Shown here in pieces: positions 1 to 64,000 of a stretch of 64,000 nt of DNA (positions are counted from its first letter, which is position 1; each line of letters starts with the position of its first letter). The DNA is taken from the IMG/VR virus record IMGVR_UViG_3300045988_147305; one strand, given 5' to 3'. The notes under the pieces are model-generated. The model ran no database searches. It saw only the letters and a list, made by a program, of their open reading frames with translations, and was not told the DNA's origin. Origin of the DNA: a virus. Its lineage: Duplodnaviria > Heunggongvirae > Uroviricota > Caudoviricetes. The position numbers were made by a program, and so were the translations under genes.

Positions 1-450
1 ATGCAGCCTTGACAGCTTTCGGTGTGGCGGCCAGCACTTCAGACGTGCTGTTAGTGGCACTACTGAGCTGAGTGATGCCTTTCGCTGTCAATGAAGCTGT
101 TGGCACACCAGTAATCTGATTCCAGGGATGTGTATGACTGGATGGTGCCTTTCCGGCTGCTAGATCGTATGCAGCTTTAACCGCTTTTGGCGTTGCAGCT
201 AATGTTTCAGAAGTGCTGTTGGTGTCGCTACTGAGCTGAACTATCCCTTTTTGTGTCGTGGTTGCATCCTGGGCTGTATACTTCCCGTTAGCCAGGTCAT
301 ATGCAGCCTTGACAGCTTTCGGTGTGGCGGCCAGCACTTCAGACGTGCTGTTAGTAGCACTGCTGAGCTGAACTAATCCCTTTTGCGTTGTGCTTGCATC
401 CTGCGCCGTATACTTGCTTTTCGCCAGATCGTAGGCTTTTTTAACTGCCA
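1..450. repeat. Tandem repeats of about 150 bp (3 copies) inside tail fibre gene
   Basis: Positions 1-60 and 301-360 are identical except for one base; 151-300 is a diverged copy. Confidence 0.8.
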
Positions 451-1035
451 GCGAACTTGCAGCGACATCACTTCTGGTACTGGTTACAGAGTCGGAAATT
501 TCAATGCCTATCGTGAGATCGATGCGGTCGGATACATCTATCATTTCCTGAGTAATAGCAGATACGCCAGCAGGGATATTCACCGTACAAACAAGCAGTT
601 CCCCATCTCCTAACTGATATGAATCGGTATAGGTTCTGGCAACAAATTCAGCCGCATGAATATGTGACGCGGTATTAACCTGATAAGAATCTTCTCCAAG
701 GAGGTATCTTCCCTTCAGCACAATTGCATATTTCTTACCTGCGCTAAGTGCAAGAGAAATATCCTTACGCTGCTGAATAGTTACCTGGTAGAATTCACCA
801 ATATTCACTGACGCCGCGCCAGCGGTTTTATCACCATCCACTGAGGTGATTAACAGGTTCATTCCACCGCCAGGCTTAGGCAAGAAACCAGCATAAAATC
901 CCGGGTCAACAATTCCCCTGAATTTTCGGTTTAGAGCGGCTGACAGATATGGTTCGTGGTATTGCACATCAGCCACCAGAGCCAACGACTCGGGTGATGG
1001 GTAAGTAACCGATGTAACAACTGTAACGTCATTCA
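1..1035 (-). CDS. Tail fibre protein S, N-terminal constant part (partial; 3' end lies beyond window start)
   Basis: Minus-strand frame open from ATG at 1033-1035 to the window edge, so absent from the ORF track. Hand translation starts MNDVTVVTSVTYPSPESLALVADVQ and contains repeated TQKG-VQLSS-TNSTSE-LAATPKAVKAAYDLA tail-fibre motifs. Confidence 0.75.
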
Positions 1036-1047
1036 TCAAGCATATCC

Positions 1048-1482
1048 TTATGCTGTAGTCGAGTTTATGGCCATAACTGCGGTATATGTTTTGCCCACAT
1101 ACAGCGAGTCTTCTTGGACACAAATAATGGCGATTGGCTTATTCTCGTTATCCAGAACAACCAGAGTGTTGAATGGGTAGTTTTTCCCTTCCTGCAACTG
1201 ACTTTGATCAAGGTCCATTCGGACAGTAATTATCCCGCCTGAGTAGGTTGGGACGAGGTTGATGGTGCAAAATTGACTGGTCAGTTCTGCCAGATCGAAA
1301 GCCTTTGGCAGTTCTCCAATCTCATAAGTGCCATCTCCTTTCTTAGTAACCAGTGAACTGGTACCGAAAACGGCCTTGCTGATTAAAAATCGAGAGCCTT
1401 TGTTAATGGACGATTCAGCGCGCCGCTGATAGTAATAGTCCAACAACTGACTCTTATAGAGGTTTGTTGAGACGTCAGACAT
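1048..1482 (-). CDS. Tail fibre-associated structural protein (P1 R-like position)
   Basis: 144-aa ORF immediately upstream of the tail fibre gene in the same operon. Confidence 0.55.
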   Translation of the reverse strand: MSDVSTNLYKSQLLDYYYQRRAESSINKGSRFLISKAVFGTSSLVTKKGDGTYEIGELPKAFDLAELTSQFCTINLVPTYSGGIITVRMDLDQSQLQEGKNYPFNTLVVLDNENKPIAIICVQEDSLYVGKTYTAVMAINSTTA

Positions 1483-1560
1483 GATTTTCCCTAATCAATG
1501 TTGTGAAGCCTCATTGTAAGATAAGTAACTTGTCACCCCGCCCTGCGGACGGGGTGATTG

Positions 1561-2400
1561 TCACGCATCGCTATCCAACAGCAAATCATCTGCGCGGGTG
1601 CGATCAAACGTAGGCGTTGCTTTCACAATAGTGCCGCCCGGCGTTGCAGTGATCGGGGCGTTAATCGACGTAACTTCAGTAAGCGAAGTTGTATCCGAAG
1701 TTTCAAACCAGCAGAATGCTTTTTCGGTATCAGAAATCTCATTCAAAGTGATCATGTCGGCCTGTTCATTTACAACAACCGACAAATAGAGCGTAAGCCC
1801 ATCAAACACTATATGCAGTGGCAGTAGAGGCTTTACGAACTGATTAAACTTTCTGAGAATTTCTTCTGTAATTGCGGACTGATCTATCGTTCCAGTAATA
1901 CCCATTGTCCGGGCCAGGTCGTTTATGGGAATACTGATCATTCCTCTGGAAGTCAGAAACATCTCGCCGAATGTGCTGCCGGTGGTTTCCAGTGTGCTTT
2001 CTGGAATCAGGACCGTGCCATAGGGATGACGTTCAAAGTCCACCGGAGCATATATGGGATCCCATAAAACCGATATACCGTTAAATTCGCGATAAATTGT
2101 CTGGTTTATAGGGCGTTCAGTACCCTTAAAATGGATCTCATCAAACCGCTGTTGTAACAACATCGGAACGGAAGATGAATTCGACGTTCTGATAGTAAAA
2201 AACTGGCCAAGTTCATTTGTCCTAGTCTCCAGATCCTCCTTGCTCATGGAGAAAATAGACTTCCGGTTGGTAATTCGCTCCAACCATGGGTCAACAAAGG
2301 TGTCCATCATTGACTGAACCAAATCAGCCAATGATTTATAAAGTAATGACTTTTGCTTAGCTGATGTAAGCCGGTTATTAAACCAGGAACGTTGCATCAC
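1561..2400 (-). CDS. Baseplate protein (P1 gp16-like position)
   Basis: 279-aa ORF, translationally coupled (ATGA-type overlap) with the upstream baseplate gene. Confidence 0.5.
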   Translation of the reverse strand: MMQRSWFNNRLTSAKQKSLLYKSLADLVQSMMDTFVDPWLERITNRKSIFSMSKEDLETRTNELGQFFTIRTSNSSSVPMLLQQRFDEIHFKGTERPINQTIYREFNGISVLWDPIYAPVDFERHPYGTVLIPESTLETTGSTFGEMFLTSRGMISIPINDLARTMGITGTIDQSAITEEILRKFNQFVKPLLPLHIVFDGLTLYLSVVVNEQADMITLNEISDTEKAFCWFETSDTTSLTEVTSINAPITATPGGTIVKATPTFDRTRADDLLLDSDA

Positions 2401-3830
2401 TCCTCCTCATACGAAATATTAAAGGTGGAGTTTTCTGTATCCAGATAAACGAAATCGTAAAAGCCGTTGGACTCATTCCACTCGACAAATTCCAGATAAA
2501 AGTCGCGGAAATAACCCAGCGTTTCGATAAATGCCCAAACGTCTTTTTTCTTGATTAGGATGTACTTGCCGACACGGTTCGGATCAAAGAAAGTTGAGTC
2601 ACGCCCAAATTTTGTTTCCAGTGCCGACTTCAGCTCATCAGTCACGTTCTCAATGGTCAGGCTTGCCGATATCCGCCCAGTGATGGTGATCTTAAAGGGT
2701 AGTTTTCTGACCTCTTTATACGAGAATTTCTTGTTCAACTCATTCGGCACCTTCTTAAAGGCAGCCAGGATCATTTCTTCAAGCTCTGACTGGCTTTTGT
2801 TTGGATGCCATCCTGAAATAAATATCTTATTGATATTCCGAACATTATAAGCACCATCTAATTTCTCTTGCTGGCCTTCGCCCCATGCCTTTACCCAGGA
2901 CAGTCCCGGGATGTTACGCACCAGAAAATACGTATAGTCCCCGCCCCATACGACCTGATCATCATAGGCAAGGTAATATTGTGCACGATTACGTGTGATC
3001 TCCGTTGTTTCGGCATCGGTACCTGCGGTTATGGGTGTCGTTGTCTTAACTGAAATCAAATTAGCTAAATTAGCCGCAGAATCGACAGGAGTCAGGTTTT
3101 GGCCAGCAACCAGGGTTATATCTCCGTTGGTGCACCATACCTTAAGTGTAATGGTCGAGCCTTCTGGCGGTATTTGCCCAATTAGCCCATCACCGAATCG
3201 AACCCCCAACTGCTCGGATGGCTTATAAAACTCAACGTAGACCTGGCTTTTACTACCGGCTAACCGGAACATAGTGCTGGAAGACCACTGCGTGGTCTTA
3301 CCATCGGTCGTCACGAATACTTCCAGCTTATAGCAGACAGCAGTGAGAGCCTTTGATAACACGACTTCCAGAAATTCTTTGGCTGCCGTAACGGTATATG
3401 TCACCTCCTGGATTTCCAACTGTGCCACTTCTACCGTACCGGTGCCGTCAACCAACCTGCATACATCCATAGTCATGTAAGGGTACTGGTCGTCAGATAT
3501 TAAAGGCGTGTTTTTGGGGATTACCGCTGGAGCATCTTCACTTGTGGCTGTGATCTCAACCATCCCGGATGACGGTGTTGGCTTGGTACCAACGTAACTA
3601 TTCGTTTCTGCCGCTGCCAGGATAGAGGAACGCCGCGTCGCGGTCGATATAAAGCCTTCAGCCAGCGCCGCATCGGCATACTGAAAGCACCTGTAGACAA
3701 TCTGGGTAATAAACAATGTCAGCATCGAGACAAATTGAGAGCCGACAAACTTCGACCAGAATGAATCTTTCTCGACAAGCTCTTCAAACTCTGCACGAAT
3801 ACTGTCTTTAGTCGGTGTTGTTTTACTCAT
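2397..3830 (-). CDS. Baseplate J-like protein
   Basis: 477-aa ORF between a GPW-like gene and tail fibre genes, the typical myovirus baseplate order. Confidence 0.55.
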   Translation of the reverse strand: MSKTTPTKDSIRAEFEELVEKDSFWSKFVGSQFVSMLTLFITQIVYRCFQYADAALAEGFISTATRRSSILAAAETNSYVGTKPTPSSGMVEITATSEDAPAVIPKNTPLISDDQYPYMTMDVCRLVDGTGTVEVAQLEIQEVTYTVTAAKEFLEVVLSKALTAVCYKLEVFVTTDGKTTQWSSSTMFRLAGSKSQVYVEFYKPSEQLGVRFGDGLIGQIPPEGSTITLKVWCTNGDITLVAGQNLTPVDSAANLANLISVKTTTPITAGTDAETTEITRNRAQYYLAYDDQVVWGGDYTYFLVRNIPGLSWVKAWGEGQQEKLDGAYNVRNINKIFISGWHPNKSQSELEEMILAAFKKVPNELNKKFSYKEVRKLPFKITITGRISASLTIENVTDELKSALETKFGRDSTFFDPNRVGKYILIKKKDVWAFIETLGYFRDFYLEFVEWNESNGFYDFVYLDTENSTFNISYEEE

Positions 3831-4186
3831 AGCACCACGTCCTGTGTGATAGTTATATCCCTGATACGAATGGATATTTTCAACTTATCAAAAGCATCTC
3901 CCTCGGCTACTGACAAACCAGAAATCGGTATGTCAGGTAAATCTACCGTCAGTTTTTGCAACAGCATTGCCTCAACCGCAATTTGAACATGCGACAAGTT
4001 GGTCGGTTCGTGTTTAAACTGCGGTAAAACATTGCCCCATGACGGATCCCCGTATACCTCACCCTGATAAGTGTTTAGCCACTCATATAAACGAGCGCCC
4101 CAGGCCTCCTCCTGGGACTCATACGTTTTTACGCCGGATAACTCCAGCGTCAGTAAAGGATCAATTTCATTATTGTTGGCCATCAA
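3827..4186 (-). CDS. GPW/gp25-like baseplate wedge protein
   Basis: 119-aa protein of the size and composition of the gp25/GPW family, overlapping stop/start with neighbours. Confidence 0.55.
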   Translation of the reverse strand: MMANNNEIDPLLTLELSGVKTYESQEEAWGARLYEWLNTYQGEVYGDPSWGNVLPQFKHEPTNLSHVQIAVEAMLLQKLTVDLPDIPISGLSVAEGDAFDKLKISIRIRDITITQDVVL

Positions 4187-7100
4187 TCAACTCTCGCGTA
4201 GTCATTCATCAACGGATCATCAATTGACAGTGGCACCGTGCGCATAACGCCCGGTTGAGGCGTGCTGACCTTTACGACAGTTCCCTGGCCTTTCGCCGAG
4301 TCTTTAGTGTGCTCTTCAATCCTGGCAAGCAATGAGGTCATCTGCGCAAACAGCCGCTTCGTTTCACCATCAAGTGAAACGGTATTATCAGCCAACTGCA
4401 TTGTCGGCTTGGCACCGGAGCCGCCAAGGTCACTAATAACCTGTCCGTCTATCTGCATACGACCGGTTGGTTGCTGCAAATCGTTGGCGGCAGTCGTCAC
4501 CAGGGACGTGGAGGCTGGTTCAGGCGCATTATTTTTCCGCATCCCCGGCGAGTTGCGGAGTTTATCGAATAGTCCATCAATCCCCATTTGTGCGCCGAGT
4601 TGGTCAAAGTAACTTGAGTTGCTGGCCACCGGACGCGCCTCTTCAACTGGCATCGGAGTATCAACATACACATTGCCAGCTGCTGTTGCGGTCCCCTTCC
4701 CTCGTGCACGTTCTTCGAGCGTTCCCTGAACGACTTCCCGACGCATACCCCGGCCATTCATGAATTTGTTGACCAGATCGTTAACACCAACAGCATTGCC
4801 AATTTTGTCTACCAGACCGCCTTTCTCAAACGGGCTATCACCAGGGGTAAACGCCAGGCCAGTAGACTGATCGATAACAGCGTTATCAGGCAGCTTTTCG
4901 TGAATTGCTGGTGCGCTATGATCTACCTTAGAGCCATAAACGGCACCATTATTGAGCATCTGCTGATACCCTCTGACACGAGTAACATATTCGCCGGTAC
5001 CGGCGACTACTCTCCCCTTATCAACATGCCCCATACCAGCATGATAGGCAGCTATTGCACGACCCTGATCACCGTTATAACGGTTCATCAGCATACTTAG
5101 GTATCTGGCGGCACCATCAGCTGCTTTTCGTGTATCCATGGCATCAGCATCGCTGAGTCCAAGATCCTCCCTTGTACCTTTAGTGATCTGAAAAGCCCCA
5201 AGGGCAGATGAAAGTTTGTTCCCGTTTTTGTCTACTGGATTTCCAGTTCTCTGGCCTGCACTAGACTCTGCGGATGCAACTGCTGACAGAATCCCTTTTT
5301 CAAGCCCATACTTACGTTCAAGCTCATCAAAATAATCGGCATTGTCAGAAATCCATTGGTATCCGGCAGCATTTAATTTTGGCAAAGAAACATCCTTGCC
5401 ATTGTTAAATCGACGTTTATCTATCTCATATGCACTTAATGCTTCCTCCTTACCTGTAGCAGACTGGCCCAAGGCAGCATCAATTGTTTGTGCTGCTTTA
5501 TTTCCTGTTTCTACGGCATTTGCATTGATAATCTGATTAGCAGTTTCTTTAACTGTTTTATTGCTATCTTTCGCCATATCCAGGGCCGCATTTATCACGC
5601 GAGCAGCAATATTAGTCTGTTTGGCATCGGATTCAGCTTTAGAATCAGATGTCCCCTGCTGGCTATTAACCGGAGCTTTTAACTCTGGAGTGATTTCTTT
5701 CGCATTAGCCTCGCCGATCGGATTGGGTATTTTTGATACAATCATTGCCGCAGGGGTATTTTTAACGGCATCAACCGCTGCATCTAATGCTTTACCTGGT
5801 AAATTTTTAACCCCATCCCAAATATTACTAGCTGCCTCTTTAATGTGTTTCCCTGGGTTCTTAATGAAATCAATTGCACTATCAATTGCATCACTGAAAA
5901 CCTGTTTCAGGTTATCGACAGTAAAGAAGTCTTTGATGGCATCCAGCTTTTCAAGCAGCTTATTAGATGTATCGCTAAACCATGCTGAAACAGCATCACC
6001 AATCTTTGCTGTGTAATCATCGAACTTGGTAGAAATGGTGTCGCCAAGGTTAGAAATATATGTTTCTAAGTTGGTAATCCCACTATCAATGGCCTGGGCA
6101 ATACTTTCCGTCGAAAATGATTGCAACATATTGCCGATATCCTCAAATCCAAGTGATTTGAGAGCCTCACCAATGGCGCTGCTAATACCAGATACCAGTC
6201 CCCCCATATCAAGAACATTAGCTAACGTATAAGCGGCTTTTTGCTGGAATGATGGATCTTGTCCTGATTTAAGCCCAAACGCTCGACGTTGCGTTTCTGT
6301 ATCATTCCAACCGGTTACCGCATCATAAATACCTCCAGCCACTGTGCCGACTAGGGGAATTGCGCGTAACGCCCCTTTACCAACTGCCTTTAATCCAAGT
6401 TTACCTGCTGCCCGGGCAGCCAAATCTCCGCCTTCATGGGCGAGAGTCTTCTTGCCACCACCGCGTAGCATTCCTACAAGTTTCTTTGCCCCCAGAGCGC
6501 CAAAAGCGAGTGCTCCAGCTTTTTTCAGCATGCCACGCCCCATTAACAACGACGCGACGCCACCGGCCCCCTTCCCTAACAGGCTAAATAGTTTGGACAG
6601 CAAGCCGCCCTTCTTTTTCCCGGTGTTTTTGGCTATCTGATCAAGGGCGCTGAGAATCTTGTCATTGCCCTCTTTAATTTCGCTGGTCTGCTCCTGAAGT
6701 TCCTGAACCGTCCGTTTTTGGGTGTTAACCTGAACGACATCGGCACTATTTTGCGATTTACGCCTAAAAAAACCTTTTCTACGGCTGTTATCGTCATTGC
6801 CACGAATCACATCGGCAATAGACTTTCTGGCACCATTAAGCGATCCACCAACTTCTTTTGATATCCCGCCAAGCTCCTTCCCTGCTGCCCACAATGGACC
6901 AGCAACGGCATAACCTAACGCATCGACGGCACGAGTCTCTGAAGGGTTACCTATGCCTTCAGCTACTTTTGACAGTTTTTTTAATAAACCTGATTCAGCA
7001 TTTAGACGCTCATCATCCTCTTTGCGCCTGGCCTTTTCAGCACGTTCAGCACGGGCATCTTCCGCTGCGGCCTTACTCCCTGACTTTCCAATAAAACGAC

Positions 7101-7854
7101 CACGCGCATCGCGTTGGTTTTGGCTTTTTTGCGCACCGCCTTTTTGATCGAACATTTCGCGAGCGTGTTCGGCTGCTTCGGTCCGTTGTGCCTTTATATC
7201 CTCTGATATAGCCTTCCTGCGTCTTTTTTTACCCTTTGGTGTAGTTGATTTGGCCTGCTGTTCCTCTTGAGCAATGCCCTCCTGAACTACACGAGAAACG
7301 TCCCCTAAATTAAGCCGTTTCATTGCGTCAACAATAGGGTCTACTGATGGCGCATTGGCCACAAAGTCTGGCCGGGAATTTTCGATTGTTCGATTTAATG
7401 CCGACACACTGCGAGATACTGGGTCAACCGTTGCAACGCGTTCCCCTTTCAAATCACGAGCGAGTTTGACCGTTTCTAACCGCTGTGCTTTAACATCCTC
7501 TGTTATTGCCTCTCTTCGTCTATTTGGGGGATTGTGCGCTGTTGGTGCAGCCTGCTGTTCACGGTTAGTGACTTTGTCCTCCCGTATACGAGAAACGTCC
7601 CCTAAATTAAGCCGTTTCATTGCGTCAACAATAGAGTCCACTGATGGCACATTGGTCACAAAGTCAGGACGTGAATTTTCGATTGTGCGATTTAATGCCG
7701 ACACACTGCGAGAGACAGGATCAACAGTTGCAACTCGTTCCCCTTTCAAATCTTCAACAGCTTCCCGAATACCTGCAAGCTCTTCCAGCTCTTTCGCGCT
7801 GGCGGTTTCAACTGTCCTTATAACATCGTCAATATTGGCGTTTTTTCTTTCCAT
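4183..7854 (-). CDS. sit: Sit-like structural injection transglycosylase / tape-measure-like protein
   Basis: 1223-aa protein with Gly/Ala-rich and coiled-coil segments and a soluble lytic transglycosylase domain (ASAESS ... AYHAG motifs); N-terminal internal duplication. Confidence 0.85.
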   Translation of the reverse strand: MERKNANIDDVIRTVETASAKELEELAGIREAVEDLKGERVATVDPVSRSVSALNRTIENSRPDFVTNVPSVDSIVDAMKRLNLGDVSRIREDKVTNREQQAAPTAHNPPNRRREAITEDVKAQRLETVKLARDLKGERVATVDPVSRSVSALNRTIENSRPDFVANAPSVDPIVDAMKRLNLGDVSRVVQEGIAQEEQQAKSTTPKGKKRRRKAISEDIKAQRTEAAEHAREMFDQKGGAQKSQNQRDARGRFIGKSGSKAAAEDARAERAEKARRKEDDERLNAESGLLKKLSKVAEGIGNPSETRAVDALGYAVAGPLWAAGKELGGISKEVGGSLNGARKSIADVIRGNDDNSRRKGFFRRKSQNSADVVQVNTQKRTVQELQEQTSEIKEGNDKILSALDQIAKNTGKKKGGLLSKLFSLLGKGAGGVASLLMGRGMLKKAGALAFGALGAKKLVGMLRGGGKKTLAHEGGDLAARAAGKLGLKAVGKGALRAIPLVGTVAGGIYDAVTGWNDTETQRRAFGLKSGQDPSFQQKAAYTLANVLDMGGLVSGISSAIGEALKSLGFEDIGNMLQSFSTESIAQAIDSGITNLETYISNLGDTISTKFDDYTAKIGDAVSAWFSDTSNKLLEKLDAIKDFFTVDNLKQVFSDAIDSAIDFIKNPGKHIKEAASNIWDGVKNLPGKALDAAVDAVKNTPAAMIVSKIPNPIGEANAKEITPELKAPVNSQQGTSDSKAESDAKQTNIAARVINAALDMAKDSNKTVKETANQIINANAVETGNKAAQTIDAALGQSATGKEEALSAYEIDKRRFNNGKDVSLPKLNAAGYQWISDNADYFDELERKYGLEKGILSAVASAESSAGQRTGNPVDKNGNKLSSALGAFQITKGTREDLGLSDADAMDTRKAADGAARYLSMLMNRYNGDQGRAIAAYHAGMGHVDKGRVVAGTGEYVTRVRGYQQMLNNGAVYGSKVDHSAPAIHEKLPDNAVIDQSTGLAFTPGDSPFEKGGLVDKIGNAVGVNDLVNKFMNGRGMRREVVQGTLEERARGKGTATAAGNVYVDTPMPVEEARPVASNSSYFDQLGAQMGIDGLFDKLRNSPGMRKNNAPEPASTSLVTTAANDLQQPTGRMQIDGQVISDLGGSGAKPTMQLADNTVSLDGETKRLFAQMTSLLARIEEHTKDSAKGQGTVVKVSTPQPGVMRTVPLSIDDPLMNDYARVD
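7270..7790. repeat. Tandem duplication of about 300 bp inside sit
   Basis: 7285-7335 matches 7580-7635 and 7361-7480 matches 7661-7770; the protein repeats LKGERVATVDPVSRSVSALNRTIENSRPDFV twice. Confidence 0.8.
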
Positions 7855-7935
7855 GATCTTATCGCCTACCGTTTCGGTTTAAGTTTTTCTTCCAGTTTCT
7901 CCAACAGGAAAAACGCATAGGATTCAGTAAGCCTT

Positions 7936-8817
7936 TCAGCGTCCTGAATCGGTATACCCCCATACAAAACCAGGTTGGACACTAAGGTCTGATAGCTTTT
8001 CAATCCCCACCTGTGGAATGAAGTCGGTAGCCCGAAAGGGCACCCACAGACGGGTATACGCACCCTCTGTGGACTCCTTTGTATCCTGGTTTGGGCATTT
8101 GTGCGGCGGGAGACGAAGACGCATTTCGCCTTTATCGATGTAGCACGGTAAACCATGTTCGAGCTTTTCATGAGCCAGCCGGATGTGTGCCGCCAGCTTC
8201 ATAAATTCAGTATCAATGGCCATCCGTTTGATCGTTTCATAACGACGCTCAGCCTGCTCTTCACGAGTACCGCTAACATCGTTATAAAGTTCACACTGAT
8301 AAGCGAATTCCCAAAAACGCAAATCAACGATCGCTTCTTTGAATTCCGCGTCGTCTTCAGGTGGCAATGCTGCTCGGCGCATCTCCAGCATTTCCATTGC
8401 CCAACCATCAAGCGGCACGATACGCCATTGATAAGGCACGCCCTCTACAGACACCTCAATATCGTCAATGAACGGTTCCACTTCCAGGACCTGGATATCT
8501 TCAGCCAGAGCATTCATATCGCAATCGTAATAATGCTCTTTACCGCAATGTTTACAGGTGTAGGTGAATGTCTCGACCGGTGTTTCACGGGAGCCGGTAA
8601 ATATCCACCATAACGCGGTAATCCGGTCCTGCGCCGTCCATGTCAGGGGATCATGTTTCGCGGGTTCAGCCAGCAAGGCTTTTAAATATGCCGTTGTCTG
8701 TTGTTCTTGTTCCTCCGGTGTTATCGAGTTGAAACGCATCGCATCAGCAATATTTGGCTGACGGAACTGGATCAATTCAGTTGGCCGCGATGGTAGCGGG
8801 AAAAGGGGTAAAAGCAT
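7936..8817 (-). CDS. Putative morphogenetic protein (P1 pmgB-like position)
   Basis: 293-aa ORF in the late operon between the tube-like gene and sit. Confidence 0.45.
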   Translation of the reverse strand: MLLPLFPLPSRPTELIQFRQPNIADAMRFNSITPEEQEQQTTAYLKALLAEPAKHDPLTWTAQDRITALWWIFTGSRETPVETFTYTCKHCGKEHYYDCDMNALAEDIQVLEVEPFIDDIEVSVEGVPYQWRIVPLDGWAMEMLEMRRAALPPEDDAEFKEAIVDLRFWEFAYQCELYNDVSGTREEQAERRYETIKRMAIDTEFMKLAAHIRLAHEKLEHGLPCYIDKGEMRLRLPPHKCPNQDTKESTEGAYTRLWVPFRATDFIPQVGIEKLSDLSVQPGFVWGYTDSGR

Positions 8818-8831
8818 CCTTGCTCCTTAAT

Positions 8832-9443
8832 TCAAAGAGAAAAACTAAAGCCCAGAAGGGAAGCCAAAGAACTTGAGGATTGGTTAAACGTGCTGTGCAA
8901 TGCGAAGGTCATTGGGAATGACTTAAATTCCGTAACCTGATCCCGCGCATAGGTGACATCGCCGGTAGTGACCGGGAATACCGTCATCTCATTTTCCAGT
9001 TTGGTTAAACCGGAGGACAGCAACCGATAAATACGCACATTGAGCAAATATTTAGACGGTATATTCCCGGTACCGTCCGGATTGATCACCCGACTTTTTG
9101 CCGTCTTAAACCAGTCCAAAACGAGGCCATCAACGGTATCCCTGACCATCATTGTTATCTGCCCAGGCGAACGCTCCGTTGGCTGAAGGATATTCCCTCC
9201 GCCGATTTTAATCGTTTCATATTCGATGCTGTAATCGTGGTAGGTAATGTCTTTAGCAAAGAAGTCTGCCCCCTCCAGACCATCAACTTCGACAGAGAAC
9301 TGCCATCCTTGCGCGAACAGCATTTTGTTCATGATGATTGACGTCAGCTTACCAACTTCCCGCTCACCAACGCCGGAGCCAAATAATGTCGTCGTTAATG
9401 CCGAAGATACATAAGACTTTACTGAAGCAACATTAAGCCCCAT
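8832..9443 (-). CDS. Putative tail tube protein (P1 tub-like position)
   Basis: 203-aa ORF (about 22 kDa) in the position of P1 tub; assignment by synteny only. Confidence 0.4.
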   Translation of the reverse strand: MGLNVASVKSYVSSALTTTLFGSGVGEREVGKLTSIIMNKMLFAQGWQFSVEVDGLEGADFFAKDITYHDYSIEYETIKIGGGNILQPTERSPGQITMMVRDTVDGLVLDWFKTAKSRVINPDGTGNIPSKYLLNVRIYRLLSSGLTKLENEMTVFPVTTGDVTYARDQVTEFKSFPMTFALHSTFNQSSSSLASLLGFSFSL

Positions 9444-9453
9444 ATCAGCCCCC

Positions 9454-10044
<591 letters not shown>

Positions 10045-10075
10045 TTAACCGATTCTACGAGTAGTCATTTGTTCA
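10045..10075 (-). promoter_or_regulatory. Candidate Lpa-dependent late promoter
   Basis: Minus-strand sequence AACAAATGACTACTCGTAGAATC about 30 nt upstream of the ATG; almost the same 18-mer recurs at 42614-42640. Confidence 0.45.
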
Positions 10076-10171
10076 TTGAGTAGGAATATTGTTGTCTGGG
10101 GGGTAATCAGTGTAGGTGGAATGAGGGATATGATATGGTTATCACATAATCAGGTTGTTTTGAGTAAAACA

Positions 10172-10201
10172 ATAAAACGCCCTTTAATGGGCGTTTTTTT
10201 A
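10172..10201. terminator. Bidirectional rho-independent terminator
   Basis: Hairpin AACGCCCTTTAATGGGCGTT flanked by A-run and T-run. Confidence 0.6.
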
Positions 10202-10228
10202 AACTTAAATTGACTATCCTTTCAAATA

Positions 10229-11008
10229 CTATTTTAATTCTATGTAATTTTTAAATTCTCCCTCATATTTATACATGATGCTATCAAATCCTTCCATTAC
10301 ATCAACGAATTGTTGTGAACATTCCGGCTTCCAAGGCGTACACTTACGAACCATATCCATTTTTTTCTTATCCTTCGTTGTATCGACTAAGGATAGGTAC
10401 CCTATAAAATTCATCATCTGAACAGGATCTTGATTTGTGAATATATATTTGACGTTTTGCTTAGTAGGCGAAAAAGAATCAAAAGCAGGGAACATATATT
10501 CACCAGAAAAAGAGAGTGCAGCATCAATGACGTCTGTTGCAGGAGTGCAGTTGCTCAGAATTGGCACTAAGCTAAAATTAGCACCGGAGCACACTGCATA
10601 TATATCATCCCCTTTTTTTAGTTTTAACAGAGAGTCTTGCTTTGAATCCAATATTTTCAATTTGATATAATTTAGTGGCGTTGCATTTTCCCCTGGAGTA
10701 AATAATTCTACAATTGGTTTATTATTCACCATTCTTATGGATTTTATTTCACCATACACAATTGGAATTGTGTTCCATTTTTCCTGAGCAGCAAATTCAT
10801 TATCTTTAAAATCATTAACCAACTCAGATGGCAAATGATAACCAAATTGATTGTTCATTGCTTTCGAAGCAAATCCAGACAAATAGAATGCCCTTACTAA
10901 ATCATAATCTTTCTTTGAGGTAGAAAGCCAATCTGGCAATTTATTATCAGCTATCGCGCTTCCAGCAAAAATAGCACAACAAAATGTTATTACATTAAAT
11001 AATTTCAT
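10229..11008 (-). CDS. SimC-like secreted protein (superimmunity locus)
   Basis: Predicted signal peptide MKLFNVITFCCAIFAGSAIA; AT-rich gene between the late operon and the immunity region, where P1 carries simABC. Confidence 0.5.
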   Translation of the reverse strand: MKLFNVITFCCAIFAGSAIADNKLPDWLSTSKKDYDLVRAFYLSGFASKAMNNQFGYHLPSELVNDFKDNEFAAQEKWNTIPIVYGEIKSIRMVNNKPIVELFTPGENATPLNYIKLKILDSKQDSLLKLKKGDDIYAVCSGANFSLVPILSNCTPATDVIDAALSFSGEYMFPAFDSFSPTKQNVKYIFTNQDPVQMMNFIGYLSLVDTTKDKKKMDMVRKCTPWKPECSQQFVDVMEGFDSIMYKYEGEFKNYIELK

Positions 11009-11015
11009 TTTCCAT

Positions 11016-11333
11016 TCACTCATTAATCGGTTTAAACTCACTAATTAATTCACCAAGACTATTTGGGTATGCTTTATAAATAACATACTCCGAAGAGCCA
11101 TCTGAATATTGGTAAACCCCATAACAGACCAGTTTATTTATTCCTTTCTGAATAGTTTTTTGATTATAAGAATCAACCACTGTTATTCCATATGACGATA
11201 ATATTTCGTTATATTCTTCAATAAGAGCTTTTCTTGTTTCCACTGAATTGCAATCTACCTTCGAAAAGTCAACTTCATCAGCAAAAACATTAAATGTTAA
11301 AAAGGAAAGCACTAAAAACAAACGAATCAGCAT
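11016..11333 (-). CDS. Small secreted protein (sim locus)
   Basis: Signal peptide MLIRLFLVLSFLTFNVFA; AT-rich. Confidence 0.45.
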   Translation of the reverse strand: MLIRLFLVLSFLTFNVFADEVDFSKVDCNSVETRKALIEEYNEILSSYGITVVDSYNQKTIQKGINKLVCYGVYQYSDGSSEYVIYKAYPNSLGELISEFKPINE

Positions 11334-11344
11334 AAATCCACTCC

Positions 11345-11476
11345 TACGCATGGATTAATAGTCATTGATCGCAAAGGCGTAAACGTGCCCAAGGTATTTC
11401 GTATAATCGGTACAAATCTCCTTTACGCTTGATGCTGCATTAACAGTCCCAGCCATAAATAATAACGGTAGTAATA
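11345..11476 (-). CDS. 43-aa secreted peptide (sim locus, candidate simA)
   Basis: Hand-translated MRKLLLPLLFMAGTVNAASSVKEICTDYTKYLGHVYAFAINDY with RBS AGGTGAGG; below the ORF-track size cutoff. Confidence 0.35.
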
Positions 11477-11582
11477 GTTTTCTCATTATAACCTCACCTG
11501 CCTTATAACTCATTTAGGGTACATATTTTCGCCTTTAAAAAAAAGAGGTTATTAGATCCAACTGTGTATTTATTAAACAAAT

Positions 11583-11599
11583 AATGCTCTAATAAATTT
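11583..11599 (+). promoter_or_regulatory. C1 repressor operator (Op51-like)
   Basis: AATGCTCTAATAAATTT matches the P1 C1 operator consensus. Confidence 0.7.
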
Positions 11600-11774
11600 G
11601 TATTTTTAAGTCGCGAATGCTATCTTTTCGCATCATATTGACCTTTTAATCGTTCAGGCTTATAGTTCCACCGTCGTAGCAAATTCTGCGACCGGGTTTG
11701 ACAGCCTGAATGTTAGTGCGGACAACCGCAGATTTCCGATATTGCGGTATTTTTGTGTCCGTAAACCGCGTTAC

Positions 11775-11860
11775 GCCCGAATTATGGTGGGGCGTGATGG
11801 GGAGGCTTCGGCCTGCTGGTTTCACTAACGCCAGTCTGTCAACCCTGTCACGTCCTGCCA
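11775..11860 (+). ncRNA. c4-like antisense immunity RNA (approximate bounds)
   Basis: CACTAAC...CTGTCAACCC (11825-11845) is complementary to the direct-repeat targets GTTTGACAGC/GTTAGTG at 11693-11715 and 11861-11895, the latter just upstream of the icd RBS. Confidence 0.4.
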
Positions 11861-11912
11861 CCTGTTTGACAGCGGGTAGCAGGTTGTTAAACCTGTTAGT
11901 GAGGCCGTAACT

Positions 11913-12134
11913 ATGGTTAATGCCAATCCTTGCACACGCCCAGAATTCATCTGGCGTTTCTATTCCTGTAAAAAACACCACTATCACTTCGTTATCGCAG
12001 CAACTGAAGACGAAGCACGCTCTCAATTGCCTGATGGCCCCTGCATTTTTACTGCCCGTTTTTCTACTAACTCGCGCAATTCACTTAGTTACTGGAACCT
12101 CCCCTTCTCTGCCGACGTTCAGGGGGGTTTATGA
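11913..12134 (+). CDS. icd: Icd-like cell division inhibitor
   Basis: 73-aa ORF overlapping the start of ant, downstream of the c4 element. Confidence 0.6.
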   Translation: MVNANPCTRPEFIWRFYSCKKHHYHFVIAATEDEARSQLPDGPCIFTARFSTNSRNSLSYWNLPFSADVQGGL

Positions 12135-13174
12135 AAAAACCTCTCGTCACCCGTAATGAAATAGCCGAAGCGATCGCTTTGCATACTGCCTGTATGCCGA
12201 CACGGGAGATCCCCGGCGCAATTGCTAACTATTTCATGATAACCAGGCGTTTTTATACCCGAACAGATAAGGCTGTGATCAACAGGCTACTGATAGCCGA
12301 GATCAGGGATTATTTGATTGAACAAGGACGTCTACGTTACGCAACAGTGGCAGCAGAAATAAGAAAGGAGGCACATAGAATGACCGGTAATAATTTGAAT
12401 GTTGAAAAAACAGCACCTGTTACGTCAGCTACGCCAGCACCAGCCGTGAATATCATCCCCAACACCGGAGACACAATCGACAGCCAAACATTGTTGAAGA
12501 TGGTCAATGAGGCACGCAAGTTATGTGGAGAACCAGAGGTTAGAAACAATAAATTCATCGAAAAAATACTCGATGAACTTGAAGGTGAATTTTACACAAA
12601 AAGTGCAAAATCCCATGGCACAAGGGCTGGGCGCTCTTTTGAGGTCATCACCATGACCTACAAACAAGCCCTGCGAGTCGCCGCGCGCGAGTCAAAAGCG
12701 GTCCGCCGTTCGCTGATCGACAAACTGGAAGAATTGCAGCAGGCAAACTCCCCTGCCCCATCGATCCCCCAAACATTACCAGAAGCTCTACGCCTGGCTG
12801 CCGAGTTGGCAGAACAGAAAATGCAGCTGGAACAACAGCTGGTGGCCGCAGCCCCTAAAGTCGATTTTGCCGACCGGGTATCAGTGGCTAATGGAATCCT
12901 GATCGGGAACTTTGCAAAGGTCGTTGGACTTAAGCAAAACGCCCTTTTCTCATGGTTGCGCCAGAACGGCATTCTCATGGCTTTTGGTGCGCGCAAAAAC
13001 GTACCGCGCCAGCAGTACATTAACGCCGGGTATTTCACGGTGAAAGAAGTGGTGCTGGATGATGAAAATGGCTACCAGATACGGCTGACGCCCCAATTAA
13101 CGGGTAAAGGCCAGCAGTGGTTAACTCGCAAGCTACTTGATGCTGGTTTGTTAAAACCAGTAGCAATAGGTTAA
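12131..13174 (+). CDS. ant: Antirepressor Ant1 (in-frame Ant2 start near 12380), KilAC C-terminal domain
   Basis: 347 aa; C-terminal LPEALRLAAELAEQK...GKGQQWL KilAC/AntB-type domain; internal Met (MTGNNL) with upstream GGAGG. Confidence 0.75.
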   Translation: MKKPLVTRNEIAEAIALHTACMPTREIPGAIANYFMITRRFYTRTDKAVINRLLIAEIRDYLIEQGRLRYATVAAEIRKEAHRMTGNNLNVEKTAPVTSATPAPAVNIIPNTGDTIDSQTLLKMVNEARKLCGEPEVRNNKFIEKILDELEGEFYTKSAKSHGTRAGRSFEVITMTYKQALRVAARESKAVRRSLIDKLEELQQANSPAPSIPQTLPEALRLAAELAEQKMQLEQQLVAAAPKVDFADRVSVANGILIGNFAKVVGLKQNALFSWLRQNGILMAFGARKNVPRQQYINAGYFTVKEVVLDDENGYQIRLTPQLTGKGQQWLTRKLLDAGLLKPVAIG

Positions 13175-13187
13175 CAAAAGAAAAAAA

Positions 13188-13212
13188 CCTGCCAGCAAAC
13201 TGGCAGGTTTCT
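13188..13212 (+). terminator. Rho-independent terminator after ant
   Basis: Hairpin CCTGCCAGCAAACTGGCAGG followed by TTTCTG. Confidence 0.55.
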
Positions 13213-13252
13213 GAGCAGATCGTCCAACCCGATCTGGATCGAGCCAGAAAAA

Positions 13253-13269
13253 TTTGCTCTAATAAATTT
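13253..13269 (+). promoter_or_regulatory. C1 operator (Op53-like) upstream of kilA-repL
   Basis: TTTGCTCTAATAAATTT. Confidence 0.7.
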
Positions 13270-13338
13270 CGTTTTCTAAGTGCAAAGAATCACCATTTCG
13301 AGCTGGTGATTGAAGGTTGATGCAAATTTGGAGAAAAA

Positions 13339-14139
13339 ATGCAACAAACATTCAATGCGGATATGAATATATCAAACCTTCATCAAAATGTCGATCCTTC
13401 AACCACTCTGCCCGTTATTTGTGGTGTTGAAATTACGACCGACCGCGCTGGCCGTTACAACCTTAATGCTCTACACAGAGCGAGCGGACTCGGTGCCCAT
13501 AAAGCGCCAGCTCAATGGCTAAGAACGCTGTCAGCTAAACAGCTCATCGAAGAGCTTGAAAAAGAAACTATGCAGAATTGCATAGTTTCGTTCGAAGGCC
13601 GTGGCGGCGGCACTTTTGCCCATGAATTGCTCGCTGTGGAGTACGCAGGCTGGATTTCTCCCGCGTTTCGGCTGAAGGTAAACCAGACATTTATCGACTA
13701 TCGAACCGGAAGATTACAACCTGCTATTCCGCAGAGTCTCCCTGAAGCTCTCCGTTTGGCTGCCGACCTGGCAGAGCAAAAGCAACGGCTGGAGCAAAAA
13801 ATGCTTATGGATGCACCTAAAGTCGAATTCGCTGAACGCGTTGCTACCGCCAGCGGGGTTCTAATCGGCAACTATGCCAAAGTGCTCGGCCTGGGCCAAA
13901 ACTATCTCTTCACCTGGTTGCGTGATAACGGAATTCTGATCGCAACCGGTGAACGCAGGAACGTCCCCAAACAAGAATACATATCCCGTGGGTATTTCAC
14001 CCTTAAAGAAACCGTGATCGATACAAGCAATGGAAGCAGGATTTCTTTCACGACTCGTATAACCGGCAAAGGTCAGCAGTGGCTGATGAAGCGATTGCTT
14101 GATGCTGGTGTGCTGGTACCTGTCGCGGCAACGCGCTAA
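13339..14139 (+). CDS. kilA: KilA (KilA-N plus KilAC domains)
   Basis: 266 aa; N-terminal KilA-N/APSES-like segment (RYNLNALHRASG...KAPAQWLRT) and C-terminal KilAC domain paralogous to Ant. Confidence 0.75.
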   Translation: MQQTFNADMNISNLHQNVDPSTTLPVICGVEITTDRAGRYNLNALHRASGLGAHKAPAQWLRTLSAKQLIEELEKETMQNCIVSFEGRGGGTFAHELLAVEYAGWISPAFRLKVNQTFIDYRTGRLQPAIPQSLPEALRLAADLAEQKQRLEQKMLMDAPKVEFAERVATASGVLIGNYAKVLGLGQNYLFTWLRDNGILIATGERRNVPKQEYISRGYFTLKETVIDTSNGSRISFTTRITGKGQQWLMKRLLDAGVLVPVAATR

Positions 14140-14168
14140 CAGACGTAGTAAGAACCACCAGCATTGTA

Positions 14169-15014
14169 ATGCTGGCTAAAGTCACTTTCCTGAGCTGTAT
14201 AACGATGAGCGATTTTACTTTTTCTGGCTATGAATTGGCCTGCTTTGTAACACACTCCGGTCTATCCCGTAGCGCCGGGCATATCCTGTCGCAATGTGCA
14301 AATCTCGCGGCAACAACCAGTGAATACTTCATTCACAAGCCTCACCGCCTGATCGCGGCAGAAACTGGTTATAGCCAATCAACCGTCGTTCGTGCATTCC
14401 GTGAAGCTGTAAACAAAGGAATCCTGTCTGTAGAGATTGTTATCGGCGATCACCGTGAACGTCGCGCTAACCTGTACCGGTTTACACCATCCTTTTTGGC
14501 CTTCGCACAACAAGCCAAAAATGCGCTGATTGAAAGCAAATTAAAGATCTCTTCAGCGGCAACCAAGGTTAAAGCTGTTCTCGCTAAGACATTGGCTTTA
14601 TTTAATTTTTTATCCACACCCCCATGTCAAAATGATACCCCCTCCCCCTGTCAGGATGACGTGGCAATAAAGAATAAGAAGTCACAAGTTAAAAAAACAA
14701 AAAGATCAGTTTCCGGCGGTGCCGGAACGAGCAGACTCAAAAAATTGACTTCATGGATCGCTGAGACAAAAGCAAAGGCTGACAATCTGCGGTTATCCAA
14801 AAAACGCGCACAAAAACATGAGTTCAAGCAGAAAGTAGAGGCGGCAGCGCGGAAATATGCTTACCTGAAGAACAAGCGTTCTCCTGATATTGGCGGGGTA
14901 TCAAACTTCGATAATTTGCCGCATTGCATGACGGTAAACGAAGCTCTTAATGCGGTTTTAGCCAAAAATAAAGATAACGAAAAATGGGGTATACCGGCAG
15001 GATTCAGAGGGTGA
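14169..15014 (+). CDS. repL: RepL-like lytic replication protein
   Basis: 281 aa with wHTH-like segment; directly downstream of kilA under the same C1 operator. Confidence 0.55.
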   Translation: MLAKVTFLSCITMSDFTFSGYELACFVTHSGLSRSAGHILSQCANLAATTSEYFIHKPHRLIAAETGYSQSTVVRAFREAVNKGILSVEIVIGDHRERRANLYRFTPSFLAFAQQAKNALIESKLKISSAATKVKAVLAKTLALFNFLSTPPCQNDTPSPCQDDVAIKNKKSQVKKTKRSVSGGAGTSRLKKLTSWIAETKAKADNLRLSKKRAQKHEFKQKVEAAARKYAYLKNKRSPDIGGVSNFDNLPHCMTVNEALNAVLAKNKDNEKWGIPAGFRG

Positions 15015-15063
15015 TAGATTGCTCTAATCTGGAGTCACCTGGCGTTTTCAGTTTGAGGTCGGA

Positions 15064-15310
15064 GATGCAATCTGATTTTTTACAGTTAGCGATCGCTTTT
15101 GCAGGATATGTTTGTATTGGCTTCTGTGTATACATGATCAGCCGAAAAATGCTTGTCGATATCGACCGCAAAGAACGAGCAGAGGAGATCTTAGTATGGA
15201 TTTTCTTTGGCGCGGTCTGGCCATTAGGGATCATGTTTGCTGCAACATTTCTTCTGATGTGGATATTCACCCTTCCAGGTGATTTCTATAGAAAAAAAGC
15301 CAGACATTGA
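15064..15310 (+). CDS. Small membrane protein
   Basis: Two predicted hydrophobic helices; start uncertain (ORF-track start 14984). Confidence 0.3.
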
Positions 15311-15492
15311 TACAATCGCTGCGGGTGCTTGAGGCTATCTGCTTCAGGCATTACCCGACAAGCAGATAGAAGAAAGCCCCAGATAACATTACGCGTCCTG
15401 CAAGACGCTTAACATTAATCTGAGGCCATATCTATGCTTAGCATACGTAGATTAGCCCTCTCCCCTTTTTAGGAGCAAGGAATTTTTTACTG

Positions 15493-16089
15493 CTATGCCG
15501 CCTTTCCAATTATGGATTCAGCGACCAGAACAACCCCATGCTTACTTCGATCTGGGTGTTCACTCCATATCTCGGATTCAGGAATACTTACCCCGTCATA
15601 GCAAACACGTTCGCCGTCAAACGGGTAATACTGAGCGGCATCGGTGTCGAGGATAAACACTTTTAGCTCGGAAGAGCGACGGGCGATGTGTTGCCAAAGA
15701 GCTTTTCCACCTTCGTATTGCTCATTATCACTGAGCAAAACAACACCAGCTTTTGAGGCTACGGTTTCGTAAACAAAAGTAGCTAAACCGACATCCCGGA
15801 CGGTTCCATCAACCACGATACCTTCAATCTGGGCAACATCGCTATCCTCCCAGAACTTCCTTACCAGTACGCCTTCAAGCTGCGGGCGACGTTGAAGTTC
15901 AAGAGTAGCGACAACCTTATGGCGCATATCACCATCGATAACAGAAGGCGCAGCCTCTATTACAGCTGCAAATGGGGTTTTGGAATCCCATATAACCTGG
16001 TAAAGCACACCCTGGATGGTAACTCCGTCCAGGATCGAAAATCGACGAGCGACAGTACCCGGGGAGTACGACATTGGAATCACAGCCAT
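15493..16089 (-). CDS. Hypothetical protein (pmgF-like position)
   Basis: ORF with RBS AAGGGGGAC before ATG at 16089. Confidence 0.4.
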   Translation of the reverse strand: MAVIPMSYSPGTVARRFSILDGVTIQGVLYQVIWDSKTPFAAVIEAAPSVIDGDMRHKVVATLELQRRPQLEGVLVRKFWEDSDVAQIEGIVVDGTVRDVGLATFVYETVASKAGVVLLSDNEQYEGGKALWQHIARRSSELKVFILDTDAAQYYPFDGERVCYDGVSIPESEIWSEHPDRSKHGVVLVAESIIGKAA

Positions 16090-16216
16090 TTTAGAGTCCC
16101 CCTTTAACAGTACAGGCACAAACATCTACCTCAATAATTGTAGTTTATTAGAACATTAATAATCTAACATAAAACTCAAGACAATGTTATCGATGCATTC
16201 TTATATAAAATAGTTA

Positions 16217-16240
16217 TAAAAAAAGCTCCCGAAGGAGCTT
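16217..16240 (-). terminator. Rho-independent terminator
   Basis: Hairpin AAGCTCCCGAAGGAGCTT with T-run on the minus strand. Confidence 0.55.
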
Positions 16241-16260
16241 TAAAATACAAGGGATGACTC

Positions 16261-16770
16261 TTAATCCCACTCAATCCAGTTGTAAACGATACGAAGTGAC
16301 GGGCGCACAGCGGCAGTCACATCTTCGGTACTAAAGTCGATTGCATCACTGTAGATTTTGCAGTCCAACATTTCAATTGTTGTAGCAGCTTTTGTCACAG
16401 CGTTAACCCCGGAAGATTTGGATTCAGGGGTAGCAGCCATCGTGATATCAACATAGTCCTTCGCCGCAATGCGATCCTTGATGAACTGAAGAATATCGCC
16501 TTCGATAGTCTCCACGCACTGGACCTGGATTTCCCCAGAGTTTCGAATTGGTCCGTGCTGGTTGAACTTCACACCATTCGGACCATAGTCCTCCACATCC
16601 TCGCGTGTCATTTCAGGGATTTGCGACGTGCGAACCAGTACGCTGATATCTTCATGGCCTGCAAAAGTGAGCTGGAATTCAGAAGATACCAGTCGTTCGC
16701 CTTTGGCCGCGTTGGCAGTATAGCGGCCCTTAATAAATTTACGGTTTCCCTTAGTGTTATTGTGCCCCAT
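16261..16770 (-). CDS. Putative virion structural protein
   Basis: 169-aa ORF in the structural operon; function not assignable. Confidence 0.4.
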   Translation of the reverse strand: MGHNNTKGNRKFIKGRYTANAAKGERLVSSEFQLTFAGHEDISVLVRTSQIPEMTREDVEDYGPNGVKFNQHGPIRNSGEIQVQCVETIEGDILQFIKDRIAAKDYVDITMAATPESKSSGVNAVTKAATTIEMLDCKIYSDAIDFSTEDVTAAVRPSLRIVYNWIEWD

Positions 16771-16781
16771 ATAAAATCCTT

Positions 16782-17363
16782 TTACTGGAACGCCCGAACA
16801 ATATCGGAGCTGTTATATATCGAAGAACCGGTCAACTGGAGGTTGACGGTGTTTTTCAGGAAATATCCATTACTGTCCCTTGGCGCATCGAGATCAAAAC
16901 TTAAGTCCTGGATGGCGACATCGGTGATGTTGATCCGGCGACCAATGTTTAGCGTCACGCGCTCCGGGATTCGACCACCAACATTGGCCGCTTTTAGTTC
17001 CGGGCTAATCATGGCTGTCAACGCGGCGATAGCGCCTGAAACTTCAATGAATGGATTGTTCAAAGCAATGAAAGTTACAGGCAGCGTGAACGTCGGCGGA
17101 GTCCCCCCTTCCCAAACCATTAAGCTATTCCAACGGGCAACCGACGTTGTTTCAGTACCTACTTGCACAAAACCACCCAGAGCACCAGAAACAGATCCCA
17201 TGGACATACCGGTAAACGGCGCTTCCCAATTCTGGGCCATGTTCATTGCCGCTCCCTGGCTGATATATCCGGTAACCTGGTACTGAGAGTTCGTTAAAGT
17301 AACTTTCAGAAATGGCGATACACCGTCAGCCTGGCTGTAAACCCCATAAGGTATAGGTGCCAT
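16782..17363 (-). CDS. Putative virion structural/morphogenetic protein
   Basis: 193-aa ORF, synteny only. Confidence 0.4.
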   Translation of the reverse strand: MAPIPYGVYSQADGVSPFLKVTLTNSQYQVTGYISQGAAMNMAQNWEAPFTGMSMGSVSGALGGFVQVGTETTSVARWNSLMVWEGGTPPTFTLPVTFIALNNPFIEVSGAIAALTAMISPELKAANVGGRIPERVTLNIGRRINITDVAIQDLSFDLDAPRDSNGYFLKNTVNLQLTGSSIYNSSDIVRAFQ

Positions 17364-17398
17364 TCAAGTTAAAGGCCGGAGTTCTCCGGCCTCCTCCT

Positions 17399-18214
17399 TT
17401 AGCCAAGGCGCTTACGGCGCAGTTTCATTGACTTTTTGCGGGCAAGTTTTGCCGCGCCGGTCTGGGCTTTTCGACGCGCTTTTTTCAGCGCCGATTTTTG
17501 AGCCGCAGTCAGACGTTTTTTACGCAGGCGTTTACGGATGAGTTTGATCTCACCGTTACGAACAACCTTCTTAAATGCTTCAGTCAGCATTTCATCAGAA
17601 GTGCCAGCAACAACAAACGCCGCTTCCAGTTCGTCGCGGTCGTCGCTATCTAAACCAGCGATAGAGGCACCAACATCAGCAGCAGCGTCGTCGTCTTCAT
17701 CGTCAGCCAGTGCTTCGATCAGGTCATCATCTACACCGCATGCTGCGAGGAAGTCAGCAACATTTGCCCATGCTTCGTTATAGGCATCGTCCTGTTCTTC
17801 TGTAACTTCGGAGTCGTCGTCATCAGAGATACCAGCGATAGCCTGAACGAAACCATCAAGGGAGTCGAAAGTCAGATCACCGCTATCAGCCCAGGAGAAA
17901 ACGGCGTCGGCCGCATCACTCAACGCATTCTGCATAGCACTTCGATTTGCAGCTTCCAGAATCATCTGGTGCGCCTGTTCGACGGTCCATTCTTTACCGT
18001 CTTTCCCTTCCAGGATTTGCTCTGGAGCCGGGGCAGATGGAACGTTATCGTTAGTCTGTGCCGCCGGTTCCGGATTATTATTAATAACCGGATCTGTTGG
18101 CGGTTCGGCGCTTGCTCGGGCAGACTCCATCAGCTGCACAGGATCAGAGTTCAAAGCGAAACGGGACAGTCCATTCCCCAAAAATGCCCCGGATTGAAAA
18201 AAGTTTTTGCTCAT
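17399..18214 (-). CDS. Putative morphogenetic protein with acidic core and basic C-terminus
   Basis: 271 aa; Asp/Glu-rich middle, Lys/Arg-rich C-terminal tail (scaffold-like composition). Confidence 0.4.
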   Translation of the reverse strand: MSKNFFQSGAFLGNGLSRFALNSDPVQLMESARASAEPPTDPVINNNPEPAAQTNDNVPSAPAPEQILEGKDGKEWTVEQAHQMILEAANRSAMQNALSDAADAVFSWADSGDLTFDSLDGFVQAIAGISDDDDSEVTEEQDDAYNEAWANVADFLAACGVDDDLIEALADDEDDDAAADVGASIAGLDSDDRDELEAAFVVAGTSDEMLTEAFKKVVRNGEIKLIRKRLRKKRLTAAQKSALKKARRKAQTGAAKLARKKSMKLRRKRLG

Positions 18215-18223
18215 TGTATTCCC

Positions 18224-19813
18224 TTACTTAATAAGCAGCGGTACGCCCTGGATACGACGGGCTACGCCAGTCGGGCAGCAGGCCCAGACTACTTCCCATT
18301 TATCGAATTCCGCCTGCGTAACTTTCAGCACATACGGTTCTGTACCGTCAGCATCGGGATCACGAGGAGCCACCAGAGCGCCGGAGGCGACAAAGCGATC
18401 TAAAAGTTTGGTCATCCCTTTAGTCAGGCCAGCCGCAGTAATACCGTCCGGGCTATGCTTCATCTGTCGGGCTAACTGGACAAAGAAACGACTGATTGCA
18501 TTCATCAGGGATGGGACGTGCTGGAAGTGCAGATAGTTATCCTGCGTGCAGCAAGTTAAAGCATCGTCGATGATCATCTGGCCAGAGGTGCCAACAGATA
18601 CTTTATTGAGACGGCCCTTGACCATTGCTTCTTCGTCCGGGGTATCTTCCGGATACAGCGGTTGAATTGACGCACGAGCAATGACGGCACGTTCTTCACC
18701 AGCCGGTGAGTAATGCCAACCGCCGACATCAGAGTTTTTCTTGACGCCACGAGCTTTCGCCGCATACGCCACGCCAGACAGACCAAAGACCACACGGGAT
18801 TGGGTCCATTTGTCTTTGCAGGAGAACGGGTAGTGATAGACAGAACAGCTTACATAATCGGTACCAAGTAAACCGGTACCCTCAACAGCTGTTAGTGCTT
18901 CTGCGTACCTTAATGTCGGTTTGACATCAAAGAAGCCATCAATCAGGCGATCTGCACAGATTTTACCTAATGCGGTGATAGCCGCATTGTCATAGCAGCC
19001 CAGGCCAAGAACAGCGGTGTACATGTACGGCGCATTATTCAGCACTTTAACCGCACGCAGGTAAGCAGCGGTTGAGATTTTCGACTGATCGCCATTGGTA
19101 CCGCCAGTGAATGCCACCGATTTTTTATTTGTTACTTTCGCTGTAGAAATCAGCTCTTCATTAACAACCGCACGCAGATATTTAGAACGGGCTTCCAGAG
19201 CCGTAGGCAGATAACACAAGCGGCCCATGTCATCTTTCGCTTCTTCCGCCAAAGACACAGTGTGTGTCTCCAGGGTCGTTACCACACCGAGCGAAGTCGT
19301 CTGGGTCAGTTTTAAGAGGAAGCGTTCATTACCCGCGCTGTCCGCTGTTGCCGTTTCGATGGTTAACTCACGGGTAGGTGAAATACACGGATCACCATCA
19401 TCAACGTAGATAGCAAAGGCTTCGCCGCTATCAAGTTCAATTTCAGAACCGTATGGCAACGCACTGTTAGCCGGTTCGCCTGATTCATCGAACATAATAA
19501 TCGGGAACTTCGCATCATCCGGAACAGCACGGACAACATAACCAGACGTTTGCTGAATAGCTTCGTACATATGGCGAATTGGTTCAAACTGTGAGCCGGA
19601 AGACGGCTTCAGCGGTTCGCCAAGAACATCTTCGTAATTGGACTCAGTAACCGCAAGAACAGTAAACGGCTTGCCACGCGCAAATACGCCAATACCAGCC
19701 CACAAGCTGCTATTTAATGCAACACCGGTAGATAACGTCGCATCGGCATTGATCGGGCTAACCGCGACGCCGGATGCATTACCTAATGACTGTTGAATTG
19801 AATATTGAGACAT
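18224..19813 (-). CDS. Tail sheath-like protein (P1 gene 22 position)
   Basis: 529-aa ORF next to the head gene; assignment by size and synteny. Confidence 0.45.
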   Translation of the reverse strand: MSQYSIQQSLGNASGVAVSPINADATLSTGVALNSSLWAGIGVFARGKPFTVLAVTESNYEDVLGEPLKPSSGSQFEPIRHMYEAIQQTSGYVVRAVPDDAKFPIIMFDESGEPANSALPYGSEIELDSGEAFAIYVDDGDPCISPTRELTIETATADSAGNERFLLKLTQTTSLGVVTTLETHTVSLAEEAKDDMGRLCYLPTALEARSKYLRAVVNEELISTAKVTNKKSVAFTGGTNGDQSKISTAAYLRAVKVLNNAPYMYTAVLGLGCYDNAAITALGKICADRLIDGFFDVKPTLRYAEALTAVEGTGLLGTDYVSCSVYHYPFSCKDKWTQSRVVFGLSGVAYAAKARGVKKNSDVGGWHYSPAGEERAVIARASIQPLYPEDTPDEEAMVKGRLNKVSVGTSGQMIIDDALTCCTQDNYLHFQHVPSLMNAISRFFVQLARQMKHSPDGITAAGLTKGMTKLLDRFVASGALVAPRDPDADGTEPYVLKVTQAEFDKWEVVWACCPTGVARRIQGVPLLIK

Positions 19814-19873
19814 AACTTTCCCTGTTATGCGCCCCGCGCGGGGGCGCTATGTTAAACGGAGAGCTTCCCCTGA

Positions 19874-42661: not shown

Positions 42662-42676
42662 AATTATTAGTGCAAT
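42662..42676 (-). promoter_or_regulatory. C1 operator-like site
   Basis: Reverse complement reads ATTGCACTAATAATT. Confidence 0.45.
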
Positions 42677-42733
42677 TTTGATTGTGAAATGTATCATTCT
42701 GCCCTTAAGTAGGTTCTTCACGAGGAAACAAAA

Positions 42734-42979
42734 TTGGCAGAACGTGTTGATGATGCAGAGCTGAGCATGAATCAGTTAGAAGCTCTCAAAGACATGGCCA
42801 TCGATAACATCAGAAAGCAGGCACAGGTCGTGAGCCAGGTATTTACAGGGAAGTGTCGTTACTGCAATGAATCGATTGAATCAGGCATTTATTGTGACGC
42901 TGAATGTGCGCAATGGCACAGGGAAGAGCAGGCCGCAAAACAGCGTAAATATGGCATGCGACCGGCAGGATTTGACTGA
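42734..42979 (+). CDS. Small zinc-ribbon protein
   Basis: 81 aa with C-x2-C-x9-C-x3-C. Confidence 0.45.
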   Translation: MAERVDDAELSMNQLEALKDMAIDNIRKQAQVVSQVFTGKCRYCNESIESGIYCDAECAQWHREEQAAKQRKYGMRPAGFD

Positions 42980-42981
42980 TT

Positions 42982-43560
42982 ATGTTGCGCTTTACTGAGG
43001 AAGAGTTTCAGGCTTTTAGTGAGCGTCGAAATAAGGGGCGGTCCAGGCCAAAAACCAAAAAGGATCCATTCTTATCGCCTGCGCCGGTAAAAGAAGTTTC
43101 TCCACATGCGAAGGCACTTGCAGCACTTGCAAAGAACCCAGACCTGCGCGACGGAAATTGCGAGCACTTCGAGCAGGTTTTCATTTTTGATTACTTCGAA
43201 CGCAAGCACCCTGACATCTATGAGCTGTTGCATGCAACGCCTAACGGAGGGAAACGTTCAAAAGCAACCGCCGGGAAAATGAAGGCTGAAGGGCAGAAAA
43301 AAGGTTATCCGGACATGAGTCTCGATAAAGCATGCGGTATTTATCACGGCATGCGAATTGAGCTTAAAGAACCAAATGGTAAAGCCCCGACGAAAGAGCA
43401 GATCGCCTGGATGCGCAGGCTTAGAGAGGAAGGTTACTACGTCGTTCTTGCGTACGGTGCAGAACAAGCGATTACCGCCATCCTGGAATACATAAGTCTT
43501 AAAAAGGGTGAGGCTATTGAGCATGTATTGAACGGCGATAAGTGGTTGCATGCTGCTTAA
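42982..43560 (+). CDS. VRR-NUC domain nuclease
   Basis: PD-(D/E)xK-type core (GYPDMSL...ELKEPNGKAPTKEQIAWMRRLREEGYYV) typical of VRR-NUC. Confidence 0.55.
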   Translation: MLRFTEEEFQAFSERRNKGRSRPKTKKDPFLSPAPVKEVSPHAKALAALAKNPDLRDGNCEHFEQVFIFDYFERKHPDIYELLHATPNGGKRSKATAGKMKAEGQKKGYPDMSLDKACGIYHGMRIELKEPNGKAPTKEQIAWMRRLREEGYYVVLAYGAEQAITAILEYISLKKGEAIEHVLNGDKWLHAA

Positions 43561-43723
43561 AATAATAAATTAATTAGTGCATGTGCGCTCTTTGTGGTAG
43601 TGCACTTTAACATCGGGAGAATAATCGTGTCATCCAAGGTTAATTATGAGTCGCTGGCATCGGTCATGCCGCGTAATGAACAGGAAACAGATGCTGTAGT
43701 GGACCCTGTAATCGCTGAAATGA

Positions 43724-44386
43724 ATGCTCGCCTGGAGGCTGAATTTGCAGCTGAGAATGAACATACCACCCAGGGCGACTAGGACTGTTTTTTGTGTCGG
43801 TAGCGGTCCGTCACTCACTCGTGAGGACTGTGCTGCTATAGAAAAAACTGGCTGTTCAATCATCGCGGTTAACAATTCCTGGCAGATGTTCGATGACATT
43901 TATGCCTTATACGCCGGTGATTTGTCATGGTGGAAGCAATACGGTTCCACCATACCGGGAGGGAGGTTCCGCAAAGTGACAGCCAACCTGGCGGCGGCGA
44001 AATCATTTTCGTTGGAGTACAGGCGATATTGTGGACCGGCGGAAGGGGTAAATAGCGGCGCGCAGGCTATCAGTCTGGCTGCTGAATCAGGGGCTGAAGT
44101 AGTGGTATTAGTCGGCTATGACTGTTCTCTGCAAAACGGCCTTCATTGGCATGGCGCGCACCCTCAAGCCCTACGGAATCCAACGCAGGTGTCTATTTCA
44201 AAATGGCAACAGCAGTTCCTGGATACCCGCAAAAAACACGCAGATTTACATATTTTGAATGCAAGTAGGAGCAGTGCAATTCAATGTTTCCCAAGAATAA
44301 ATTTAGAGGCAGTGATCGCGTTATTATCGTCGGCAGTGGCCCAAGCGCCGCAAACTTTGTTGCGCCGCGCGGAGTGCCGATTATAG
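43724..44386 (+). CDS. MptE/DUF115-like Rossmann-fold protein, paralog 1
   Basis: FCVGSGPSL ... IIAVNNS ... NSGAQAISLA ... VVLVGYD pattern; start uncertain. Confidence 0.4.
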   Translation: MLAWRLNLQLRMNIPPRATRTVFCVGSGPSLTREDCAAIEKTGCSIIAVNNSWQMFDDIYALYAGDLSWWKQYGSTIPGGRFRKVTANLAAAKSFSLEYRRYCGPAEGVNSGAQAISLAAESGAEVVVLVGYDCSLQNGLHWHGAHPQALRNPTQVSISKWQQQFLDTRKKHADLHILNASRSSAIQCFPRINLEAVIALLSSAVAQAPQTLLRRAECRL

Positions 44387-44910
44387 CGGTCAATGGGGCC
44401 ATCGACTGGCTGAACCGCGCTTCTTATTTTTTCACCCTTGATCCATCCCCAGACAATATGCGGCGCGTTGGTCGTGGCCGCCGTCGCCGTGGTGTTTGTT
44501 ATTGCATGGCACTACCCGATGTTAAAGAACGTGAAGTCAGAGATGGCGTTCTGTGCTTCCGTCGTGTGGCTGAACGCGGCATGGAGCCAAAAAATACGAA
44601 TTCTCCCGAGTGGTGGGCGTGGCGCTGGTCCGCACATTTCGGCCTTTGCGAAGATGAGAATGAAATTGCCAGCGGCAATAGTGCATATGGTGCTCTGAAC
44701 CTGGCTTTCCATATCGGATTCAAACATGTAGCTCTGGTGGGCGTTGACGCTACGCAAGAACTACGCGTTCACTCCGGCGGCACGCCAAAAAATCTAAGTC
44801 ACCTGCCTTTGTTATTCCAGTCTGCGCGTGAACAGATTGACGTTGTTTCATGCGGGAAAATGGGAGGTATTCCGCAGATGACTCTTAAAGAATGGCTGAA
44901 GAATACATGA
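44284..44910 (+). CDS. MptE/DUF115-like Rossmann-fold protein, paralog 2
   Basis: VIIVGSGPS ... IIAVNGA ... [10 protein letters not shown] ... VALVGVD, same pattern as the upstream gene. Confidence 0.4.
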
Positions 44911-45584
44911 TGGCACCCACAATTTATCACCGTATCGACGGTACCAAATACAGGAATGTCTGGGTTGTTGGTGATCTGCATGGTTGCTACACCAGACTGA
45001 TGTCCGAACTCCATCGTGTGGATTTTGACCCGGCGCAGGATTTACTGATATCGGTCGGCGACCTTATCGATCGCGGTACTGAAAATGTCGAATGTCTGGA
45101 ACTATTGCAGATGCCCTGGTTCAGGGCAGTGATGGGGAACCATGAGCGGCTGATGATTGATGCGTTAAGTCCAGATGGCAACGTGAATAACTGGCTAATG
45201 AATGGCGGACAATGGTTCTTCATGCTGGACACTGATCAGGAAATATTAGCCTGGGCGCTGGTGGAGCTGGTAAAGCGTCTGCCCTATATCATTGAGTTGA
45301 ACACCGGGCAAGAAACTATCGTTATAGCCCATGCCGACTATCCGGATAATGAATACCAATTCGGTAAGGAGGTGCCGCTTTTCAACGTTGTCTGGGCGCG
45401 CGAGCGTATCAGTGATTCGATGGATGATATTGGTGGCGAAATTTCGGGCGCAGATCGTTTTATCTTTGGTCACACTCCGGTGAAAAGCCCGAAGACATTC
45501 TGGAATCAGCAGTATATCGACACTGGTGCCGTATTTTGCGGAAACCTGACATTGATGAAAGTGAAAGGTGATGGTGCAGCATGA
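44892..45584 (+). CDS. pap: Ser/Thr protein phosphatase (lambda PPase-like; Pap)
   Basis: Calcineurin-like metallophosphatase motifs GDLHG, GDLIDRG, GNHE. Confidence 0.8.
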
Positions 45585-46282
45585 AGATTGCTTTAGTTTT
45601 TCGCTCTGGTGGTGACTATAACGCTTCCGATGTGCAGTGGCTGGTTAATCAACTGCCAAAAGACTATGAAATTATTTGCCTGACAGACCTGAAGTGTTTA
45701 CATGTACCTGGCGTCAAAGTTATCCCATTGATCAACCAGTGGCAAAAGTGCCGTGGCTGGTGGGCGAAAATCGAGTTGTTCCGACCGGATATAACCGATG
45801 ATCTGTTCTATCTGGATTTGGACACGGTTATTGCCGGTGATATACGCCCAATCCTAGAGCATCCACCAACCAGCTTCACCATGCTTAGGGATTTTTACCA
45901 TCCACAATATCGTGGCAGCGGTGCCCTGTGGATACCAAATAGTGTTAAAGCGCATATCTGGAGTTCATTCTGGCAAGATCCGGAAGGTTGGATTTCTCGT
46001 TGTGTCACTACTGAGTGCTGGGGTGACCAGGGGTTCTTACGAAAGGTTATGGGCGATGATACACCAGCATTTCAGGATCTGTATCCAGGATGGTTTGTAA
46101 GTTACAAGGCCGATGTTGTGGAACCTGGTTCAAAATATGCGAGCGCGCGTTACTCCAGGGGGAATGGGACATTACCAAAAGACTGCCGAATAATCTTTTT
46201 CCACGGCAAACCGCGACCTCGCGAAGTGTCAGAGGATTGGCTTCCCCTTATCAGCTCATTTTTTGAGCGAGAATCAGAATAA
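45581..46282 (+). CDS. GT-A-like nucleotide-sugar transferase (DxD motif)
   Basis: 233 aa with YLDLDTV. Confidence 0.45.
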
Positions 46283-46283
46283 T

Positions 46284-46349
46284 ATTGCTCTAATAATTCC
46301 ATATTTTTAAAACGTGATGTACACTCATCACGTTTTTTATTAGAGCAAT
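46284..46349. promoter_or_regulatory. Two inverted C1 operators flanking a terminator hairpin
   Basis: ATTGCTCTAATAATTCC (46284-46300), hairpin AACGTGATG/CATCACGTT plus T-run (46309-46340), reverse-complement ATTGCTCTAATAAAA (46335-46349). Confidence 0.65.
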
Positions 46350-46363
46350 CTACAAGGTGCACT

Positions 46364-46582
46364 ATGTGGCCATTCCGACGGAAATATCACTACTGGCTGA
46401 TCGCCTTTGTTACGCCGACCGGCGGTATCAGGCATGTCATCACCAGGTATCGCAACAAGAGACTCACCTTAGCCAGAATTTTACAGGCTGCCATAGGTGA
46501 GGGACTGGATACAAATTGCGTAGTCCTTCCTCCTTCATACTTAGGAAAAATGACCGAAGCACAAGCTAATACGGAACTTTGA
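46364..46582 (+). CDS. Small hypothetical protein
   Basis: 72-aa ORF directly after the operator pair. Confidence 0.35.
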   Translation: MWPFRRKYHYWLIAFVTPTGGIRHVITRYRNKRLTLARILQAAIGEGLDTNCVVLPPSYLGKMTEAQANTEL

Positions 46583-46583
46583 A

Positions 46584-47846
46584 ATGAGCACTTCAGCACA
46601 AAACCAATCAATCGAAAATGTATGTATCCCTGATGTCCTGAATGCCGGTATCCCGGCCATTATCCAGAACATCCGGGCCGCGCAACGCCGCGTTAGTTGT
46701 GATGACCTCACAGCACGTTTTTTTGATAATGCGGTTCAGTCAGCGGAGATGCTTCACGCACAGCTTATTGATGTTTATAACGCAGAAGCTGATAGCCATA
46801 ACTCCCTGGTAGATGCAGCTGAAAATATGCAGTTGGATCTCGGTCTGAAGGGTAAAGAAATTGAAGAGCTTCAGCTGGAAATTGAACATTTGAAACGCCA
46901 GCAACAGGACGCGATCGACGATGCGACGCATGACGCCAACCAGCGTGCTGATAATGCCGAACGTATAAGCATTGAGCTGGAAACAAAACTCAATGAAATG
47001 ACCGCGATGGTTGAACTGCGGAACTCACAGATTTCAACGCTAAAATCTCAATATAAAGAGATCATGAAACTTGATCCTTTTAACCTTGAGAAACGCTATA
47101 ACAAAGCTAAAAGCGAGCGACAGGAACTGCGTAAGCAGGTCGCCGACCTTAACCAACAGCTCAAAAAAACTATTAAAGATGCAAGCGAGGCGCGCGTGGC
47201 ATTTGCTAATAAAAAAGCAGAGGTTACCGCGCTGGTTAATGAGAATGCCAAATTTGCGACGCTCAAGAAGGAAATGTATGGCATTACTGAGCGCCGTTTC
47301 CCTGCAAGCAAACTTCATCCGACGTTAGGGCAAATCTCCTTCTTCCCGCGCCTCCTGGCTTATGGGATCTCATCGCCTAAAGAGTTCAATAACGAGCGTC
47401 CTTATATCGTTTCTAAGCTGGACTTTGCTTATCAGTTCTGCTGCGACATGGGCTATGCCATTGATATCCGAATCAACGAATGGTTGATGCCAAACTTCCA
47501 GCCGTTGGCAATTTTCCGCGAGTTCCAGCCGGAAGGTTGGGTAGAGTTCTTCCATGAATTGATCTGTAAAGAGATGGAAAGCCGTCGCCCGGAATTGGTC
47601 CGTCGAGTTGAGTGGGCGCAAGAGGTTATGTTGGCAGATGCAGAGCTGCCGTTCGAACCGGAATTCATTGATGATCTGGCAACTAAAGGGCTGCATACCC
47701 TGTTTGATGTGGTTACCCGCCGTCATGAGCAGTTGGTTGTCGAATTGGGTTTAGAGGAAACTGCGGCAAGAAGACTTCTCGATGTTTGCTATGCACGTAG
47801 CGATGCATGGGAAAAAGAGAACGGCGGCACTATTTACGTTCGCTGA
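46584..47846 (+). CDS. Coiled-coil protein of unknown function
   Basis: 420 aa; long predicted coiled coil at residues about 60-220. Confidence 0.45.
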   Translation: MSTSAQNQSIENVCIPDVLNAGIPAIIQNIRAAQRRVSCDDLTARFFDNAVQSAEMLHAQLIDVYNAEADSHNSLVDAAENMQLDLGLKGKEIEELQLEIEHLKRQQQDAIDDATHDANQRADNAERISIELETKLNEMTAMVELRNSQISTLKSQYKEIMKLDPFNLEKRYNKAKSERQELRKQVADLNQQLKKTIKDASEARVAFANKKAEVTALVNENAKFATLKKEMYGITERRFPASKLHPTLGQISFFPRLLAYGISSPKEFNNERPYIVSKLDFAYQFCCDMGYAIDIRINEWLMPNFQPLAIFREFQPEGWVEFFHELICKEMESRRPELVRRVEWAQEVMLADAELPFEPEFIDDLATKGLHTLFDVVTRRHEQLVVELGLEETAARRLLDVCYARSDAWEKENGGTIYVR

Positions 47847-47918
47847 TAGTTACAGTGTCACTTTTAATGCTGGTGGAGTGCTCCCACCAGCATTTTTTTC
47901 GTCCAATGAGGAGGGCAT

Positions 47919-48425
47919 TTGAGTATTTTCAATAAACACGCACACCAGGAACGTCCGTACATCGTCATAGTAGATATTGATGGGACGATATCAGAGGCAA
48001 CGGAAGACAGGCTGCATTTACTTCCACCACCTGGCAAAGGTGCATTAACAGAGCACTGGAACGAGTTTAACCTTGCCTGTGACACTGATGCTCCCATCAC
48101 TCCAGTTATTGATATGGTGCGCCAGTTGTCCGGCATTTACACCCTCTGGTTTGTAACCGGGCGCTGTGAGATAGCCAGGGATAAAACACGAGCCTGGTTG
48201 CGTAAGCACGTAACAAATGGGGCGGAGCCTTTGCTATCTATGCGTCCTGCCACCGATGACAGAAATGACGGTCCAGCAAAGATTGATCTCCTGAAGAAAA
48301 TTGGTCTAAGTAAAATTGCGTTCGCGCTGGAAGATAAGATTGAAGTGGCGCGTGTTTTCAGGAGTCACGGCGTACTTACGTTAATGGTCAGGGAGTATGA
48401 AAACGCGCTTCTCCATCAACAATAA
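47919..48425 (+). CDS. HAD-superfamily phosphatase-like protein
   Basis: N-terminal DIDGT motif; 168 aa. Confidence 0.5.
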   Translation: MSIFNKHAHQERPYIVIVDIDGTISEATEDRLHLLPPPGKGALTEHWNEFNLACDTDAPITPVIDMVRQLSGIYTLWFVTGRCEIARDKTRAWLRKHVTNGAEPLLSMRPATDDRNDGPAKIDLLKKIGLSKIAFALEDKIEVARVFRSHGVLTLMVREYENALLHQQ

Positions 48426-48441
48426 TTGCTCTAATAAATCT
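48425..48441 (+). promoter_or_regulatory. C1 operator
   Basis: ATTGCTCTAATAAATCT. Confidence 0.65.
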
Positions 48442-48619
48442 TGATTTTTAAAACAGAGAAAGTGAAAATAAAAACATGCCGTAAGGCGCGGCATGTATCC
48501 AATCAATCACAGGAGCTGAAAATATGAACACGGCATTCAAAATCATTATGGCCGCGATCTATTTCTGGCTGTTCTCTATCACTTTTGGCGGCATCGTCGC
48601 ACATGGGTAAGGGGGATGC

Positions 48620-49327
48620 ATGAAAGGCGAAGTGAAAGAGCGCGGCATGATTTTCAACGATGAGATGGTCCGGGCCATCCTCGAAGGAAGGAAAACGCAG
48701 ACGCGGCGGATAATGAAAAATCAGCCTGCGGAAGTTGGTCCAGAAGCACCAGTGATGGTTAGAAAAATTGGTGCAGGTTTTCAGTGGTACGGGGCTGATG
48801 GTGTAAGCAGTGTTTTCAATTGCCCATTTGGTATCGTCGGCGATCGAATTTGGGTTCGTGAAACATGGGCGATATTAGGCAATGAGGATGGTTGCAGTGT
48901 GGACTGGAACGACAACCTTTGTCGTGGCGATGAGAAGAACGCAGCAAGGATTTATCGGGCCAGTTGCGAGCAAAAACCTGGTGATTACGGCTTATGGTCG
49001 ATACCCGATGATGCCGACTGGAAACCTCACACTGTGAATGAAAAGTTTGATGGTGGGTGGCGTCCATCAATTCACATGCCGCGATGGGCATCACGCATTC
49101 TGTTGGAAATTACCAACGTGCGCGTTGAACGGTTGAACGATATCAGCGAATGCGATGCAAGGGCTGAGGGCGTTCCGCCTGCTGGAAGTTTGCTTCCTGA
49201 TCACCCGGGAACATTCCTTACTCCCAAGGGGGATTTCGCAATGGCCAAGGTTGCGTTCCAGCGCCTGTGGGAATCCATCTATGGTGAAGAAAGCTGGAAC
49301 GCTAATCCCTGGGTGTGGGTACCGTGA
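48620..49327 (+). CDS. ASCH/PUA-like domain phage protein
   Basis: N-terminal MIFNDEMVRAILEGRKTQTRR ... GDRIWVRETW ... EITNVRVERL, a pattern common in prophage ASCH-like proteins. Confidence 0.45.
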   Translation: MKGEVKERGMIFNDEMVRAILEGRKTQTRRIMKNQPAEVGPEAPVMVRKIGAGFQWYGADGVSSVFNCPFGIVGDRIWVRETWAILGNEDGCSVDWNDNLCRGDEKNAARIYRASCEQKPGDYGLWSIPDDADWKPHTVNEKFDGGWRPSIHMPRWASRILLEITNVRVERLNDISECDARAEGVPPAGSLLPDHPGTFLTPKGDFAMAKVAFQRLWESIYGEESWNANPWVWVP

Positions 49328-49497
49328 TCACCAAAGATGGCCCGAAGGTAAAAAAACTGCACCAAACAGAGCGGATGTGGGTCGTTGGCAAAAACGAGTT
49401 TTACCACAAAGAAACTGGACGCCGCCATTTTGCAGAAAATACGCGCCGCCGACTGCTGTTAGACACCATCAAGCCTATCGAGGTGAAGCATGTTTAA
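49315..49497 (+). CDS. Small hypothetical protein
   Basis: 60-aa ORF; weak. Confidence 0.3.
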   Translation: MGTVITKDGPKVKKLHQTERMWVVGKNEFYHKETGRRHFAENTRRRLLLDTIKPIEVKHV

Positions 49498-49729
49498 ACA
49501 GAACGAAAAAGCTATCGCTCAAATTGCTGATTATATCCCGCGTGCGTGCCGGGGTATGCAGTTGCAGGAAGCCAAAGCGCGCCTGGAGAAAAAAATTGCG
49601 CTCTATATTGATGACGGCTGTGATTCCGCCGTTCTTAACGCGGCGTTCGCACCAGCTCTTAACTGTCACACTCGGGAGTCTTTTTTTTCGTGCATCGCAG
49701 CGCAACTCCGCCAAGGAGGCAACCAGTGA
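49490..49729 (+). CDS. Small hypothetical protein
   Basis: 79 aa; ends in the shared junction GGAGGCAACCAGTGAG. Confidence 0.35.
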   Translation: MFKQNEKAIAQIADYIPRACRGMQLQEAKARLEKKIALYIDDGCDSAVLNAAFAPALNCHTRESFFSCIAAQLRQGGNQ

Positions 49730-49744
49730 GTAACCGTTTTTACA

Positions 49745-50370
49745 TGATGTGCTTGCGTGAAACTGTGGGTAATAACGCCTCATTCCATTGCCATAACGGC
49801 AATGGTTACAGTTCTGATATCGATCGCGCTCATGTTTACACGCTGGAAGAAGCCCAAAAAGCCTGGAATTGTGGGCGAGATATCGATCAGCCTGTTTGTG
49901 CCGATAGTGTGGATGCAATGGCTGTGTGGCACGTTGATTGCCAGTACATCCCTACAGAAAGCCTGATTGAGTCAGATTGCACTGCGTATGTGGCCTACAA
50001 AAAAGGTAGCTGGAACGGCAACGATGTTTACTGGCTTCAACACGGTGGATTGCCAACAGATGACTTCAGTAAAGCGACCATCTTTAGCGTCGCCAACAAA
50101 AACGAACCAGGAATAGTTTGGTTGCCATTTTCCATTGCTGATGCAGCAAAGCGCCGGACGTTCAATATCAATAAATTTAACCGCAGAACAATGGTTCAGG
50201 GCGCAGGTTTGGTCATGCCTGACTGGTTGAAAAAGCAGAACAGAAGAAAGAAGTCGCGAAGCGGGAAGGTGCGTTGGAATTGTCCGCATTGCGGAAAAAT
50301 CACCTGGCAGTACAGCCCATATGATTTTGAAGGCTGTCGTGATTACAACTGTGAAGGATGGCGAGAATGA
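49745..50370 (+). CDS. Hypothetical protein with C-terminal zinc ribbon
   Basis: WNCPHCGK ... CRDYNCEGW motif. Confidence 0.4.
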
Positions 50371-51089
50371 CAATTGACTATCAGGTACTGCGTGAGGCGG
50401 CAGAAAAGGCAACACCAGACGAATGGGTCGCATTTATTTCGCCGGGTACTGGTACATATGCGGTGCATACACCCGGTGATAAACGATGTGGAGACGTTAT
50501 CAAATGGCCCGGCTTTGATGGACAGGAAAACGCAGAGAATAACGCTCGTTATGTTGCCGCGTTCAACCCAAAGGTTGCACTGGAGCTGCTTGGTGAAATT
50601 AAGCGCCTGGAGGACACAAATATTGATGCTATGTGTCGAATTGCAGAGCTTGAGACTAATCTCGCGGCGCTGGTGGCGGAGAATGCGGGGCTTAAGGCCT
50701 TCAAAACCGCCGTTTATCAGCAGATGGGCGTCGGATGTGATGCTCCTGAATTCTCCATTACGGTAGGTTTGAGTAACTTACGTCGTTTTGCTGACACACT
50801 CCACGCCATTGAGCGTGAGTTCTTTACCAAAGAGCTACCTGATGAAGAGCACGAAGGCGAAACATTCAATGAATGTCCACTTAGCTGGGGAATGAGCGTC
50901 GAACAGTACGTTTCCGAGTTTCGCAAATGCCTGGCTGAAGTGCGGGCGCAGGGATTGGAGATGTTTGCACAGAAATGTAACTCAAAATCCGAACAGTCAT
51001 TTGCATCTGATATACGCGATAACTGGAAACTACTCGGTGAACATGCCACTGACTTTGCCGCAGAGCTTCGAAAAGGAGGCAACCAGTGA
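50358..51089 (+). CDS. Ead/Ea22-like protein, paralog 1
   Basis: N-terminal IDYQVLREAAEKATPDEW and coiled-coil middle typical of lambdoid Ea22-like proteins. Confidence 0.5.
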   Translation: MARMTIDYQVLREAAEKATPDEWVAFISPGTGTYAVHTPGDKRCGDVIKWPGFDGQENAENNARYVAAFNPKVALELLGEIKRLEDTNIDAMCRIAELETNLAALVAENAGLKAFKTAVYQQMGVGCDAPEFSITVGLSNLRRFADTLHAIEREFFTKELPDEEHEGETFNECPLSWGMSVEQYVSEFRKCLAEVRAQGLEMFAQKCNSKSEQSFASDIRDNWKLLGEHATDFAAELRKGGNQ

Positions 51090-51838
51090 GCAAGATTGAC
51101 TATCAGGCACTGCGTGAGGCGGCAGAGCGTGCAATTCCGGCAATGGAACGCCTGTTAATGTTGCCAGTTGATGATGATCTGATAAGTGAACAGGAACTTA
51201 AAGATTACGGCGTGGATATTGATGCGCTCAACGCCTTCAAATTTCTGACCGGACCAGAAACCGTGCTGGCGCTGCTGGATGAACGGGAAAGAAACCAGCA
51301 ATACATAAAACGCCGCGATCAGGAGAACGAGGATATTGCGCTAACGGTAGGGAAGCTGAGAGTTGAGCTTGAGGAAGTAAAACAACACGCTGAAGAATTA
51401 TCCGAAACCAAGGCTGTTCGTAACCAATGGCGGCCAGATATTTGCCCAATAACCGGACGTGCATTTTTCATGTGGATTGAGCATCCAACATTGGGAAATG
51501 TGCCGACATATGGTGGCCCATTAGATAGTTACACCATTCCAACAAAGGACGGTGACGGTGAGTTTTCATGTGAGCGTTACGATCATGATTTTGGCGGTTG
51601 GGTAGAAAGCGAATGTCTTGGGGTATATCTGATTGATGATAGAGAACAATGCAGGGTCTACGAACTGGAGGAACGCGTTAAGGAACTGGATGCTCGGGAA
51701 ATATCGCTCCCGGAACGTAGCAGCATGCTTCATCGAACAGATTTTCACGATGATTACCAAACGGTAATGGCATACAAAGTTTCTGAAGTCATCGCTGCAA
51801 TCCGCGCCGCAGGCATTCGCATCAAAGGAGGTGAGTAA
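51086..51838 (+). CDS. Ead/Ea22-like protein, paralog 2
   Basis: N-terminal KIDYQALREAAERA, paralogous to the upstream gene. Confidence 0.5.
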   Translation: MSKIDYQALREAAERAIPAMERLLMLPVDDDLISEQELKDYGVDIDALNAFKFLTGPETVLALLDERERNQQYIKRRDQENEDIALTVGKLRVELEEVKQHAEELSETKAVRNQWRPDICPITGRAFFMWIEHPTLGNVPTYGGPLDSYTIPTKDGDGEFSCERYDHDFGGWVESECLGVYLIDDREQCRVYELEERVKELDAREISLPERSSMLHRTDFHDDYQTVMAYKVSEVIAAIRAAGIRIKGGE

Positions 51839-52184
51839 TGCGTGTGGCATGTATCGGCTTGTTACCGTACCCGACTCGTTTTTGGGCTTCTGCGCTAATT
51901 GCGAAGCCGTATGTCCTGATGGCTGACAACATCATCCCGGCACCAAAGCGCCGCCATACCGGTATTGCAGCGGCACGACGAGCAGCAAAGAGACGCAGGA
52001 GAGCAAAGCGATGAAAAACCGTAAGGCAAAACGACTTTTTTTTACAGCGACCTGTGCGTGTGGTGGAGCTGGTTATTAGCAACCATAAGATAGCGGTACT
52101 CCATCCATTTGGTCAGGTGGCTTTTGCCGCAAAGCGTAAGCCTACTGCGTCACAGAACAGGCGGAAGAAAGGGTACGCTGTAAG

Positions 52185-52373
52185 ATGAAAAACCGTAAAG
52201 CAAAGATTCTGTTAGTTCGTAGAAACGCTCCTGGCGTCTGGCAGTGGGTGAGACTCAGCAACCGACGGATGGGGTTGATGAAATATTACGGGATGATGGA
52301 TTGTGGTTTTTGCAAAAAGCCCAGCGCGGCGCAAAACCGCTGGAAAAACCACTTGCGCACTAAAGGAGAGTGA
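52185..52373 (+). CDS. Small basic protein
   Basis: 62-aa ORF; a truncated duplicate of its first codons lies at 52012. Confidence 0.3.
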   Translation: MKNRKAKILLVRRNAPGVWQWVRLSNRRMGLMKYYGMMDCGFCKKPSAAQNRWKNHLRTKGE

Positions 52374-52377
52374 TATG

Positions 52378-52890
52378 GCGTTAACACACCGCGAACTCTG
52401 TCAGATTGCGTACAAGTTCCTTAAGCGCAACGGGTTCAAGGTTTGTTTTCATGACCGCTTTATAGCTGTAACCAGTACCGGAGAACAGCCAGATGCTATG
52501 GGATTCAGAAATTCAGCATCATGCCTGATAGAGGCGAAGTGTTCTCGTGCTGACTTGTTGGCAGATAGAAAAAAGCGTTTTCGTAAAAATCCGTCTCTTG
52601 GAATGGGCGACTGGCGATTCTTTATTAGTGAGCCGGGAATTATTTCAATTGAGGATTTACCACCTGGCTGGGGATTACTTCACGTTGTTAACGGAAGAGT
52701 ACGGAAAGTACATGGGTGGCCCAAGGGTAATTGCTGTTGGGGTAATCCTGACGATAAGCCATTTACTGGAAATAAGCAGGTTGAATGCGATTACATGTTA
52801 TCTGCATTAAGGCGCATGGAGTTGAGAGGGCACCTTAATGAAATATATGACGGTGTAATTGTTAATAAGAAAGAAGGAAACGCGGCATGA
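52378..52890 (+). CDS. PD-(D/E)xK nuclease-like protein (MmcB-like)
   Basis: QPDAMGF ... LIEAKCSRADL motif arrangement. Confidence 0.45.
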   Translation, partial: ALTHRELCQIAYKFLKRNGFKVCFHDRFIAVTSTGEQPDAMGFRNSASCLIEAKCSRADLLADRKKRFRKNPSLGMGDWRFFISEPGIISIEDLPPGWGLLHVVNGRVRKVHGWPKGNCCWGNPDDKPFTGNKQVECDYMLSALRRMELRGHLNEIYDGVIVNKKEGNAA

Positions 52891-53351
52891 CCACTATTAC
52901 CAATAAGAAACAGTATCCCAGCGAGCAATATCTTAATGAGCTGATCACCAACATAGAGTTTGCCGCAAGGGCACCAGTTGAAGTCGTGAGAGCAATGGCA
53001 GCAGAGCTACAGAAGCGGCGCGAAGCTGATAGTGCAGAACCAGTTGCTTATATTTTCAAACATCCGGCCGGGAAATTATTCTGGGCTTTAACGGATGAAA
53101 GCAATAAAGAGCAAGCGGACGTTATTCCTGTTTATGCTGCCGCGCCTGCGTCGGTTGTGCCGGATAATGCATCAGAGCCTCTTGCTTATGCTTACAAAGA
53201 GCTTACGCCTGAGATTATGCGCAACCATTTAGCTGTATTCGAGCGATATGGAATAGCCCCAAACGATAGCACTACCACAATTCAGGCACTGCGAATCGCG
53301 CTGGATGGTATAGAGCGGAGCGACGCCATGCTTCAGGGTAAAGGAGGGTGA
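52887..53351 (+). CDS. Hypothetical protein
   Basis: 154 aa; shares the N-terminus MTTIT with the gene at 53559. Confidence 0.4.
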   Translation: MTTITNKKQYPSEQYLNELITNIEFAARAPVEVVRAMAAELQKRREADSAEPVAYIFKHPAGKLFWALTDESNKEQADVIPVYAAAPASVVPDNASEPLAYAYKELTPEIMRNHLAVFERYGIAPNDSTTTIQALRIALDGIERSDAMLQGKGG

Positions 53352-53352
53352 T

Positions 53353-53562
53353 ATGGCTATTGCCGCAAGTTACACAATGCATCTCTATTGTGATTGCCTC
53401 CAGTGTACAGATGGCAAATATAAGTCGCCAGACTTCGGTGAGTATATCGGTACGTCATGGTCTGGTTGTGCAAAAGAGGCCCGTAAAGACGGGTGGCGAA
53501 TAAGCGCCGACAAAACACGTGCTTTTGCGCCCGGGCATAAAGTTTTGAGGATTAACAAATGA
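53353..53562 (+). CDS. Small Cys-rich protein
   Basis: 69 aa with CDCLQC...C. Confidence 0.35.
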   Translation: MAIAASYTMHLYCDCLQCTDGKYKSPDFGEYIGTSWSGCAKEARKDGWRISADKTRAFAPGHKVLRINK

Positions 53563-54167
53563 CCACTATTACCAGAGAACAAACTCTGAAAATTATTGAG
53601 GCAGCCGATGAGGTTATTAGTGCGCTTGCCGGAACTAACGAGGATGTTCACCCTGGTAGCGATAACATGCTACGCCTGTGGGATGACCTGAATGACCGTT
53701 ACGCGCCCCCGGAAGTAGTGCGTGAGCTGGCACGAATTGTGCTGGCATCGCTGGAAGCCGAACCTGTAAGCCAAACTTACAACTTGCCAGAATTAATCGA
53801 GGGCATGGAAGTTTCCATTGATGTAAGCACTTGTGATGCTGATTTAGGTAATCGCTATTTCGGCACCGTCACCGAGGCGTCAGAACTTGATACTGCCAAG
53901 AATGGTTACATCCTCCTGGTTCAGGACGCAGAGCCAAACTTCGATGTAAATGGCAACTCTCCGGTAACTCCGGATAGTTGGATAAGCTGTAGTGAGCGAA
54001 TGCCCGCTCAAGATGATTGGATTTTAATTTATTCAAAGCACGGCGAGTATATGGCAGGCCAGGTGCAAGGGGAATACGTGGAGTTGAGCGACGGCACTTT
54101 ATCGTGGTTAGGGAACGCCTTGTTCTGGATGCCGCTACCAGAACCGCCGCAGGAGGTGAATCAATGA
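53559..54167 (+). CDS. DUF551-like domain protein
   Basis: C-terminal WISCSERMP...DWILIY...WMPLPEPP pattern. Confidence 0.45.
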   Translation: MTTITREQTLKIIEAADEVISALAGTNEDVHPGSDNMLRLWDDLNDRYAPPEVVRELARIVLASLEAEPVSQTYNLPELIEGMEVSIDVSTCDADLGNRYFGTVTEASELDTAKNGYILLVQDAEPNFDVNGNSPVTPDSWISCSERMPAQDDWILIYSKHGEYMAGQVQGEYVELSDGTLSWLGNALFWMPLPEPPQEVNQ

Positions 54168-54249
54168 GCTGGCCTGAAGCATTCACCACGGTAGGAATTG
54201 TGATGGCGGCAGCACTGGGTTTGTATTCAATTTGTCGCTGGTGGTAACG

Positions 54250-54483
54250 ATGGGAAAAATAACTTTTGTAGTCGAATTTGAGGATGGCAAAGAGCCACCT
54301 GTTAGCGCCAATCTTGATGTTGCTGGTGGCAGGCTTGTTTCGGTTCTATTTGGTGACTACCGAGATGACTTCTTCCAACCAGAAGAAGTTGATGTAGTGC
54401 GAGAGGCATTAAACGAGTTAAGTGTTGATAACGATGATGCTCATGCGGAAATCATCCAAAAAATGGAACTGCTAACTCACTAA
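54250..54483 (+). CDS. Small strongly acidic protein
   Basis: About 77 aa with roughly 19 Asp/Glu and 6 basic residues. Confidence 0.4.
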   Translation: MGKITFVVEFEDGKEPPVSANLDVAGGRLVSVLFGDYRDDFFQPEEVDVVREALNELSVDNDDAHAEIIQKMELLTH

Positions 54484-54531
54484 ATTATCAATTATGGTGC
54501 TATCACCTACGACACCGAGAGAAAATTTATA

Positions 54532-54654
54532 ATGTCAAAAGTAAATGTTTTGATTTTTTCAGCAATTGTTGGCTTTGGTTTTACTGCCGGAGTGCAGATT
54601 TATATTACGTGGGAAAAAATCATCAACTACGCATGGAGTTGTTTTATTAAGTGA
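54532..54654 (+). CDS. 40-aa hydrophobic peptide
   Basis: Hand-translated MSKVNVLIFSAIVGFGFTAGVQIYITWEKIINYAWSCFIK; below the ORF-track cutoff. Confidence 0.3.
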   Translation: MSKVNVLIFSAIVGFGFTAGVQIYITWEKIINYAWSCFIK

Positions 54655-54661
54655 GGTAAGT

Positions 54662-54955
54662 ATGTGGAGAGGTAATAGTCATGGCAAAAGCCAGATGATA
54701 CTTACCGAATATCAGTTTGACCATAAAACCAATAAATCACGTTCAGTATATTTGCTTCGGCACAATAGCCGCGTAATGAATACCGTGCTGGAGCAAAATC
54801 TGACTGTTGAAATAGATAGTTACGGGGGCTTCAAGCCAACAATTTCGCTTGATGATTTTCCTCGTGGTTTAAGCGAAAGAGAAGCAATGCTGAAATTAGC
54901 AGAATGGCTACAAAGATTAAGCATTGCTATTGAAGATAACTGGTCTGAACCTTAA
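54662..54955 (+). CDS. Small hypothetical protein
   Basis: About 98 aa from the internal Met of ORF 54566-54955. Confidence 0.35.
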   Translation: MWRGNSHGKSQMILTEYQFDHKTNKSRSVYLLRHNSRVMNTVLEQNLTVEIDSYGGFKPTISLDDFPRGLSEREAMLKLAEWLQRLSIAIEDNWSEP

Positions 54956-54961
54956 ATTTAT

Positions 54962-55336
54962 ATGATGACACTAAAACATTTTCTTGACCGCCCATTATGG
55001 GCGGCAGCCGCAGGCTATGACTTTAATTATATGGATTGCATGTCTTATACCGCCAATGCATACGACTATTCCTTCAGTCTGCTGCTTAATTCTTTAAGAA
55101 TATTGCCGCAAACAGAAGTTGGAGAGCTTCATTTATGGCTATTGGGCTTTATCGCGGCTGGAGTTGGTATTGCTGTATGGCCTTTTATTTTCTGGCTGGT
55201 GGCTGTTGTAGTGTGGTTTAAGTGCAAGACGTACCGGAGAAAGTATTTCTTAGGTGATGGAATGACTGATATTGCCAAAATGAACATTGAAAAATGGACT
55301 AAGGAATGTGAAAAGAAATGGCGCAAAAAGAAATGA
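54962..55336 (+). CDS. Small membrane protein
   Basis: 124 aa with a hydrophobic segment GFIAAGVGIAVWPFIFWLVAVVVWF. Confidence 0.4.
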   Translation: MMTLKHFLDRPLWAAAAGYDFNYMDCMSYTANAYDYSFSLLLNSLRILPQTEVGELHLWLLGFIAAGVGIAVWPFIFWLVAVVVWFKCKTYRRKYFLGDGMTDIAKMNIEKWTKECEKKWRKKK

Positions 55337-56226
55337 CCAGAATCACTGAAGAGCGTATATCAGAGATTATTTCCCGTATCGAAATGTATGGTCACGGTGC
55401 TGGATATACGGCAGATGAAGTATTGGCACTTGCCCAAATGGCTTTGGCGGCTTGCAAAGATGATAAAAAAATGAAGTTTATCGACTTGTTAGTGAAGGAA
55501 CTGCCTAAGTGCGGCGGGTGGCCTGATGGAATGAGTTATTGTTACCTACCCAGTGTCAATTTAATGGCACCATGCGCGACTTTTGCTTTTGGCTCAGACC
55601 ACAAAAAAGACACTTTCTTTGGGCGCAATTTTTGTTGTGAGATTGAGCTTCCAATTGGTGACCTTGATAGCGATGAATACCAGTCAGTTGTCACTCGCGA
55701 ACAATACGAATCAGCTCTCATAGCGTCGCAGAAAGTCGAGTTCAATGGTGATGAACTTGAAAGTAAGACTTACAGGTTGGATTTTGGGCAATGGCTGGAA
55801 CAGCAACGCGGGAAAATCGATGTGGACTGTGGTTGTGTGTCCACTGAAACATTCATGCACTGGCTGCGGGTAGCTTACGAGGCTGGCAACTATCCGGATA
55901 TTCCGGATAGTTCGGTGCCAGCACCAGGAAAGGGCGTCACCGGTGAACGTATCCGAATTAAGCCGCATGTTTATCGCGAACTGGTTAACCGTCTCCACGA
56001 TACAGCGATCAAGTGTGCTGGCACCCAGCAATTACGAGAAAGAATTAGCCGTGTTTTGGGCGACGTTATTACACCAGATCATCATAAACAAGCCGAGAAA
56101 AGCGGTCTGGAAAGGAGTCATCTTGAAGCGGCATTAAACATTAAACCGGGGCATACGCTAGGTGTCATTGATGCCATGTTGGTTCATGAAATGGCTAAGG
56201 CGTTATTGCCACTGGAGGCTGATTAA
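55333..56226 (+). CDS. Hypothetical protein
   Basis: About 300 aa; start uncertain (ORF-track start 55318). Confidence 0.4.
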   Translation: MTRITEERISEIISRIEMYGHGAGYTADEVLALAQMALAACKDDKKMKFIDLLVKELPKCGGWPDGMSYCYLPSVNLMAPCATFAFGSDHKKDTFFGRNFCCEIELPIGDLDSDEYQSVVTREQYESALIASQKVEFNGDELESKTYRLDFGQWLEQQRGKIDVDCGCVSTETFMHWLRVAYEAGNYPDIPDSSVPAPGKGVTGERIRIKPHVYRELVNRLHDTAIKCAGTQQLRERISRVLGDVITPDHHKQAEKSGLERSHLEAALNIKPGHTLGVIDAMLVHEMAKALLPLEAD

Positions 56227-56289
56227 ATTCCGGATAAAGCTGATATCTGATCACCATGCTAAAATCCCCTCAATTCACAGAGGGGATTT

Positions 56290-56562
56290 TTGTATATGTT
56301 GCGTAGATTTTTAGGTAAAAGCGTTATTGTCGGTGCGATGTTGGCTATGTCTGGGTGTGCTATGGTGCAATACAATGACGGAGAAAAGGTTAGCATCCAG
56401 TCAGATGGTTGGTATGGCCTGGATAGCCTGCAAAAAACAGCGGATAAAGCCTGCCAGCAATACGGAAAGTCTAAAGCCGTATATCAGCATAGCGCGAACG
56501 CTAACCCTCATCTTGCGCCCGGTTCGGGTGTTCAGAATACCATCTGGAAATGTGAGCCTTAA
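56290..56562 (+). CDS. Small lipoprotein
   Basis: Signal peptide with lipobox LAMSGC. Confidence 0.45.
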
Positions 56563-56564
56563 AC

Positions 56565-56813
56565 ATGAGCGACTGGAATATTGCAGCCAAAAGTCAGGAA
56601 GAACGGGATAAGGTTAACGTAGATCTGGCTGCCAGCGGTGTGGCGTACAAAGAGCGATTGAACATACCAGTCATAGCGGAACAGGTGGCCAGGGAACAAC
56701 CTGAGCACTTGCGTGCATGTTTCATGGAAAGACTACGTTATTACCGCGAGCAGAGCGTGAAACTACCAAAAGGAAGTGATCCGGTATATCAAAAGGCAGA
56801 TCCACAAAAATAA
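56565..56813 (+). CDS. hot: Hot, homologue of DNA polymerase III theta subunit
   Basis: [36 protein letters not shown] closely matches E. coli HolE as recalled. Confidence 0.8.
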
Positions 56814-56890
56814 GCCTTTTCAATAAGCTATATCACCACCAGCTAAAAAATACATTCTGACTTGCATGAAATGCGCCCTTTAGCGATATA

Positions 56891-56906
56891 CTGTATATAA
56901 ACACAG
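56891..56906 (+). promoter_or_regulatory. LexA (SOS) box
   Basis: CTGTATATAAACACAG, a perfect CTGT-N8-ACAG, 18 nt upstream of humD. Confidence 0.8.
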
Positions 56907-56924
56907 TATTTAGGAGGGCGTATA

Positions 56925-57317
56925 ATGGGATTCCCATCACCAGCAGCCGATTTTGCTGAAAGCAGAATTTCGCTTGACGCACAATTCATCAAACGACCAA
57001 CCGCAACATATTTCATGCGGGCCGCCTGCTCACATCTCCGTGAGGGGATTTTGCAAGGTGCAATGCTGGTGGTTGATTCATCTCTTCCACCACTGGATGG
57101 TTCTCTACTCATATGTGCCGTAGAGGGAGAATTTCGCGTAAAGCGATACCGCAAGCATCCTCGCCCACACCTTGAGGATCTGGAAAGCGGAAGACGTGAG
57201 TCACTGCCAGATGATGATGACAGCAGCTATTCCGGGAGTCAGGCCATATTCGGGGTAATCACATACATCATTAACGATGCCAGGAGTGGGGAATTTGATG
57301 ATTGCCCGGTGATTTAA
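56925..57317 (+). CDS. humD: UmuD'-like protein HumD
   Basis: 130 aa, S24 peptidase/UmuD-like C-terminal domain lacking the N-terminal cleavage segment; LexA box upstream. Confidence 0.8.
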   Translation: MGFPSPAADFAESRISLDAQFIKRPTATYFMRAACSHLREGILQGAMLVVDSSLPPLDGSLLICAVEGEFRVKRYRKHPRPHLEDLESGRRESLPDDDDSSYSGSQAIFGVITYIINDARSGEFDDCPVI

Positions 57318-57389
57318 GCTGCAAAGAGCTGGTGCTTTATGCTTGTGAAGTTTATACTTGTGTACACATAACGAGTACACGAGGTGTTT

Positions 57390-57611
57390 ATGCAATCCAT
57401 TAACTTCCGTACCGCGCGTGGCAACCTTTCTGAAGTGCTCAACAATGTTGAAGCCGGGGAAGAGGTTGAAATCACCCGCAGAGGCCGTGAGCCAGCAGTA
57501 ATTGTCAGCAAGGCTACTTTCGAAGCCTACAAAAAAGCGGCGCTGGATGCTGAATTTGCATCCCTGTTTGACACCCTGGACTCCACCAACAAGGAACTGG
57601 TTAACCGATAA
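57390..57611 (+). CDS. phd: Phd antitoxin
   Basis: [39 protein letters not shown] recalled as P1 Phd; ORF-track start at GTG 57384. Confidence 0.9.
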
Positions 57612-57991
57612 TGAGGCATATATCACCGGAAGAACTTATTGCGCTTCATGATGCGAATATAAGCCGCTACGGCGGCCTGCCGGGAATGTCTGATCCGGGT
57701 AGGGCAGAGGCCATTATCGGGAGAGTTCAGGCCAGAGTTGCCTACGAAGAGATCACCGACCTTTTCGAAGTCTCCGCCACCTACCTGGTGGCTACAGCGA
57801 GAGGGCATATATTCAATGATGCCAATAAGCGTACCGCGCTAAACAGCGCGCTGCTATTTCTACGCCGTAACGGGGTGCAGGTATTTGATTCACCTGAACT
57901 GGCAGACCTTACTGTAGGGGCTGCGACTGGCGAGATATCTGTATCTTCTGTCGCCGACACGTTACGTAGATTGTATGGTTCTGCGGAGTAG
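57611..57991 (+). CDS. doc: Doc toxin (Fic-family kinase)
   Basis: 126 aa; [13 protein letters not shown] Fic-like motif; overlaps the phd stop. Confidence 0.9.
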
Positions 57992-57995
57992 ATTA

Positions 57996-58175
57996 ATGGC
58001 ACGCAAATACAACAAATTGTCCCGTGAAGCGTTAAAGATGCTTCTTGATGGCGTGAGTCGCCGCAAGGTAAAGCAATACCTGGTTGGTAAGCAAATTGGA
58101 GTCAGGACCGCTATTGCTGTGTTATGCCGTCAGGAAATGGTTGTGCTTAAACAGAGAATGCCGGGCAGCAGATAA
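57996..58175 (+). CDS. Small basic protein (pdcA position)
   Basis: Start taken at MARKYNKL. Confidence 0.35.
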   Translation: MARKYNKLSREALKMLLDGVSRRKVKQYLVGKQIGVRTAIAVLCRQEMVVLKQRMPGSR

Positions 58176-58202
58176 AGCCCAATCAGTGATTAAAGGTGTG
58201 AT

Positions 58203-59246
58203 GTGAAAGCCGTAATTACTCCCTTTGTACAGAAAGAGCTTGGCCTCGCCACGTTCAAAGTGGATCAGGAGGTCAGAAAGCTGGTGGAGGCTGGCCGTAA
58301 ATTTATTATGGAGCCGGTGCCGCGTGAGTTAATCGAGCACATGGAAGACGGCCTCGTTGTTACCGAGCAAACCATGGCAACAAATGAGGCGTTGCAGCCG
58401 TTTTTTAACAGCGATGAACTGTTTCGCCGTATTGGTGGAATTGACGCGCTGGTGGCGTGGTTGCGTAGGAAAGAGGGTCAATGCCAGGCCGCAGATCGTA
58501 GTTGGTGTGACAACCATATTGTCCACGCTGAACGAGACAATAGCGCGGTGTTGTTGTGCTGGCATCACGATAACCATTACCGGATGCGTGGTTTTAATGA
58601 GCTGAAAGAAACGCTGCACAATAATCGCGTTAACTGGATACTGGATGTCGCCCGTCAGGAAATGGGCCTTTCAAATAGCCATGATTTAAGTATTCAGGAG
58701 CTGTGCTGGTGGGCTTTCATGCGCAACATGATGCACCTGATGCCGGAAGAAGTCTGCCGCATATCAATAAATAAGATGAAGGCTACTCCGCAGGATAGCG
58801 GACCTCTGAAAGAGGCGGATATTCGCCCGTATGACGATCGCGCTACAGCATATGTTCAGATGATGGAAGAACGCGCCGCGCCGATGCGTGCAAAAGTATG
58901 CCCTGTGGATGTTGACGCCGACCCTGGCATGGCGCATTTCAAAATACCAAAACTTCAATCGCTAAAATTGCCCGAGTACATGGATTTTGTGGCTTCCCGT
59001 CCATGCTGTGGCTGTGGAGCTGCGGGAGCTGGCGCTCACATTACGCCTTATATCGTTCGTCATAGTCGATTATGCGCGCATGACATTTATGCTATTCCTC
59101 TGTGCCAGTCATGCCAGCGTGATATTGAGCGTGACCGCGATAATTGGGAGAAGACGCACGGTAGGCTGGCGATGCATCAACGATTGTTCTTTGATTACGC
59201 GCTTGGAGTCGGCGCTATCACAAGTCATTCGTCGAGCGTTAGATAA
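58203..59246 (+). CDS. Cys/His-rich protein (pdcB position)
   Basis: 347 aa, GTG start; C-terminal CCGCG...C..C..C cluster. Confidence 0.45.
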
Positions 59247-59247
59247 A

Positions 59248-59264
59248 ATTGCTCTAATGTATTG
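59248..59264 (+). promoter_or_regulatory. C1 operator upstream of lpa
   Basis: ATTGCTCTAATGTATTG. Confidence 0.6.
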
Positions 59265-59334
59265 CTATTTCTTTAATCGAGGGTATTATATTCGACGTTG
59301 ATTAGTTGACATGGGCTAATCAGTAGGTGACAGG

Positions 59335-59787
59335 ATGTTACTTAACTGGCAGGGACGCCACTTCATGGAAATAAATCACTCACGAATAACATCGTACGAG
59401 ATTGCGGATTACATGATCCGCACTAAATCTCTTCTATCAGCGAAAGATCTCGCAGCAATTCTTGAAAAGGAATACCCGCATCTGGATGTCGATAAGCGCG
59501 ATGTTTATCTGCGCTTAAAGGCTATCGCTGTGTCTAAGTATTCGTCTGTTTTGATTGATGACAGTACACGCCCACGTAGATTTCAGATCCACTCTCTGAA
59601 TCCTGAATTCTTTCGCCGCAGCCGCGCTCCGCGCCGGTTTGATGAAAAACTCCAGAACGAACTCTATATGACGCAGGACGAAAAGGAACGCCGGGAGCAC
59701 CAGCCTTGGGTGATGGCGCGTCAACTTTTCAATAAGGTGGTCCGTCAGCACCGTCATTACGGTAATGCCACATCCGCACGTATCTGA
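59335..59787 (+). CDS. lpa: Late promoter activator Lpa
   Basis: About 150 aa; sits between the C1 operator and pacA as in P1. Confidence 0.65.
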   Translation: MLLNWQGRHFMEINHSRITSYEIADYMIRTKSLLSAKDLAAILEKEYPHLDVDKRDVYLRLKAIAVSKYSSVLIDDSTRPRRFQIHSLNPEFFRRSRAPRRFDEKLQNELYMTQDEKERREHQPWVMARQLFNKVVRQHRHYGNATSARI

Positions 59788-59873
59788 TTGATTGCTTGCC
59801 CGTTCCGGGCCTTTTGACATGTGACTTTCGTTACCCTCGCGTCAAAAAGAGTTTTATACGAAAGGAAGCATAA

Positions 59874-61067
59874 GTGACCTGGGACGATCACAAGAAGAAT
59901 TTTGCTCGCCTGGCGCGAGATGGTGGTTACACCATCGCACAATATGCCGCCGAGTTTAATCTCAACCCAAACACCGCACGTCGTTATCTCCGTGCATTCA
60001 AAGAAGACACCGGAACAGCGGACAGCCGTAAGCCAAATAAGCCTGTCAGAAAACCACTAAAAAGCATGATCATTGATCACGATAATGATCAACGTGCAGG
60101 TGATCACGTTGTGGCTGAAATGGTTGAAAAACAAAGAGTTAATGCTGTTGTCAGTGCCGCAGTCGAGAACGCGAAGCGCCAGAATAAGCGCATAAATGAT
60201 CGTTCTGATGATCATGACGTGATCACCCGCGCCCACCGGACCTTACGTGATCGCCTGGAACGCGACACCCTGGATGATGATGGTGAACGCTTTGAATTCG
60301 AAGCTGGCGATTACCTGATAGATAACGTTGAAGCGCGGAAGGCCGCGCGCGCTATGTTGCGTCGGTCCGGGGCTGATGTTCTGGAAACCACTCTTCTGGA
60401 AAAGTCTCTTTCTCATCTCCTTATGCTGGAGAACGCCAGGGATACGTGTATTCGCCTGGTGCAGGAAATGCGCGATCAGCAAAAAGACGATGATGAAGGT
60501 ACTCCGCCTGAATACCGTATCGCGAGCATGCTAAACAGCTGTTCCGCGCAGATAAGCAGTCTGATCAACACCATTTACAGCATCCGGAATAACTATCGAA
60601 AAGAAAGCCGGGAGGCGGAAAAGCACGCTTTGTCTATGGGGCAAGCTGGCATTGTTAAGCTGGCATACGAACGAAAGCGTGAAAACAACTGGTCAGTGCT
60701 GGAGGCAGCTGAATTCATCGAGGCGCATGGAGGGAAAGTACCGCCCCTGATGCTGGAGCAAATCAAAGCCGATCTGCGTGCTCCTAAGACCAATACCGAT
60801 GATGAGGAAAGGCAAACAGCCGTCGGTGGCCCTTCTCTTGAAGATCTGGACAAAGTTGCGCGAGAACGGGCCGCCAACCGCCGCGCCGATGCCGCATTGT
60901 GGATTGAGCAGCGTAGGGAAGAAATCGCCGATATCGTTGATACAGGCGGTTATGGAGATGTTGATACTGAAGGTGTATCAAACGACCCATGGCTGGAACA
61001 AGACCTGGACGAAGACGAGGAGGAAGACGAAGAAGTTACCCGCAAGCTATACGGGGATGATGATTAA
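59874..61067 (+). CDS. pacA: Terminase small subunit PacA
   Basis: 397 aa; contains the pac site; overlaps the pacB start. Confidence 0.85.
60067..60225 (+). other. pac: pac packaging site (7 TGATCA/G hexamers)
   Basis: Four hexamers at 60067-60106 and three at 60197-60225, each carrying a Dam GATC, about 90 bp apart. Confidence 0.8.
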
Positions 61068-62551
61068 TGGCCAGAAGTTGCGTAACGGATCCACGTTGGC
61101 GCGAGCTGGTGGCGCTATATCGTTATGACTGGATTGCGGCCGCTGATGTTTTGTTCGGCAAAACACCTACCTGGCAGCAGGATCTGATTATTGAGTCTGT
61201 GCAGGAACAGGGTAGCAAGACATCTGTTTCGTCTGGTCACGGTACCGGGAAATCAGACATGACTTCTATCATGATCATGTTGTTCATAATCATGTATCCC
61301 GGTGCCCGCGCCATTATCGTTGCGAACAAAATTCAGCAGGTAATGACCGGTATATTCAAGTACATCAAGATAAACTGGGCTACTGCCACCAGCCGTTTCC
61401 CATGGCTTGCTGATTATTTTGTTCTGACAGAAACCGCTTTCTATGAGGTTACTGGTAAAGGTGTATGGACTGTAGTACCGAAGGGCTTTCGTCTGGGAAG
61501 TGAAGAAGCTCTCGCCGGTGAACACGCAGATCATCTTCTGTATATTATCGATGAAGCCTCCGGTGTCAGTGATAGAGCTTTCGGTATCATCACCGGTGCT
61601 CTTACCGGACAGGATAACCGCATCTTATTACTGTCACAGCCTACACGCCCAAGCGGCTATTTCTACGATACTCATCATAAACTGGCCAAGCGTCCTGGTA
61701 ACCCTGATGGCGTTTATACGGCGATCACGCTTAACAGTGAGGAATCACCGCTGGTAACGCCAGCATTTATCAAAATGAAGCTGGCGGAGTACGGCGGGCG
61801 TGATAACCCTATGTACATGATTAAGGTACGCGGACTATTCCCTAAATCACAGGATGGCTTCCTTCTTGGACGTGATGAGGTTGAACGTGCGACGCGGCGG
61901 AAAGTCAAGATTGCCAAAGGATGGGGCTGGCTTGCATGTGTGGACGTTGCTGGTGGTACGGGACGGGATAAGTCCGTTATCAATATCATGATGGTGTCCG
62001 GCCAGCGAAATAAACGCCGTGTAATCAACTATCGAATGCTGGAATACACAGACGTTACAGAAACGCAGCTTGCCGCCAAAATTTTCGCAGAATGTAATCC
62101 TGAGCGATTCCCAAATATCACCATAGCGATAGACGGCGATGGCCTGGGTAAAGCAACGGCGGATCTGATGTACGAGTATTATGGTATTACCGTACAGCGT
62201 ATACGCTGGGGTAAAAAGATGCATAGCCGTGAAGATAAGAGCCTGTACTTTGATAAACGTGCTTATGCCAACGTTCAAGCCGCAGAGGCCGTAAAATCTG
62301 GTCGTATGAGACTGGATAAGGGTAATGAAACTATTGAGGAAGCGTCGAAAATCCCTGTAGGGATTAACTCCGCAGGTCAATGGAAGGTGATGAGTAAGGA
62401 GGATATGAAGAAAAAACTCAACCTGCACTCACCAGACCATTGGGATACATATTGTTTCGCTATGCTGGCGGATTATGTTCCCCAGGATGAAGTGCTTAGC
62501 ATCGAAGACGAAGCGCAGGTTGATGAAGCCTTGGCATGGCTTAATGAATAA
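61067..62551 (+). CDS. pacB: Terminase large subunit PacB
   Basis: 494 aa, translationally coupled to pacA. Confidence 0.8.
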
Positions 62552-62575
62552 CTCATTGACCATGCCGGATAGAAA

Positions 62576-63427
62576 CTATTGCGCGCTTTCGGGGTTGTCG
62601 TTTACCGGCTGCCCCTTCTTAGTTTTACGGCTGCGCGTAACTGATGCGGCTGATTTGACCTTTTTCTCTTCGCGAGTGATGGCAATTTGTTTTTTTACAT
62701 TTTCAATATCTGCCAGGCGATATATTTTTGCCTGCGGCCAGCGGTCGCAGATGATCGGTTCTATAGAGTCATAAAGGCTAAATTTTGCTTTCTCGAATTC
62801 ACCGTTGATGATGATTCCATCACGGAGAGTTTCATCGCAGATAAACACACCACACAGCGGCACATGGTAACTAACTGATTTACCATCATTGTAGTTAGGG
62901 CTACTGGAAATGTAGTGGACGCGCAGCATTGTTTCGCTAAAGCCGTGTACACGCATACGGAATTTTTCATCCTCCGGGTACTGCTTCATTAGCTCTTTTG
63001 TTGCTTCCAGGTTCTCTATGTATTTCGCACTGTGCTCATTGATCCCCGCGCTTTTCTGGATGCGAATGTCCTTATCAATCAGATGAATAATGCGGCCAGC
63101 GGTCATGTTGACGCTGTTCACAGCTTCTGTCTGATAAGTTGTAACCTTACGCACACCGCGAAGGATGTTAGGCACTGGATATAAAATAGTCTTTGGGATA
63201 TTGAGGTCTGGGTACTGTTCCAGTTCCCGCGCCATTAAAGTCCATTTATCAATTTCAGCCTGAATGCTGTCCGTTTCTTTGAACGGCAGAACGACAACCG
63301 GGCGAACAGGACGACCGTCGCTGGCGGCATCAACGTGTTGGGCGCGTGCAACAGCTTTTTTTAGAAAGAGATCCCTGAAGCTGACGAACTCCTGGTACAG
63401 TTGTTCGCCGTAGACATAATTTATCAT
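62576..63427 (-). CDS. c1: C1 repressor of lysogeny
   Basis: 283 aa, N-terminus MINYVYGEQLYQEF; operator-like sites upstream; cognate operators across the window. Confidence 0.8.
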   Translation of the reverse strand: MINYVYGEQLYQEFVSFRDLFLKKAVARAQHVDAASDGRPVRPVVVLPFKETDSIQAEIDKWTLMARELEQYPDLNIPKTILYPVPNILRGVRKVTTYQTEAVNSVNMTAGRIIHLIDKDIRIQKSAGINEHSAKYIENLEATKELMKQYPEDEKFRMRVHGFSETMLRVHYISSSPNYNDGKSVSYHVPLCGVFICDETLRDGIIINGEFEKAKFSLYDSIEPIICDRWPQAKIYRLADIENVKKQIAITREEKKVKSAASVTRSRKTKKGQPVNDNPESAQ

Positions 63428-63524
63428 TGATCCTCCTCCAGAATTGACATGGCCAACAACTCACAGCGGATTACACTGGGAGTTGTTGGCCACCATTATA
63501 GAAGGATCCAACGAAAATAATAGA

Positions 63525-63541
63525 TTTATTAGTGCATTTAT
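63525..63541 (-). promoter_or_regulatory. C1 operator-like site upstream of c1 (Op99-like)
   Basis: Reverse complement TAAATGCACTAATAAAT. Confidence 0.5.
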
Positions 63542-63747
63542 TGTGAGTCTGGCTGGTTAGTGGCCATGAGATATTCGATTGTGTCAGTGAGATCATCCAG
63601 GTCGTCTTGGGTGATGCGGTACTCCTGATTGGATATCTTTGAGTAGTGTTCAGCAATGGCGCGGGCAGCGTCGGTTTCGGCGGGGTCTACAGATAAAGCG
63701 TTAGAGCAATGTCTAACGTCGTCGATGGTTGGTGGAATGAAAGCCAT
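63538..63747 (-). CDS. coi: Coi, C1 inactivator
   Basis: 69-aa ORF immediately upstream of c1 on the same strand. Confidence 0.7.
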   Translation of the reverse strand: MAFIPPTIDDVRHCSNALSVDPAETDAARAIAEHYSKISNQEYRITQDDLDDLTDTIEYLMATNQPDSQ

Positions 63748-63986
63748 AATTATGCCTCACTGTATTGACAACACAGAGCCTGAAGCTCTGACCTACTGTT
63801 TCACCCATGATCCATGCTGGGGTAATCTAACAACATTGCGCTGTGTGTAAGATGAGCAATGCATAGCTGTAATGCCGTTGTATAAGGTTTCCCTGTTTGC
63901 TCATTTCCTTCTGAGCCGCTCTACAACGCTGAAGACACATTAAATAGTGAATCCAAAGTCGTATTACGAAACGGCGGCAAAACTAT

Positions 63987-64000
63987 AATTTATTAGAGCA
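63987..64000 (-). promoter_or_regulatory. Partial C1 operator at window edge
   Basis: Reverse complement TGCTCTAATAAATT. Confidence 0.5.

Follow-up and report, generated by a model that had tools for sequence, protein, structure and literature searches.

The superimmunity (sim) operon of a P1-like plasmid-prophage: gene layout, a simB-simC module and a probable remnant in simA

Genes and features of the sim locus

The stretch of DNA analysed here (64,000 nt, hereafter the window) carries three adjacent genes on its minus strand, simA, simB and simC. The first, simA (11355..11486), encodes 43 aa from MRKLLL, of which the last 26 follow the signal peptide; simB (11016..11333) encodes 105 aa from MLIRLF; and simC (10229..11008), the gene of the Sim protein, encodes 259 aa from MKLFNV. 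The starts annotated in P1 lie further upstream, at 11513 for simA, 11351 for simB and 11023 for simC, whose maximal reading frame opens with a GTG at 11041. The SimC homologues all open with MK(L/I)(F/I/V)N, exactly 7 nt past the simB stop. The simB start at 11333 has an AGGAG 7 nt upstream, and both the PHROG profile and the homologues begin there, while the simA start at 11486, where its long homologues begin, has a GGTGAGG upstream. Since homologues, Shine-Dalgarno motifs and PHROG profiles agree, we favour the internal Met starts, and those of the P1 reference appear to be set too far upstream for all three genes.

An earlier, sequence-only reading of this stretch had described three minus-strand genes of about 260, 106 and 43 aa, running from 10229 to 11476 in a region of markedly lower GC. 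The genes are present at these sizes and the left end is right, but the right end should be moved out by about 10 nt, to the simA start at 11486 (11513 in P1). The GC content is indeed 0.336 across 10229-11513 against 0.475 for the whole window (sd 0.03, equal-length windows), so that the locus ranks among the lowest 0.6% of all sliding windows; no other stretch of the 64 kb is below 0.38. Within the locus, the list of open reading frames and Rfam gave no plus-strand frame above 77 aa, no tRNA and no RNA family.

Directly past simC, at 10174..10197 on the minus strand, lies an intrinsic-terminator-like hairpin with its T run, the only such site in 9950-11750. Annotation transfer from P1 places the late promoter LPsit of the tail operon (pmgC-tub-pmgB-sit) at 10052..10070 on the minus strand, with 99% identity, a predicted PsimA promoter at about 11551-11577 on the minus strand, and the C1 operator Oc4 with the divergent c4 promoters at 11583..11599 on the plus strand. 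Our promoter consensus scan found 5 sites where 8.4 were expected, showing no enrichment above chance, and we therefore make no claim on a regulation of sim by C1. High-scoring ArgR-box sequences were predicted in 2008 in P1 simC and at the simA/simB junction (PMC2409434); they correspond to window positions of about 10700 and 11350 (P1 47270 and 47906), the second of which coincides with the recombination junction at simA/simB described below.

On the tail side, the neighbours transferred from P1 are LPsit and then pmgC/tub/pmgB/sit; on the immunity side they are Oc4, c4, icd, ant1/2, kilA and repL, with sim transcribed away from c4. Rfam recovers the C4 antisense RNA (RF01695, 68.8 bits) at 11780-11865 on the plus strand, and its a1b1 target at 11660-11712. 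The position between the late tail operon and the immunity region was thus read correctly from the letters alone, and the term "sim-like" turned out to be an understatement. Indeed, window positions 10000-11700 are 99.5% identical in DNA, over 1701 nt, to positions 46556-48257 of phage P1 (NC_005856), where the matching genes are annotated simC, simB and simA. The SimA and SimB proteins are 100% identical to those of P1 and SimC is 99.6% identical, with one substitution; between the two simC genes there are four silent or near-silent changes. Gene order and neighbours are shared with the P1 sim locus (GenBank M34382, NC_005856 46786-48070), and all of this identifies the locus as the P1 sim operon, beyond mere likeness.

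The element that carries it can be assigned, by the same kind of comparison, to the P1-like plasmid-prophages of E. coli, and is distinct from P1 itself. Its flanks are 99.1% identical to P1 (over most of the length of 7000-14700), whereas the 5′ part of sit is divergent; positions 9454-12130 are 100% identical to a 147-kb E. coli plasmid (AP024695.1), and the remaining window is a mosaic of P1-like phages. The part of sit at 7000-7456 is 94% identical to P1 with an alignment offset of about 300 nt, which suggests a recombinant or length-variant tape-measure gene. At the other end of the window (50001-64000), P1-like phage records cover about 72%, many matches are to Stx-converting and other lambdoid phages, and genes for a DUF551 protein (53559-54167) and a DUF968 protein (58203-59246) are found; on these three grounds we regard this end as mosaic.

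The definition of sim dates from Devlin et al. (1982); its role in superinfection exclusion was reported by Kliem and Dreiseikelmann (1989), and its sequence, along with the purification of the processed protein, by Maillou and Dreiseikelmann (1990). Later papers refer to it as the gene by which P1 excludes superinfecting phage at the step of DNA entry (PMC8546580, PMC9177967, PMC9952470), and a CRISPRi screen scored simA, simB and simC as dispensable for lytic growth (PMC10695390). In the literature that we searched, citations for sim go back to the 1982-1990 papers and no mechanistic work after 1990 was found, in agreement with the earlier remark that the mechanism is still poorly understood. 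The sim finding is correct and already described, and the low GC and the variability among P1-like plasmids are published too. What we add, namely a simB-simC module, a simA stump and a cassette hot spot, is incremental.

The insertion site and the simB-simC module

A variable AT-rich segment at 10073..11346, holding simB, simC and the terminator, sets the P1 type apart from other P1-like elements. Homology to P7, Ro157c2YLVW and pPK5086-95kb ends at 10072 on the pmgC side and returns at 11347 in the Ro157 type and at 11585 in the P7 type, so that LPsit forms the conserved left flank of the cassette and Oc4 the conserved right flank. At this place P7 carries genes for a glycine-zipper lipoprotein and a DUF5384 protein (upf50.5/upf50.0), and Ro157c2YLVW those for a long SimA and a YfjT-family protein (gp35/gp34). 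Like sim, these cassettes are inserted between LPsit and Oc4 in the same orientation, and every product has a predicted signal peptide or lipobox. However, their proteins are unrelated to sim and their GC content is 0.42-0.43, against 0.34 for sim. The sim segment is an AT-rich, horizontally acquired insert, and its site can be described, from these alignments, as a hot spot for alternative envelope-protein cassettes.

Several observations were made on the other elements. The upf50.5 product of P7 (1696-2217 in our record L002) has a glycine-zipper segment and a match to TraT, the surface-exclusion lipoprotein of the F plasmid, of 23.1 bits, below the 31-bit cut-off; there are hints that the P7 cassette might also be an exclusion module. 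A diverged SimC at the sim site of P7 or D6 was considered and rejected, as tblastn against phage genomes returned P1-type phages only. In a divergent P1-like element (L006, 2108-3238), icd is separated from simA-simB-simC by an inserted TnpB gene of the IS605 family (OrfB_IS605, with a Cas12f-like TNB domain).

Plasmid records with matches to the flanks number 628, and 134 of them have the full P1-type locus, which puts it in about 21% of P1-like plasmids. Among complete E. coli genomes, 128 of 5426 (2.4%) carry simB-simC, 182 of the 183 places being on plasmids, and RefSeq labels the products "hypothetical protein". This distribution implies that the P1 life style does not depend on simB-simC and, together with the unrelated envelope proteins at the sim site of P7 and Ro157, lends some support to another reading of the cassette, as a lysogenic-conversion or defence module directed against heterologous phages, colicins, conjugation-like DNA entry or serum, the exclusion of P1 being a side effect of over-expression. 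The exclusion is moreover said to have been observed with the genes on multicopy clones, and P1 lysogens remain open to superinfection, which leaves the single-copy strength and the true target of Sim uncertain. Against such a module stands the published phenotype, which is the exclusion of P1 itself. In addition, no known defence family was recovered with PADLOC: none of the PADLOC-DB models matches the three proteins at E values up to 1. We consider a module of this kind distinctly unlikely, and retain an operon that excludes P1 as the preferred reading.

Within the segment, simB and simC form a unit. simB is always directly upstream of simC, and in four lineages 7 nt separate the two genes, even where SimC identity has dropped to about 37-40%. 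Besides the P1 type, the pair occurs with this spacer in L008 (SimB 92%, SimC 83% identity), in L006 (52-59% and 46-47%) and in L009 (56% and 37-40%). All three keep pmgC, tub, pmgB and sit downstream, and L006 and L009 also keep ant upstream. The dN/dS values are 0.20-0.24 for simB and 0.23-0.33 for simC. From gene order and substitution pattern, simB-simC is a discrete AT-rich module of two genes that are inherited together and kept under purifying selection. In L008 the homology spans window positions 11324 to 10149, that is simB, simC and the terminator, and the position of the module there, upstream of an intact long simA, shows that it moves as a block.

L008 itself (209-3109, Logan contig SRR14689322_4989) is a P1-like contig with two cassettes in tandem, in the order 107-aa membrane protein, simB, simC, intact 215-aa long SimA, YfjT-family protein and pmgC. 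This arrangement may represent an intermediate in cassette exchange. As for SimB, it has two invariant cysteines, and its structure model was confident in one of five runs, with a weak resemblance to cystatin-like folds; given the weakness of both model and fold matches, we draw no function from them.

Export signals and the simA reading frame

The N-termini predicted for SimA, SimB and SimC all have the Sec-type anatomy, with a positive n-region, a hydrophobic core and an AXA-type site. The predicted cleavage sites of the three products lie between MKLFNVITFCCAIFAGSAIA and DNK, between MLIRLFLVLSFLTFNVFA and DEV, and between MRKLLLPLLFMAGTVNA and ASS. For SimB the predicted signal peptide ends in VFA, before a D; that of SimC is 20 aa long and ends in AIA, before a D. 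A 20-residue signal peptide is reportedly removed from the product of ORF2 (SimC), which is said to be made as a precursor and then processed. All three proteins, taken from their internal Met starts, pass a crude, home-made signal-peptide rule, while one of the 85 window ORFs of at least 100 aa passes it from its first Met, SimC and SimB failing in this set from their longer upstream starts. A signal peptide on each product, as the sequence-only reading had it, is therefore predicted. The sole ORF of at least 100 aa that passes, at 34210-35037 on the plus strand, encodes an SPFH/Band 7 family protein (PF01145, E 1e-30).

The third of the announced genes stands differently. simB and simC hold as full genes, but simA appears to be a truncated remnant. 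Indeed, over its first 41 aa SimA shares 69-93% identity with the N-terminal 41-42 aa of intact proteins of 179-215 aa encoded at the same site in other P1-like elements. The identity is 90-93% with the 212-215-aa proteins of Ro157c2YLVW, pRHBSTW-00312_2 (L005) and L008, and 69% with the 179-aa version of L006. In the same way, SimA matches positions 1-41 of the 213-position profile phrog_3933. At the nucleotide level, the alignment with the long gene is near-perfect to about 11375, patchy to 11347 and unrelated beyond, and the ATG annotated as the simB start in P1 falls opposite a Met codon inside the long simA gene. P1 simA can thus be read as the first 41 codons of a gene for a secreted protein of 179-215 aa that is intact in other P1-like elements.

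Could what is left still work, as a small secreted peptide or an accessory factor of the sim system? The start is intact, the Shine-Dalgarno motif (GGTGAGG) is strong, the predicted signal peptide is complete, and the P1 annotation speaks of a "putative superimmunity accessory function". Moreover, a full-length SimA precedes simB-simC in L006 and L009, where the trio may act together. However, the P1 version keeps 41 of 179-215 residues and its frame ends inside the recombination junction, the simB-simC module of L008 sits apart from the 5′ end of simA, and the long SimA is also found where simB-simC is missing. A functional simA is in our judgement rather improbable, and we keep to the reading of simA as a remnant.

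SimC architecture and the proposed exclusion mechanism

After its 20-aa signal peptide, SimC is predicted to begin with a helix, followed by an OB-fold domain (aa ~60-156, window ~10541-10831, minus strand) and then by a helical domain at the C-terminus (aa ~158-257), which contains a conserved CTPWx3C motif. The AlphaFold2 model on which this description is based has a moderate confidence (pLDDT 74.8, pTM 0.52, 8 input sequences). In this model the OB domain is a five-stranded barrel, superposable on a structure of the PF12869 family, and its fold matches in BFVD are headed by phage "tRNA_anti-like" proteins. SimC itself scores 19.1 bits (E 1e-3) against Pfam PF12869 (tRNA_anti-like OB fold), below the gathering threshold of 23.5, while three of its relatives exceed this threshold (P0012, 53.8 bits; P0015, 43.7; P0014, 25.9). 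Searches of SimA, SimB and SimC in Pfam, NCBIfam and PADLOC gave nothing above threshold. Two cysteines in the barrel are conserved across the homologues, in addition to those of the CTPWx3C motif, and such cysteine pairs fit an oxidising compartment and are typical of periplasmic proteins.

The family is tiny. An exhaustive HMMER search returned 15 matches in 1.84 billion representative proteins, so that there is no large SimC family to mine, and a word-indexed homologue search returned near-identical enterobacterial proteins and no others (4 for SimC, 12 for SimB). Among structures, the closest in kind is 3f1z, a putative nucleic-acid-binding lipoprotein of Klebsiella pneumoniae and a PF12869 OB-fold envelope protein. 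Neither the SimC-family profile (best match 4mnn, E 0.16) nor the PF12869 member P0015 found a meaningful match among PDB sequences, and the link between SimC and 3f1z is thus one of fold. Compared with the PF12869 envelope proteins, SimC has a signal-peptidase I site in place of a lipobox, and it carries an extra C-terminal helical domain of about 100 residues which matches nothing.

Over-expressed SimC is said to make cells refractory to P1 at a stage between adsorption and the establishment of the DNA in the cytoplasm, and transfection reportedly bypasses the exclusion. The explanation that we favour, and hold to be quite probable as a whole, is a simABC operon of a P1-type plasmid-prophage with a periplasmic effector, SimC, its partner SimB and an inert SimA. 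SimC would be a soluble periplasmic protein, formed of an OB-fold domain of the PF12869 kind and a cysteine-stabilised helical domain, that binds something crossing the periplasm during ejection. The favoured target would be the tip of the tail tube or the ejected Sit protein (tape measure/transglycosylase), with the DNA itself as an alternative. SimB, translationally coupled to simC, would be a co-evolving periplasmic partner, whether chaperone, co-effector or inhibitor, and in P1-type elements simA would be no more than the 5′ end, without function, of a gene for a longer secreted protein.

The OB fold raises the question of nucleic acid as the ligand. SimC could capture the leading end of the P1 DNA in the periplasm, or expose it to a periplasmic nuclease. 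However, the DNA of contractile-tail phages is thought to pass in a protein conduit and may never be exposed to the periplasm. OB folds also bind proteins and sugars, so that the fold alone does not name a ligand, and to our knowledge none has been established for PF12869. We therefore regard DNA binding as unlikely, and a protein target of SimC as the preferred reading.

A bolder version would make simB-simC a self-contained, mobile periplasmic "entry lock", in which the OB fold of SimC clamps the tail tip or Sit while a cystatin-like SimB inhibits the transglycosylase domain of Sit. The inhibition by SimB is proposed by analogy with T4 Sp, and we give this version very little credence. Envelope proteins of phages and bacteria that await explanation often contain PF12869-type OB domains, and if this version held, these domains would be a general superinfection-exclusion fold.

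Sim is among the oldest superinfection-exclusion systems that lack a mechanism, and the OB-fold assignment of SimC, the pairing of simB with simC and the simA stump lead to concrete and cheap experiments. The sim site is, in addition, an example of a recombination hot spot in P1-like plasmid-prophages, which are clinically relevant carriers of resistance genes and in which envelope-protein cassettes are swapped at this position.

A phenotype like that of sim, where adsorption proceeds and the DNA does not arrive, is described for T4 Imm/Sp, P22 SieA and Ltp of the Streptococcus phage TP-J34 (PMC9952470). No sequence relation between the sim proteins and Imm/Sp, SieA or Ltp was detected with PADLOC, Pfam and NCBIfam. 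Ltp is an exported protein acting outside the cytoplasmic membrane. It is a lipoprotein of a different fold, and Imm and SieA are inner-membrane proteins, whereas SimC looks like a soluble protein of the periplasm.

Follow-up and report, generated by a model that had tools for sequence, protein, structure and literature searches.

The pmgO, pmgP and pmgQ genes of bacteriophage P1: a widespread gene module that may glycosylate virion proteins

The pmgO, pmgP and pmgQ genes of bacteriophage P1, together with dbn, may constitute a cassette for the glycosylation of virion proteins, non-essential and active in the lytic phase, with host CMP-Kdo as a possible sugar donor. This is the best explanation that we can offer, and we hold it tentatively, with somewhat less than even confidence. 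The folds, the conserved catalytic-type residues, the paralogy, the synteny, the regulatory signals and the non-essentiality on which it draws are established.

The window analyzed here, a 64,000-nucleotide stretch of viral DNA, is phage P1 (99.4% identity to NC_005856), and coordinates of the P1 record were carried onto it with an offset of 35868. The gene set under study comprises pmgO (43724-44386; 220 aa), pmgP (44284-44910; 208 aa), ppp (44892-45584; 230 aa) and pmgQ (45581-46282; 233 aa), all on the plus strand, which are the four open reading frames (ORFs) delimited at 43724-46282 by the initial annotation. The dbn gene, also on the plus strand, occupies an ORF at 36791-37789, for which 36815 is probably the correct start.

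Automated fold labels for some of these genes are already public: RefSeq (NC_005856) and PHROGs label pmgO "alpha-2,3-sialyltransferase," pmgQ "glycosyltransferase," and dbn "possible glycosyltransferase." The initial annotation's view that sugar modification had not been ascribed to P1 is qualified by these database labels; in the literature we found no publication on the module. Nor did we find published functional work on pmgO, pmgP or pmgQ, on dbn as a glycosyltransferase, or on DUF115, MptE-like or PF01973 proteins in phage; one apparent DUF115 match concerned DUF1156. What is new here is the module synteny.

Predicted Folds and Conserved Residues

PmgO and PmgP share a series of motifs, VGSGPS (residues 25-30), IIAVNN (46-51), NSG (110-112) and LVGYD (129-133) in the former and VGSGPS (16-21), IIAVNG (33-38), NSA (132-134) and LVGVD (151-155) in the latter. 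Residues invariant in the PmgO family include GPSL (28-31), N50, D66, S111-G112, GYDCS (131-135), H141 and H143, the two histidines having no equivalents in PmgP; conserved motifs of PmgP are SGPSA, IAVNGA, FTLDPS, GNSA and GVDA. The two sequences align weakly by BLASTP (E = 0.003, over the N-terminal 36 aa only), whereas their family profiles align by hhalign over 162 columns (probability 98.1%, E = 6.9e-14), and each protein matches the other's PHROG. By profile comparison the two are distant paralogues with a likeness beyond chance, as had been proposed from the common motifs.

The sole Pfam family matched by PmgO or PmgP is PF01973, with scores (23.4 and 20.9 bits, respectively) that lie below the gathering cut-off of 34.6 bits and cover only the last ~35 profile positions. 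Among relatives, matches to the same family at E < 1e-3 occur in 27 of 33 for PmgO and in 24 of 33 for PmgP (best value 3e-8), and several of these relatives carry a precomputed PF01973 assignment. The AF2 model of PmgO (pLDDT 86) has the fold of the solved PF01973 members (Maf, 5mu5; MptE, 8sd5), its nearest neighbors being Maf glycosyltransferase, then MptE, then the GT42 and GT29 sialyltransferases (fold score 13.7 for Maf versus 10.6 for Cst). PmgO is predicted to be a single-domain transferase of the PF01973 (Maf/MptE-like) fold, kin to the GT42 sialyltransferases, and PmgP is tied to it by profile. A Maf/MptE-type transferase fold had been suspected from the motifs, and the profile and structure searches (the latter with the PmgO model) did lead to transferase families.

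Searching the Protein Data Bank (PDB) with the single sequence of PmgO or of Dbn returned nothing meaningful, so that family profiles had to be used; NCBIfam models were uninformative for PmgO, PmgQ and Dbn, and PADLOC, run on six proteins, returned no match and thus nothing that points to a component of a known defence system. With a merged PmgO and PmgP profile (A4), the top PDB match was Cst-II (E = 0.002, profile positions 2-147 in a single collinear alignment), followed by Cst-I at E = 0.013, and the best nine matches were all bacterial sialyltransferases, the GT42 similarity taking in the CMP-binding motifs; with a single-family profile the GT42 match reached only E of about 0.2.

Maf activity is reported to depend on three residues: one that is acidic, a Ser and, 23 residues past that Ser, an Asp or Asn (preprint 10.1101/2020.06.03.131540). 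Both P1 proteins have a similar series of Asp, Ser and, 22 residues on, Asp (D66, S111 and D133 in PmgO; D53, S133 and D155 in PmgP), a match by order and spacing and not by residue-level superposition, and these residues are invariant or nearly so across 47 sequences. In the merged-profile alignment the position of Cst-II Asn51 is an invariant Asp; the alignment stops before the region of His188, the catalytic His of Cst-II.

The Maf enzymes, flagellin nonulosonic-acid glycosyltransferases, resemble PmgO and PmgP in the fold of the PF01973 catalytic domain. The Maf chain, however, has 632 residues in three domains (N-terminal Rossmann-like, central catalytic and C-terminal helical), whereas PmgO and PmgP are single domains of 208-220 aa that lack the N- and C-terminal domains and occur as a divergent pair. 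Unlike those of Maf, their genes invariably accompany one for a GT8 enzyme and never flagellar or nonulosonic-acid synthesis genes, none of which was found near the module in about 25 loci examined. Since both the three-domain build and the flagellin and nonulosonic-acid linkage are absent, PmgO and PmgP are not Maf orthologues, and since the flanking domains are missing, acceptor recognition is not transferable from Maf. They differ likewise, by the Asp in place of Asn51, from Cst-I and Cst-II, the GT42 lipooligosaccharide sialyltransferases of Campylobacter jejuni. The public sialyltransferase label very likely names the wrong sugar, because E. coli K-12 is not known to make CMP-sialic acid.

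PmgQ has a GT-A fold of the GT8 type, its family profile matching GT8 in the PDB at E = 9.4e-6. Invariant residues are W60-W61-x-K63, D79-x-D81, G148-D149, S174, K176, H208-G209, P211 and P213, among which the GT8-type metal ligands D79 and D81 and the C-terminal H208 are unchanged in 24 sequences; the DxD aligns with those of Gat1 and GlyE. The GT-A-like protein with a DLD motif noted at the outset is thus PmgQ, in whose family D79-L-D81 is invariant. No Pfam family, Glyco_transf_8 included, is matched at E up to 1. We predict that PmgQ is a GT8-fold retaining glycosyltransferase of the GT-A class, compact in comparison with known GT8 enzymes (Gat1, GlyE, glycogenin and LgtC) and sharing about 15% identity with them.

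Dbn carries an EX7E motif (E240-x7-E248) with both glutamates invariant, and its family profile matches glycosyltransferase 8xsg through this segment (E = 0.0017). Its score against Pfam Glycos_transf_1 is 23.9 bits (cut-off 26.4), and 5 of 43 relatives match that family. Dbn is a candidate GT4-type GT-B glycosyltransferase, in keeping with the GT-B-like gene previously marked at 36815-37789. Ppp matches Metallophos (PF00149) over its full length with 59.3 bits against a cut-off of 21.5, the NinI-like phrog_246 at E = 5e-113, and PRK11439 with 272 bits, under the equivalog cut-off of 326; on these profile matches it is a lambda-PPase-type Ser/Thr metallophosphatase. The initial annotation had this class right but misnamed the protein Pap, which is a distinct HAD/PNKP-type phosphatase encoded at 47919-48425.

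Gene Order and Transcription

In elements of Proteobacteria, Bacteroidota and Gemmatimonadota, the genes for PmgP and PmgQ recur as a module, to which that for PmgO usually belongs. Homologues were drawn from a species-dereplicated genome scan, exact-protein look-ups and an annotated phage collection, and loci were positioned by tblastn; a scan of viral contigs with a PmgP alignment returned near-identical P1 copies only and no diversity. The most widespread member is pmgP, and at every PmgP locus with adequate flank PmgQ is found within 5 kb, with PmgO at most of them. This conserved gene order in many unrelated elements gives independent support to the idea of a glycosyl-transfer module, first raised from the P1 genes. 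All named hosts of the module are Gram-negative, and the module never carries donor-synthesis genes.

The slot between the PmgP and PmgQ genes is variable. It holds SAM methyltransferases (five loci), FkbM methyltransferases or a carbohydrate sulfotransferase, in XacN1 a TylF sugar O-methyltransferase fused to the PmgQ domain, and in coliphage EP_H11 a Dbn homologue, whose P1 counterpart lies ~6 kb from the pmgO-pmgQ cluster. Ppp occupies the slot in the P1 lineage only and is absent from all non-P1 loci, and hence is probably not part of the core module; its integral membership, implied when the phosphatase was first placed within the module, was rejected, and it is probably a P1-lineage insertion that is functionally separate.

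At least seven loci, phage D3 among them, have the module in a head or structural gene cluster. It directly follows the major capsid gene in D3 and in four further prophage loci (L004, L095, L097 and L104); the capsid proteins of these five are related (34-74% identity), and the five cases may represent one old acquisition and not independent events. Two other loci (L098 and L100) have it in structural clusters whose head genes are of other types. In some phages the module runs co-directionally in late structural operons with overlapping stop and start codons. Elsewhere it lies between lysis genes and terminase (L103 and phiNP) or among nucleotide-metabolism genes (L101, L105 and XacN1), and in P1 the pmgO-pmgQ cluster is away from the capsid gene.

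The late promoter LPpmgL (42627-42645, plus strand; annotated in NC_005856 at 78495-78513) lies upstream of pmgL in a region (42600-42740) where the window is 100% identical to the P1 record, and the sole strong intrinsic terminator downstream of it is at 47866-47894. LPpmgL could, by read-through, serve the whole cluster as a late promoter. Annotation of the P1 record also supplies a predicted sigma-70 promoter, PpmgN (43528-43554, plus strand), and the C1 repressor operator Oppp (43567-43583, minus strand), a site annotated Op(hdm) in P7; together these would imply that the operon is repressed in the lysogen. The first operon gene, pmgN (43627-43782, plus strand), is a 51-aa acidic ORF without a family match in our searches (NCBIfam and PADLOC among them), and is essential by CRISPRi but non-essential by deletion. 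The module genes are non-essential both by CRISPRi and by single-gene deletions. A role in lysogenic conversion was judged unlikely, given the C1 operator and the embedding in late operons.

Donor, Acceptor and Alternative Explanations

We propose that PmgO, PmgP and PmgQ would form a soluble glycan-building set made during lytic growth, to which Dbn, encoded apart from them, would add a fourth enzyme. PmgO and PmgP would be minimal relatives of the Maf and GT42 catalytic domains, which belong to enzymes that transfer CMP-activated ulosonic acid, and host CMP-Kdo would be the most economical choice of donor, because the module has no donor-synthesis genes and its hosts are Gram-negative. Maf enzymes, when expressed in E. 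coli, move Kdo from CMP-Kdo to protein Ser/Thr (PMC11339370). PmgQ would act as a retaining GT8-type hexosyltransferase that depends on Mn2+ and the DxD motif and presumably uses UDP-Glc or UDP-Gal, and Dbn as a GT4-type GT-B enzyme. The likeliest acceptor would be a phage structural protein, a reading favored by the loci next to capsid genes or within structural clusters and weakened by the non-structural settings and by the location in P1. The product would be a short O-linked glycan exposed on particles, dispensable for laboratory plaques and plausibly affecting particle stability, adsorption or recognition. We infer the donor, the acceptor and the glycan itself: no glycan has ever been reported on P1 particles, the virion proteomics paper contains no search for modifications, and the cryo-EM study (3.2-3.5 Å, with gp23 and most virion proteins modelled, though the tail fibre S and UpfB lie outside its resolved part) mentions none (PMC12810830).

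Virion glycosylation is known from other systems. That of mycobacteriophages, as described in papers that cite the original work (Freeman et al. 2023), involves other enzyme families and no Maf-like enzymes, and the chlorovirus PBCV-1 capsid glycosyltransferase A64R also belongs to another, non-Maf-like family. Glycosylation in both of these systems was proven by mass spectrometry, whereas for the P1-type module it is a prediction, and the hosts of that module, unlike theirs, are Gram-negative.

A different target, the lipopolysaccharide (LPS) core or another host envelope glycan, might be modified during infection, so that alteration of the P1 receptor (LPS core glucose) would reduce loss of progeny on debris or block superinfection. 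Known envelope-conversion genes, however, run from the prophage, whereas the P1 operon is under a C1 operator and the module is embedded in late structural operons in other phages, so that envelope modification would act mere minutes before lysis. The best fold match, moreover, is the protein-modifying Maf and not Cst, the acidic residue at the Cst-II Asn51 position is Maf-like, and the linkage to adhesin genes described below suggests protein acceptors. We regard an envelope target as unlikely, though it fares best among the alternatives.

The acceptor might instead be a protein outside the virion, either on the host surface (adhesin or flagellin) or in the host cytoplasm, modified in the course of host takeover. 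Chromosomal islands of Pseudescherichia and Serratia do interleave the three module genes with inverse-autotransporter and Big_1 surface proteins, one chromosome has an orphan PmgP-PmgQ pair in a non-phage context (L106), and Maf enzymes modify flagellin. Most instances, however, are in phages, many within structural operons, and phage copies have no consistent host-protein partner, which makes a host protein an improbable acceptor.

More doubtful still is the proposal that PmgO and PmgP resemble MptE or thiamine pyrophosphokinase and use ATP to pyrophosphorylate a small molecule or sugar, with Ppp perhaps reversing or processing the product: the sequence profiles select sialyltransferases and not kinases, the nearest fold is a glycosyltransferase, the neighbors are consistently glycosyltransferases and sugar-tailoring enzymes, and Ppp is missing from every non-P1 instance.

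Glycosylation of phage DNA or of a nucleotide precursor as an anti-restriction modification is very improbable, despite a PmgP-PmgQ pair among QueC-like, primase-like, dNMP kinase, ThyX and MazG genes (L105), ribonucleotide reductase genes adjoining the module in L101 and XacN1, and a VRR-NUC nuclease (PmgM) and the PNKP-type phosphatase Pap as neighbors in P1: P1 DNA is a standard restriction substrate, known DNA glucosyltransferases have other folds, most loci lack an accompanying base-hydroxymethylation gene, and the capsid-adjacent position would be left unexplained. In addition, anti-restriction activity is unchanged in single-gene knockouts, and that of P1 depends on the Dar proteins (PMC9024508).

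Implications for P1 and Related Phages

Few phages have served genetics as widely as P1, yet placeholder names persist for about a fifth of its genes, and the pmg ("putative morphogenetic function") names rest only on position and likeness to D3 orf7. A conserved, portable glycan-building cassette would give the pmg genes a testable function and account for their dispensability in plaque assays. If P1 particles are glycosylated, the consequences would extend to phage stability, adsorption, the use of P1-derived vectors and the way in which the immune system recognizes therapeutic phages, an effect that has been reported for mycobacteriophages. Maf-like enzymes of a single domain would, in addition, give protein glyco-engineering in E. 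coli an attractive minimal toolkit. Should the target prove to be LPS or DNA, the module would still be a widespread, undescribed auxiliary system.

In its broadest form, which we consider rather unlikely, the proposal is that particles of P1, D3 and numerous further phages of Gram-negative bacteria carry a short O-linked glycan that is started by minimal Maf-like enzymes with host CMP-Kdo, extended by GT8 (and GT4) enzymes, and variably methylated or sulfated. If the O-linked Kdo reading is true, phages of Gram-negative hosts would have their first described virion glycosylation system, and protein O-Kdo-sylation its first natural case.

Gene assignments and predicted enzymes

Window positions 43000–47500 are 99.4% identical to NC_005856, identifying the source as phage P1 or a near-identical relative. 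The ORFs considered here are pmgO (43724–44386), pmgP (44284–44910), ppp (44892–45584), and pmgQ (45581–46282), together with dbn (36791–37789); alignments of dbn homologues begin at residue 9, so the start in the initial annotation, 36815, is probably right. That annotation named the phosphatase of the cluster Pap, in error: the gene is ppp, and its product is, as proposed, a clear lambda-type metallophosphatase by sequence. Pap is a distinct HAD/PNKP-type phosphatase (47919–48425), likened to the phosphatase domain of polynucleotide kinase-phosphatase (PF25109, 44 bits). Together with the VRR-NUC nuclease-like product of pmgM (42982–43560), it forms a pair of nucleic-acid-end-processing-type enzymes on either side of the cluster.

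The pmgO and pmgP reading frames share 103 nt (44284–44386), spanning the weakly conserved PmgO tail and PmgP head, and Pantoea (L087) and Chimaeribacter (L088) relatives retain a comparable overlap of about 97 nt. PmgO residues 1–17 are modeled with low confidence, most homologues start at about residues 12–20, and the second Met is residue 12. The annotated start (43724–43780) is probably too far upstream, so the pmgN/pmgO overlap may be an annotation artefact. A misspelling in the P1 record, "norphogenetic protein" (gp089 and relatives), is now the product name in many NCBI entries from several genera.

The motifs first noticed in the two adjacent paralogs are present in both the PmgO and PmgP translations. 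Pairwise BLASTP detects little similarity (E = 0.003 across 36 residues); the family alignments (33 sequences each) match over 162 columns with 98.1% probability (E = 6.9e-14), and each protein hits the other's PHROG. An invariant or near-invariant core in 47 sequences of both families comprises GPS, AVN, D66, NS(G/A), and G-x-D133 (PmgO numbering). The sole Pfam match of the P1 proteins is PF01973 (MptE-like, also Maf_flag10 or DUF115), at 23.4 bits for PmgO and 20.9 for PmgP, both under the 34.6-bit cut-off. The same model is reached at E < 1e-3 by 27 of 33 PmgO relatives and 24 of 33 PmgP relatives, with no other family seen. The original MptE/Maf-type assignment is supported. The AlphaFold model of PmgO, built on the family alignment, is confident (pLDDT 86.2, pTM 0.83), and 28 viral proteins in the BFVD library, mostly uncharacterised and many of about 180–225 aa, have this fold at E < 1e-3.

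Against the PDB, a merged PmgO and PmgP profile matched Campylobacter Cst-II (E = 0.002) in a single collinear alignment that pairs GPSL with GNGPSL, AVN with the Asn of "CN", NSG with SG, and GYD with GID. All of its best nine PDB matches are bacterial sialyltransferases; a single-family profile gave weaker similarity. Asn51 of Cst-II is replaced by an invariant Asp in both P1 families. Experiments on Maf enzymes show that activity requires three residues: one acidic (MmMaf E324, CbMaf D272), a Ser (CbMaf S334), and, 23 positions further on, an Asp or Asn (10.1101/2020.06.03.131540). Judged by motif order and spacing, the same order occurs in PmgO (D66, S111, D133) and PmgP (D53, S133, D155), with a spacing of 22. 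Both proteins lack the Maf N- and C-terminal domains. PmgO and PmgP are relatives of the Maf catalytic domain, not Maf orthologues.

The GT-B-like gene at 36815–37789 is dbn. An E240-x7-E248 motif is invariant in the Dbn family, and the family profile reaches a solved glycosyltransferase (E = 0.0017) through exactly that segment. Dbn itself falls slightly below the Pfam Glycos_transf_1 cut-off. Because just 5 of 43 relatives reach that model, Dbn is a moderate GT-B candidate.

A conserved module with a variable slot

About 25 non-P1 loci came from a genome scan dereplicated by species, look-ups of exact proteins, and an annotated phage collection. Every adequately flanked PmgP locus carries a PmgQ homologue no more than 5 kb away, and most also contain a PmgO homologue. 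The named hosts, all Gram-negative, include Enterobacterales, Pseudomonas, Zhongshania, Microbulbifer, Alloalcanivorax, Methylophilaceae, Brevundimonas, Xanthomonas and Stenotrophomonas (jumbo phages), a Flavobacteriaceae genome (Sinomicrobium), and Longimicrobiales. Ppp is confined to P1-like elements in this set, and the position that it fills between PmgP and PmgQ is a variable slot elsewhere. Its occupants include a conserved SAM methyltransferase (L095, L098, L100, L102, L103), FkbM methyltransferases (L101, L102), a carbohydrate-type sulfotransferase (L104), a TylF sugar O-methyltransferase fused to the PmgQ domain (phage XacN1), and, in coliphage EP_H11, a Dbn homologue (49% identity, E = 2e-96; order O-P-Dbn-Q). 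Buttiauxella likewise has a Dbn homologue, 3 kb away from its Q-P pair, and both cases bear out the suggested tie between dbn and the cluster. These neighbours are enzymes that extend or tailor glycans, a strong argument for a glycan product.

In Xanthomonas phage XacN1 (L111, 4324–6946), ORF375 is PmgO-like, ORF374 is PmgP-like, and ORF373 is the fusion of the methyltransferase with a PmgQ-like GT8 domain. Citrobacter phage phiNP (L107) has an unannotated PmgO-like ORF (5504–6049; 41% identity, E = 1e-40) flanked by Rz and a gene annotated alpha-2,3-sialyltransferase. A family of about 190 aa adjoins PmgP or PmgQ in three loci (L004, 9254–9835; L094, 2159–2731; L096, 959–1378); it had no significant Pfam or PHROG match, its sole hint being a nucleotide-diphospho-sugar transferase match that falls short of significance (E = 0.026), and is possibly a further slot enzyme.

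Genomic setting

In four loci (L004, L095, L097, L104) the terminase, portal, protease, and major capsid genes are followed in turn by (O)-P-(slot)-Q and the head-tail connectors, and in phage D3 the PmgO homologue (orf6.5/orf7) is immediately 3' of the major head gene. The capsid proteins of these five are mutually related (34–74% identity), so the arrangement may be a single old one, long maintained. The P7 record cites the D3 resemblance and names its genes hdmA-D, "head morphogenesis". The D3 match (L110, 5691–6409) runs from 5855 to 6388 in one frame, covering residues 20–198; the annotated orf7 start (5951) and separate orf6.5 may therefore be mis-called. The module also lies within structural clusters in L100, which has another capsid family, and in L098, after adaptor and head-closure genes.

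Elsewhere the module lies between lysis genes and terminase (L103, phiNP), adjoins lysis genes (L003, L099), sits amid nucleotide-metabolism genes (L101, L105, XacN1), forms a chromosomal orphan pair (L106), or is interspersed with genes for inverse-autotransporter and Big_1 surface proteins (Pseudescherichia, Serratia). In the chromosomal islands of the latter kind (L089–L093, Pseudescherichia and related; L003, Serratia plymuthica), the three module genes are on different strands, among genes for an inverse autotransporter of 1166 aa carrying seven Big_1 domains, a protein combining Big_1 and RCC1, and further Big_1 proteins. In a lytic phage contig (L105, 4422–13630), QueC-like, primase-like, dNMP kinase, ThyX, and MazG genes surround the P-Q pair, a gene set typical of modified-DNA phages.

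Expression, proposed function, and novelty

A C1 operator (Oppp) and predicted promoter lie upstream of pmgN, the stretch upstream of pmgL that contains the late promoter LPpmgL matches the reference at 100% identity, and the sole strong terminator follows pmgS, a layout indicating lytic rather than lysogenic expression. CRISPRi and single-gene deletions agree that pmgO, pmgP, ppp, pmgQ, and dbn are dispensable for plaques, and their loss leaves anti-restriction unaffected (PMC9024508). pmgN (43627–43782) is essential by CRISPRi screen and non-essential by deletion, a conflict that is not a polar effect, since guides on the downstream pmgO, pmgP, ppp, and pmgQ are neutral. The main text of the proteomics paper names none of the five proteins as a virion component, and none is modeled by P1 cryo-EM (PMC12810830); they are enzymes, not structural parts.

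We favour, tentatively and at somewhat less than even probability, a cassette that glycosylates virion proteins during the lytic phase. Its established parts are the folds, the catalytic-type residues, the paralogy, the conserved linkage to glycan enzymes, the placement inside structural operons, the lytic regulation, and the dispensability; the several non-structural module contexts count against this reading. Glycans, if short and flexible, are easily missed by cryo-EM. No glycan is known on P1 particles and none is mentioned in the 3.2–3.5 Å study, which did not resolve the fibres, UpfB, or portions of DarA and Hdf (PMC12810830). The PmgO/PmgP donor would be CMP-Kdo, given that no module locus examined has donor-synthesis genes, that the hosts are Gram-negative, and that Maf enzymes in E. 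coli BL21 transfer Kdo onto Ser/Thr from the host CMP-Kdo pool (PMC11339370).

Modification of LPS or the envelope is unlikely: the enzyme families fit and LPS is the P1 receptor, but the timing of expression is unfavourable. A protein target outside the virion is less probable again, and pyrophosphokinase chemistry, despite the common fold, slightly more doubtful still, as sequence and neighbouring genes favour glycosyl transfer. DNA modification is the most improbable target.

Sugar modification had initially been thought not ascribed to P1. Fold labels for these genes already exist in RefSeq and PHROGs, so glycosyltransferase-like genes in P1 are not new. E. coli K-12 is not known to make CMP-sialic acid, and the public name "alpha-2,3-sialyltransferase" is therefore very likely wrong about the sugar. 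A literature search found no paper on the O-P-Q module, its variable tailoring slot, the dbn link, or the capsid-adjacent position. What is new here is the conserved synteny of the module, which would be a form of virus-encoded glycosylation with Maf-type protein O-glycosylation. This reading is directly testable with existing mutants.

Follow-up and report, generated by a model that had tools for sequence, protein, structure and literature searches.

Two inverted C1 operators enclose a terminator-like hairpin in the Op86 control region between pmgQ and pmgR of a P1-like phage-plasmid

The window (the whole stretch of 64,000 nucleotides that was analysed) is a P1-like phage-plasmid, and around the element described here (1.5 kb, 45500-47000) it is 99.3-99.8% identical to P1, P7 and JL22, the values being 99.8% for JL22, 99.3% for P1 and 99.3-99.5% for P1 and P7 together. 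The element occupies 66 bp (46284-46349) between pmgQ, whose TAA stop codon lies at 46280-46282, and pmgR, an ORF of 72 aa that starts with the ATG at 46364 and has an AAGGT ribosome-binding site ahead of it. Its plus strand reads ATTGCTCTAATAATTCC-ATATTTTT-AAAACGTGATG-TACACT-CATCACGTTTT-TT-ATTAGAGCAAT. The c1 gene, which encodes the trans-acting partner of the operators, is also found in the window, and its product is identical to P1 C1.100 except for one residue. The features of the locus are the following, with their sources in brackets:

45581-46282, plus strand: pmgQ (233 aa), last gene of the pmgN-pmgO-pmgP-ppp-pmgQ operon (ORF list; P1/P7 annotation)
46284-46300, plus strand: C1 operator Op86a = OpmgRa, ATTGCTCTAATAATTCC (P1/P7 protein_bind "phage repressor C1"; weight matrix)
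46285-46313, plus strand: annotated predicted sigma-70 promoter PpmgR, -35 TTGCTC (46285-46290) and -10 TAAAAC (46308-46313) (AF234172)
46297-46325, plus strand: alternative promoter candidate, -35 TTCCAT (46297-46302) and -10 TACACT (46320-46325) (hexamer scan)
46309-46338, plus strand: hairpin and T6 (46333-46338), intrinsic-terminator-like for transcripts coming from pmgQ (fold; terminator score)
46333-46349, minus strand: C1 operator Op86b = OpmgRb, ATTGCTCTAATAAAAAA on the minus strand (P1/P7 annotation; weight matrix)
46354-46582, plus strand: pmgR region (ORF list; PMC9024508)
46584-47846, plus strand: pmgS (420 aa), second gene of the Op86a/b operon (ORF list; P1 annotation)
62576-63427, minus strand: c1 repressor gene (283 aa), trans-acting operator partner (ORF comparison with P1)

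Judged by its sequence, the element is the orthologue of the P1 Op86a/Op86b pair, a member of the same family beyond mere similarity, and the pair itself is already known, having been part of the public annotation since 2004. In the P1 record (AF234172) the sites appear as OpmgRa (82152-82168, plus strand) and OpmgRb (82201-82217, minus strand), formerly Op86a and Op86b, each described as a "monovalent C1-controlled operator", and an accompanying note, with no experiment cited there, states that they control the expression of pmgR and pmgS. The notes of this record cite an earlier deposited fragment for Op88 and none for Op86. In the P7 record the equivalent two sites are annotated under the names Op(sht[a]) and Op(sht[b]). 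P1, P7 and the window have this locus in common, with the same orientation and the same flanking genes (pmgQ on one side, pmgR-pmgS on the other), and there is no difference of substance between the element and its P1 and P7 counterparts. AF234172 also carries the "predicted" promoter PpmgR, whose -35 hexamer TTGCTC falls inside Op86a, and no terminator features are present in the four stretches of that record that were inspected (this locus and others elsewhere). Regarding the neighbouring proteins, PmgQ is labelled as a glycosyltransferase in RefSeq; no Pfam match was obtained for it at E <= 0.01, and hence none for the "GT-A-like" label that the sequence-only reading had given it. Pap, encoded downstream, matched a PNKP-type HAD phosphatase domain (E = 3e-11).

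The presence of two inverted C1 operators at this place, as claimed in the sequence-only reading, agrees with the P1 and P7 annotation and with a perfect outer inverted repeat detected by a repeat finder, formed by ATTGCTCTAATAA (46284-46296) and TTATTAGAGCAAT (46337-46349), 13 nt in length and 100% complementary, with 40 nt between them. Searching the window for the C1 consensus ATTGCTCTAATAAATTT with up to three mismatches yielded 11 matches versus 0.25 expected, a number that was reached in none of 100 shuffles. Op86a and Op86b each match the consensus at 14 of its 17 positions, with a perfect 13-nt core and the three mismatches within the last four positions; the annotated Op94, operator of Plpa and not labelled as "predicted", is likewise three mismatches away from the consensus. 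Moreover, when an operator weight matrix trained on nine other sites was used to rank the ~128,000 positions of the window, 46284 (plus strand) came 10th with 19.8 bits and 46333 (minus strand) 11th with 16.4 bits. Both sites are annotated as P1-type C1 operators in opposite orientation, and from their sequences we infer that they are likely to bind C1. The distance between them is 49 bp from centre to centre, and they do not show the inverted overlap within ~28 bp that characterizes a bivalent operator; each of them is annotated as monovalent.

The same searches provided some observations on other sites of the window. The annotated Op83/Oppp (CATGCACTAATTAATTT, 43567-43583, minus strand) was missed by the three-mismatch consensus search and ranked 12th with the weight matrix, and the consensus search also matched position 42660 on the minus strand (ATTGCACTAATAATTTT). 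Downstream of most C1 operators, and always at the same distance, there is a common extension of ~7 T-rich bases and then TAAGTC, TAAGTG, TATGTC or TAAAAC. Operators with such an extension are found at 11583, 13253, 28704, 46284 and 48425 on the plus strand, and also at 42660 on the minus strand. This shared extension could represent a common -10 hexamer placed 17 bp from TTGCTC, or else an extended operator or a bend. At Op51, the promoter P51a, recorded without the "predicted" label, uses hexamers other than those of the shared extension.

Between the two operators there is an inner inverted repeat with perfect 11-nt arms, AAAACGTGATG (46309-46319) and CATCACGTTTT (46326-46336), and a 6-nt loop, TACACT. 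The corresponding hairpin begins 27 nt past the pmgQ stop codon and ends in a terminator-like U-tract whose template is the A-run of Op86b. Its predicted folding energy as RNA is -13.4 kcal/mol (z = -6.0), and that of the whole 66-nt RNA is -26.9 kcal/mol (z = -9.7), with a stem of 13 + 11 bp and a 12-nt bulge. In an ad hoc scan, this hairpin was among only six plus-strand terminator-like hairpins in the 64 kb, and 20 shuffles gave a total of four. The terminator score d, calculated after d'Aubenton-Carafa 1990, was +10.7 for the plus strand and -20.7 for the minus strand of the window, and the sequence features of a rho-independent terminator are present on the plus strand only. In position and sequence, the hairpin agrees with the rho-independent terminator proposed earlier between the two operators. 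A standard promoter/terminator scan reported neither the hairpin nor a promoter at the element; for the hairpin, this is apparently due to four of the six T's being absorbable into an A/T extension of the stem. A search of the element against Rfam found no family, with a single chance match to a microRNA (E = 0.79). From these data we infer that the hairpin may act as the intrinsic terminator, or constitute the 3'-end hairpin, of the pmgN-pmgQ operon.

Two further hairpins were detected in the vicinity. One of them (47868-47899, plus strand), located 22 nt past the pmgS stop codon, is strong and terminator-like (TGCTGGTGGAGTGCTCCCACCAGCA followed by T7, d = 31.8). Despite it, RNA hardly decreases between pmgS and pap in published RNA-seq data, and pap has no annotated promoter ahead of it, so this junction contains either a leaky terminator or an unannotated promoter. 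As this hairpin is far stronger than that of the element and almost no RNA drop follows it, predicted terminators of P1 may be leaky. The other one (48475-48495, minus strand; CATGCCGCGCCTTACGGCATG followed by T5) is terminator-like and is found in the Op88-pmgT interval, where no minus-strand gene is annotated in the vicinity.

To compare the element among relatives, 80 P1-like viral contigs were aligned, a sample that is unbiased toward the operator because it was picked by similarity of the PmgS protein. Positions 1-15 of Op86a were invariant across the 80 contigs, and Op86b showed just two changes, a substitution seen in a single contig (46341) and an insertion of 1 nt bordering the T-run on its 5' side. 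By contrast, polymorphism is concentrated in the four positions that follow Op86b and precede the Shine-Dalgarno sequence (46350-46353), with 8, 8, 1 and 15 minor alleles, respectively, among 81 sequences. An identical 66-bp layout was found in Salmonella D6-like plasmids (L126 and L127), in L059 and in the Cronobacter phage JK004 (L003), three lineages other than P1 whose PmgS proteins are ~70% identical. The stems that differ from that of P1 in these lineages are AAAACATGGTG/CACCATGTTTT and GAAGCATGGTG/CGCCATGTTTT.

In a covariation alignment of 20 variants, 98% of the cells were paired. For the inner helix this value was 96.8%, with two compensatory pairs in which both sides had changed and 11 G·U cells, and in the outer helix (helix 1) 12 of the 13 pairs were invariant. 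Three G·U pairs of JK004 are valid in the plus-strand RNA only, and two variants that recur in P1, A46312G and A46309G, are compatible with wobble pairing, again in the plus-strand RNA only. The number of pairs changed on both sides was not significant in a shuffle control (121/500), and the covariation is statistically weak because it comes essentially from one deep split, which separates P1 from the other three. In the four lineages, the terminator score d is between +10.7 and +13.6 for the plus strand and between -18 and -63 for the minus strand, and all of them keep T6 directly after the stem. Taken together, this comparative sequence evidence modestly favours a hairpin acting at the RNA level over a mere DNA palindrome.

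A search of genome contigs for divergent lineages gave two near-identical Escherichia loci only, a profile search of viral contigs found only loci 99-100% identical to the query, a pattern search limited to non-P1 variants revealed no new lineage, and a tblastn search of plasmids with the PmgS of L059 detected none beyond the Salmonella D6-like group. A very distant, P1-like Citrobacter phage-plasmid (PmgS 25% identical) has an operator-like repeat of its own, ACMATACTAATT, an inverted pair of which is found at the equivalent position without the inner hairpin. Copies of ACMATACTAATT in the Citrobacter freundii plasmid NZ_CP056338 (L210) map at 2667-2678 (+), 2699-2710 (-), 4311-4322 (-) and 6317-6328 (+). 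These 12-mers are intergenic, at positions matching Op86 and Op88, and two of the copies are preceded by TATCATTACA; they probably serve together as the operators of a C1-type repressor that has diverged.

Published expression data also cover the pmgQ/pmgR junction. In RNA-seq of P1vir at 10 min (PMC8201110, Table S1), the logFC values for pmgQ, pmgR and pmgS were 7.05, 9.02 and 9.99 in the wild-type host and 6.23, 9.00 and 9.09 in the dksA host, pmgR and pmgS being among the strongest early genes in these data. This raw step-up of 2-3 log2 (4-8-fold) from pmgQ to pmgR and pmgS, seen in the two hosts, shows that there is an early promoter at the junction, and the strong early RNA of both genes is what would be expected of a C1-type promoter when active repressor is lacking. 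A termination signal at 10 min would be masked by this downstream promoter. At 30 min, the length-corrected value of pmgS, from gene-level counts, was below that of pmgQ by 0.8 log2 in the wild type and by 1.5 log2 in dksA, a shortfall that fits partial termination and differential mRNA stability equally. A CRISPRi map of P1 (PMC10695390) reported that knock-downs of pmgO-pmgQ were non-polar on the essential pmgR; as the knock-down of pmgR itself was scored as non-essential in that map, polarity is uninformative at this junction. A terminator-like hairpin together with an early promoter for the next operon makes the pmgQ/pmgR junction an operon boundary, as had been proposed from the sequence.

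With respect to the promoter, the sequence-only reading placed a C1-controlled promoter for the next operon downstream of the operators. The early step-up in RNA shows that a promoter exists, and its location has to be changed: as the distance from Op86b to the pmgR ATG is only 14 nt, the promoter must overlap the element rather than lie downstream of it. A sigma-70 promoter thus seems to be embedded in the DNA of the hairpin, for which there are two weak candidate pairs of hexamers. The annotated PpmgR has an implied start at ~46320, in the hairpin loop, and a crude hexamer score of 4.0; in JK004 its -10 becomes TGAAGC, and the annotated pair is outside the top six of that phage. In the second candidate the -10 hexamer is the loop itself, with a 17-bp spacer, a -35 that overlaps the 3' end of Op86a and an implied start at ~46330-46332. 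This pair ranked first in each of the four lineages (5.2 in P1, and 7.6, 9.4 and 7.6 in the others), its -10 being TACACT in P1 and TATCAT in the other three. The hexamer scan was crude, and neither candidate is significant by score, as 38% of random 116-nt windows reach 5.2. The geometry between operator and -35 in the loop candidate equals that of the annotated sigma-70 promoters P2c4 (P51a) and Plpa (P94), which are recorded without the "predicted" label. RNA starting at 46320 shows no significant structure (z = +0.9). With either candidate, the pmgR transcript would begin within the loop or the 3' arm, and would therefore lack the 5' arm of the hairpin and escape termination by it.

Other kinds of promoter were considered and rejected. 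For an Lpa-dependent late promoter, inspection by eye revealed nothing like the -22 boxes of LPhot (AAGTTACTT) or LPpac (ATGTGACTT) in 46284-46364, and there are no late promoters annotated in the surrounding 6.5 kb of the P1 record. A divergent minus-strand promoter from Op86b would have poor hexamers (AGTGTA and GTGTAC), and inspection found no minus-strand gene upstream.

The reading that we consider likely is that the 66-bp element is the Op86a/Op86b control region and combines repression, termination and a promoter in one palindrome-like unit. In the lysogen, C1 bound to both inverted monovalent 17-bp operators would silence the promoter of pmgR-pmgS, one operator covering the -35 side and the other the start site or the early transcribed region. 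Upon transcription from upstream, the hairpin and U6 located between the operators would stop the plus-strand transcripts of pmgN-pmgQ, and this termination would make pmgR-pmgS an independent unit, whose own transcript, initiated within the loop or the 3' arm, would not be terminated by the hairpin. If the loop promoter is the one used, Op86a would span approximately -48 to -32 and Op86b approximately +1 to +18, forming a clamp around the RNA polymerase. This more specific arrangement, a fused terminator-promoter in which the loop provides the -10 of pmgR, the second operator contains the template of the U-tract and C1 clamps both sides, is plausible, and we put it forward tentatively, at somewhat less than an even chance. 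If true, a single 66-bp unit would insulate and initiate under a C1 clamp, and the TTGCTC/TAAAAC promoter of the 2004 P1 annotation would be misplaced.

The main competing explanation is that the hairpin has no function as RNA, being a DNA palindrome generated by an inverted duplication of the operator and its flank, or kept symmetrical at the DNA level. The outer arms are perfect and needed anyway as operators, the covariation amounts to two pairs and one deep split, and templated repair can homogenise palindromes without selection on RNA, all of which would suit such an origin. However, the three G·T positions of JK004 break the symmetry of the DNA and pair as G·U in the plus-strand RNA only, the T6 and the positive terminator score on a single strand have been kept in four lineages, and the commonest stem variants in P1 are wobble-compatible transitions, so we regard this explanation as unlikely.

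Even lower credence is given to two other readings, one of which accepts a role in RNA and assigns it to a different process: the 24-bp interrupted stem in read-through RNA would be a processing site, for instance for RNase III, or a stability element, instead of a terminator. The stability of the 66-nt structure described above, with its 13 + 11 bp stem, and its similarity in all lineages agree with this idea, but the need for two operator copies suffices to explain the whole outer helix, in which variation is absent. As the operator copies account for the pairing and 12 of 13 pairs are invariant, this helix constitutes no independent evidence for RNA processing, and we consider a processing site very improbable. 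The reading to which we give the least credence of all is that a second, dimeric protein, from the phage or the host, binds the inner palindrome, CGTGATG...CATCACG, and acts together with C1. A perfect 11-bp inverted repeat centred between the operators, with a strict 66-bp spacing in four lineages, could be seen in this way; yet the half-site changes between lineages at two positions in both arms, with further wobble positions in JK004, whereas protein sites usually conserve sequence and not complementarity. Moreover, no further copy of the motif was noticed, and it is the loop, not the arms, that bears a conserved TAnnAT-like hexamer.

Read as a combined control region, the element can be compared with known units. 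Op51/P51a, Op94/Plpa, Op88/PpmgT and Op99d/P1coi have the same 17-bp asymmetric operator at or beside the -35 of an early sigma-70 promoter. In these single-operator units of P1 the -35 lies at operator positions 15-20, or TTGCTC serves as -35, and the downstream genes give early RNA; they have no hairpin, whereas Op86 has a second, inverted operator 49 bp downstream and a hairpin between both. The bivalent operators Op72 (ban) and Op99a/b (c1) likewise place two inverted C1 sites on one promoter, but their sites overlap, 11 bp apart, in a 28-bp near-palindrome (32226 plus strand and 32237 minus strand in the window), in contrast to the 49 bp of Op86a/b. As in canonical rho-independent terminators, the Op86 hairpin shows a 7-bp G+C-containing stem (11 bp with the A·U pairs), a 6-nt loop and U6. 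Unlike them, the template of its U-tract also serves as the 3' portion of an operator for a repressor, and its loop and 5' arm hold candidate -10 hexamers for the next promoter.

With the operator pair already annotated, what the present analysis adds is a suggestion, drawn from sequence comparison, that the hairpin is an RNA element, a geometry that requires the promoter to lie inside the element, and an alternative, conserved candidate -10 located in the loop. This represents a testable refinement of the 2004 annotation with regard to promoter position and termination at the hairpin. Its significance beyond the biology of P1 is small. For P1 itself, pmgR-pmgS would be an early unit of its own that C1 controls directly, pmgR being essential for head-tail joining. 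Given the wide use of P1 in transduction and its ongoing engineering, the 66-bp layout may be of practical use when the pmgQ/pmgR junction is edited.

Follow-up and report, generated by a model that had tools for sequence, protein, structure and literature searches.

P1-type phage-plasmids carry a highly variable accessory slot that has already been described, both as RD-5 (PMC6906374) and as variable region 8 (PMC9603915). In P7 the slot is known as the "hea" operon, whose operator is Op(hea), and in P1 as the pmgT-upfO region; in P1, pap through upfO have been found to be non-essential by CRISPRi as well as by deletion (PMC10695390). The exo-xis genes of lambdoid phages are reported to be the earliest expressed genes, to be dispensable, and to shift both host gene expression and the balance between lysis and lysogeny (PMC10789677; PMC10834534).

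Here we analyze a stretch of 64,000 nucleotides from a virus of the Caudoviricetes (IMG/VR record IMGVR_UViG_3300045988_147305; hereafter the window), in which an array of small genes lies between pap and hot. Taken as a whole, our best explanation, which we hold with good confidence, is that this interval is the form taken in this element by the accessory slot of the P1 family, which is bounded by pap on one side and the phd-doc addiction module on the other. The present array is one version of that known slot.

Organization and Coding Content of the Slot

Between pap and hot there are 18 plus-strand ORFs, all co-oriented, together with an unannotated ORF of 28 codons (Table 1). A previous sequence-only reading had counted about 16 genes; many small, overlapping plus-strand genes are indeed present, but their number is 18–19. 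The flanks it gave, the HAD-phosphatase gene (pap) and hot, are correct, whereas the true variable block extends from g1 through humD, with the conserved operator and leader outside it and hot and humD inside. Hot is represented here by a variant allele that is 84% identical to P1 Hot, and lxr is absent from this window's slot.

Table 1. Features of the slot and its regulator in the window (values after family names are those of the match)
Feature	Position	Strand	Description
pap (phosphatase)	47919..48425	+	conserved left flank; 93-99% aa identity to P1, P7, RCS47 and plasmid pap
C1 repressor operator	48425..48441	+	ATTGCTCTAATAAATCT; 1 mismatch vs 17-bp C1 consensus
P2pmgT + P1pmgT	48426..48469	+	predicted sigma-70 promoters; positions transferred from P1 annotation, sequence identical
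8-bp hairpin	48474..48496	-	intrinsic terminator on minus-strand reading; within 5' leader of plus-strand transcript
Unannotated sORF	48524..48610	+	28 aa, hydrophobic (MNTAFKIIMAAIYFWLFSITFGGIVAHG); AGGAG ribosome-binding site
Exchangeable block, g1 through humD	48615..57313	.	homology with hsd-carrying locus L013 ends 48614, restarts 57314
g1	48620..49327	+	235 aa; orthologue of real N-terminal 231 aa of P1 PmgT
g2	49315..49497	+	60 aa, basic; phrog_1226, 2.3e-36
g3	49490..49729	+	79 aa; phrog_1344, 2.6e-52
g4	49726..50370	+	214 aa; phrog_2457, 1e-118; homologue of P7 Upf87.6
g5, Ead/Ea22-like protein a	50358..51089	+	243 aa; PF13935, 8.1e-20, residues 5-113
g6, Ead/Ea22-like protein b	51086..51838	+	250 aa; PF13935, 3e-29
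g7a	51838..52014	+	58 aa, very basic (pI 12); phrog_13831, 1.1e-41
153-bp filler	52031..52183	.	flanked by 21-bp direct repeats 52010-52030, 52184-52204
g7b	52185..52373	+	62 aa, basic, CGFC motif; phrog_1380, 1e-40
g8	52375..52890	+	171 aa; PD-(D/E)xK (restriction-endonuclease-like) fold protein
g9	52887..53351	+	154 aa; phrog_6847, 4.6e-107
g10	53353..53562	+	69 aa, CDCLQC...C motif; phrog_926, 7e-36
g11	53559..54167	+	202 aa, acidic (pI 4.05); C-terminal DUF551, PF04448, 2.6e-10, residues 140-198
g12	54250..54483	+	77 aa, acidic (pI 4.16); phrog_3876, 6e-53
g13a	54532..54654	+	40 aa; phrog_5525, 1.2e-24; one predicted transmembrane helix (hydropathy)
g13	54662..54955	+	97 aa; phrog_1258, 3.3e-48; AT-rich segment, GC 0.37
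g14, membrane protein	54962..55336	+	124 aa; phrog_2638, 1.2e-62; hydrophobic stretch ~residues 53-90
g15, multi-module	55333..56226	+	297-302 aa; phrog_21459 (residues 188-301), phrog_60, 924, 7798, 3126
Intrinsic-terminator-like hairpin	56261..56290	+	11-bp stem, then TTTTTGTAT; between g15 and g16
g16, putative lipoprotein	56296..56562	+	88 aa; phrog_7757, 1.3e-53; signal peptide, lipobox-like AMSGC
hot (DNA polymerase III theta homologue)	56565..56813	+	PF06440, 2e-33; within variable block
humD (UmuD-like)	56925..57317	+	final gene of variable block
c1 repressor gene	62579..63427	-	cognate trans-acting regulator; P1 C1 99.6% identical at aa level (283 aa)

Coding density over 48620-56562 is 95%, and neighboring ORFs of the array either overlap by 1-13 nt, with overlapping stop and start codons, or are separated by gaps of at most 170 nt. 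All 18 are intact in the window and all 18 match PHROG families, every one of which is of unknown function, while the seven longest minus-strand ORFs have no PHROG match. Values of pN/pS, computed only where diverged full-length alleles exist (14 array ORFs, g3-g16, and the 28-codon ORF), range from 0.06 to 0.60 in the array (0.06 for g12 with 12 alleles, 0.11 for g10 and for g16, and 0.24 for g4 with 24 alleles), and stop-containing alleles are almost absent among the up to 24 alleles per gene.

Much of the gene inventory proposed from the letters holds up. The nuclease-like PD-(D/E)xK fold is confirmed for g8, the two Ea22-like genes and the DUF551-like protein have Pfam matches, and Cys motifs are found in the zinc-ribbon candidates g4 (C-terminal CPHC...CRDYNC, zinc-ribbon-like), g7b and g10. 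The acidic protein turns out to be two, g11 and g12, and the membrane cassette corresponds to g13a, g14 and g16, which are predicted to be membrane or lipoprotein-like. The proposed ASCH-like protein can be identified as g1, to which an ASCH/PUA-like fold is assigned tentatively. Only about 15 N-terminal residues of g5 and g6 can be aligned and their C-terminal parts differ; g6 has no match in the PDB and so does not carry the lambda Ea22 C-terminal domain.

Variation Across P1-like Elements

The interval measures 2.27 kb in reference P1 and 8.14 kb in this window, in agreement with the claim that the array is larger than that of P1. It is not unusual, however, as that claim implied, since natural P1-like elements normally carry arrays of 6-10 kb, and it is lab P1 that stands apart. 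We used pap as the anchor for 90 P1-like loci. In a set of 55 P1-like loci, pap and phd are separated by 2.9-9.9 kb (median 7.5 kb; 8.96 kb here) and 31 gene-content patterns occur, so the array is not part of a collinear core of P1-like genomes. Individual array genes each occur in 2-45% of these loci (g12 in 24 and g16 in 12 of the 55), hot in only 24, and in 20 (36%) a type I restriction-modification system (hsdRSM) takes the place of the block.

Coverage of at least 80% of the query is reached by only 3 of the 1,407 plasmids and 2 of the 3,893 E. coli records that match it, and the nearest relative in public databases is a multireplicon plasmid of 217 kb from Klebsiella. The pCRKP-59-KPC record is nearly identical but has g1 and g7a frameshifted. 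Lab P1 lacks window positions 49315-55874 (6,560 bp) and joins 49314 directly to 55875, and for this reason P1 "pmgT" and "pmgU" seem to have arisen by deletion, the latter being the surviving C-terminal module of g15 (P1 homology from 55875). Lab P1 is a deletion outlier among P1-like elements.

Regulation by C1 and the Conserved Leader

C1 sites of this quality (the operator has one mismatch to the 17-bp consensus) number 11 in the window vs. 0.25 expected by chance. The site ahead of the array is identical in sequence to the annotated P1 OpmgT (formerly Op88) and is the equivalent of P7 Op(hea); with c1 itself present in the window, the sequence agrees with the earlier proposal that the array lies under a C1 operator. 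The operator overlaps the -35 boxes of the predicted promoters P2pmgT (TTGCTC-17-TAAAAC) and P1pmgT (TTGATT-17-GAAAAT), both of which are weak matches that a generic promoter scan did not detect. Operator and leader differ from the P1 OpmgT/PpmgT region by a single substitution, which falls in a hairpin loop. The 8-bp hairpin is conserved in P1, and a homologous leader is kept in hsd-carrying relatives, with hsdR ending about 80 bp past it. The sORF in the leader matches no PHROG family; 77 of 79 P1-like loci retain it at its full 28 aa, and its pN/pS is 0.19.

From this arrangement we infer that the conserved leader (Op88, two weak sigma-70 promoters and the 28-codon sORF) would drive some 18 small genes, arrayed rightward and coupled in translation, which C1 would silence in the plasmid prophage and which would be transcribed as an early operon upon infection or induction. 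A terminator scan of the array found no plus-strand terminator before 56261, and the early transcript would probably reach the terminator-like hairpin after g15. The AT-rich g13a-g14, as well as g16 on the far side of the terminator, may have an expression pattern of their own, perhaps during lysogeny.

Lambdoid Origin and Junctions

Genes g2-g11 also occur in lambdoid phages, Stx phages among them, where nucleotide identity reaches 98%. Positions 49713-54160 are 97.9% identical at the nucleotide level to the Stx2c phage LC645426. Gene by gene, g6 shows 98% identity to this phage, g2 93% in the Stx phage Lyz12581Vzw and g4 98% to P7. The array is matched by 542 phage records, mostly Stx or lambdoid, and in E. 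coli by 7,355 chromosomal places vs. 847 on plasmids. Its homologues lie between exo/ssb and int in Lyz12581Vzw (NC_049917), and a g8 homologue in Serratia prophages lies within the P-to-Q (nin) region. The lambdoid character ascribed to the entire array applies only to g2-g11, however; the segments with g1 and with g12-g14 find their matches almost exclusively on non-mobilizable plasmids of P1 size and look like P1-family-specific cargo.

Junction repeats are located at gene boundaries, among them D1, common to the 3' end of g3 and g5, and D7, with g9 and g11 sharing an MTTIT N-terminal start. The 153-bp filler, probably a cassette scar, is missing in L008 and L010 and has 1.3 kb in its place in an Stx2c phage (L005). 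In the explanation favored here, g2-g11 were acquired when the slot recombined with early accessory regions (exo-xis and nin) that are under repressor control in lambdoid and Stx prophages, and exchange appears to use short conserved junction sequences. The cargo of the slot is exchangeable and dispensable.

Alternative Explanations and Proposed Role

Searches of the array proteins in PADLOC, Pfam, NCBIfam and PDB sequences gave no functional assignment, and PADLOC gave no defence-system match in the array. An anti-defence reading is nonetheless plausible, if somewhat improbable in our estimation: one or more of the genes, if not the whole array, would be a counter-defence module whose early proteins neutralise the immunity of the host or of rival elements. 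Candidates would be g11 and g12, two acidic proteins that may mimic DNA, as well as g8 with its nuclease fold and the tentatively ASCH-like g1, and a possible target is the type I restriction-modification system that sibling P1-like plasmids carry as the slot's alternative occupant. Hypervariable small early genes between conserved flanks are the architecture of phage "accessory regions" (bioRxiv 10.1101/2023.04.06.535777), related arrays encode a DNA methyltransferase, PAPS-reductase-like genes and a dATP/dGTP pyrophosphohydrolase, and purifying selection acts strongly on g12, a small acidic protein. However, the searches above revealed no homology to characterised anti-defence proteins, and the only experiments on relatives (Ea22, the exo-xis region) concern the lysis-lysogeny balance rather than immunity evasion. 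The g1 and g12-g14 segments, being nearly restricted to non-mobilizable plasmids of P1 size, also gave no link to conjugative plasmids, whose leading regions contain anti-defence genes.

It seems unlikely that g13a, g13, g14 and g16 form a lysogenic-conversion or superinfection-exclusion cassette which, with prophage-state promoters of its own, would serve in defence rather than early in the lytic cycle. Predicted transmembrane segments, the lipobox-like signal, a distinct AT-rich composition (GC 0.37-0.41 at 54500-55500), the short non-coding gaps preceding g12 and g13a, the terminator-like hairpin before g16, and the bona fide defence system occupying the slot in 36% of relatives are consistent with such a cassette, but plus-strand promoter-like sites were not found in those gaps, PADLOC returned no match, and these genes share the orientation of the C1-controlled array with a spacing of only 6-82 nt. 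It is very unlikely that the array is mere baggage of recombination without selective value, a collection of decaying prophage fragments. Mosaic scars such as the filler with its 21-bp repeats, truncated or fused modules in relatives, and the two frameshifts in pCRKP-59-KPC would fit decay, whereas the intact and tightly coupled ORFs of the window, the low pN/pS and the near absence of stop-containing alleles speak against it. A morphogenetic role, implied by the names pmgT, pmgU and pmgV ("putative morphogenetic") in the historical annotation of P1 and RCS47, is effectively refuted, as these three genes are non-essential by CRISPRi and deletion (PMC10695390), lab P1 forms infective particles without 49315-55874, the entire array is missing in the 20 hsd-carrying loci, and the lambdoid homologues lie in early regulatory operons and not in late ones. 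Assigned morphogenetic roles for all genes would have refuted the sequence-only reading, and such labels are not upheld.

We therefore return to the array as an early, C1-controlled version of the P1-family accessory slot. Its products would be non-structural proteins acting early on the host or on competing elements. They comprise one protein with a nuclease fold, two coiled-coil proteins of the Ea22 type that differ in their C-terminal parts, modular proteins such as the one with DUF551, small basic proteins with Cys motifs, acidic proteins, and, at the membrane, several small proteins and a lipoprotein. By analogy with the lambdoid exo-xis region, their likely roles would be to tune the lysis-lysogeny decision and host physiology, and counteraction of defence systems may be a further role.

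Setting and Transcriptional Control of the Array

In the window, a P1-like phage-plasmid, the interval between the end of pap (48425) and the start of hot (56565) directly follows pap and precedes phd-doc, and the P1 order of the backbone is kept around it (pmgS, pap, array, hot, humD, phd, doc, pdcA, pdcB, lpa and, further on, c1). Across 48425-56562 the sequence is 100% identical, except at four positions, to the Klebsiella pneumoniae plasmid pCRKP-59-KPC (NZ_KX928752.1), an IncF/IncY multireplicon of 217 kb. Over 47919-57400 the two differ only at 49223, 51879, 52286 and 54991; two of these differences, both homopolymer indels, put g1 and g7a of the public record out of frame (the ORFs of the array are numbered g1 to g16, with g7a, g7b and g13a), and the remaining two are substitutions of one base. 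In the window g1 and g7a are intact, and the frameshifts may be the cause of the missing loci in the gene table of the plasmid.

The sequence-only reading had placed the array under a C1 operator, and this assignment holds: the site ahead of the array is identical to the P1 OpmgT/Op88 site, it overlaps the P1-annotated promoters P2pmgT and P1pmgT, and the cognate c1 gene is present in the window (see table). The window has 11 sites of the C1-operator type, where chance alone would give 0.25. In the 200-bp stretch between the operator and the first gene, the only departure from the P1 OpmgT (former Op88) region is one base change in a hairpin loop, and the P7 annotation names the same site Op(hea), controlling the “hea operon.”

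Within the predicted 5' untranslated region of the array transcript lies a conserved hairpin of 8 bp (48474-48496) whose T-run is on the minus strand, so that it reads as a minus-strand terminator; relatives that carry type I restriction-modification (hsd) genes keep the leader holding this hairpin, downstream of hsdR. The first ORF behind the predicted C1-controlled promoter is an unannotated sORF that is present at its full 28 aa in 77 of 79 P1-like loci, with a pN/pS of 0.19, and is kept even where hsd genes substitute for the array. It matched no family in a PHROG search; a role as leader peptide or as small membrane peptide is possible. An Rfam search of 47800-57400 at E up to 1 gave no RNA family. 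A P1 late (Lpa) promoter like LPhot was sought in and near the interval and none was found, nor does the P1 LPhot sequence occur upstream of the window hot.

No plus-strand terminator-like site appears in the array before the strong hairpin at 56261-56290, after g15. This terminator-like structure (56256-56297, AAAATCCCCTC...GAGGGGATTTT followed by a T-run) is directly upstream of g16, the sole Shine-Dalgarno-like sequence of g16 (GAGGGG) is its 3' arm, and an extended -10-like motif, TGCTAAAAT, stands just ahead of it. Expression of g16 and hot may differ from that of the rest of the array.

Regulatory features and short direct repeats of the array region
Feature	Position	Strand	Remark
c1 repressor gene	62579-63427	-	99.6% identity to P1 C1
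C1 operator ATTGCTCTAATAAATCT	48425-48441		one mismatch vs. the 17-bp asymmetric consensus ATTGCTCTAATAAATTT
sORF MNTAFKIIMAAIYFWLFSITFGGIVAHG	48524-48610	+	28 codons, unannotated; AGGAG ribosome-binding site
Repeat, 37-nt junction ...AAGGAGGCAACCAGTGAG	g3/g4 and g5/g6		
Repeat, first 32 nt	Ea22 coding regions		
Repeat TAAAGGAGRGTGATATGGC	g7b/g8 and g9/g10		
Repeat ATGACCACTATTACCA	starts of g9 and g11		
Repeat, 29-nt linker	ahead of the C-terminal modules of g11 and g15		

The Array Genes

Downstream of the operator, 18 plus-strand ORFs cover 95% of 48620-56562, their stop and start codons either overlapping by 1-13 nt or separated by gaps of 1-170 nt. About 16 short plus-strand genes had been proposed here; the co-oriented row of small genes stands and the count is corrected to 18. 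All 18 proteins match PHROG families (1e-24 to 1e-124, every one labelled “unknown function”), and the seven longest antisense ORFs of the minus strand, which serve as the control for these matches, have no PHROG family at all. Where diverged, ungapped, full-length alleles exist in related loci, namely for 14 array ORFs and the sORF, pN/pS ranges from 0.06 to 0.60 with almost no stop-containing alleles; these ORFs are genuine genes under selection. The small-gene island was correctly observed and goes beyond chance.

Most of the proposed protein descriptors also survive closer analysis. The two tandem Ea22-like genes are g5 and g6, which match PF13935 at 8.1e-20 and 3e-29, both above the gathering score, and have only this N-terminal domain in common; since neither matches a solved PDB chain, their C-terminal parts are not the solved C-terminal domain of lambda Ea22. 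The DUF551-like protein is g11. Ea22 (twice) and DUF551 are the only Pfam matches among the 18 proteins, relaxing the threshold to E up to 10 adds only noise, and NCBIfam returns nothing. Cys motifs in g4 (CPHC...CRDYNC), g10 and g7b are consistent with the predicted zinc-ribbon-type proteins, and the putative membrane cassette would comprise the hydrophobic g13a and g14 together with g16, which has a lipobox-like signal. The acidic protein is found as well, as two proteins instead of one (g11, pI 4.05, and g12, pI 4.16).

The assignment of g8 to the PD-(D/E)xK fold is confirmed: it carries the D...(D/E)-x-K motif on an alpha-beta-beta-beta-alpha-beta core, and it is a putative nuclease. In a PDB sequence search with g1, g4, g5, g6, g8, g15 and the alignment profiles A1 (for g1) and A2, no match was significant; the best was that of g8 to SPO1766 (PDB 3dnx), a PD-(D/E)xK protein of unknown function, with 22% identity and a profile E of 0.2. 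We take SPO1766 to belong to the MmcB-like DNA-repair nuclease family. Homologues of g8 occur only in Enterobacterales prophages and P1-like plasmids. In some Salmonella and E. coli proteins (homologues P0129, P0140, P0211, P0213 and P0224) the g8 domain follows an Ead/Ea22 N-terminal domain as a fusion or is combined with DUF551, which suggests that Ea22-type N-termini are a shared scaffold for swappable C-terminal effector domains. For g1, tentatively called ASCH-like, Pfam ASCH gave no match at E up to 10 and profile A1 none in the PDB; the best single-sequence PDB match is ASC-1, at a weak E of 0.92, and the AF2 model is of low confidence (pLDDT 52.6).

Variation of the Slot among P1-Like Elements

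Using Pap as the anchor, 80 IMG/VR loci and 2 genome loci were fetched and annotated records were added. For the 55 loci in which pap and phd are both present, the pap-to-phd interval, limited to 10 kb by the fetched flank, ranges from 2.9 to 9.9 kb with a median of 7.5 kb, compared to 8.96 kb in the window and 3.77 kb in P1. With a gene called present at an identity of at least 80% and a coverage of at least 70%, the number of loci with a given window gene runs from 1 to 25, 20 of the 55 loci have none of the array genes, and 31 presence patterns are distinguished. The interval is not collinear among P1-like genomes: its content varies and its flanks are conserved. Among the matching records, only 3 of 1,407 PLSDB plasmids and 2 of 3,893 from E. 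coli reach a query coverage of 80% or more.

The limits of the exchanged segment are given by one relative (L013) whose homology ends at window position 48614 and restarts at 57314, which sets the exchangeable block at 48615-57313. This block takes in hot and humD and leaves out the operator, promoters and leader. Its occupant in L013 is a set of three large minus-strand genes (9051-15068 of that locus) that form a type I restriction-modification system, with PADLOC matches to HsdR (E = 0), HsdS (3.3e-141) and HsdM (1.3e-118). Type I hsdR, hsdS and hsdM replace g1 through humD, on the opposite strand, in about 36% of the sampled P1-like elements (L013 and 19 further loci of the 55). As a speculation, the C1-controlled promoter, reading antisense into hsdR there, might down-regulate restriction in lytic growth.

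The extent of the block matches that of two published variable regions, RD-5, described as lying “between pap and lxr” (PMC6906374, Venturini 2019), and region 8/H, described as “pmgT...humD” (PMC9603915). The locus is a new allele of an already published hotspot, and its size is typical and not exceptional. The P1-family slots (RD-5, region 8/H, the P7 “hea” operon and P1 pmgT-upfO) share with the window the place after pap, the operator, the leader and the orientation, and P7 has homologues of g4 (Upf87.6, 98%), g6 (Upf88.3, Ead-like, 82%), g8 (Upf89.0, 100%) and the C-terminal module of g15. The window differs from the other slots in having g16 and a variant hot and in lacking pmgV, upfMNO and lxr. 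The LexA-regulated lxr, which in P1 lies between hot and humD, is missing at window 56813-56925; the window hot is a divergent allele with 84% amino acid identity to P1 Hot, and about half of the P1-like loci are without hot.

Laboratory P1 as a Deletion Derivative

The window was expected to carry more genes between pap and hot than P1, and it does, over 8.14 kb. In the alignment, P1 matches window 47919-49314 at 97.6% and continues straight on to 55875-56221 at 90.8%, with a single base of overlap at the junction; P1 thus lacks 6,560 bp (49315-55874). The corresponding stretch of P1 (NC_005856) is 6489-7558. In other elements homology begins at approximately 55754, upstream of the P1 junction, so a deletion in the P1 lineage is the parsimonious direction. 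Its right end lies 9 nt before one of the short direct repeats of the array. A second deletion, independent and larger, is found in another of the compared loci (L085).

Frame calculation from the alignment coordinates puts the junction 13 nt ahead of the g1 stop codon. By this calculation P1 “pmgT” (309 aa) would consist of g1 residues 1-231 followed by about 78 residues out of frame through the g15 remnant, and “pmgU” would be the in-frame C-terminal remnant of g15, so that both annotations are probably artefacts. CRISPRi and deletion have found P1 pap, pmgT, pmgU, pmgV, upfN and upfO to be non-essential, and CRISPRi has found the same for hot (PMC10695390). A morphogenetic role of the array genes is rejected in view of the P1 deletion, the non-essential pmg genes and the loci that have no array.

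Origin of the Cargo

The sequence-only reading had described the island as lambdoid in type, which is supported for g2-g11. In the phage database 542 records match, most of them lambdoid phages, Stx-converting ones included, and the best match outside P1 is Stx2c phage LC645426 (97.9% over window 49713-54160). In Stx phage Lyz12581Vzw (NC_049917), homologues of g2, g3, Ea22, g8 and DUF551 follow in order between exo/ssb and int, a location that corresponds to exo-xis in the early-left operon, and in Serratia prophages the g8 homologue lies between the replication gene P and the antiterminator Q (nin region). Of 5,426 complete E. coli genomes, 3,416 (63%) have parts of the block, at 7,355 chromosomal and 847 plasmid places. 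The lambdoid description does not extend to g1 and g12-g14, whose matches are almost only plasmids of P1 size: non-mobilizable plasmids of approximately 90-100 kb account for 365 of 404 matches to the g1 segment and 291 of 310 to the g12-g14 segment. These genes are accordingly shown to be largely P1-family specific, and the array reads as a lambdoid core with g1 to its left and g12-g16 to its right. That array genes are also found on conjugative plasmids, which are known to have anti-defence genes in their leading regions, is unsupported for g1 and g12-g14, which are near-exclusively on non-mobilizable ones; a PLSDB search with the whole query gave 355 conjugative-plasmid matches.

Short direct repeats are located exactly at gene and module boundaries of the array (see table) and are expected to be substrates for cassette exchange. 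Between g7a and g7b (52010-52204), 21-bp direct repeats (GATGAAAAACCGTAARGCAAA) surround a 153-bp non-coding filler, in place of which Stx2c phage LC645426 has 1.3 kb and two plasmids (L008, L010) have nothing; the site resembles a scar left by the loss of a cassette. Gene flow from phage-plasmids to phages, mostly of genes of unknown function, has been documented generally (PMC10879196).

One of the closest known systems is the lambda/Stx exo-xis region (the pL early-left operon with ea22, orf60a/61/63/73 and DUF551-type Ea22 variants), which like the array consists of mosaic, dispensable small genes; these are repressor-controlled and the earliest expressed, as is predicted for the array. 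The two have the Ead/Ea22 N-terminal domain and DUF551 in common, with up to 98% nucleotide identity to Stx phages. They differ in that the array sits in a plasmid-prophage under predicted P1 C1 control, not CI with N antitermination, and in that no homologues of orf60a/61/63/73 were identified in it. According to the literature (PMC10834534, PMC10789677, PMC7093339), transcription of the exo-xis genes is among the earliest; the genes can be dispensed with in the laboratory, and they alter both the balance of lysis and lysogeny and the expression of host genes. Ea22 is a pro-lysogenic tetramer whose C-terminal domain is exchangeable. Pro-lysogenic or pro-lytic effects on phage development are known for lambda Ea22 and for exo-xis of Phi24B. 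Given this literature and the C1-leader architecture, the array products are probably early, non-structural proteins that interact with the host: in the plasmid prophage C1 would keep it silent, and upon infection or induction it would be made as an early transcript.

Defence and Anti-Defence

It is also important to consider whether some of these proteins act against host defences. P2/P4 hotspots hold counter-defence or defence genes. The slot resembles the phage “accessory regions” or hotspots (Silas et al., bioRxiv 10.1101/2023.04.06.535777) in its conserved flanks, sharp breakpoints, many cargos and non-essential small genes, and it resembles defence hotspots in having a type I restriction-modification system as one alternative cargo; unlike those hotspots, its array genes have no demonstrated or homology-inferred defence or anti-defence activity. 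PADLOC at E up to 0.01 gave no match for the 18 array proteins, with the hsd genes of L013 matching as the positive control, and no Ocr, ArdA, Ral, Gad, Tad, Acb or Had names are found among the array matches in Pfam, NCBIfam and the PDB. An anti-defence role for some array proteins seems plausible in view of the accessory-region architecture, the restriction-modification system as alternative cargo and the methyltransferase and nucleotide-metabolism genes in related arrays.

We consider it possible, if rather unlikely, that at least one array gene represents a new family of early-expressed counter-defence protein. The most interesting form of this would be an arms race inside one slot: some P1-like plasmids have a type I restriction-modification system between pap and phd, and their siblings would have inhibitors in its place. 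The candidate inhibitors under this reading would be the small acidic g11 and g12 and the nuclease-fold g8, and such inhibitors would let their carrier enter cells with systems of the type I restriction-modification kind.

Significance

A specialist will find nothing unexpected in this locus, and the analysis demonstrates no new mechanism. What the analysis yields as by-products are the exact slot limits, the P1 deletion, the alternation of restriction-modification genes with the array, and a conserved unannotated leader sORF. The laboratory reference P1 is a deletion derivative at this place, and decades of P1 genetics are silent on the natural cargo of the slot. Among the common carriers of resistance genes in Enterobacteriaceae are the P1-like phage-plasmids, and this slot counts among the main places at which their genes turn over. 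Its sharp limits and its two kinds of cargo, type I restriction and an early array, make it a clean natural test-bed for competition between elements, and the 18 genes, being intact, under purifying selection, widespread and uncharacterised, could reasonably be put through screens for anti-defence or lysis-lysogeny functions.

Follow-up and report, generated by a model that had tools for sequence, protein, structure and literature searches.

An acidic 77-residue protein of P1-like phage-plasmids and its uncharacterised family of small early accessory proteins in Enterobacterales temperate phages

Several inhibitors of DNA-binding machinery are small and strongly acidic. Ocr (gp0.3 of phage T7) forms a dimer from two entirely helical chains of 116 aa each, and ArdA, with about 166 aa, is elongated and made up of three domains. 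Ugi, AcrIIA4, and AcrF2 are small acidic inhibitors with mixed alpha/beta folds, 77–90 aa in length, with about 20–25% Asp/Glu and a pI near 4, and the first two are known as small DNA mimics. Small proteins with acidic C-terminal parts are also found in the exo-xis (or “ea”) region of lambdoid phages, which lies in the early-left (PL) operon from the recombination genes to xis/int and includes the small, mosaic, and non-essential genes Ea22, Ea8.5, and orf60a/61/63/73 of lambda and Ea of P22. Published work gives exo-xis genes developmental effects and describes mosaic, acidic C-terminal domains, those of Ea22 among them, although the molecular mechanisms of the exo-xis proteins themselves are not established. 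The 77-aa protein described here belongs to an existing uncharacterised family, and its kind is a known one, namely the small mosaic early accessory genes of temperate phages. Its gene is best explained as a genuine, non-essential early accessory gene of the kind that fills the exo-xis region of lambdoid prophages, which reached variable region 8 of a P1-like phage-plasmid together with further lambda-type early genes in one block.

The whole stretch of DNA that was analysed, hereafter the window, has a length of 64,000 nucleotides and is a P1-like phage-plasmid. Over the 3.5 kb that surround the 77-aa gene it is 100% identical to the Klebsiella pneumoniae plasmid pCRKP-59-KPC, an IncF/IncY cointegrate and by its name a KPC plasmid, and 94–99% identical, in pieces, to the P1-like phages SJ46, RCS47, and vB_EcoM-813R1. 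Downstream of the gene follow hot (a homologue of the theta subunit), humD, phd-doc, pdcA/B, lpa, and pacA, and the C1 operator consensus is matched 11 times in the window, compared to 0.25 matches expected by chance. The C4 antisense RNA, its a1/b1 targets, and the three tRNA genes are likewise consistent with a P1-type genome (Table 1). At 15323–15497 Rfam recognises the sok antitoxin RNA, scoring 89.7 bits against a gathering threshold of 59, so that this P1-like element seems to include a module of the hok/sok type.

Comparison with reference P1 (NC_005856) by blastn aligned window positions 46000–49314 with P1 81868–85182, and window positions 55875–56221 with P1 85182–85528. Since these two flanks abut in P1, the block that separates them in the window has been inserted at one P1 position (85182), within pmgT. 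The interval from pmgT to humD is one of eight highly variable regions in a published comparison of P1-like plasmids, and RCS47 has eaa and ASCH genes instead in the slot of the block. In the window, a 235-aa protein (48620–49327) shares 99% identity over its 232 N-terminal residues with the N-terminal portion of P1 PmgT (309 aa), and a 302-aa protein is encoded at 55318–56226. Because the block sits at one P1 coordinate inside pmgT, P1 PmgT has the appearance of a fusion that joins the N-part of the 235-aa protein to the C-part of the 302-aa protein, and P1 pmgT may be a deletion chimera, left when the 6.56-kb block is absent.

In both the window and the P1 RefSeq record the operator OpmgT is found at the last base of pap, and in the latter it overlaps predicted promoters that are annotated for the pmgT operon. 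From about 48.5 to 56.2 kb all genes of the window are on the + strand, contiguous and tightly packed, and the terminator-like hairpin that follows is probably the end of the operon. To judge from this layout, the 77-aa gene would be transcribed from a C1-controlled promoter, early after infection or induction. Past the second Ead/Ea22-like gene, a stretch of about 0.5 kb (51839–52374) that leads up to the following annotated gene has no CDS in the identical RefSeq record and contains only short, very basic ORFs.

Table 1. Features of the window that are discussed in the text, with positions counted from its first nucleotide.
Feature	Position	Strand	Remarks
C4 antisense RNA with a1/b1 targets (P1 immunity-I) and three tRNA genes (Asn, Thr, Met)	11660–11712, 11780–11865, 32911–33064, 35065–35140		
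C1 repressor operator ATTGCTCTAATAAATCT	48425–48441	+	Same sequence as P1 OpmgT (former Op88); follows pap directly
Block absent from reference P1	49315–55874	+	6.56 kb; contains the 77-aa gene, the Ea22-like genes and the DUF551 gene
Two Ead/Ea22-like genes	50358–51089 and 51086–51838	+	Lambdoid exo-xis-type; same operon as the 77-aa gene
DUF551-domain gene	53559–54167	+	202 aa, net charge −26; upstream of the 77-aa gene
27-aa hydrophobic ORF (MSWPEAFTTVGIVMAAALGLYSICRWW)	54164–54247	+	Unannotated
GGTGG, Shine-Dalgarno-like site	54240–54244	+	5 nt before the 77-aa ATG, within the 3′ end of the 27-aa ORF; read from the sequence
77-aa acidic protein gene	54250–54483	+	ATG start, TAA included; WP_000516537.1, “hypothetical protein”; PHROG 3876
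N-terminal module, codons 1–38	54250–54363	+	MGKxTFVVEFEDGKEP..GG.L....D; predicted strands 2–9 and 28–36 and long loop
C-terminal part, codons 43–77	54376–54480	+	Predicted helices 44–56 and 62–74; fast-diverging, acidic
40-aa hydrophobic ORF	54532–54654	+	PHROG 5525; just downstream of the 77-aa gene
Terminator-like hairpin	56261–56290	+	11-pair stem

The 77-aa ORF, whose product is MGKITFVVEFEDGKEPPVSANLDVAGGRLVSVLFGDYRDDFFQPEEVDVVREALNELSVDNDDAHAEIIQKMELLTH, is a genuine gene rather than a frame left open by chance, because it has homologues, matches PHROG 3876 over its full length (E 4.7e-53, residues 1–77 on profile positions 1–77), shows dN/dS well below 1, is annotated in RefSeq in a plasmid that is 100% identical to the window there, and is preceded by a Shine-Dalgarno-like site. 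This site, together with the stop codon of the 27-aa ORF located 2 nt before the 77-aa ATG, suggests that translation of the gene may be coupled to that of the 27-aa ORF. The product contains 9 Asp and 9 Glu against 3 Lys and 3 Arg, with 2 His, giving 23% Asp/Glu, a pI of 4.16, and a net charge of about −12 at pH 7. An earlier note on this DNA had described a small, strongly acidic product of about 77 aa, and this is borne out, the net negative charge per residue (0.156) being the highest among the 166 ATG-started ORFs of at least 60 aa in the window; its tally of about 19 acidic against 6 basic residues was essentially right, the basic count being exact and the acidic count being 18. In approximate gene sets of the homologous prophage regions, with members of the 77-aa family included, a net negative charge of at least 0.12 per residue is reached by about 6% of the genes.

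Homologues of the protein number 104, down to 44% identity, most of them about 75–85 aa long with shorter partial and longer entries as well; all are hypothetical proteins, and every organism-named one comes from Enterobacterales. Residues 3–39 also match the 113-aa profile PHROG 6925, and the PHROG search matched only families without described function, membership in which is a name and not a mechanism. No family match was obtained in Pfam (E ≤ 0.1), NCBIfam, or PADLOC, and a literature search on WP_000516537.1 found no paper. The gene is common, being present in about 225 sequenced plasmids that are almost always P1-like phage-plasmids; the 225 records are mostly non-mobilizable and about 95 kb in size, ranging over about 86–130 kb for those listed. 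Among complete E. coli genomes 228 of 5,426 carry it, and plasmids account for 207 of the 233 places; outside P1-like plasmids the gene is seldom seen in E. coli. A 369-bp contig assigned to an Acinetobacter idrijaensis assembly (JQCU01000559.1) encodes residues 1–67 with 100% identity; it is probably a contamination of that assembly, because the distribution is otherwise strictly Enterobacterales.

Alignment of 71 family sequences divides the protein into two parts of different character. Residues T5, V7, G13, G27, D36, and Y37 are invariant, and M1, F6, V8, E9, E11, D12, K14, E15, P16, G26, R38, and D40 are conserved in at least 90% of the sequences; mean pairwise identity is 0.71 for residues 1–42 as against 0.35 for residues 43–77. 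Across the family, residues 43–77 contain 27% Asp/Glu and carry a net charge of −7.2 (range −2 to −11), the whole protein has a net charge of −11.4 ± 3.0 over the 71 members, and conserved acidic columns are found at positions 9, 11, 12, 15, 23, 36, 39, 40, 45, 48, 52, 56, 60–63, and 73. Acidity is a conserved family trait under selection, because net charge and acidic columns are kept while the C-terminal half diverges to 35% identity. In close pairs dN is well below dS, and in pairs of intermediate distance dN/dS is 0.04–0.17 for the N-terminal part and 0.25–0.8 for the C-terminal part, these being small samples of 38–41 codons. Between two homologues from Citrobacter prophages (L003 and L012), dN is 0.75 and dS 0.95 from codon 39 to the end (41 codons), compared to 0.13 and 2.9 in the N-terminal half; in this small sample the C-terminal half appears to evolve almost neutrally or diversifyingly, and the N-terminal half appears tightly constrained. 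The high dN/dS of the C-terminal half (up to 0.8, reached in one pair with 41 codons) could equally reflect relaxed constraint on a tail of which no more than solubility or acidity is required.

The structure predicted by AlphaFold2 with the family alignment consists of strands 2–9 and 28–36 connected via a long loop, a short turn, and helices 44–56 and 62–74. For the 77-aa model pLDDT is 82 and pTM 0.50, with pLDDT 70–80 in the N-terminal third; a 49%-identical homologue that was modelled separately again gave strands 2–9 and 28–36 and helix 44–56, followed by two C-terminal helices (pLDDT 84), and pTM across both models is only 0.50–0.52. In such a fold, positions 45, 48, 52, and 56 would form an acidic stripe on one face of helix 1 (i, i+3, i+7, i+11), and the hydrophobic columns 49/50, 53/54, and 57 alternate with these acidic columns. 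No structural neighbour of the predicted fold was found in the PDB or BFVD. The whole-family profile gave only two unrelated weak matches among all PDB sequences at E ≤ 10, and the whole-family and N-module profiles together gave insignificant matches only (E 0.057–5.7); Tudor-domain strings such as “VEFEDG” occurred among the PDB profile matches and were rejected as evidence. The earlier note had named a confident match to an unrelated fold with an assigned function as grounds for refutation, and no such fold appears; nor is any solved DNA mimic matched, since there is no PDB or BFVD neighbour at all.

The same note had likened the protein to Ocr- or ArdA-like inhibitors. Membership in either family is excluded, as there is no Pfam, NCBIfam, PDB-sequence, or fold match, and a predicted beta-hairpin with two helices is neither an all-helical dimer nor a three-domain chain. 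What the 77-aa protein shares with Ocr and ArdA is a strong negative charge, a low pI, an early expression that is inferred, and a location on a mobile element; the location itself is different from that of ArdA, which is found in the leading region of conjugative plasmids and transposons, in contrast to the pmgT operon here. Ugi, AcrIIA4, and AcrF2 are alike in size, acidity, and pI, but show no detectable sequence or structural similarity and occur in other taxonomic and genomic contexts. The traits of the DNA-mimic class in general, namely small size, more than 20% Asp/Glu, and a pI below 5, are present in the 77-aa protein and conserved across its family.

A strict DNA mimic, imitating B-DNA as Ocr and ArdA do in order to block type I/III restriction-modification, BREX, or a similar system early after entry, would agree with a composition and size within the range of Ugi, AcrIIA4, and Ocr, with the conserved acidity and the stripe on predicted helix 1, with an early repressor-controlled operon (its timing being inferred), and with a variable accessory locus; moreover the class spans many unrelated folds, so that a missing fold match does not exclude another one. 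We nevertheless regard it as an unlikely role. P1-type phages already have Dar, a virion-borne anti-restriction system, the protein is of neither the Ocr nor the ArdA family by sequence or fold, PADLOC found no defence-related neighbour of the gene, and none of the papers covered joins “exo-xis” with an anti-defence or anti-restriction term. Composition alone is weak evidence for DNA mimicry, because mimics are rare among anti-defence proteins (11 of 268 catalogued) and acidic surfaces are common in this gene neighbourhood.

Composition, acidity that is conserved despite turnover, an early repressor-controlled context, and an accessory locus are together compatible with a mimic or decoy role in the wider sense, without being specific to it. 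Our preferred reading, which we put forward tentatively, is that the 77-aa protein could be an early-expressed, stoichiometric acidic binder or decoy that acts on a basic, probably nucleic-acid-binding, surface of the host or of a competitor. Transcription would start when the C1 repressor leaves OpmgT/Op88, the equivalent trigger in the lambdoid relatives being the firing of the early-left operon, and translation would proceed in tandem with the preceding 27-aa ORF. The conserved N-terminal beta-hairpin would then pack against the helical hairpin, and the acidic surface made up of E9, E11, D12, E15, D36, D39, D40, E45, D48, E52, E56, D60–D63, and E73 would occupy the basic surface, for which a defence nuclease, a restriction-modification complex, or a nucleoid protein are candidates. 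The N-terminal module might serve as a constant scaffold or oligomerisation element, with the fast-evolving acidic helices as the contact surface. A Tad2-like anti-defence domain that is present in a relative sharing this module counts for the binder reading, though in 1 of 55 proteins only; counting against it are the lack of homology or fold match to a known inhibitor or mimic, and the fact that acidic proteins are common in the exo-xis gene class without a known decoy function.

The chromosomal relatives relate the family to the exo-xis region by position. Homologues from Citrobacter and Enterobacter belong to lambdoid prophages of the chromosome, where they occupy the distal end of the early-left operon, with kil, gam, recT, traR-like, and uncharacterised small genes upstream of them. 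At the loci L003–L009, L012, and L015 the homologue is found 0.3–0.7 kb upstream of xis/int, and at L007 only 75 bp separate it from xis. By-eye reading indicates an AlpA-type excisionase-like ORF within about 170 bp downstream at L013 and L016, the latter being the Pantoea homologue, and about 1 kb downstream at L020, while homologues from Proteus and Providencia lie among small early genes, near repressor-like and ssb-like ORFs that were also read by eye. The exo-xis position is thus reached via the chromosomal homologues only; the gene in the window itself belongs to a P1 operon, under a C1 operator in a P1-like plasmid prophage and not under lambdoid PL. The other features of the exo-xis class are found with the 77-aa gene too, since it travels with Ead/Ea22 and DUF551 genes and is variably present, the block being absent from P1 and its slot being filled differently in RCS47. 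Sequence and fold show no relation between the exo-xis proteins and the 77-aa protein.

This placement immediately upstream of xis/int, the co-location with two Ead/Ea22-like genes and a DUF551 gene, the published developmental effects of exo-xis genes with their mosaic, acidic C-terminal domains, and a protein of the same module that ends in an Ead/Ea22-like segment can all be read in favour of an exo-xis-type developmental modulator, which would tune lysis-lysogeny, prophage induction, or the host cell cycle via a host regulator and would have neither mimicry nor an anti-defence role. We consider this reading somewhat unlikely. It is a class label more than a mechanism, the protein has no homology to Ea22, Ea8.5, or orf60a/61/63/73, and the gene is retained in P1-like plasmids, which lack int/xis and use another immunity circuit.

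The N-terminal part of the protein is not confined to this family. An exhaustive profile search returned 151 proteins at E ≤ 0.001, and in more than 100 of them only the first 36 or so residues match, invariably at the very start of the carrier protein, with unrelated sequence following. These carriers (P0124–P0242) are otherwise unrelated small phage proteins. A Pfam scan of 55 of the longer ones identified DUF551 in 8 of them; one protein, P0203, has a Tad2-like domain (Thoeris anti-defence 2; residues 135–205, E 1e-12), and another, P0152, ends in an Ead/Ea22-like segment. As judged by eye, the tails of others have a coiled-coil-like, cysteine-rich, or hydrophobic character, most of them with a net acidic charge. 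Across the module the median dN/dS is 0.16 with synonymous sites saturated. That the N-terminus is a mere DNA-level recombination linker was considered and rejected, the protein sequence being kept while synonymous sites are saturated. Variants of the module at L022, L024, and L026 occupy the same position as the chromosomal homologues, near xis/int, and those fused to DUF551 lie one or two genes before xis/int. Among the 25 loci fetched and the window, no gene neighbour is common to all contexts and each locus has exactly one gene with the module; the absence of a conserved partner together with the single copy per locus suggests action on a host factor.

With at least 8 of the 55 longer relatives carrying the module fused directly to DUF551, and with a DUF551 gene directly upstream of the 77-aa gene in the window and in several prophages, the module might instead be a docking or oligomerisation element, whether fused to DUF551 or located on a separate small protein, and the 77-aa protein a partner or regulator of DUF551-type proteins. 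This appears very unlikely to us: many homologues have no adjacent DUF551 gene (at L003 the neighbours are DUF7694 and DUF4222), gene fusions may be products of recombination, rather than signs of function, in so highly mosaic a region, and DUF551 is itself without known function. A more far-reaching proposal, which we likewise hold to be very doubtful, is that the 36-aa module could be the constant “head” of a large unrecognised superfamily of early proteins in Enterobacterales temperate phages, present in one copy per phage and provided with interchangeable tails (acidic helices, DUF551, Tad2-like, zinc-ribbon-like, or coiled-coil). The head would dock on a common host hub and the tails would deliver counter-defence or host takeover, with the 77-aa protein, of a new fold, as the member that acts by DNA mimicry or as a decoy.

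If the 77-aa protein disarms a DNA-binding defence, this would help to explain how these phage-plasmids become established in new hosts, and the short list of DNA mimics would gain a new fold; if it is only a developmental fine-tuner or an acidic protein under low constraint, the finding is an ordinary one. Two by-products are of most interest, one being the possible “constant head, variable tail” superfamily, a pattern that offers a concrete handle on part of the long-uncharacterised lambdoid exo-xis gene set, and the other P1 pmgT as an apparent fusion without the 6.56-kb block.

The ORFs that flank the gene bring in one further explanation. The ATG of the 27-aa ORF overlaps the stop codon of the DUF551 gene (ATGA), with a strong AGGAGG located 7 nt upstream, and the ORF has no match among the PHROGs; the 40-aa ORF is a recognised phage family that is co-inherited with the 77-aa gene in P1-like plasmids and is unannotated in the identical RefSeq plasmid. 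Tight packing, the probable translational coupling to the 27-aa ORF, and the co-inheritance of the 40-aa ORF would suit a small membrane-peptide module, in which the acidic protein acts as an antitoxin-like neutraliser of the two hydrophobic peptides. We hold this to be extremely improbable, because chromosomal prophages do not keep the flanking peptides alongside the gene, as the short distance to xis at L007 illustrates; some P1-like plasmids, in addition, keep the 77-aa gene without the region of the 27-aa ORF, and no PADLOC match was obtained. In the E. coli plasmid NZ_CP043288.1 (L029, positions 2090–2776) a gene annotated as coding for a dATP/dGTP pyrophosphohydrolase-domain protein lies directly upstream in place of the DUF551 gene, and since such an arrangement is found in some P1-like plasmids, the gene upstream of the 77-aa gene seems to be itself variable among them.

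Follow-up and report, generated by a model that had tools for sequence, protein, structure and literature searches.

The locus considered here raises the question of whether three small, adjacent, AT-rich genes constitute a self-contained cassette or are simply neighbors with separate histories. A first-pass annotation of the 64-kb stretch of DNA that was analyzed (hereafter, the window) had described these genes, encoding a hydrophobic peptide, a soluble protein, and a membrane protein, as a compact unit with lower GC than their surroundings, and had suggested a horizontally acquired moron, for example a superinfection exclusion gene, an abortive infection (Abi) toxin, or a toxin-immunity pair.

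Gene content, base composition, and genomic setting of the trio

All three genes are encoded on the plus strand. ORF1 (54532-54654) specifies a 40-aa hydrophobic peptide with a single span, ORF2 (54662-54955) a soluble protein that serves here as the anchor gene of the trio, and ORF3 (54962-55336) a 124-aa membrane protein. The genes are separated by gaps of just 7 nt (ORF1-ORF2) and 6 nt (ORF2-ORF3), while the last 19 nt of ORF3 also belong to the next gene. The make-up given in the first-pass annotation is therefore borne out, except that its soluble protein of ~98 aa is exactly 97 aa in length, and the membrane status of ORF1 and ORF3 is a prediction. Each of the three proteins matches a PHROG family from end to end, namely phrog_5525 for ORF1 (E 1e-24), phrog_1258 for ORF2 (1e-48), and phrog_2638 for ORF3 (1e-62), all of which are families of unknown function. 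Diverged homologs of equal length also exist in unrelated phages for each ORF, the pN/pS ratio among P1-like copies is ~0.3-0.45, and the frames are unbroken in all copies examined. Because of the full-length PHROG matches, the same-length diverged homologs, and the pN/pS values, all three ORFs are judged to be real genes, rather than chance frames.

The lower GC content of the trio was likewise confirmed by a sliding-window check, as its 805 bp have 38.9% GC and the window as a whole averages 47.5%, with an sd of 3.4% among stretches of that size. This corresponds to a z value of about -2.5, or the 2.2nd percentile of 805-bp windows. Individually, ORF1, ORF2, and ORF3 have 33.3, 39.9, and 40.9% GC, none of which exceeds the 2nd percentile among 59 long ORFs, and their codon-position composition is deviant as well, with GC3 values of 35, 35, and 43% versus 48.6 ± 5.5%. 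The hydrophobic and lysine-rich make-up of the ORF1 and ORF3 proteins accounts for some of the AT bias of these two genes. The low-GC patch (~54.15-55.5 kb) is slightly wider than the trio and takes in an acidic gene upstream. A patch of still lower GC is located elsewhere in the window (9626-12006, down to 31.8%), and the accessory array around the trio, taken as a whole, is not AT-rich at 47.3% GC.

The window itself is identifiable from its sequence as a P1-like phage-plasmid of the SJ46/vB_EcoM-813R1 type, because the neighbors of the trio include the theta-like Hot protein (56565-56813), HumD (56925-57317), and Phd/Doc (57384-57991), with Lpa farther along, and because a 1-kb stretch around the trio matches two Punavirus phages, Escherichia phage vB_EcoM-813R1 at 99.8% nucleotide identity and Salmonella phage SJ46 at 98.4%. 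PacA/PacB and C1 are also found farther along, and 3.1 kb around the trio are essentially identical to the Klebsiella pneumoniae plasmid pCRKP-59-KPC, an IncF/IncY cointegrate. The trio lies between pap and hot in a variable region of P1-like elements, and its slot corresponds to variable region 8 of P1-like phage-plasmids, which extends from pmgT to humD (PMC9603915); in the discussion of that study, low G+C is also connected with the variable regions (PMC9603915). Upstream of the trio are a DUF551/phrog_60 gene (53559-54167, plus strand) and the gene for the acidic protein mentioned above (54250-54483, plus strand; 77 aa, pI 4.2, phrog_3876), which is within the same low-GC patch as the trio and travels with ORF1 in SJ46-type elements. 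Downstream, the gene overlapping the end of ORF3 (55318-56226, plus strand) encodes a modular 302-aa protein of phrog_60/phrog_21459 and is a paralogue of the DUF551 gene, with which it has in common a 29-nt repeat and a similar start. Compared to P1, the slot from pap to hot/humD is the same, as is the C1 operator directly after pap, whereas the gene content is wholly different: where P1 has pmgT, pmgU, and pmgV, the window has Ead/Ea22-like, DUF551, and Eaa-like genes as well as further small genes, among them the trio. No match to the P1 reference record NC_005856 was obtained with the region in a nucleotide search or with the three ORFs in protein searches, and the sole records named P1 among the matches of these searches were P1-like isolates. 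The DNA of the trio is already public and catalogued, always annotated as hypothetical, and the region has already been described as variable. No literature was found for the PHROG ids or accessions of the trio, and the region receives no mention in a P1vir transcriptome paper.

Separate distributions of the three families

Among the plasmids in PLSDB, 310 carry ORF2 and 221 of these (~70%) carry the whole trio, defined as ≥80% query coverage, whereas other arrangements were read from evenly sampled rows. Within P1-like plasmids, these arrangements consist of ORF1+2+3, ORF2+3 (query positions 173-853), ORF1+2, and ORF2 alone, with the latter comprising roughly 17% of the ORF2-bearing P1-like plasmids. 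In some of the inspected P1-like plasmids, ORF1 is replaced by an ASCH-domain gene or ORF3 by small two-span or signal-peptide genes, while in pESA118_2 ORF2 and ORF3 are split by an additional gene for a 54-aa membrane protein. No ORF3 without ORF2 was found among the sampled P1-like plasmids, and many P1-like plasmids are without one or more of the three ORFs. The similarity blocks (54656-55337 and 54656-54943/54955) start at the ribosome-binding site of ORF2 and end at the stop codon of either ORF2 or ORF3, limits that are classical mosaic junctions at gene borders. Matches were also present in 309 of 5,426 complete E. coli genomes, almost all of them on plasmids of ~90-100 kb, and the copies of the trio are 96-100% identical. 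The trio would seem to be common through one frequent lineage with parts that are separable, and common descent would explain its frequency equally well.

Outside of the P1-like elements, the three families diverge further in their contexts. Homologs of ORF1 were detected in the epsilon15-like phages EC.W1-9 and phiv142-3, where they have the same length of 40 aa, 50-53% identity, and a conserved core (GFG..AG....YI.W) and are located after an Eaa/Ea22 gene and before terS, with neither ORF2 nor ORF3 present. The gene downstream of these homologs was considered as a possible relative of ORF2 and was rejected, as there is no resemblance. A closer copy of ORF1 (75% identity) is found on an E. 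albertii plasmid. The hydrophobic span of ORF1 covers residues 7-25 (KD19 maximum 1.83).

The ORF2 family is considerably broader, with 128 clusters across Enterobacterales, all named hypothetical, whose hosts include Escherichia, Klebsiella, Salmonella, Citrobacter, Erwinia, and Pantoea. ORF2 has no hydrophobic span (GRAVY -0.65) and is preceded by a Shine-Dalgarno sequence, GAGG, 5 nt upstream. Some gene callers instead begin ORF2 at an upstream TTG to yield a 129-aa protein, which is unsupported, given that the homologs start with MWRG. An AF2 model (pLDDT 80.7) predicts an antiparallel sheet of four strands and, after it, a long helix at the C-terminus. The best conserved part of the family is a C-terminal loop and helix motif, DFPxGLSxRExMLKLAxWLxRLxxxIEDNW, with R73, E74, W82, E91, D92, and W94 as invariant residues, and its invariance suggests a conserved binding surface. 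The model had no significant structural neighbor in the PDB or BFVD beyond its own family, and a PDB profile search with the ORF2 alignment returned nothing meaningful. Full-length homologs with 55-66% identity are encoded by N15 (gp44) and phiKO2 (gp43). In phiKO2, the gene immediately follows one for a Dam methylase, and neither ORF1 nor ORF3 was found in N15 or phiKO2 in 5-kb stretches or in whole-record searches. In mEp235 and the P22-like phage SPN9CC, a homolog is flanked by ninF and an HNH gene, and in Salmonella phage 29485 one is flanked by two EaD genes. Prophages of Erwinia, Symbiopectobacterium, and Citrobacter carry homologs in their nin or early-left regions. A 125-aa protein encoded upstream of the Symbiopectobacterium homolog was evaluated as a potential member of the ORF3 family and was rejected, being HNH-like instead.

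The ORF3 family, by comparison, is small, as 1.84 billion proteins yielded 35 representatives at 50% identity, all of about 105-130 aa. Its members exhibit an N-terminal KHFxDxPxxAxxxGYxFxxxDC motif, an acidic EVRELP segment, a hydrophobic stretch that has a Pro at its center, and a basic tail. In ORF3, the hydrophobic stretch comprises ~30 residues (~57-86; KD19 maximum 2.38) between an acidic N-terminal part (3 K/R versus 6 D/E) and a basic C-terminal tail (14 K/R versus 5 D/E), from which the positive-inside rule would place the N-terminus outside and the basic tail in the cytoplasm. The AF2 model of ORF3 is poor (pLDDT 64), nothing meaningful was returned by a PDB profile search with the ORF3 alignment, and a Pfam scan of 26 family members yielded noise only. 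A holin function likewise found no match in Pfam, and ORF3 matches phrog_20 (holin) at E 0.088 only, with no stretch above threshold, and its neighbors are ea/DUF551-type genes, not lysis genes. Homologs of ORF3 with 41-56% identity occur without ORF2 in the 8-kb loci of N15-like contigs, in which the gene order is Q, RdgC, an RNase_T-type exonuclease, a small gene, ORF3, Dam, and DinI, as well as in Yersinia phage P840, where the ORF3 context was taken from a 5.3-kb stretch and a search for ORF2 across the whole phage had no match anywhere at E ≤ 1e-3. In Proteus phage RS10pmA, both the ORF2 and ORF3 families are present within the replication module, ~6 kb apart and on opposite strands. No Shine-Dalgarno sequence is visible upstream of ORF3, and because its homologs overlap whichever gene precedes them, translational coupling looks like a property of ORF3 itself, rather than evidence for a partnership with ORF2.

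From these comparisons, the trio is best described as three families with separate distributions and not as a conserved unit. Since this separation exists both inside and outside of P1-like elements, it argues against an obligate toxin-immunity or toxin-antitoxin pair. The proposal of a compact functional unit consequently fared poorly, given the occurrence of ORF2 without ORF3, of ORF3 without ORF2, and of the gene inserted between them in pESA118_2.

Transcriptional context and the C1 operator

The trio is embedded in a tightly packed, co-directional array of plus-strand genes (~48525-56226, ~7.7 kb) comprised of Ead/Ea22-like, DUF551, Eaa-like, and other small genes, with a gap of ~0.5 kb at 51838-52303. 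Directly after the pap-like gene, at the head of this array, is a promoter-like site with a C1 operator (48397-48441, plus strand). The operator, ATTGCTCTAATAAATCT, has one mismatch and is located at 48425-48441, where it overlaps the -10 element of the promoter-like site (48397-48426), which places a 17-bp C1 operator over the promoter of a candidate early operon. In the whole window, the P1 C1-operator consensus has 11 matches versus 0.25 expected. The position of the operator after pap is kept in RCS47, SJ46, and two other P1-like plasmids, and the P1 record NC_005856 is annotated at the same position with a 'C1-controlled operator OpmgT; former Op88' and predicted promoters P1/P2pmgT. The first strong intrinsic-terminator-like hairpin downstream (56261-56290, plus strand) has 11 pairs and a T-rich tail and is the predicted end of the array.

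Between these points, simple consensus scans identified no plus-strand promoter-like or terminator-like site from 53054 to 56161 and no strong plus-strand terminator-like site from 48.5 to 56.26 kb; two weak stems of 5-6 pairs with no clear T run are present at 50802-50817 and 56161-56175. The promoter scan returned 5 sites versus 10.3 in shuffled sequence, and these include two weak minus-strand sites (9/12 positions) at 54723-54695 and 54687-54659. A loose regex for P1 late-promoter boxes, the consensus of which is uncertain, had no match near the trio. From the position of the trio in a co-directional array with a C1 operator at its head, we infer that C1 keeps the array, including the trio, repressed in the lysogen and that its expression sets in early once this repression is lifted. 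Several sigma-70 promoters are predicted inside the equivalent region of the P1 record, and internal promoters missed by a simple scan could allow some expression of the trio in the lysogen.

The array has much in common with the ea (b2/exo-xis side) and nin regions of lambdoid phages, where small early genes are likewise densely packed in one direction and the borders of the mosaic coincide with gene boundaries. ORF2 homologs are found inside nin regions themselves (ninF-X-HNH-rusA), and the ea regions are represented by the ORF2 homolog between EaD genes and by the ORF1 homologs that follow Eaa/Ea22 genes. As expected for genes from such an ea/nin pool, the homologs are located in nin or ea regions, or in equivalent early operons, of temperate phages of enterobacteria, and the exchanged blocks end where genes end. 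Unlike the lambdoid regions, the trio resides on a plasmid prophage of the P1 type, where a C1 operator would take the place of lambda N/Q antitermination, and its proteins include none of the named nin or ea proteins. N15 gp44 and phiKO2 gp43 provide a further parallel, as they are encoded in a co-directional early operon of linear plasmid-prophages, although their neighbors differ and include a Dam methylase and a DnaQ-like exonuclease. The occurrence of homologs in nin/ea regions or alongside exonuclease, Dam, or replication modules points to an early-lytic accessory role for these families, rather than to lysogenic conversion.

Rival readings and the most probable role of the trio

Under the Juhala/Hendrix definition, morons have a deviant composition, their own promoter and factor-independent terminator, and expression from the prophage. 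The trio resembles both morons in the HK97/lambda sense and exclusion genes, such as P1 sim, P22 sieA/sieB, T4 imm/sp, and cor/llp, in its deviant composition, small predicted membrane proteins, and variable presence, and small membrane proteins are frequent among the known exclusion factors. A prophage-expressed, self-contained moron whose membrane proteins confer superinfection exclusion or abortive infection could account for the local low GC, the two predicted membrane proteins, and the presence/absence polymorphism among related P1-like elements. We nevertheless consider it improbable. The trio is flanked by no promoter-like or terminator-like site of its own, it is embedded in an array with a conserved C1 operator at its head, and its homologs reside in early-lytic, replication, nin, or ea modules, including the replication module of a Proteus phage. 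Moreover, a prophage could exert exclusion or Abi only through genes that are active in the lysogen, and the predicted repression runs counter to this. The trio is also without a sequence relationship to sim, sieA/sieB, imm/sp, or cor/llp. Searches of Pfam, NCBIfam, PADLOC, Rfam, and PDB yielded no match for the trio, the lone match in the flanks being the DUF551 gene upstream. PADLOC had 0 families at E ≤ 1 for the three ORFs and four of their neighbors, Pfam defense and exclusion families (SieB, Imm, Cor, and similar) yielded sub-threshold noise only, and no toxin, antitoxin, or immunity domain was identified at permissive E-values in Pfam, NCBIfam, or PADLOC, nor by PDB sequence. The moron proposal accordingly holds in part, in that the genes are accessory, horizontally shuffled, and deviant in GC, but not with regard to transcriptional autonomy, given the C1-headed array, while its extension to superinfection exclusion or Abi found no known exclusion, defense, holin, or toxin family to support it.

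A functional pair consisting of ORF2 as a soluble regulator or neutralizer and ORF3 as a membrane effector (toxin-immunity or effector-chaperone), with ORF1 optional, is an unlikely reading as well, even though several observations are consistent with it: the 6-nt gap and missing Shine-Dalgarno sequence ahead of ORF3, an ORF2+ORF3 block with identical borders in both SJ46-type and RCS47-type backbones, the lack of ORF3 without ORF2 among the sampled P1-like plasmids, and the presence of both families in the same Proteus phage genomes and beside Dam genes in N15-like elements. These are countered by the solitary ORF2 genes of P1-like plasmids, N15, phiKO2, and lambdoid and P22-like phages, by ORF3 without ORF2 in the N15-like loci and Yersinia phage P840, by the unrelated gene splitting the two in pESA118_2, by their distance and opposite orientation in RS10pmA, and by the indiscriminate overlap of ORF3 homologs with preceding genes. 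A related version, to which we assign a small probability, is that ORF2 and ORF3, with or without ORF1, comprise an unrecognised early-lytic membrane module having ORF2 as its soluble partner. If this were true, the small membrane protein could, for example, anchor phage DNA metabolism at the membrane or regulate it, or could counteract a host defense associated with the membrane, and such a module would explain why ORF3 homologs are found beside exonuclease, Dam, and replication genes in N15-like elements and Proteus phages. For ORF1, its 40 aa and single hydrophobic span recall type I toxin-like or lysis-modulating peptides of the Hok, Ldr, or Ibs style under antisense RNA control, and transcripts from the two minus-strand sites described above would be antisense to the 3' end of ORF1. 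This is very improbable, as these sites match just 9/12 positions in a scan that fell below the shuffled sequence, an Rfam scan of 53000-57500 had no match at E ≤ 1, and a Pfam search with ORF1 returned no toxin family, its sole match being 60KD_IMP at E 0.12. The epsilon15-like homologs are also overlapped by a downstream gene on the sense strand, which is a different context, and ORF1 does not appear to belong with the Hok/Gef, Ldr, Ibs, TisB, or ShoB toxins. Least probable of all is that one or more of the ORFs, especially ORF1, are chance frames in an AT-rich spacer; ORF1 is admittedly very short with a weak Shine-Dalgarno sequence, and the gene table of a near-identical Klebsiella plasmid, which is incomplete, lists no gene at its position, but ORF1 has a full-length PHROG match, homologs of equal length with ~50% identity and a common core in unrelated phages, and an intact frame in every copy examined.

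The reading that we favor, and which seems to us reasonably though by no means overwhelmingly probable, is that the trio consists of three ea/nin-type accessory genes, dispensable and independent of one another, that were juxtaposed by mosaic recombination and are C1-controlled and early-lytic. In such a scenario, recombination would have set three unrelated genes side by side in the variable region between pap and hot, where they would most likely be cotranscribed within the ~7.7-kb array from the promoter at the C1 operator to the terminator at 56261-56290. The trio would then be silent in the lysogen and produced early after infection or induction. ORF1 and ORF3 would presumably insert into the inner membrane, while ORF2 would remain cytoplasmic and probably act via its invariant C-terminal amphipathic helix, and each protein would have a separate target, in the host or the phage, through which it serves host takeover, DNA metabolism, or counter-defense. 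Those genes from pap to humD that were tested in P1 are nonessential by CRISPRi (PMC10695390), and by analogy with these nonessential P1 genes of the same slot, the trio may likewise be dispensable for lytic growth.

Given its widespread occurrence in Enterobacterales prophages and its invariant C-terminal helix, ORF2 is a reasonable, low-cost candidate for phage accessory-gene screens. More generally, local AT-richness and small membrane proteins do not by themselves indicate a moron or a toxin-immunity unit. At this locus, the AT-rich patch would instead mark the mosaic exchange of single genes among P1-like, N15-like, lambdoid, and epsilon15-like phages.

Genes bordering the three-gene cassette

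ORF1 (54532-54654), the first gene of the low-GC trio, is directly preceded by a gene encoding a strongly acidic 77-aa protein of family phrog_3876 (54250-54483; pI 4.2, with 18 D/E versus 6 K/R residues), and both genes lie in one low-GC patch. Among small acidic proteins made early, some function as DNA mimics or in anti-restriction. On a larger scale, the trio is bracketed by modular paralogues of the phrog_60/DUF551 type (53559-54167 and 55318-56226), which share a 29-nt repeat with 86% identity (53951-53979/55884-55912) and resemble each other in their start regions (repeat pair 53554-53572/55328-55346). These repeats could act as homology patches through which the genes lying between the two paralogues are exchanged. 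Further downstream, a strong terminator hairpin (56261-56290) runs directly into the 5' end of a 90-aa ORF located just upstream of hot (56290-56562; phrog_7757). This ORF contains a lipobox-like LAMSGC motif and may encode a lipoprotein.

Corresponding loci in other elements

In other P1-like plasmids, the slot 3' of ORF2 (54662-54955) is occupied by different small genes, which encode two-span membrane peptides of 58 aa (locus L010, 2972-3148) and 54 aa (L011, 2972-3136) and a 69-aa protein whose N-terminus resembles a signal peptide (L013, 2825-3034). The slot seems to favor small envelope proteins. N15-like contigs and Yersinia phage P840 both encode, next to the ORF3 (54962-55336) homologue and Dam, a conserved protein of ~80 aa with the motif GGDGFI...FDVGL..(R/Q)AIRR (L015, 3765-4007; L005, 2857-3105), which is found upstream in the N15-like contigs and downstream in P840. 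The P840 annotation of the ORF3 homologue as a 'conotoxin' looks like an artefact. The K. pneumoniae plasmid pCRKP-59-KPC (NZ_KX928752.1; 217 kb) is essentially identical to the window over 3.1 kb (53500-56600). This plasmid is typed as IncFIA/FIB/FII plus IncY and is apparently a cointegrate, from a patient isolate, of the P1-like element with a conjugative plasmid. Its name suggests that it carries KPC.

Lowest-GC stretch and predicted C1 operators

The GC minimum of the window is found at 9626-12006, where values fall to 31.8% in 805-bp windows, and this stretch is far more deviant than the trio region. It also includes one of 11 matches to the P1 C1-operator consensus that were detected in the window at ≤3 mismatches (11583, 13253, 28704, 32226/32237, 42660, 46284/46333, 48425, 59248, and 63522), compared with 0.25 expected by chance. 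One pair of matches is upstream of the pmgR/pmgS homologues and another match is upstream of lpa. The first ORF past the operator at 48425 encodes a very hydrophobic 28-aa peptide (MNTAFKIIMAAIYFWLFSITFGGIVAHG; 48525-48611), and the equivalent position in Salmonella phage SJ46 is annotated as 'membrane protein'. Small membrane peptides recur along the entire length of the variable array. Together, these 11 consensus matches map the predicted C1 regulon of the element.
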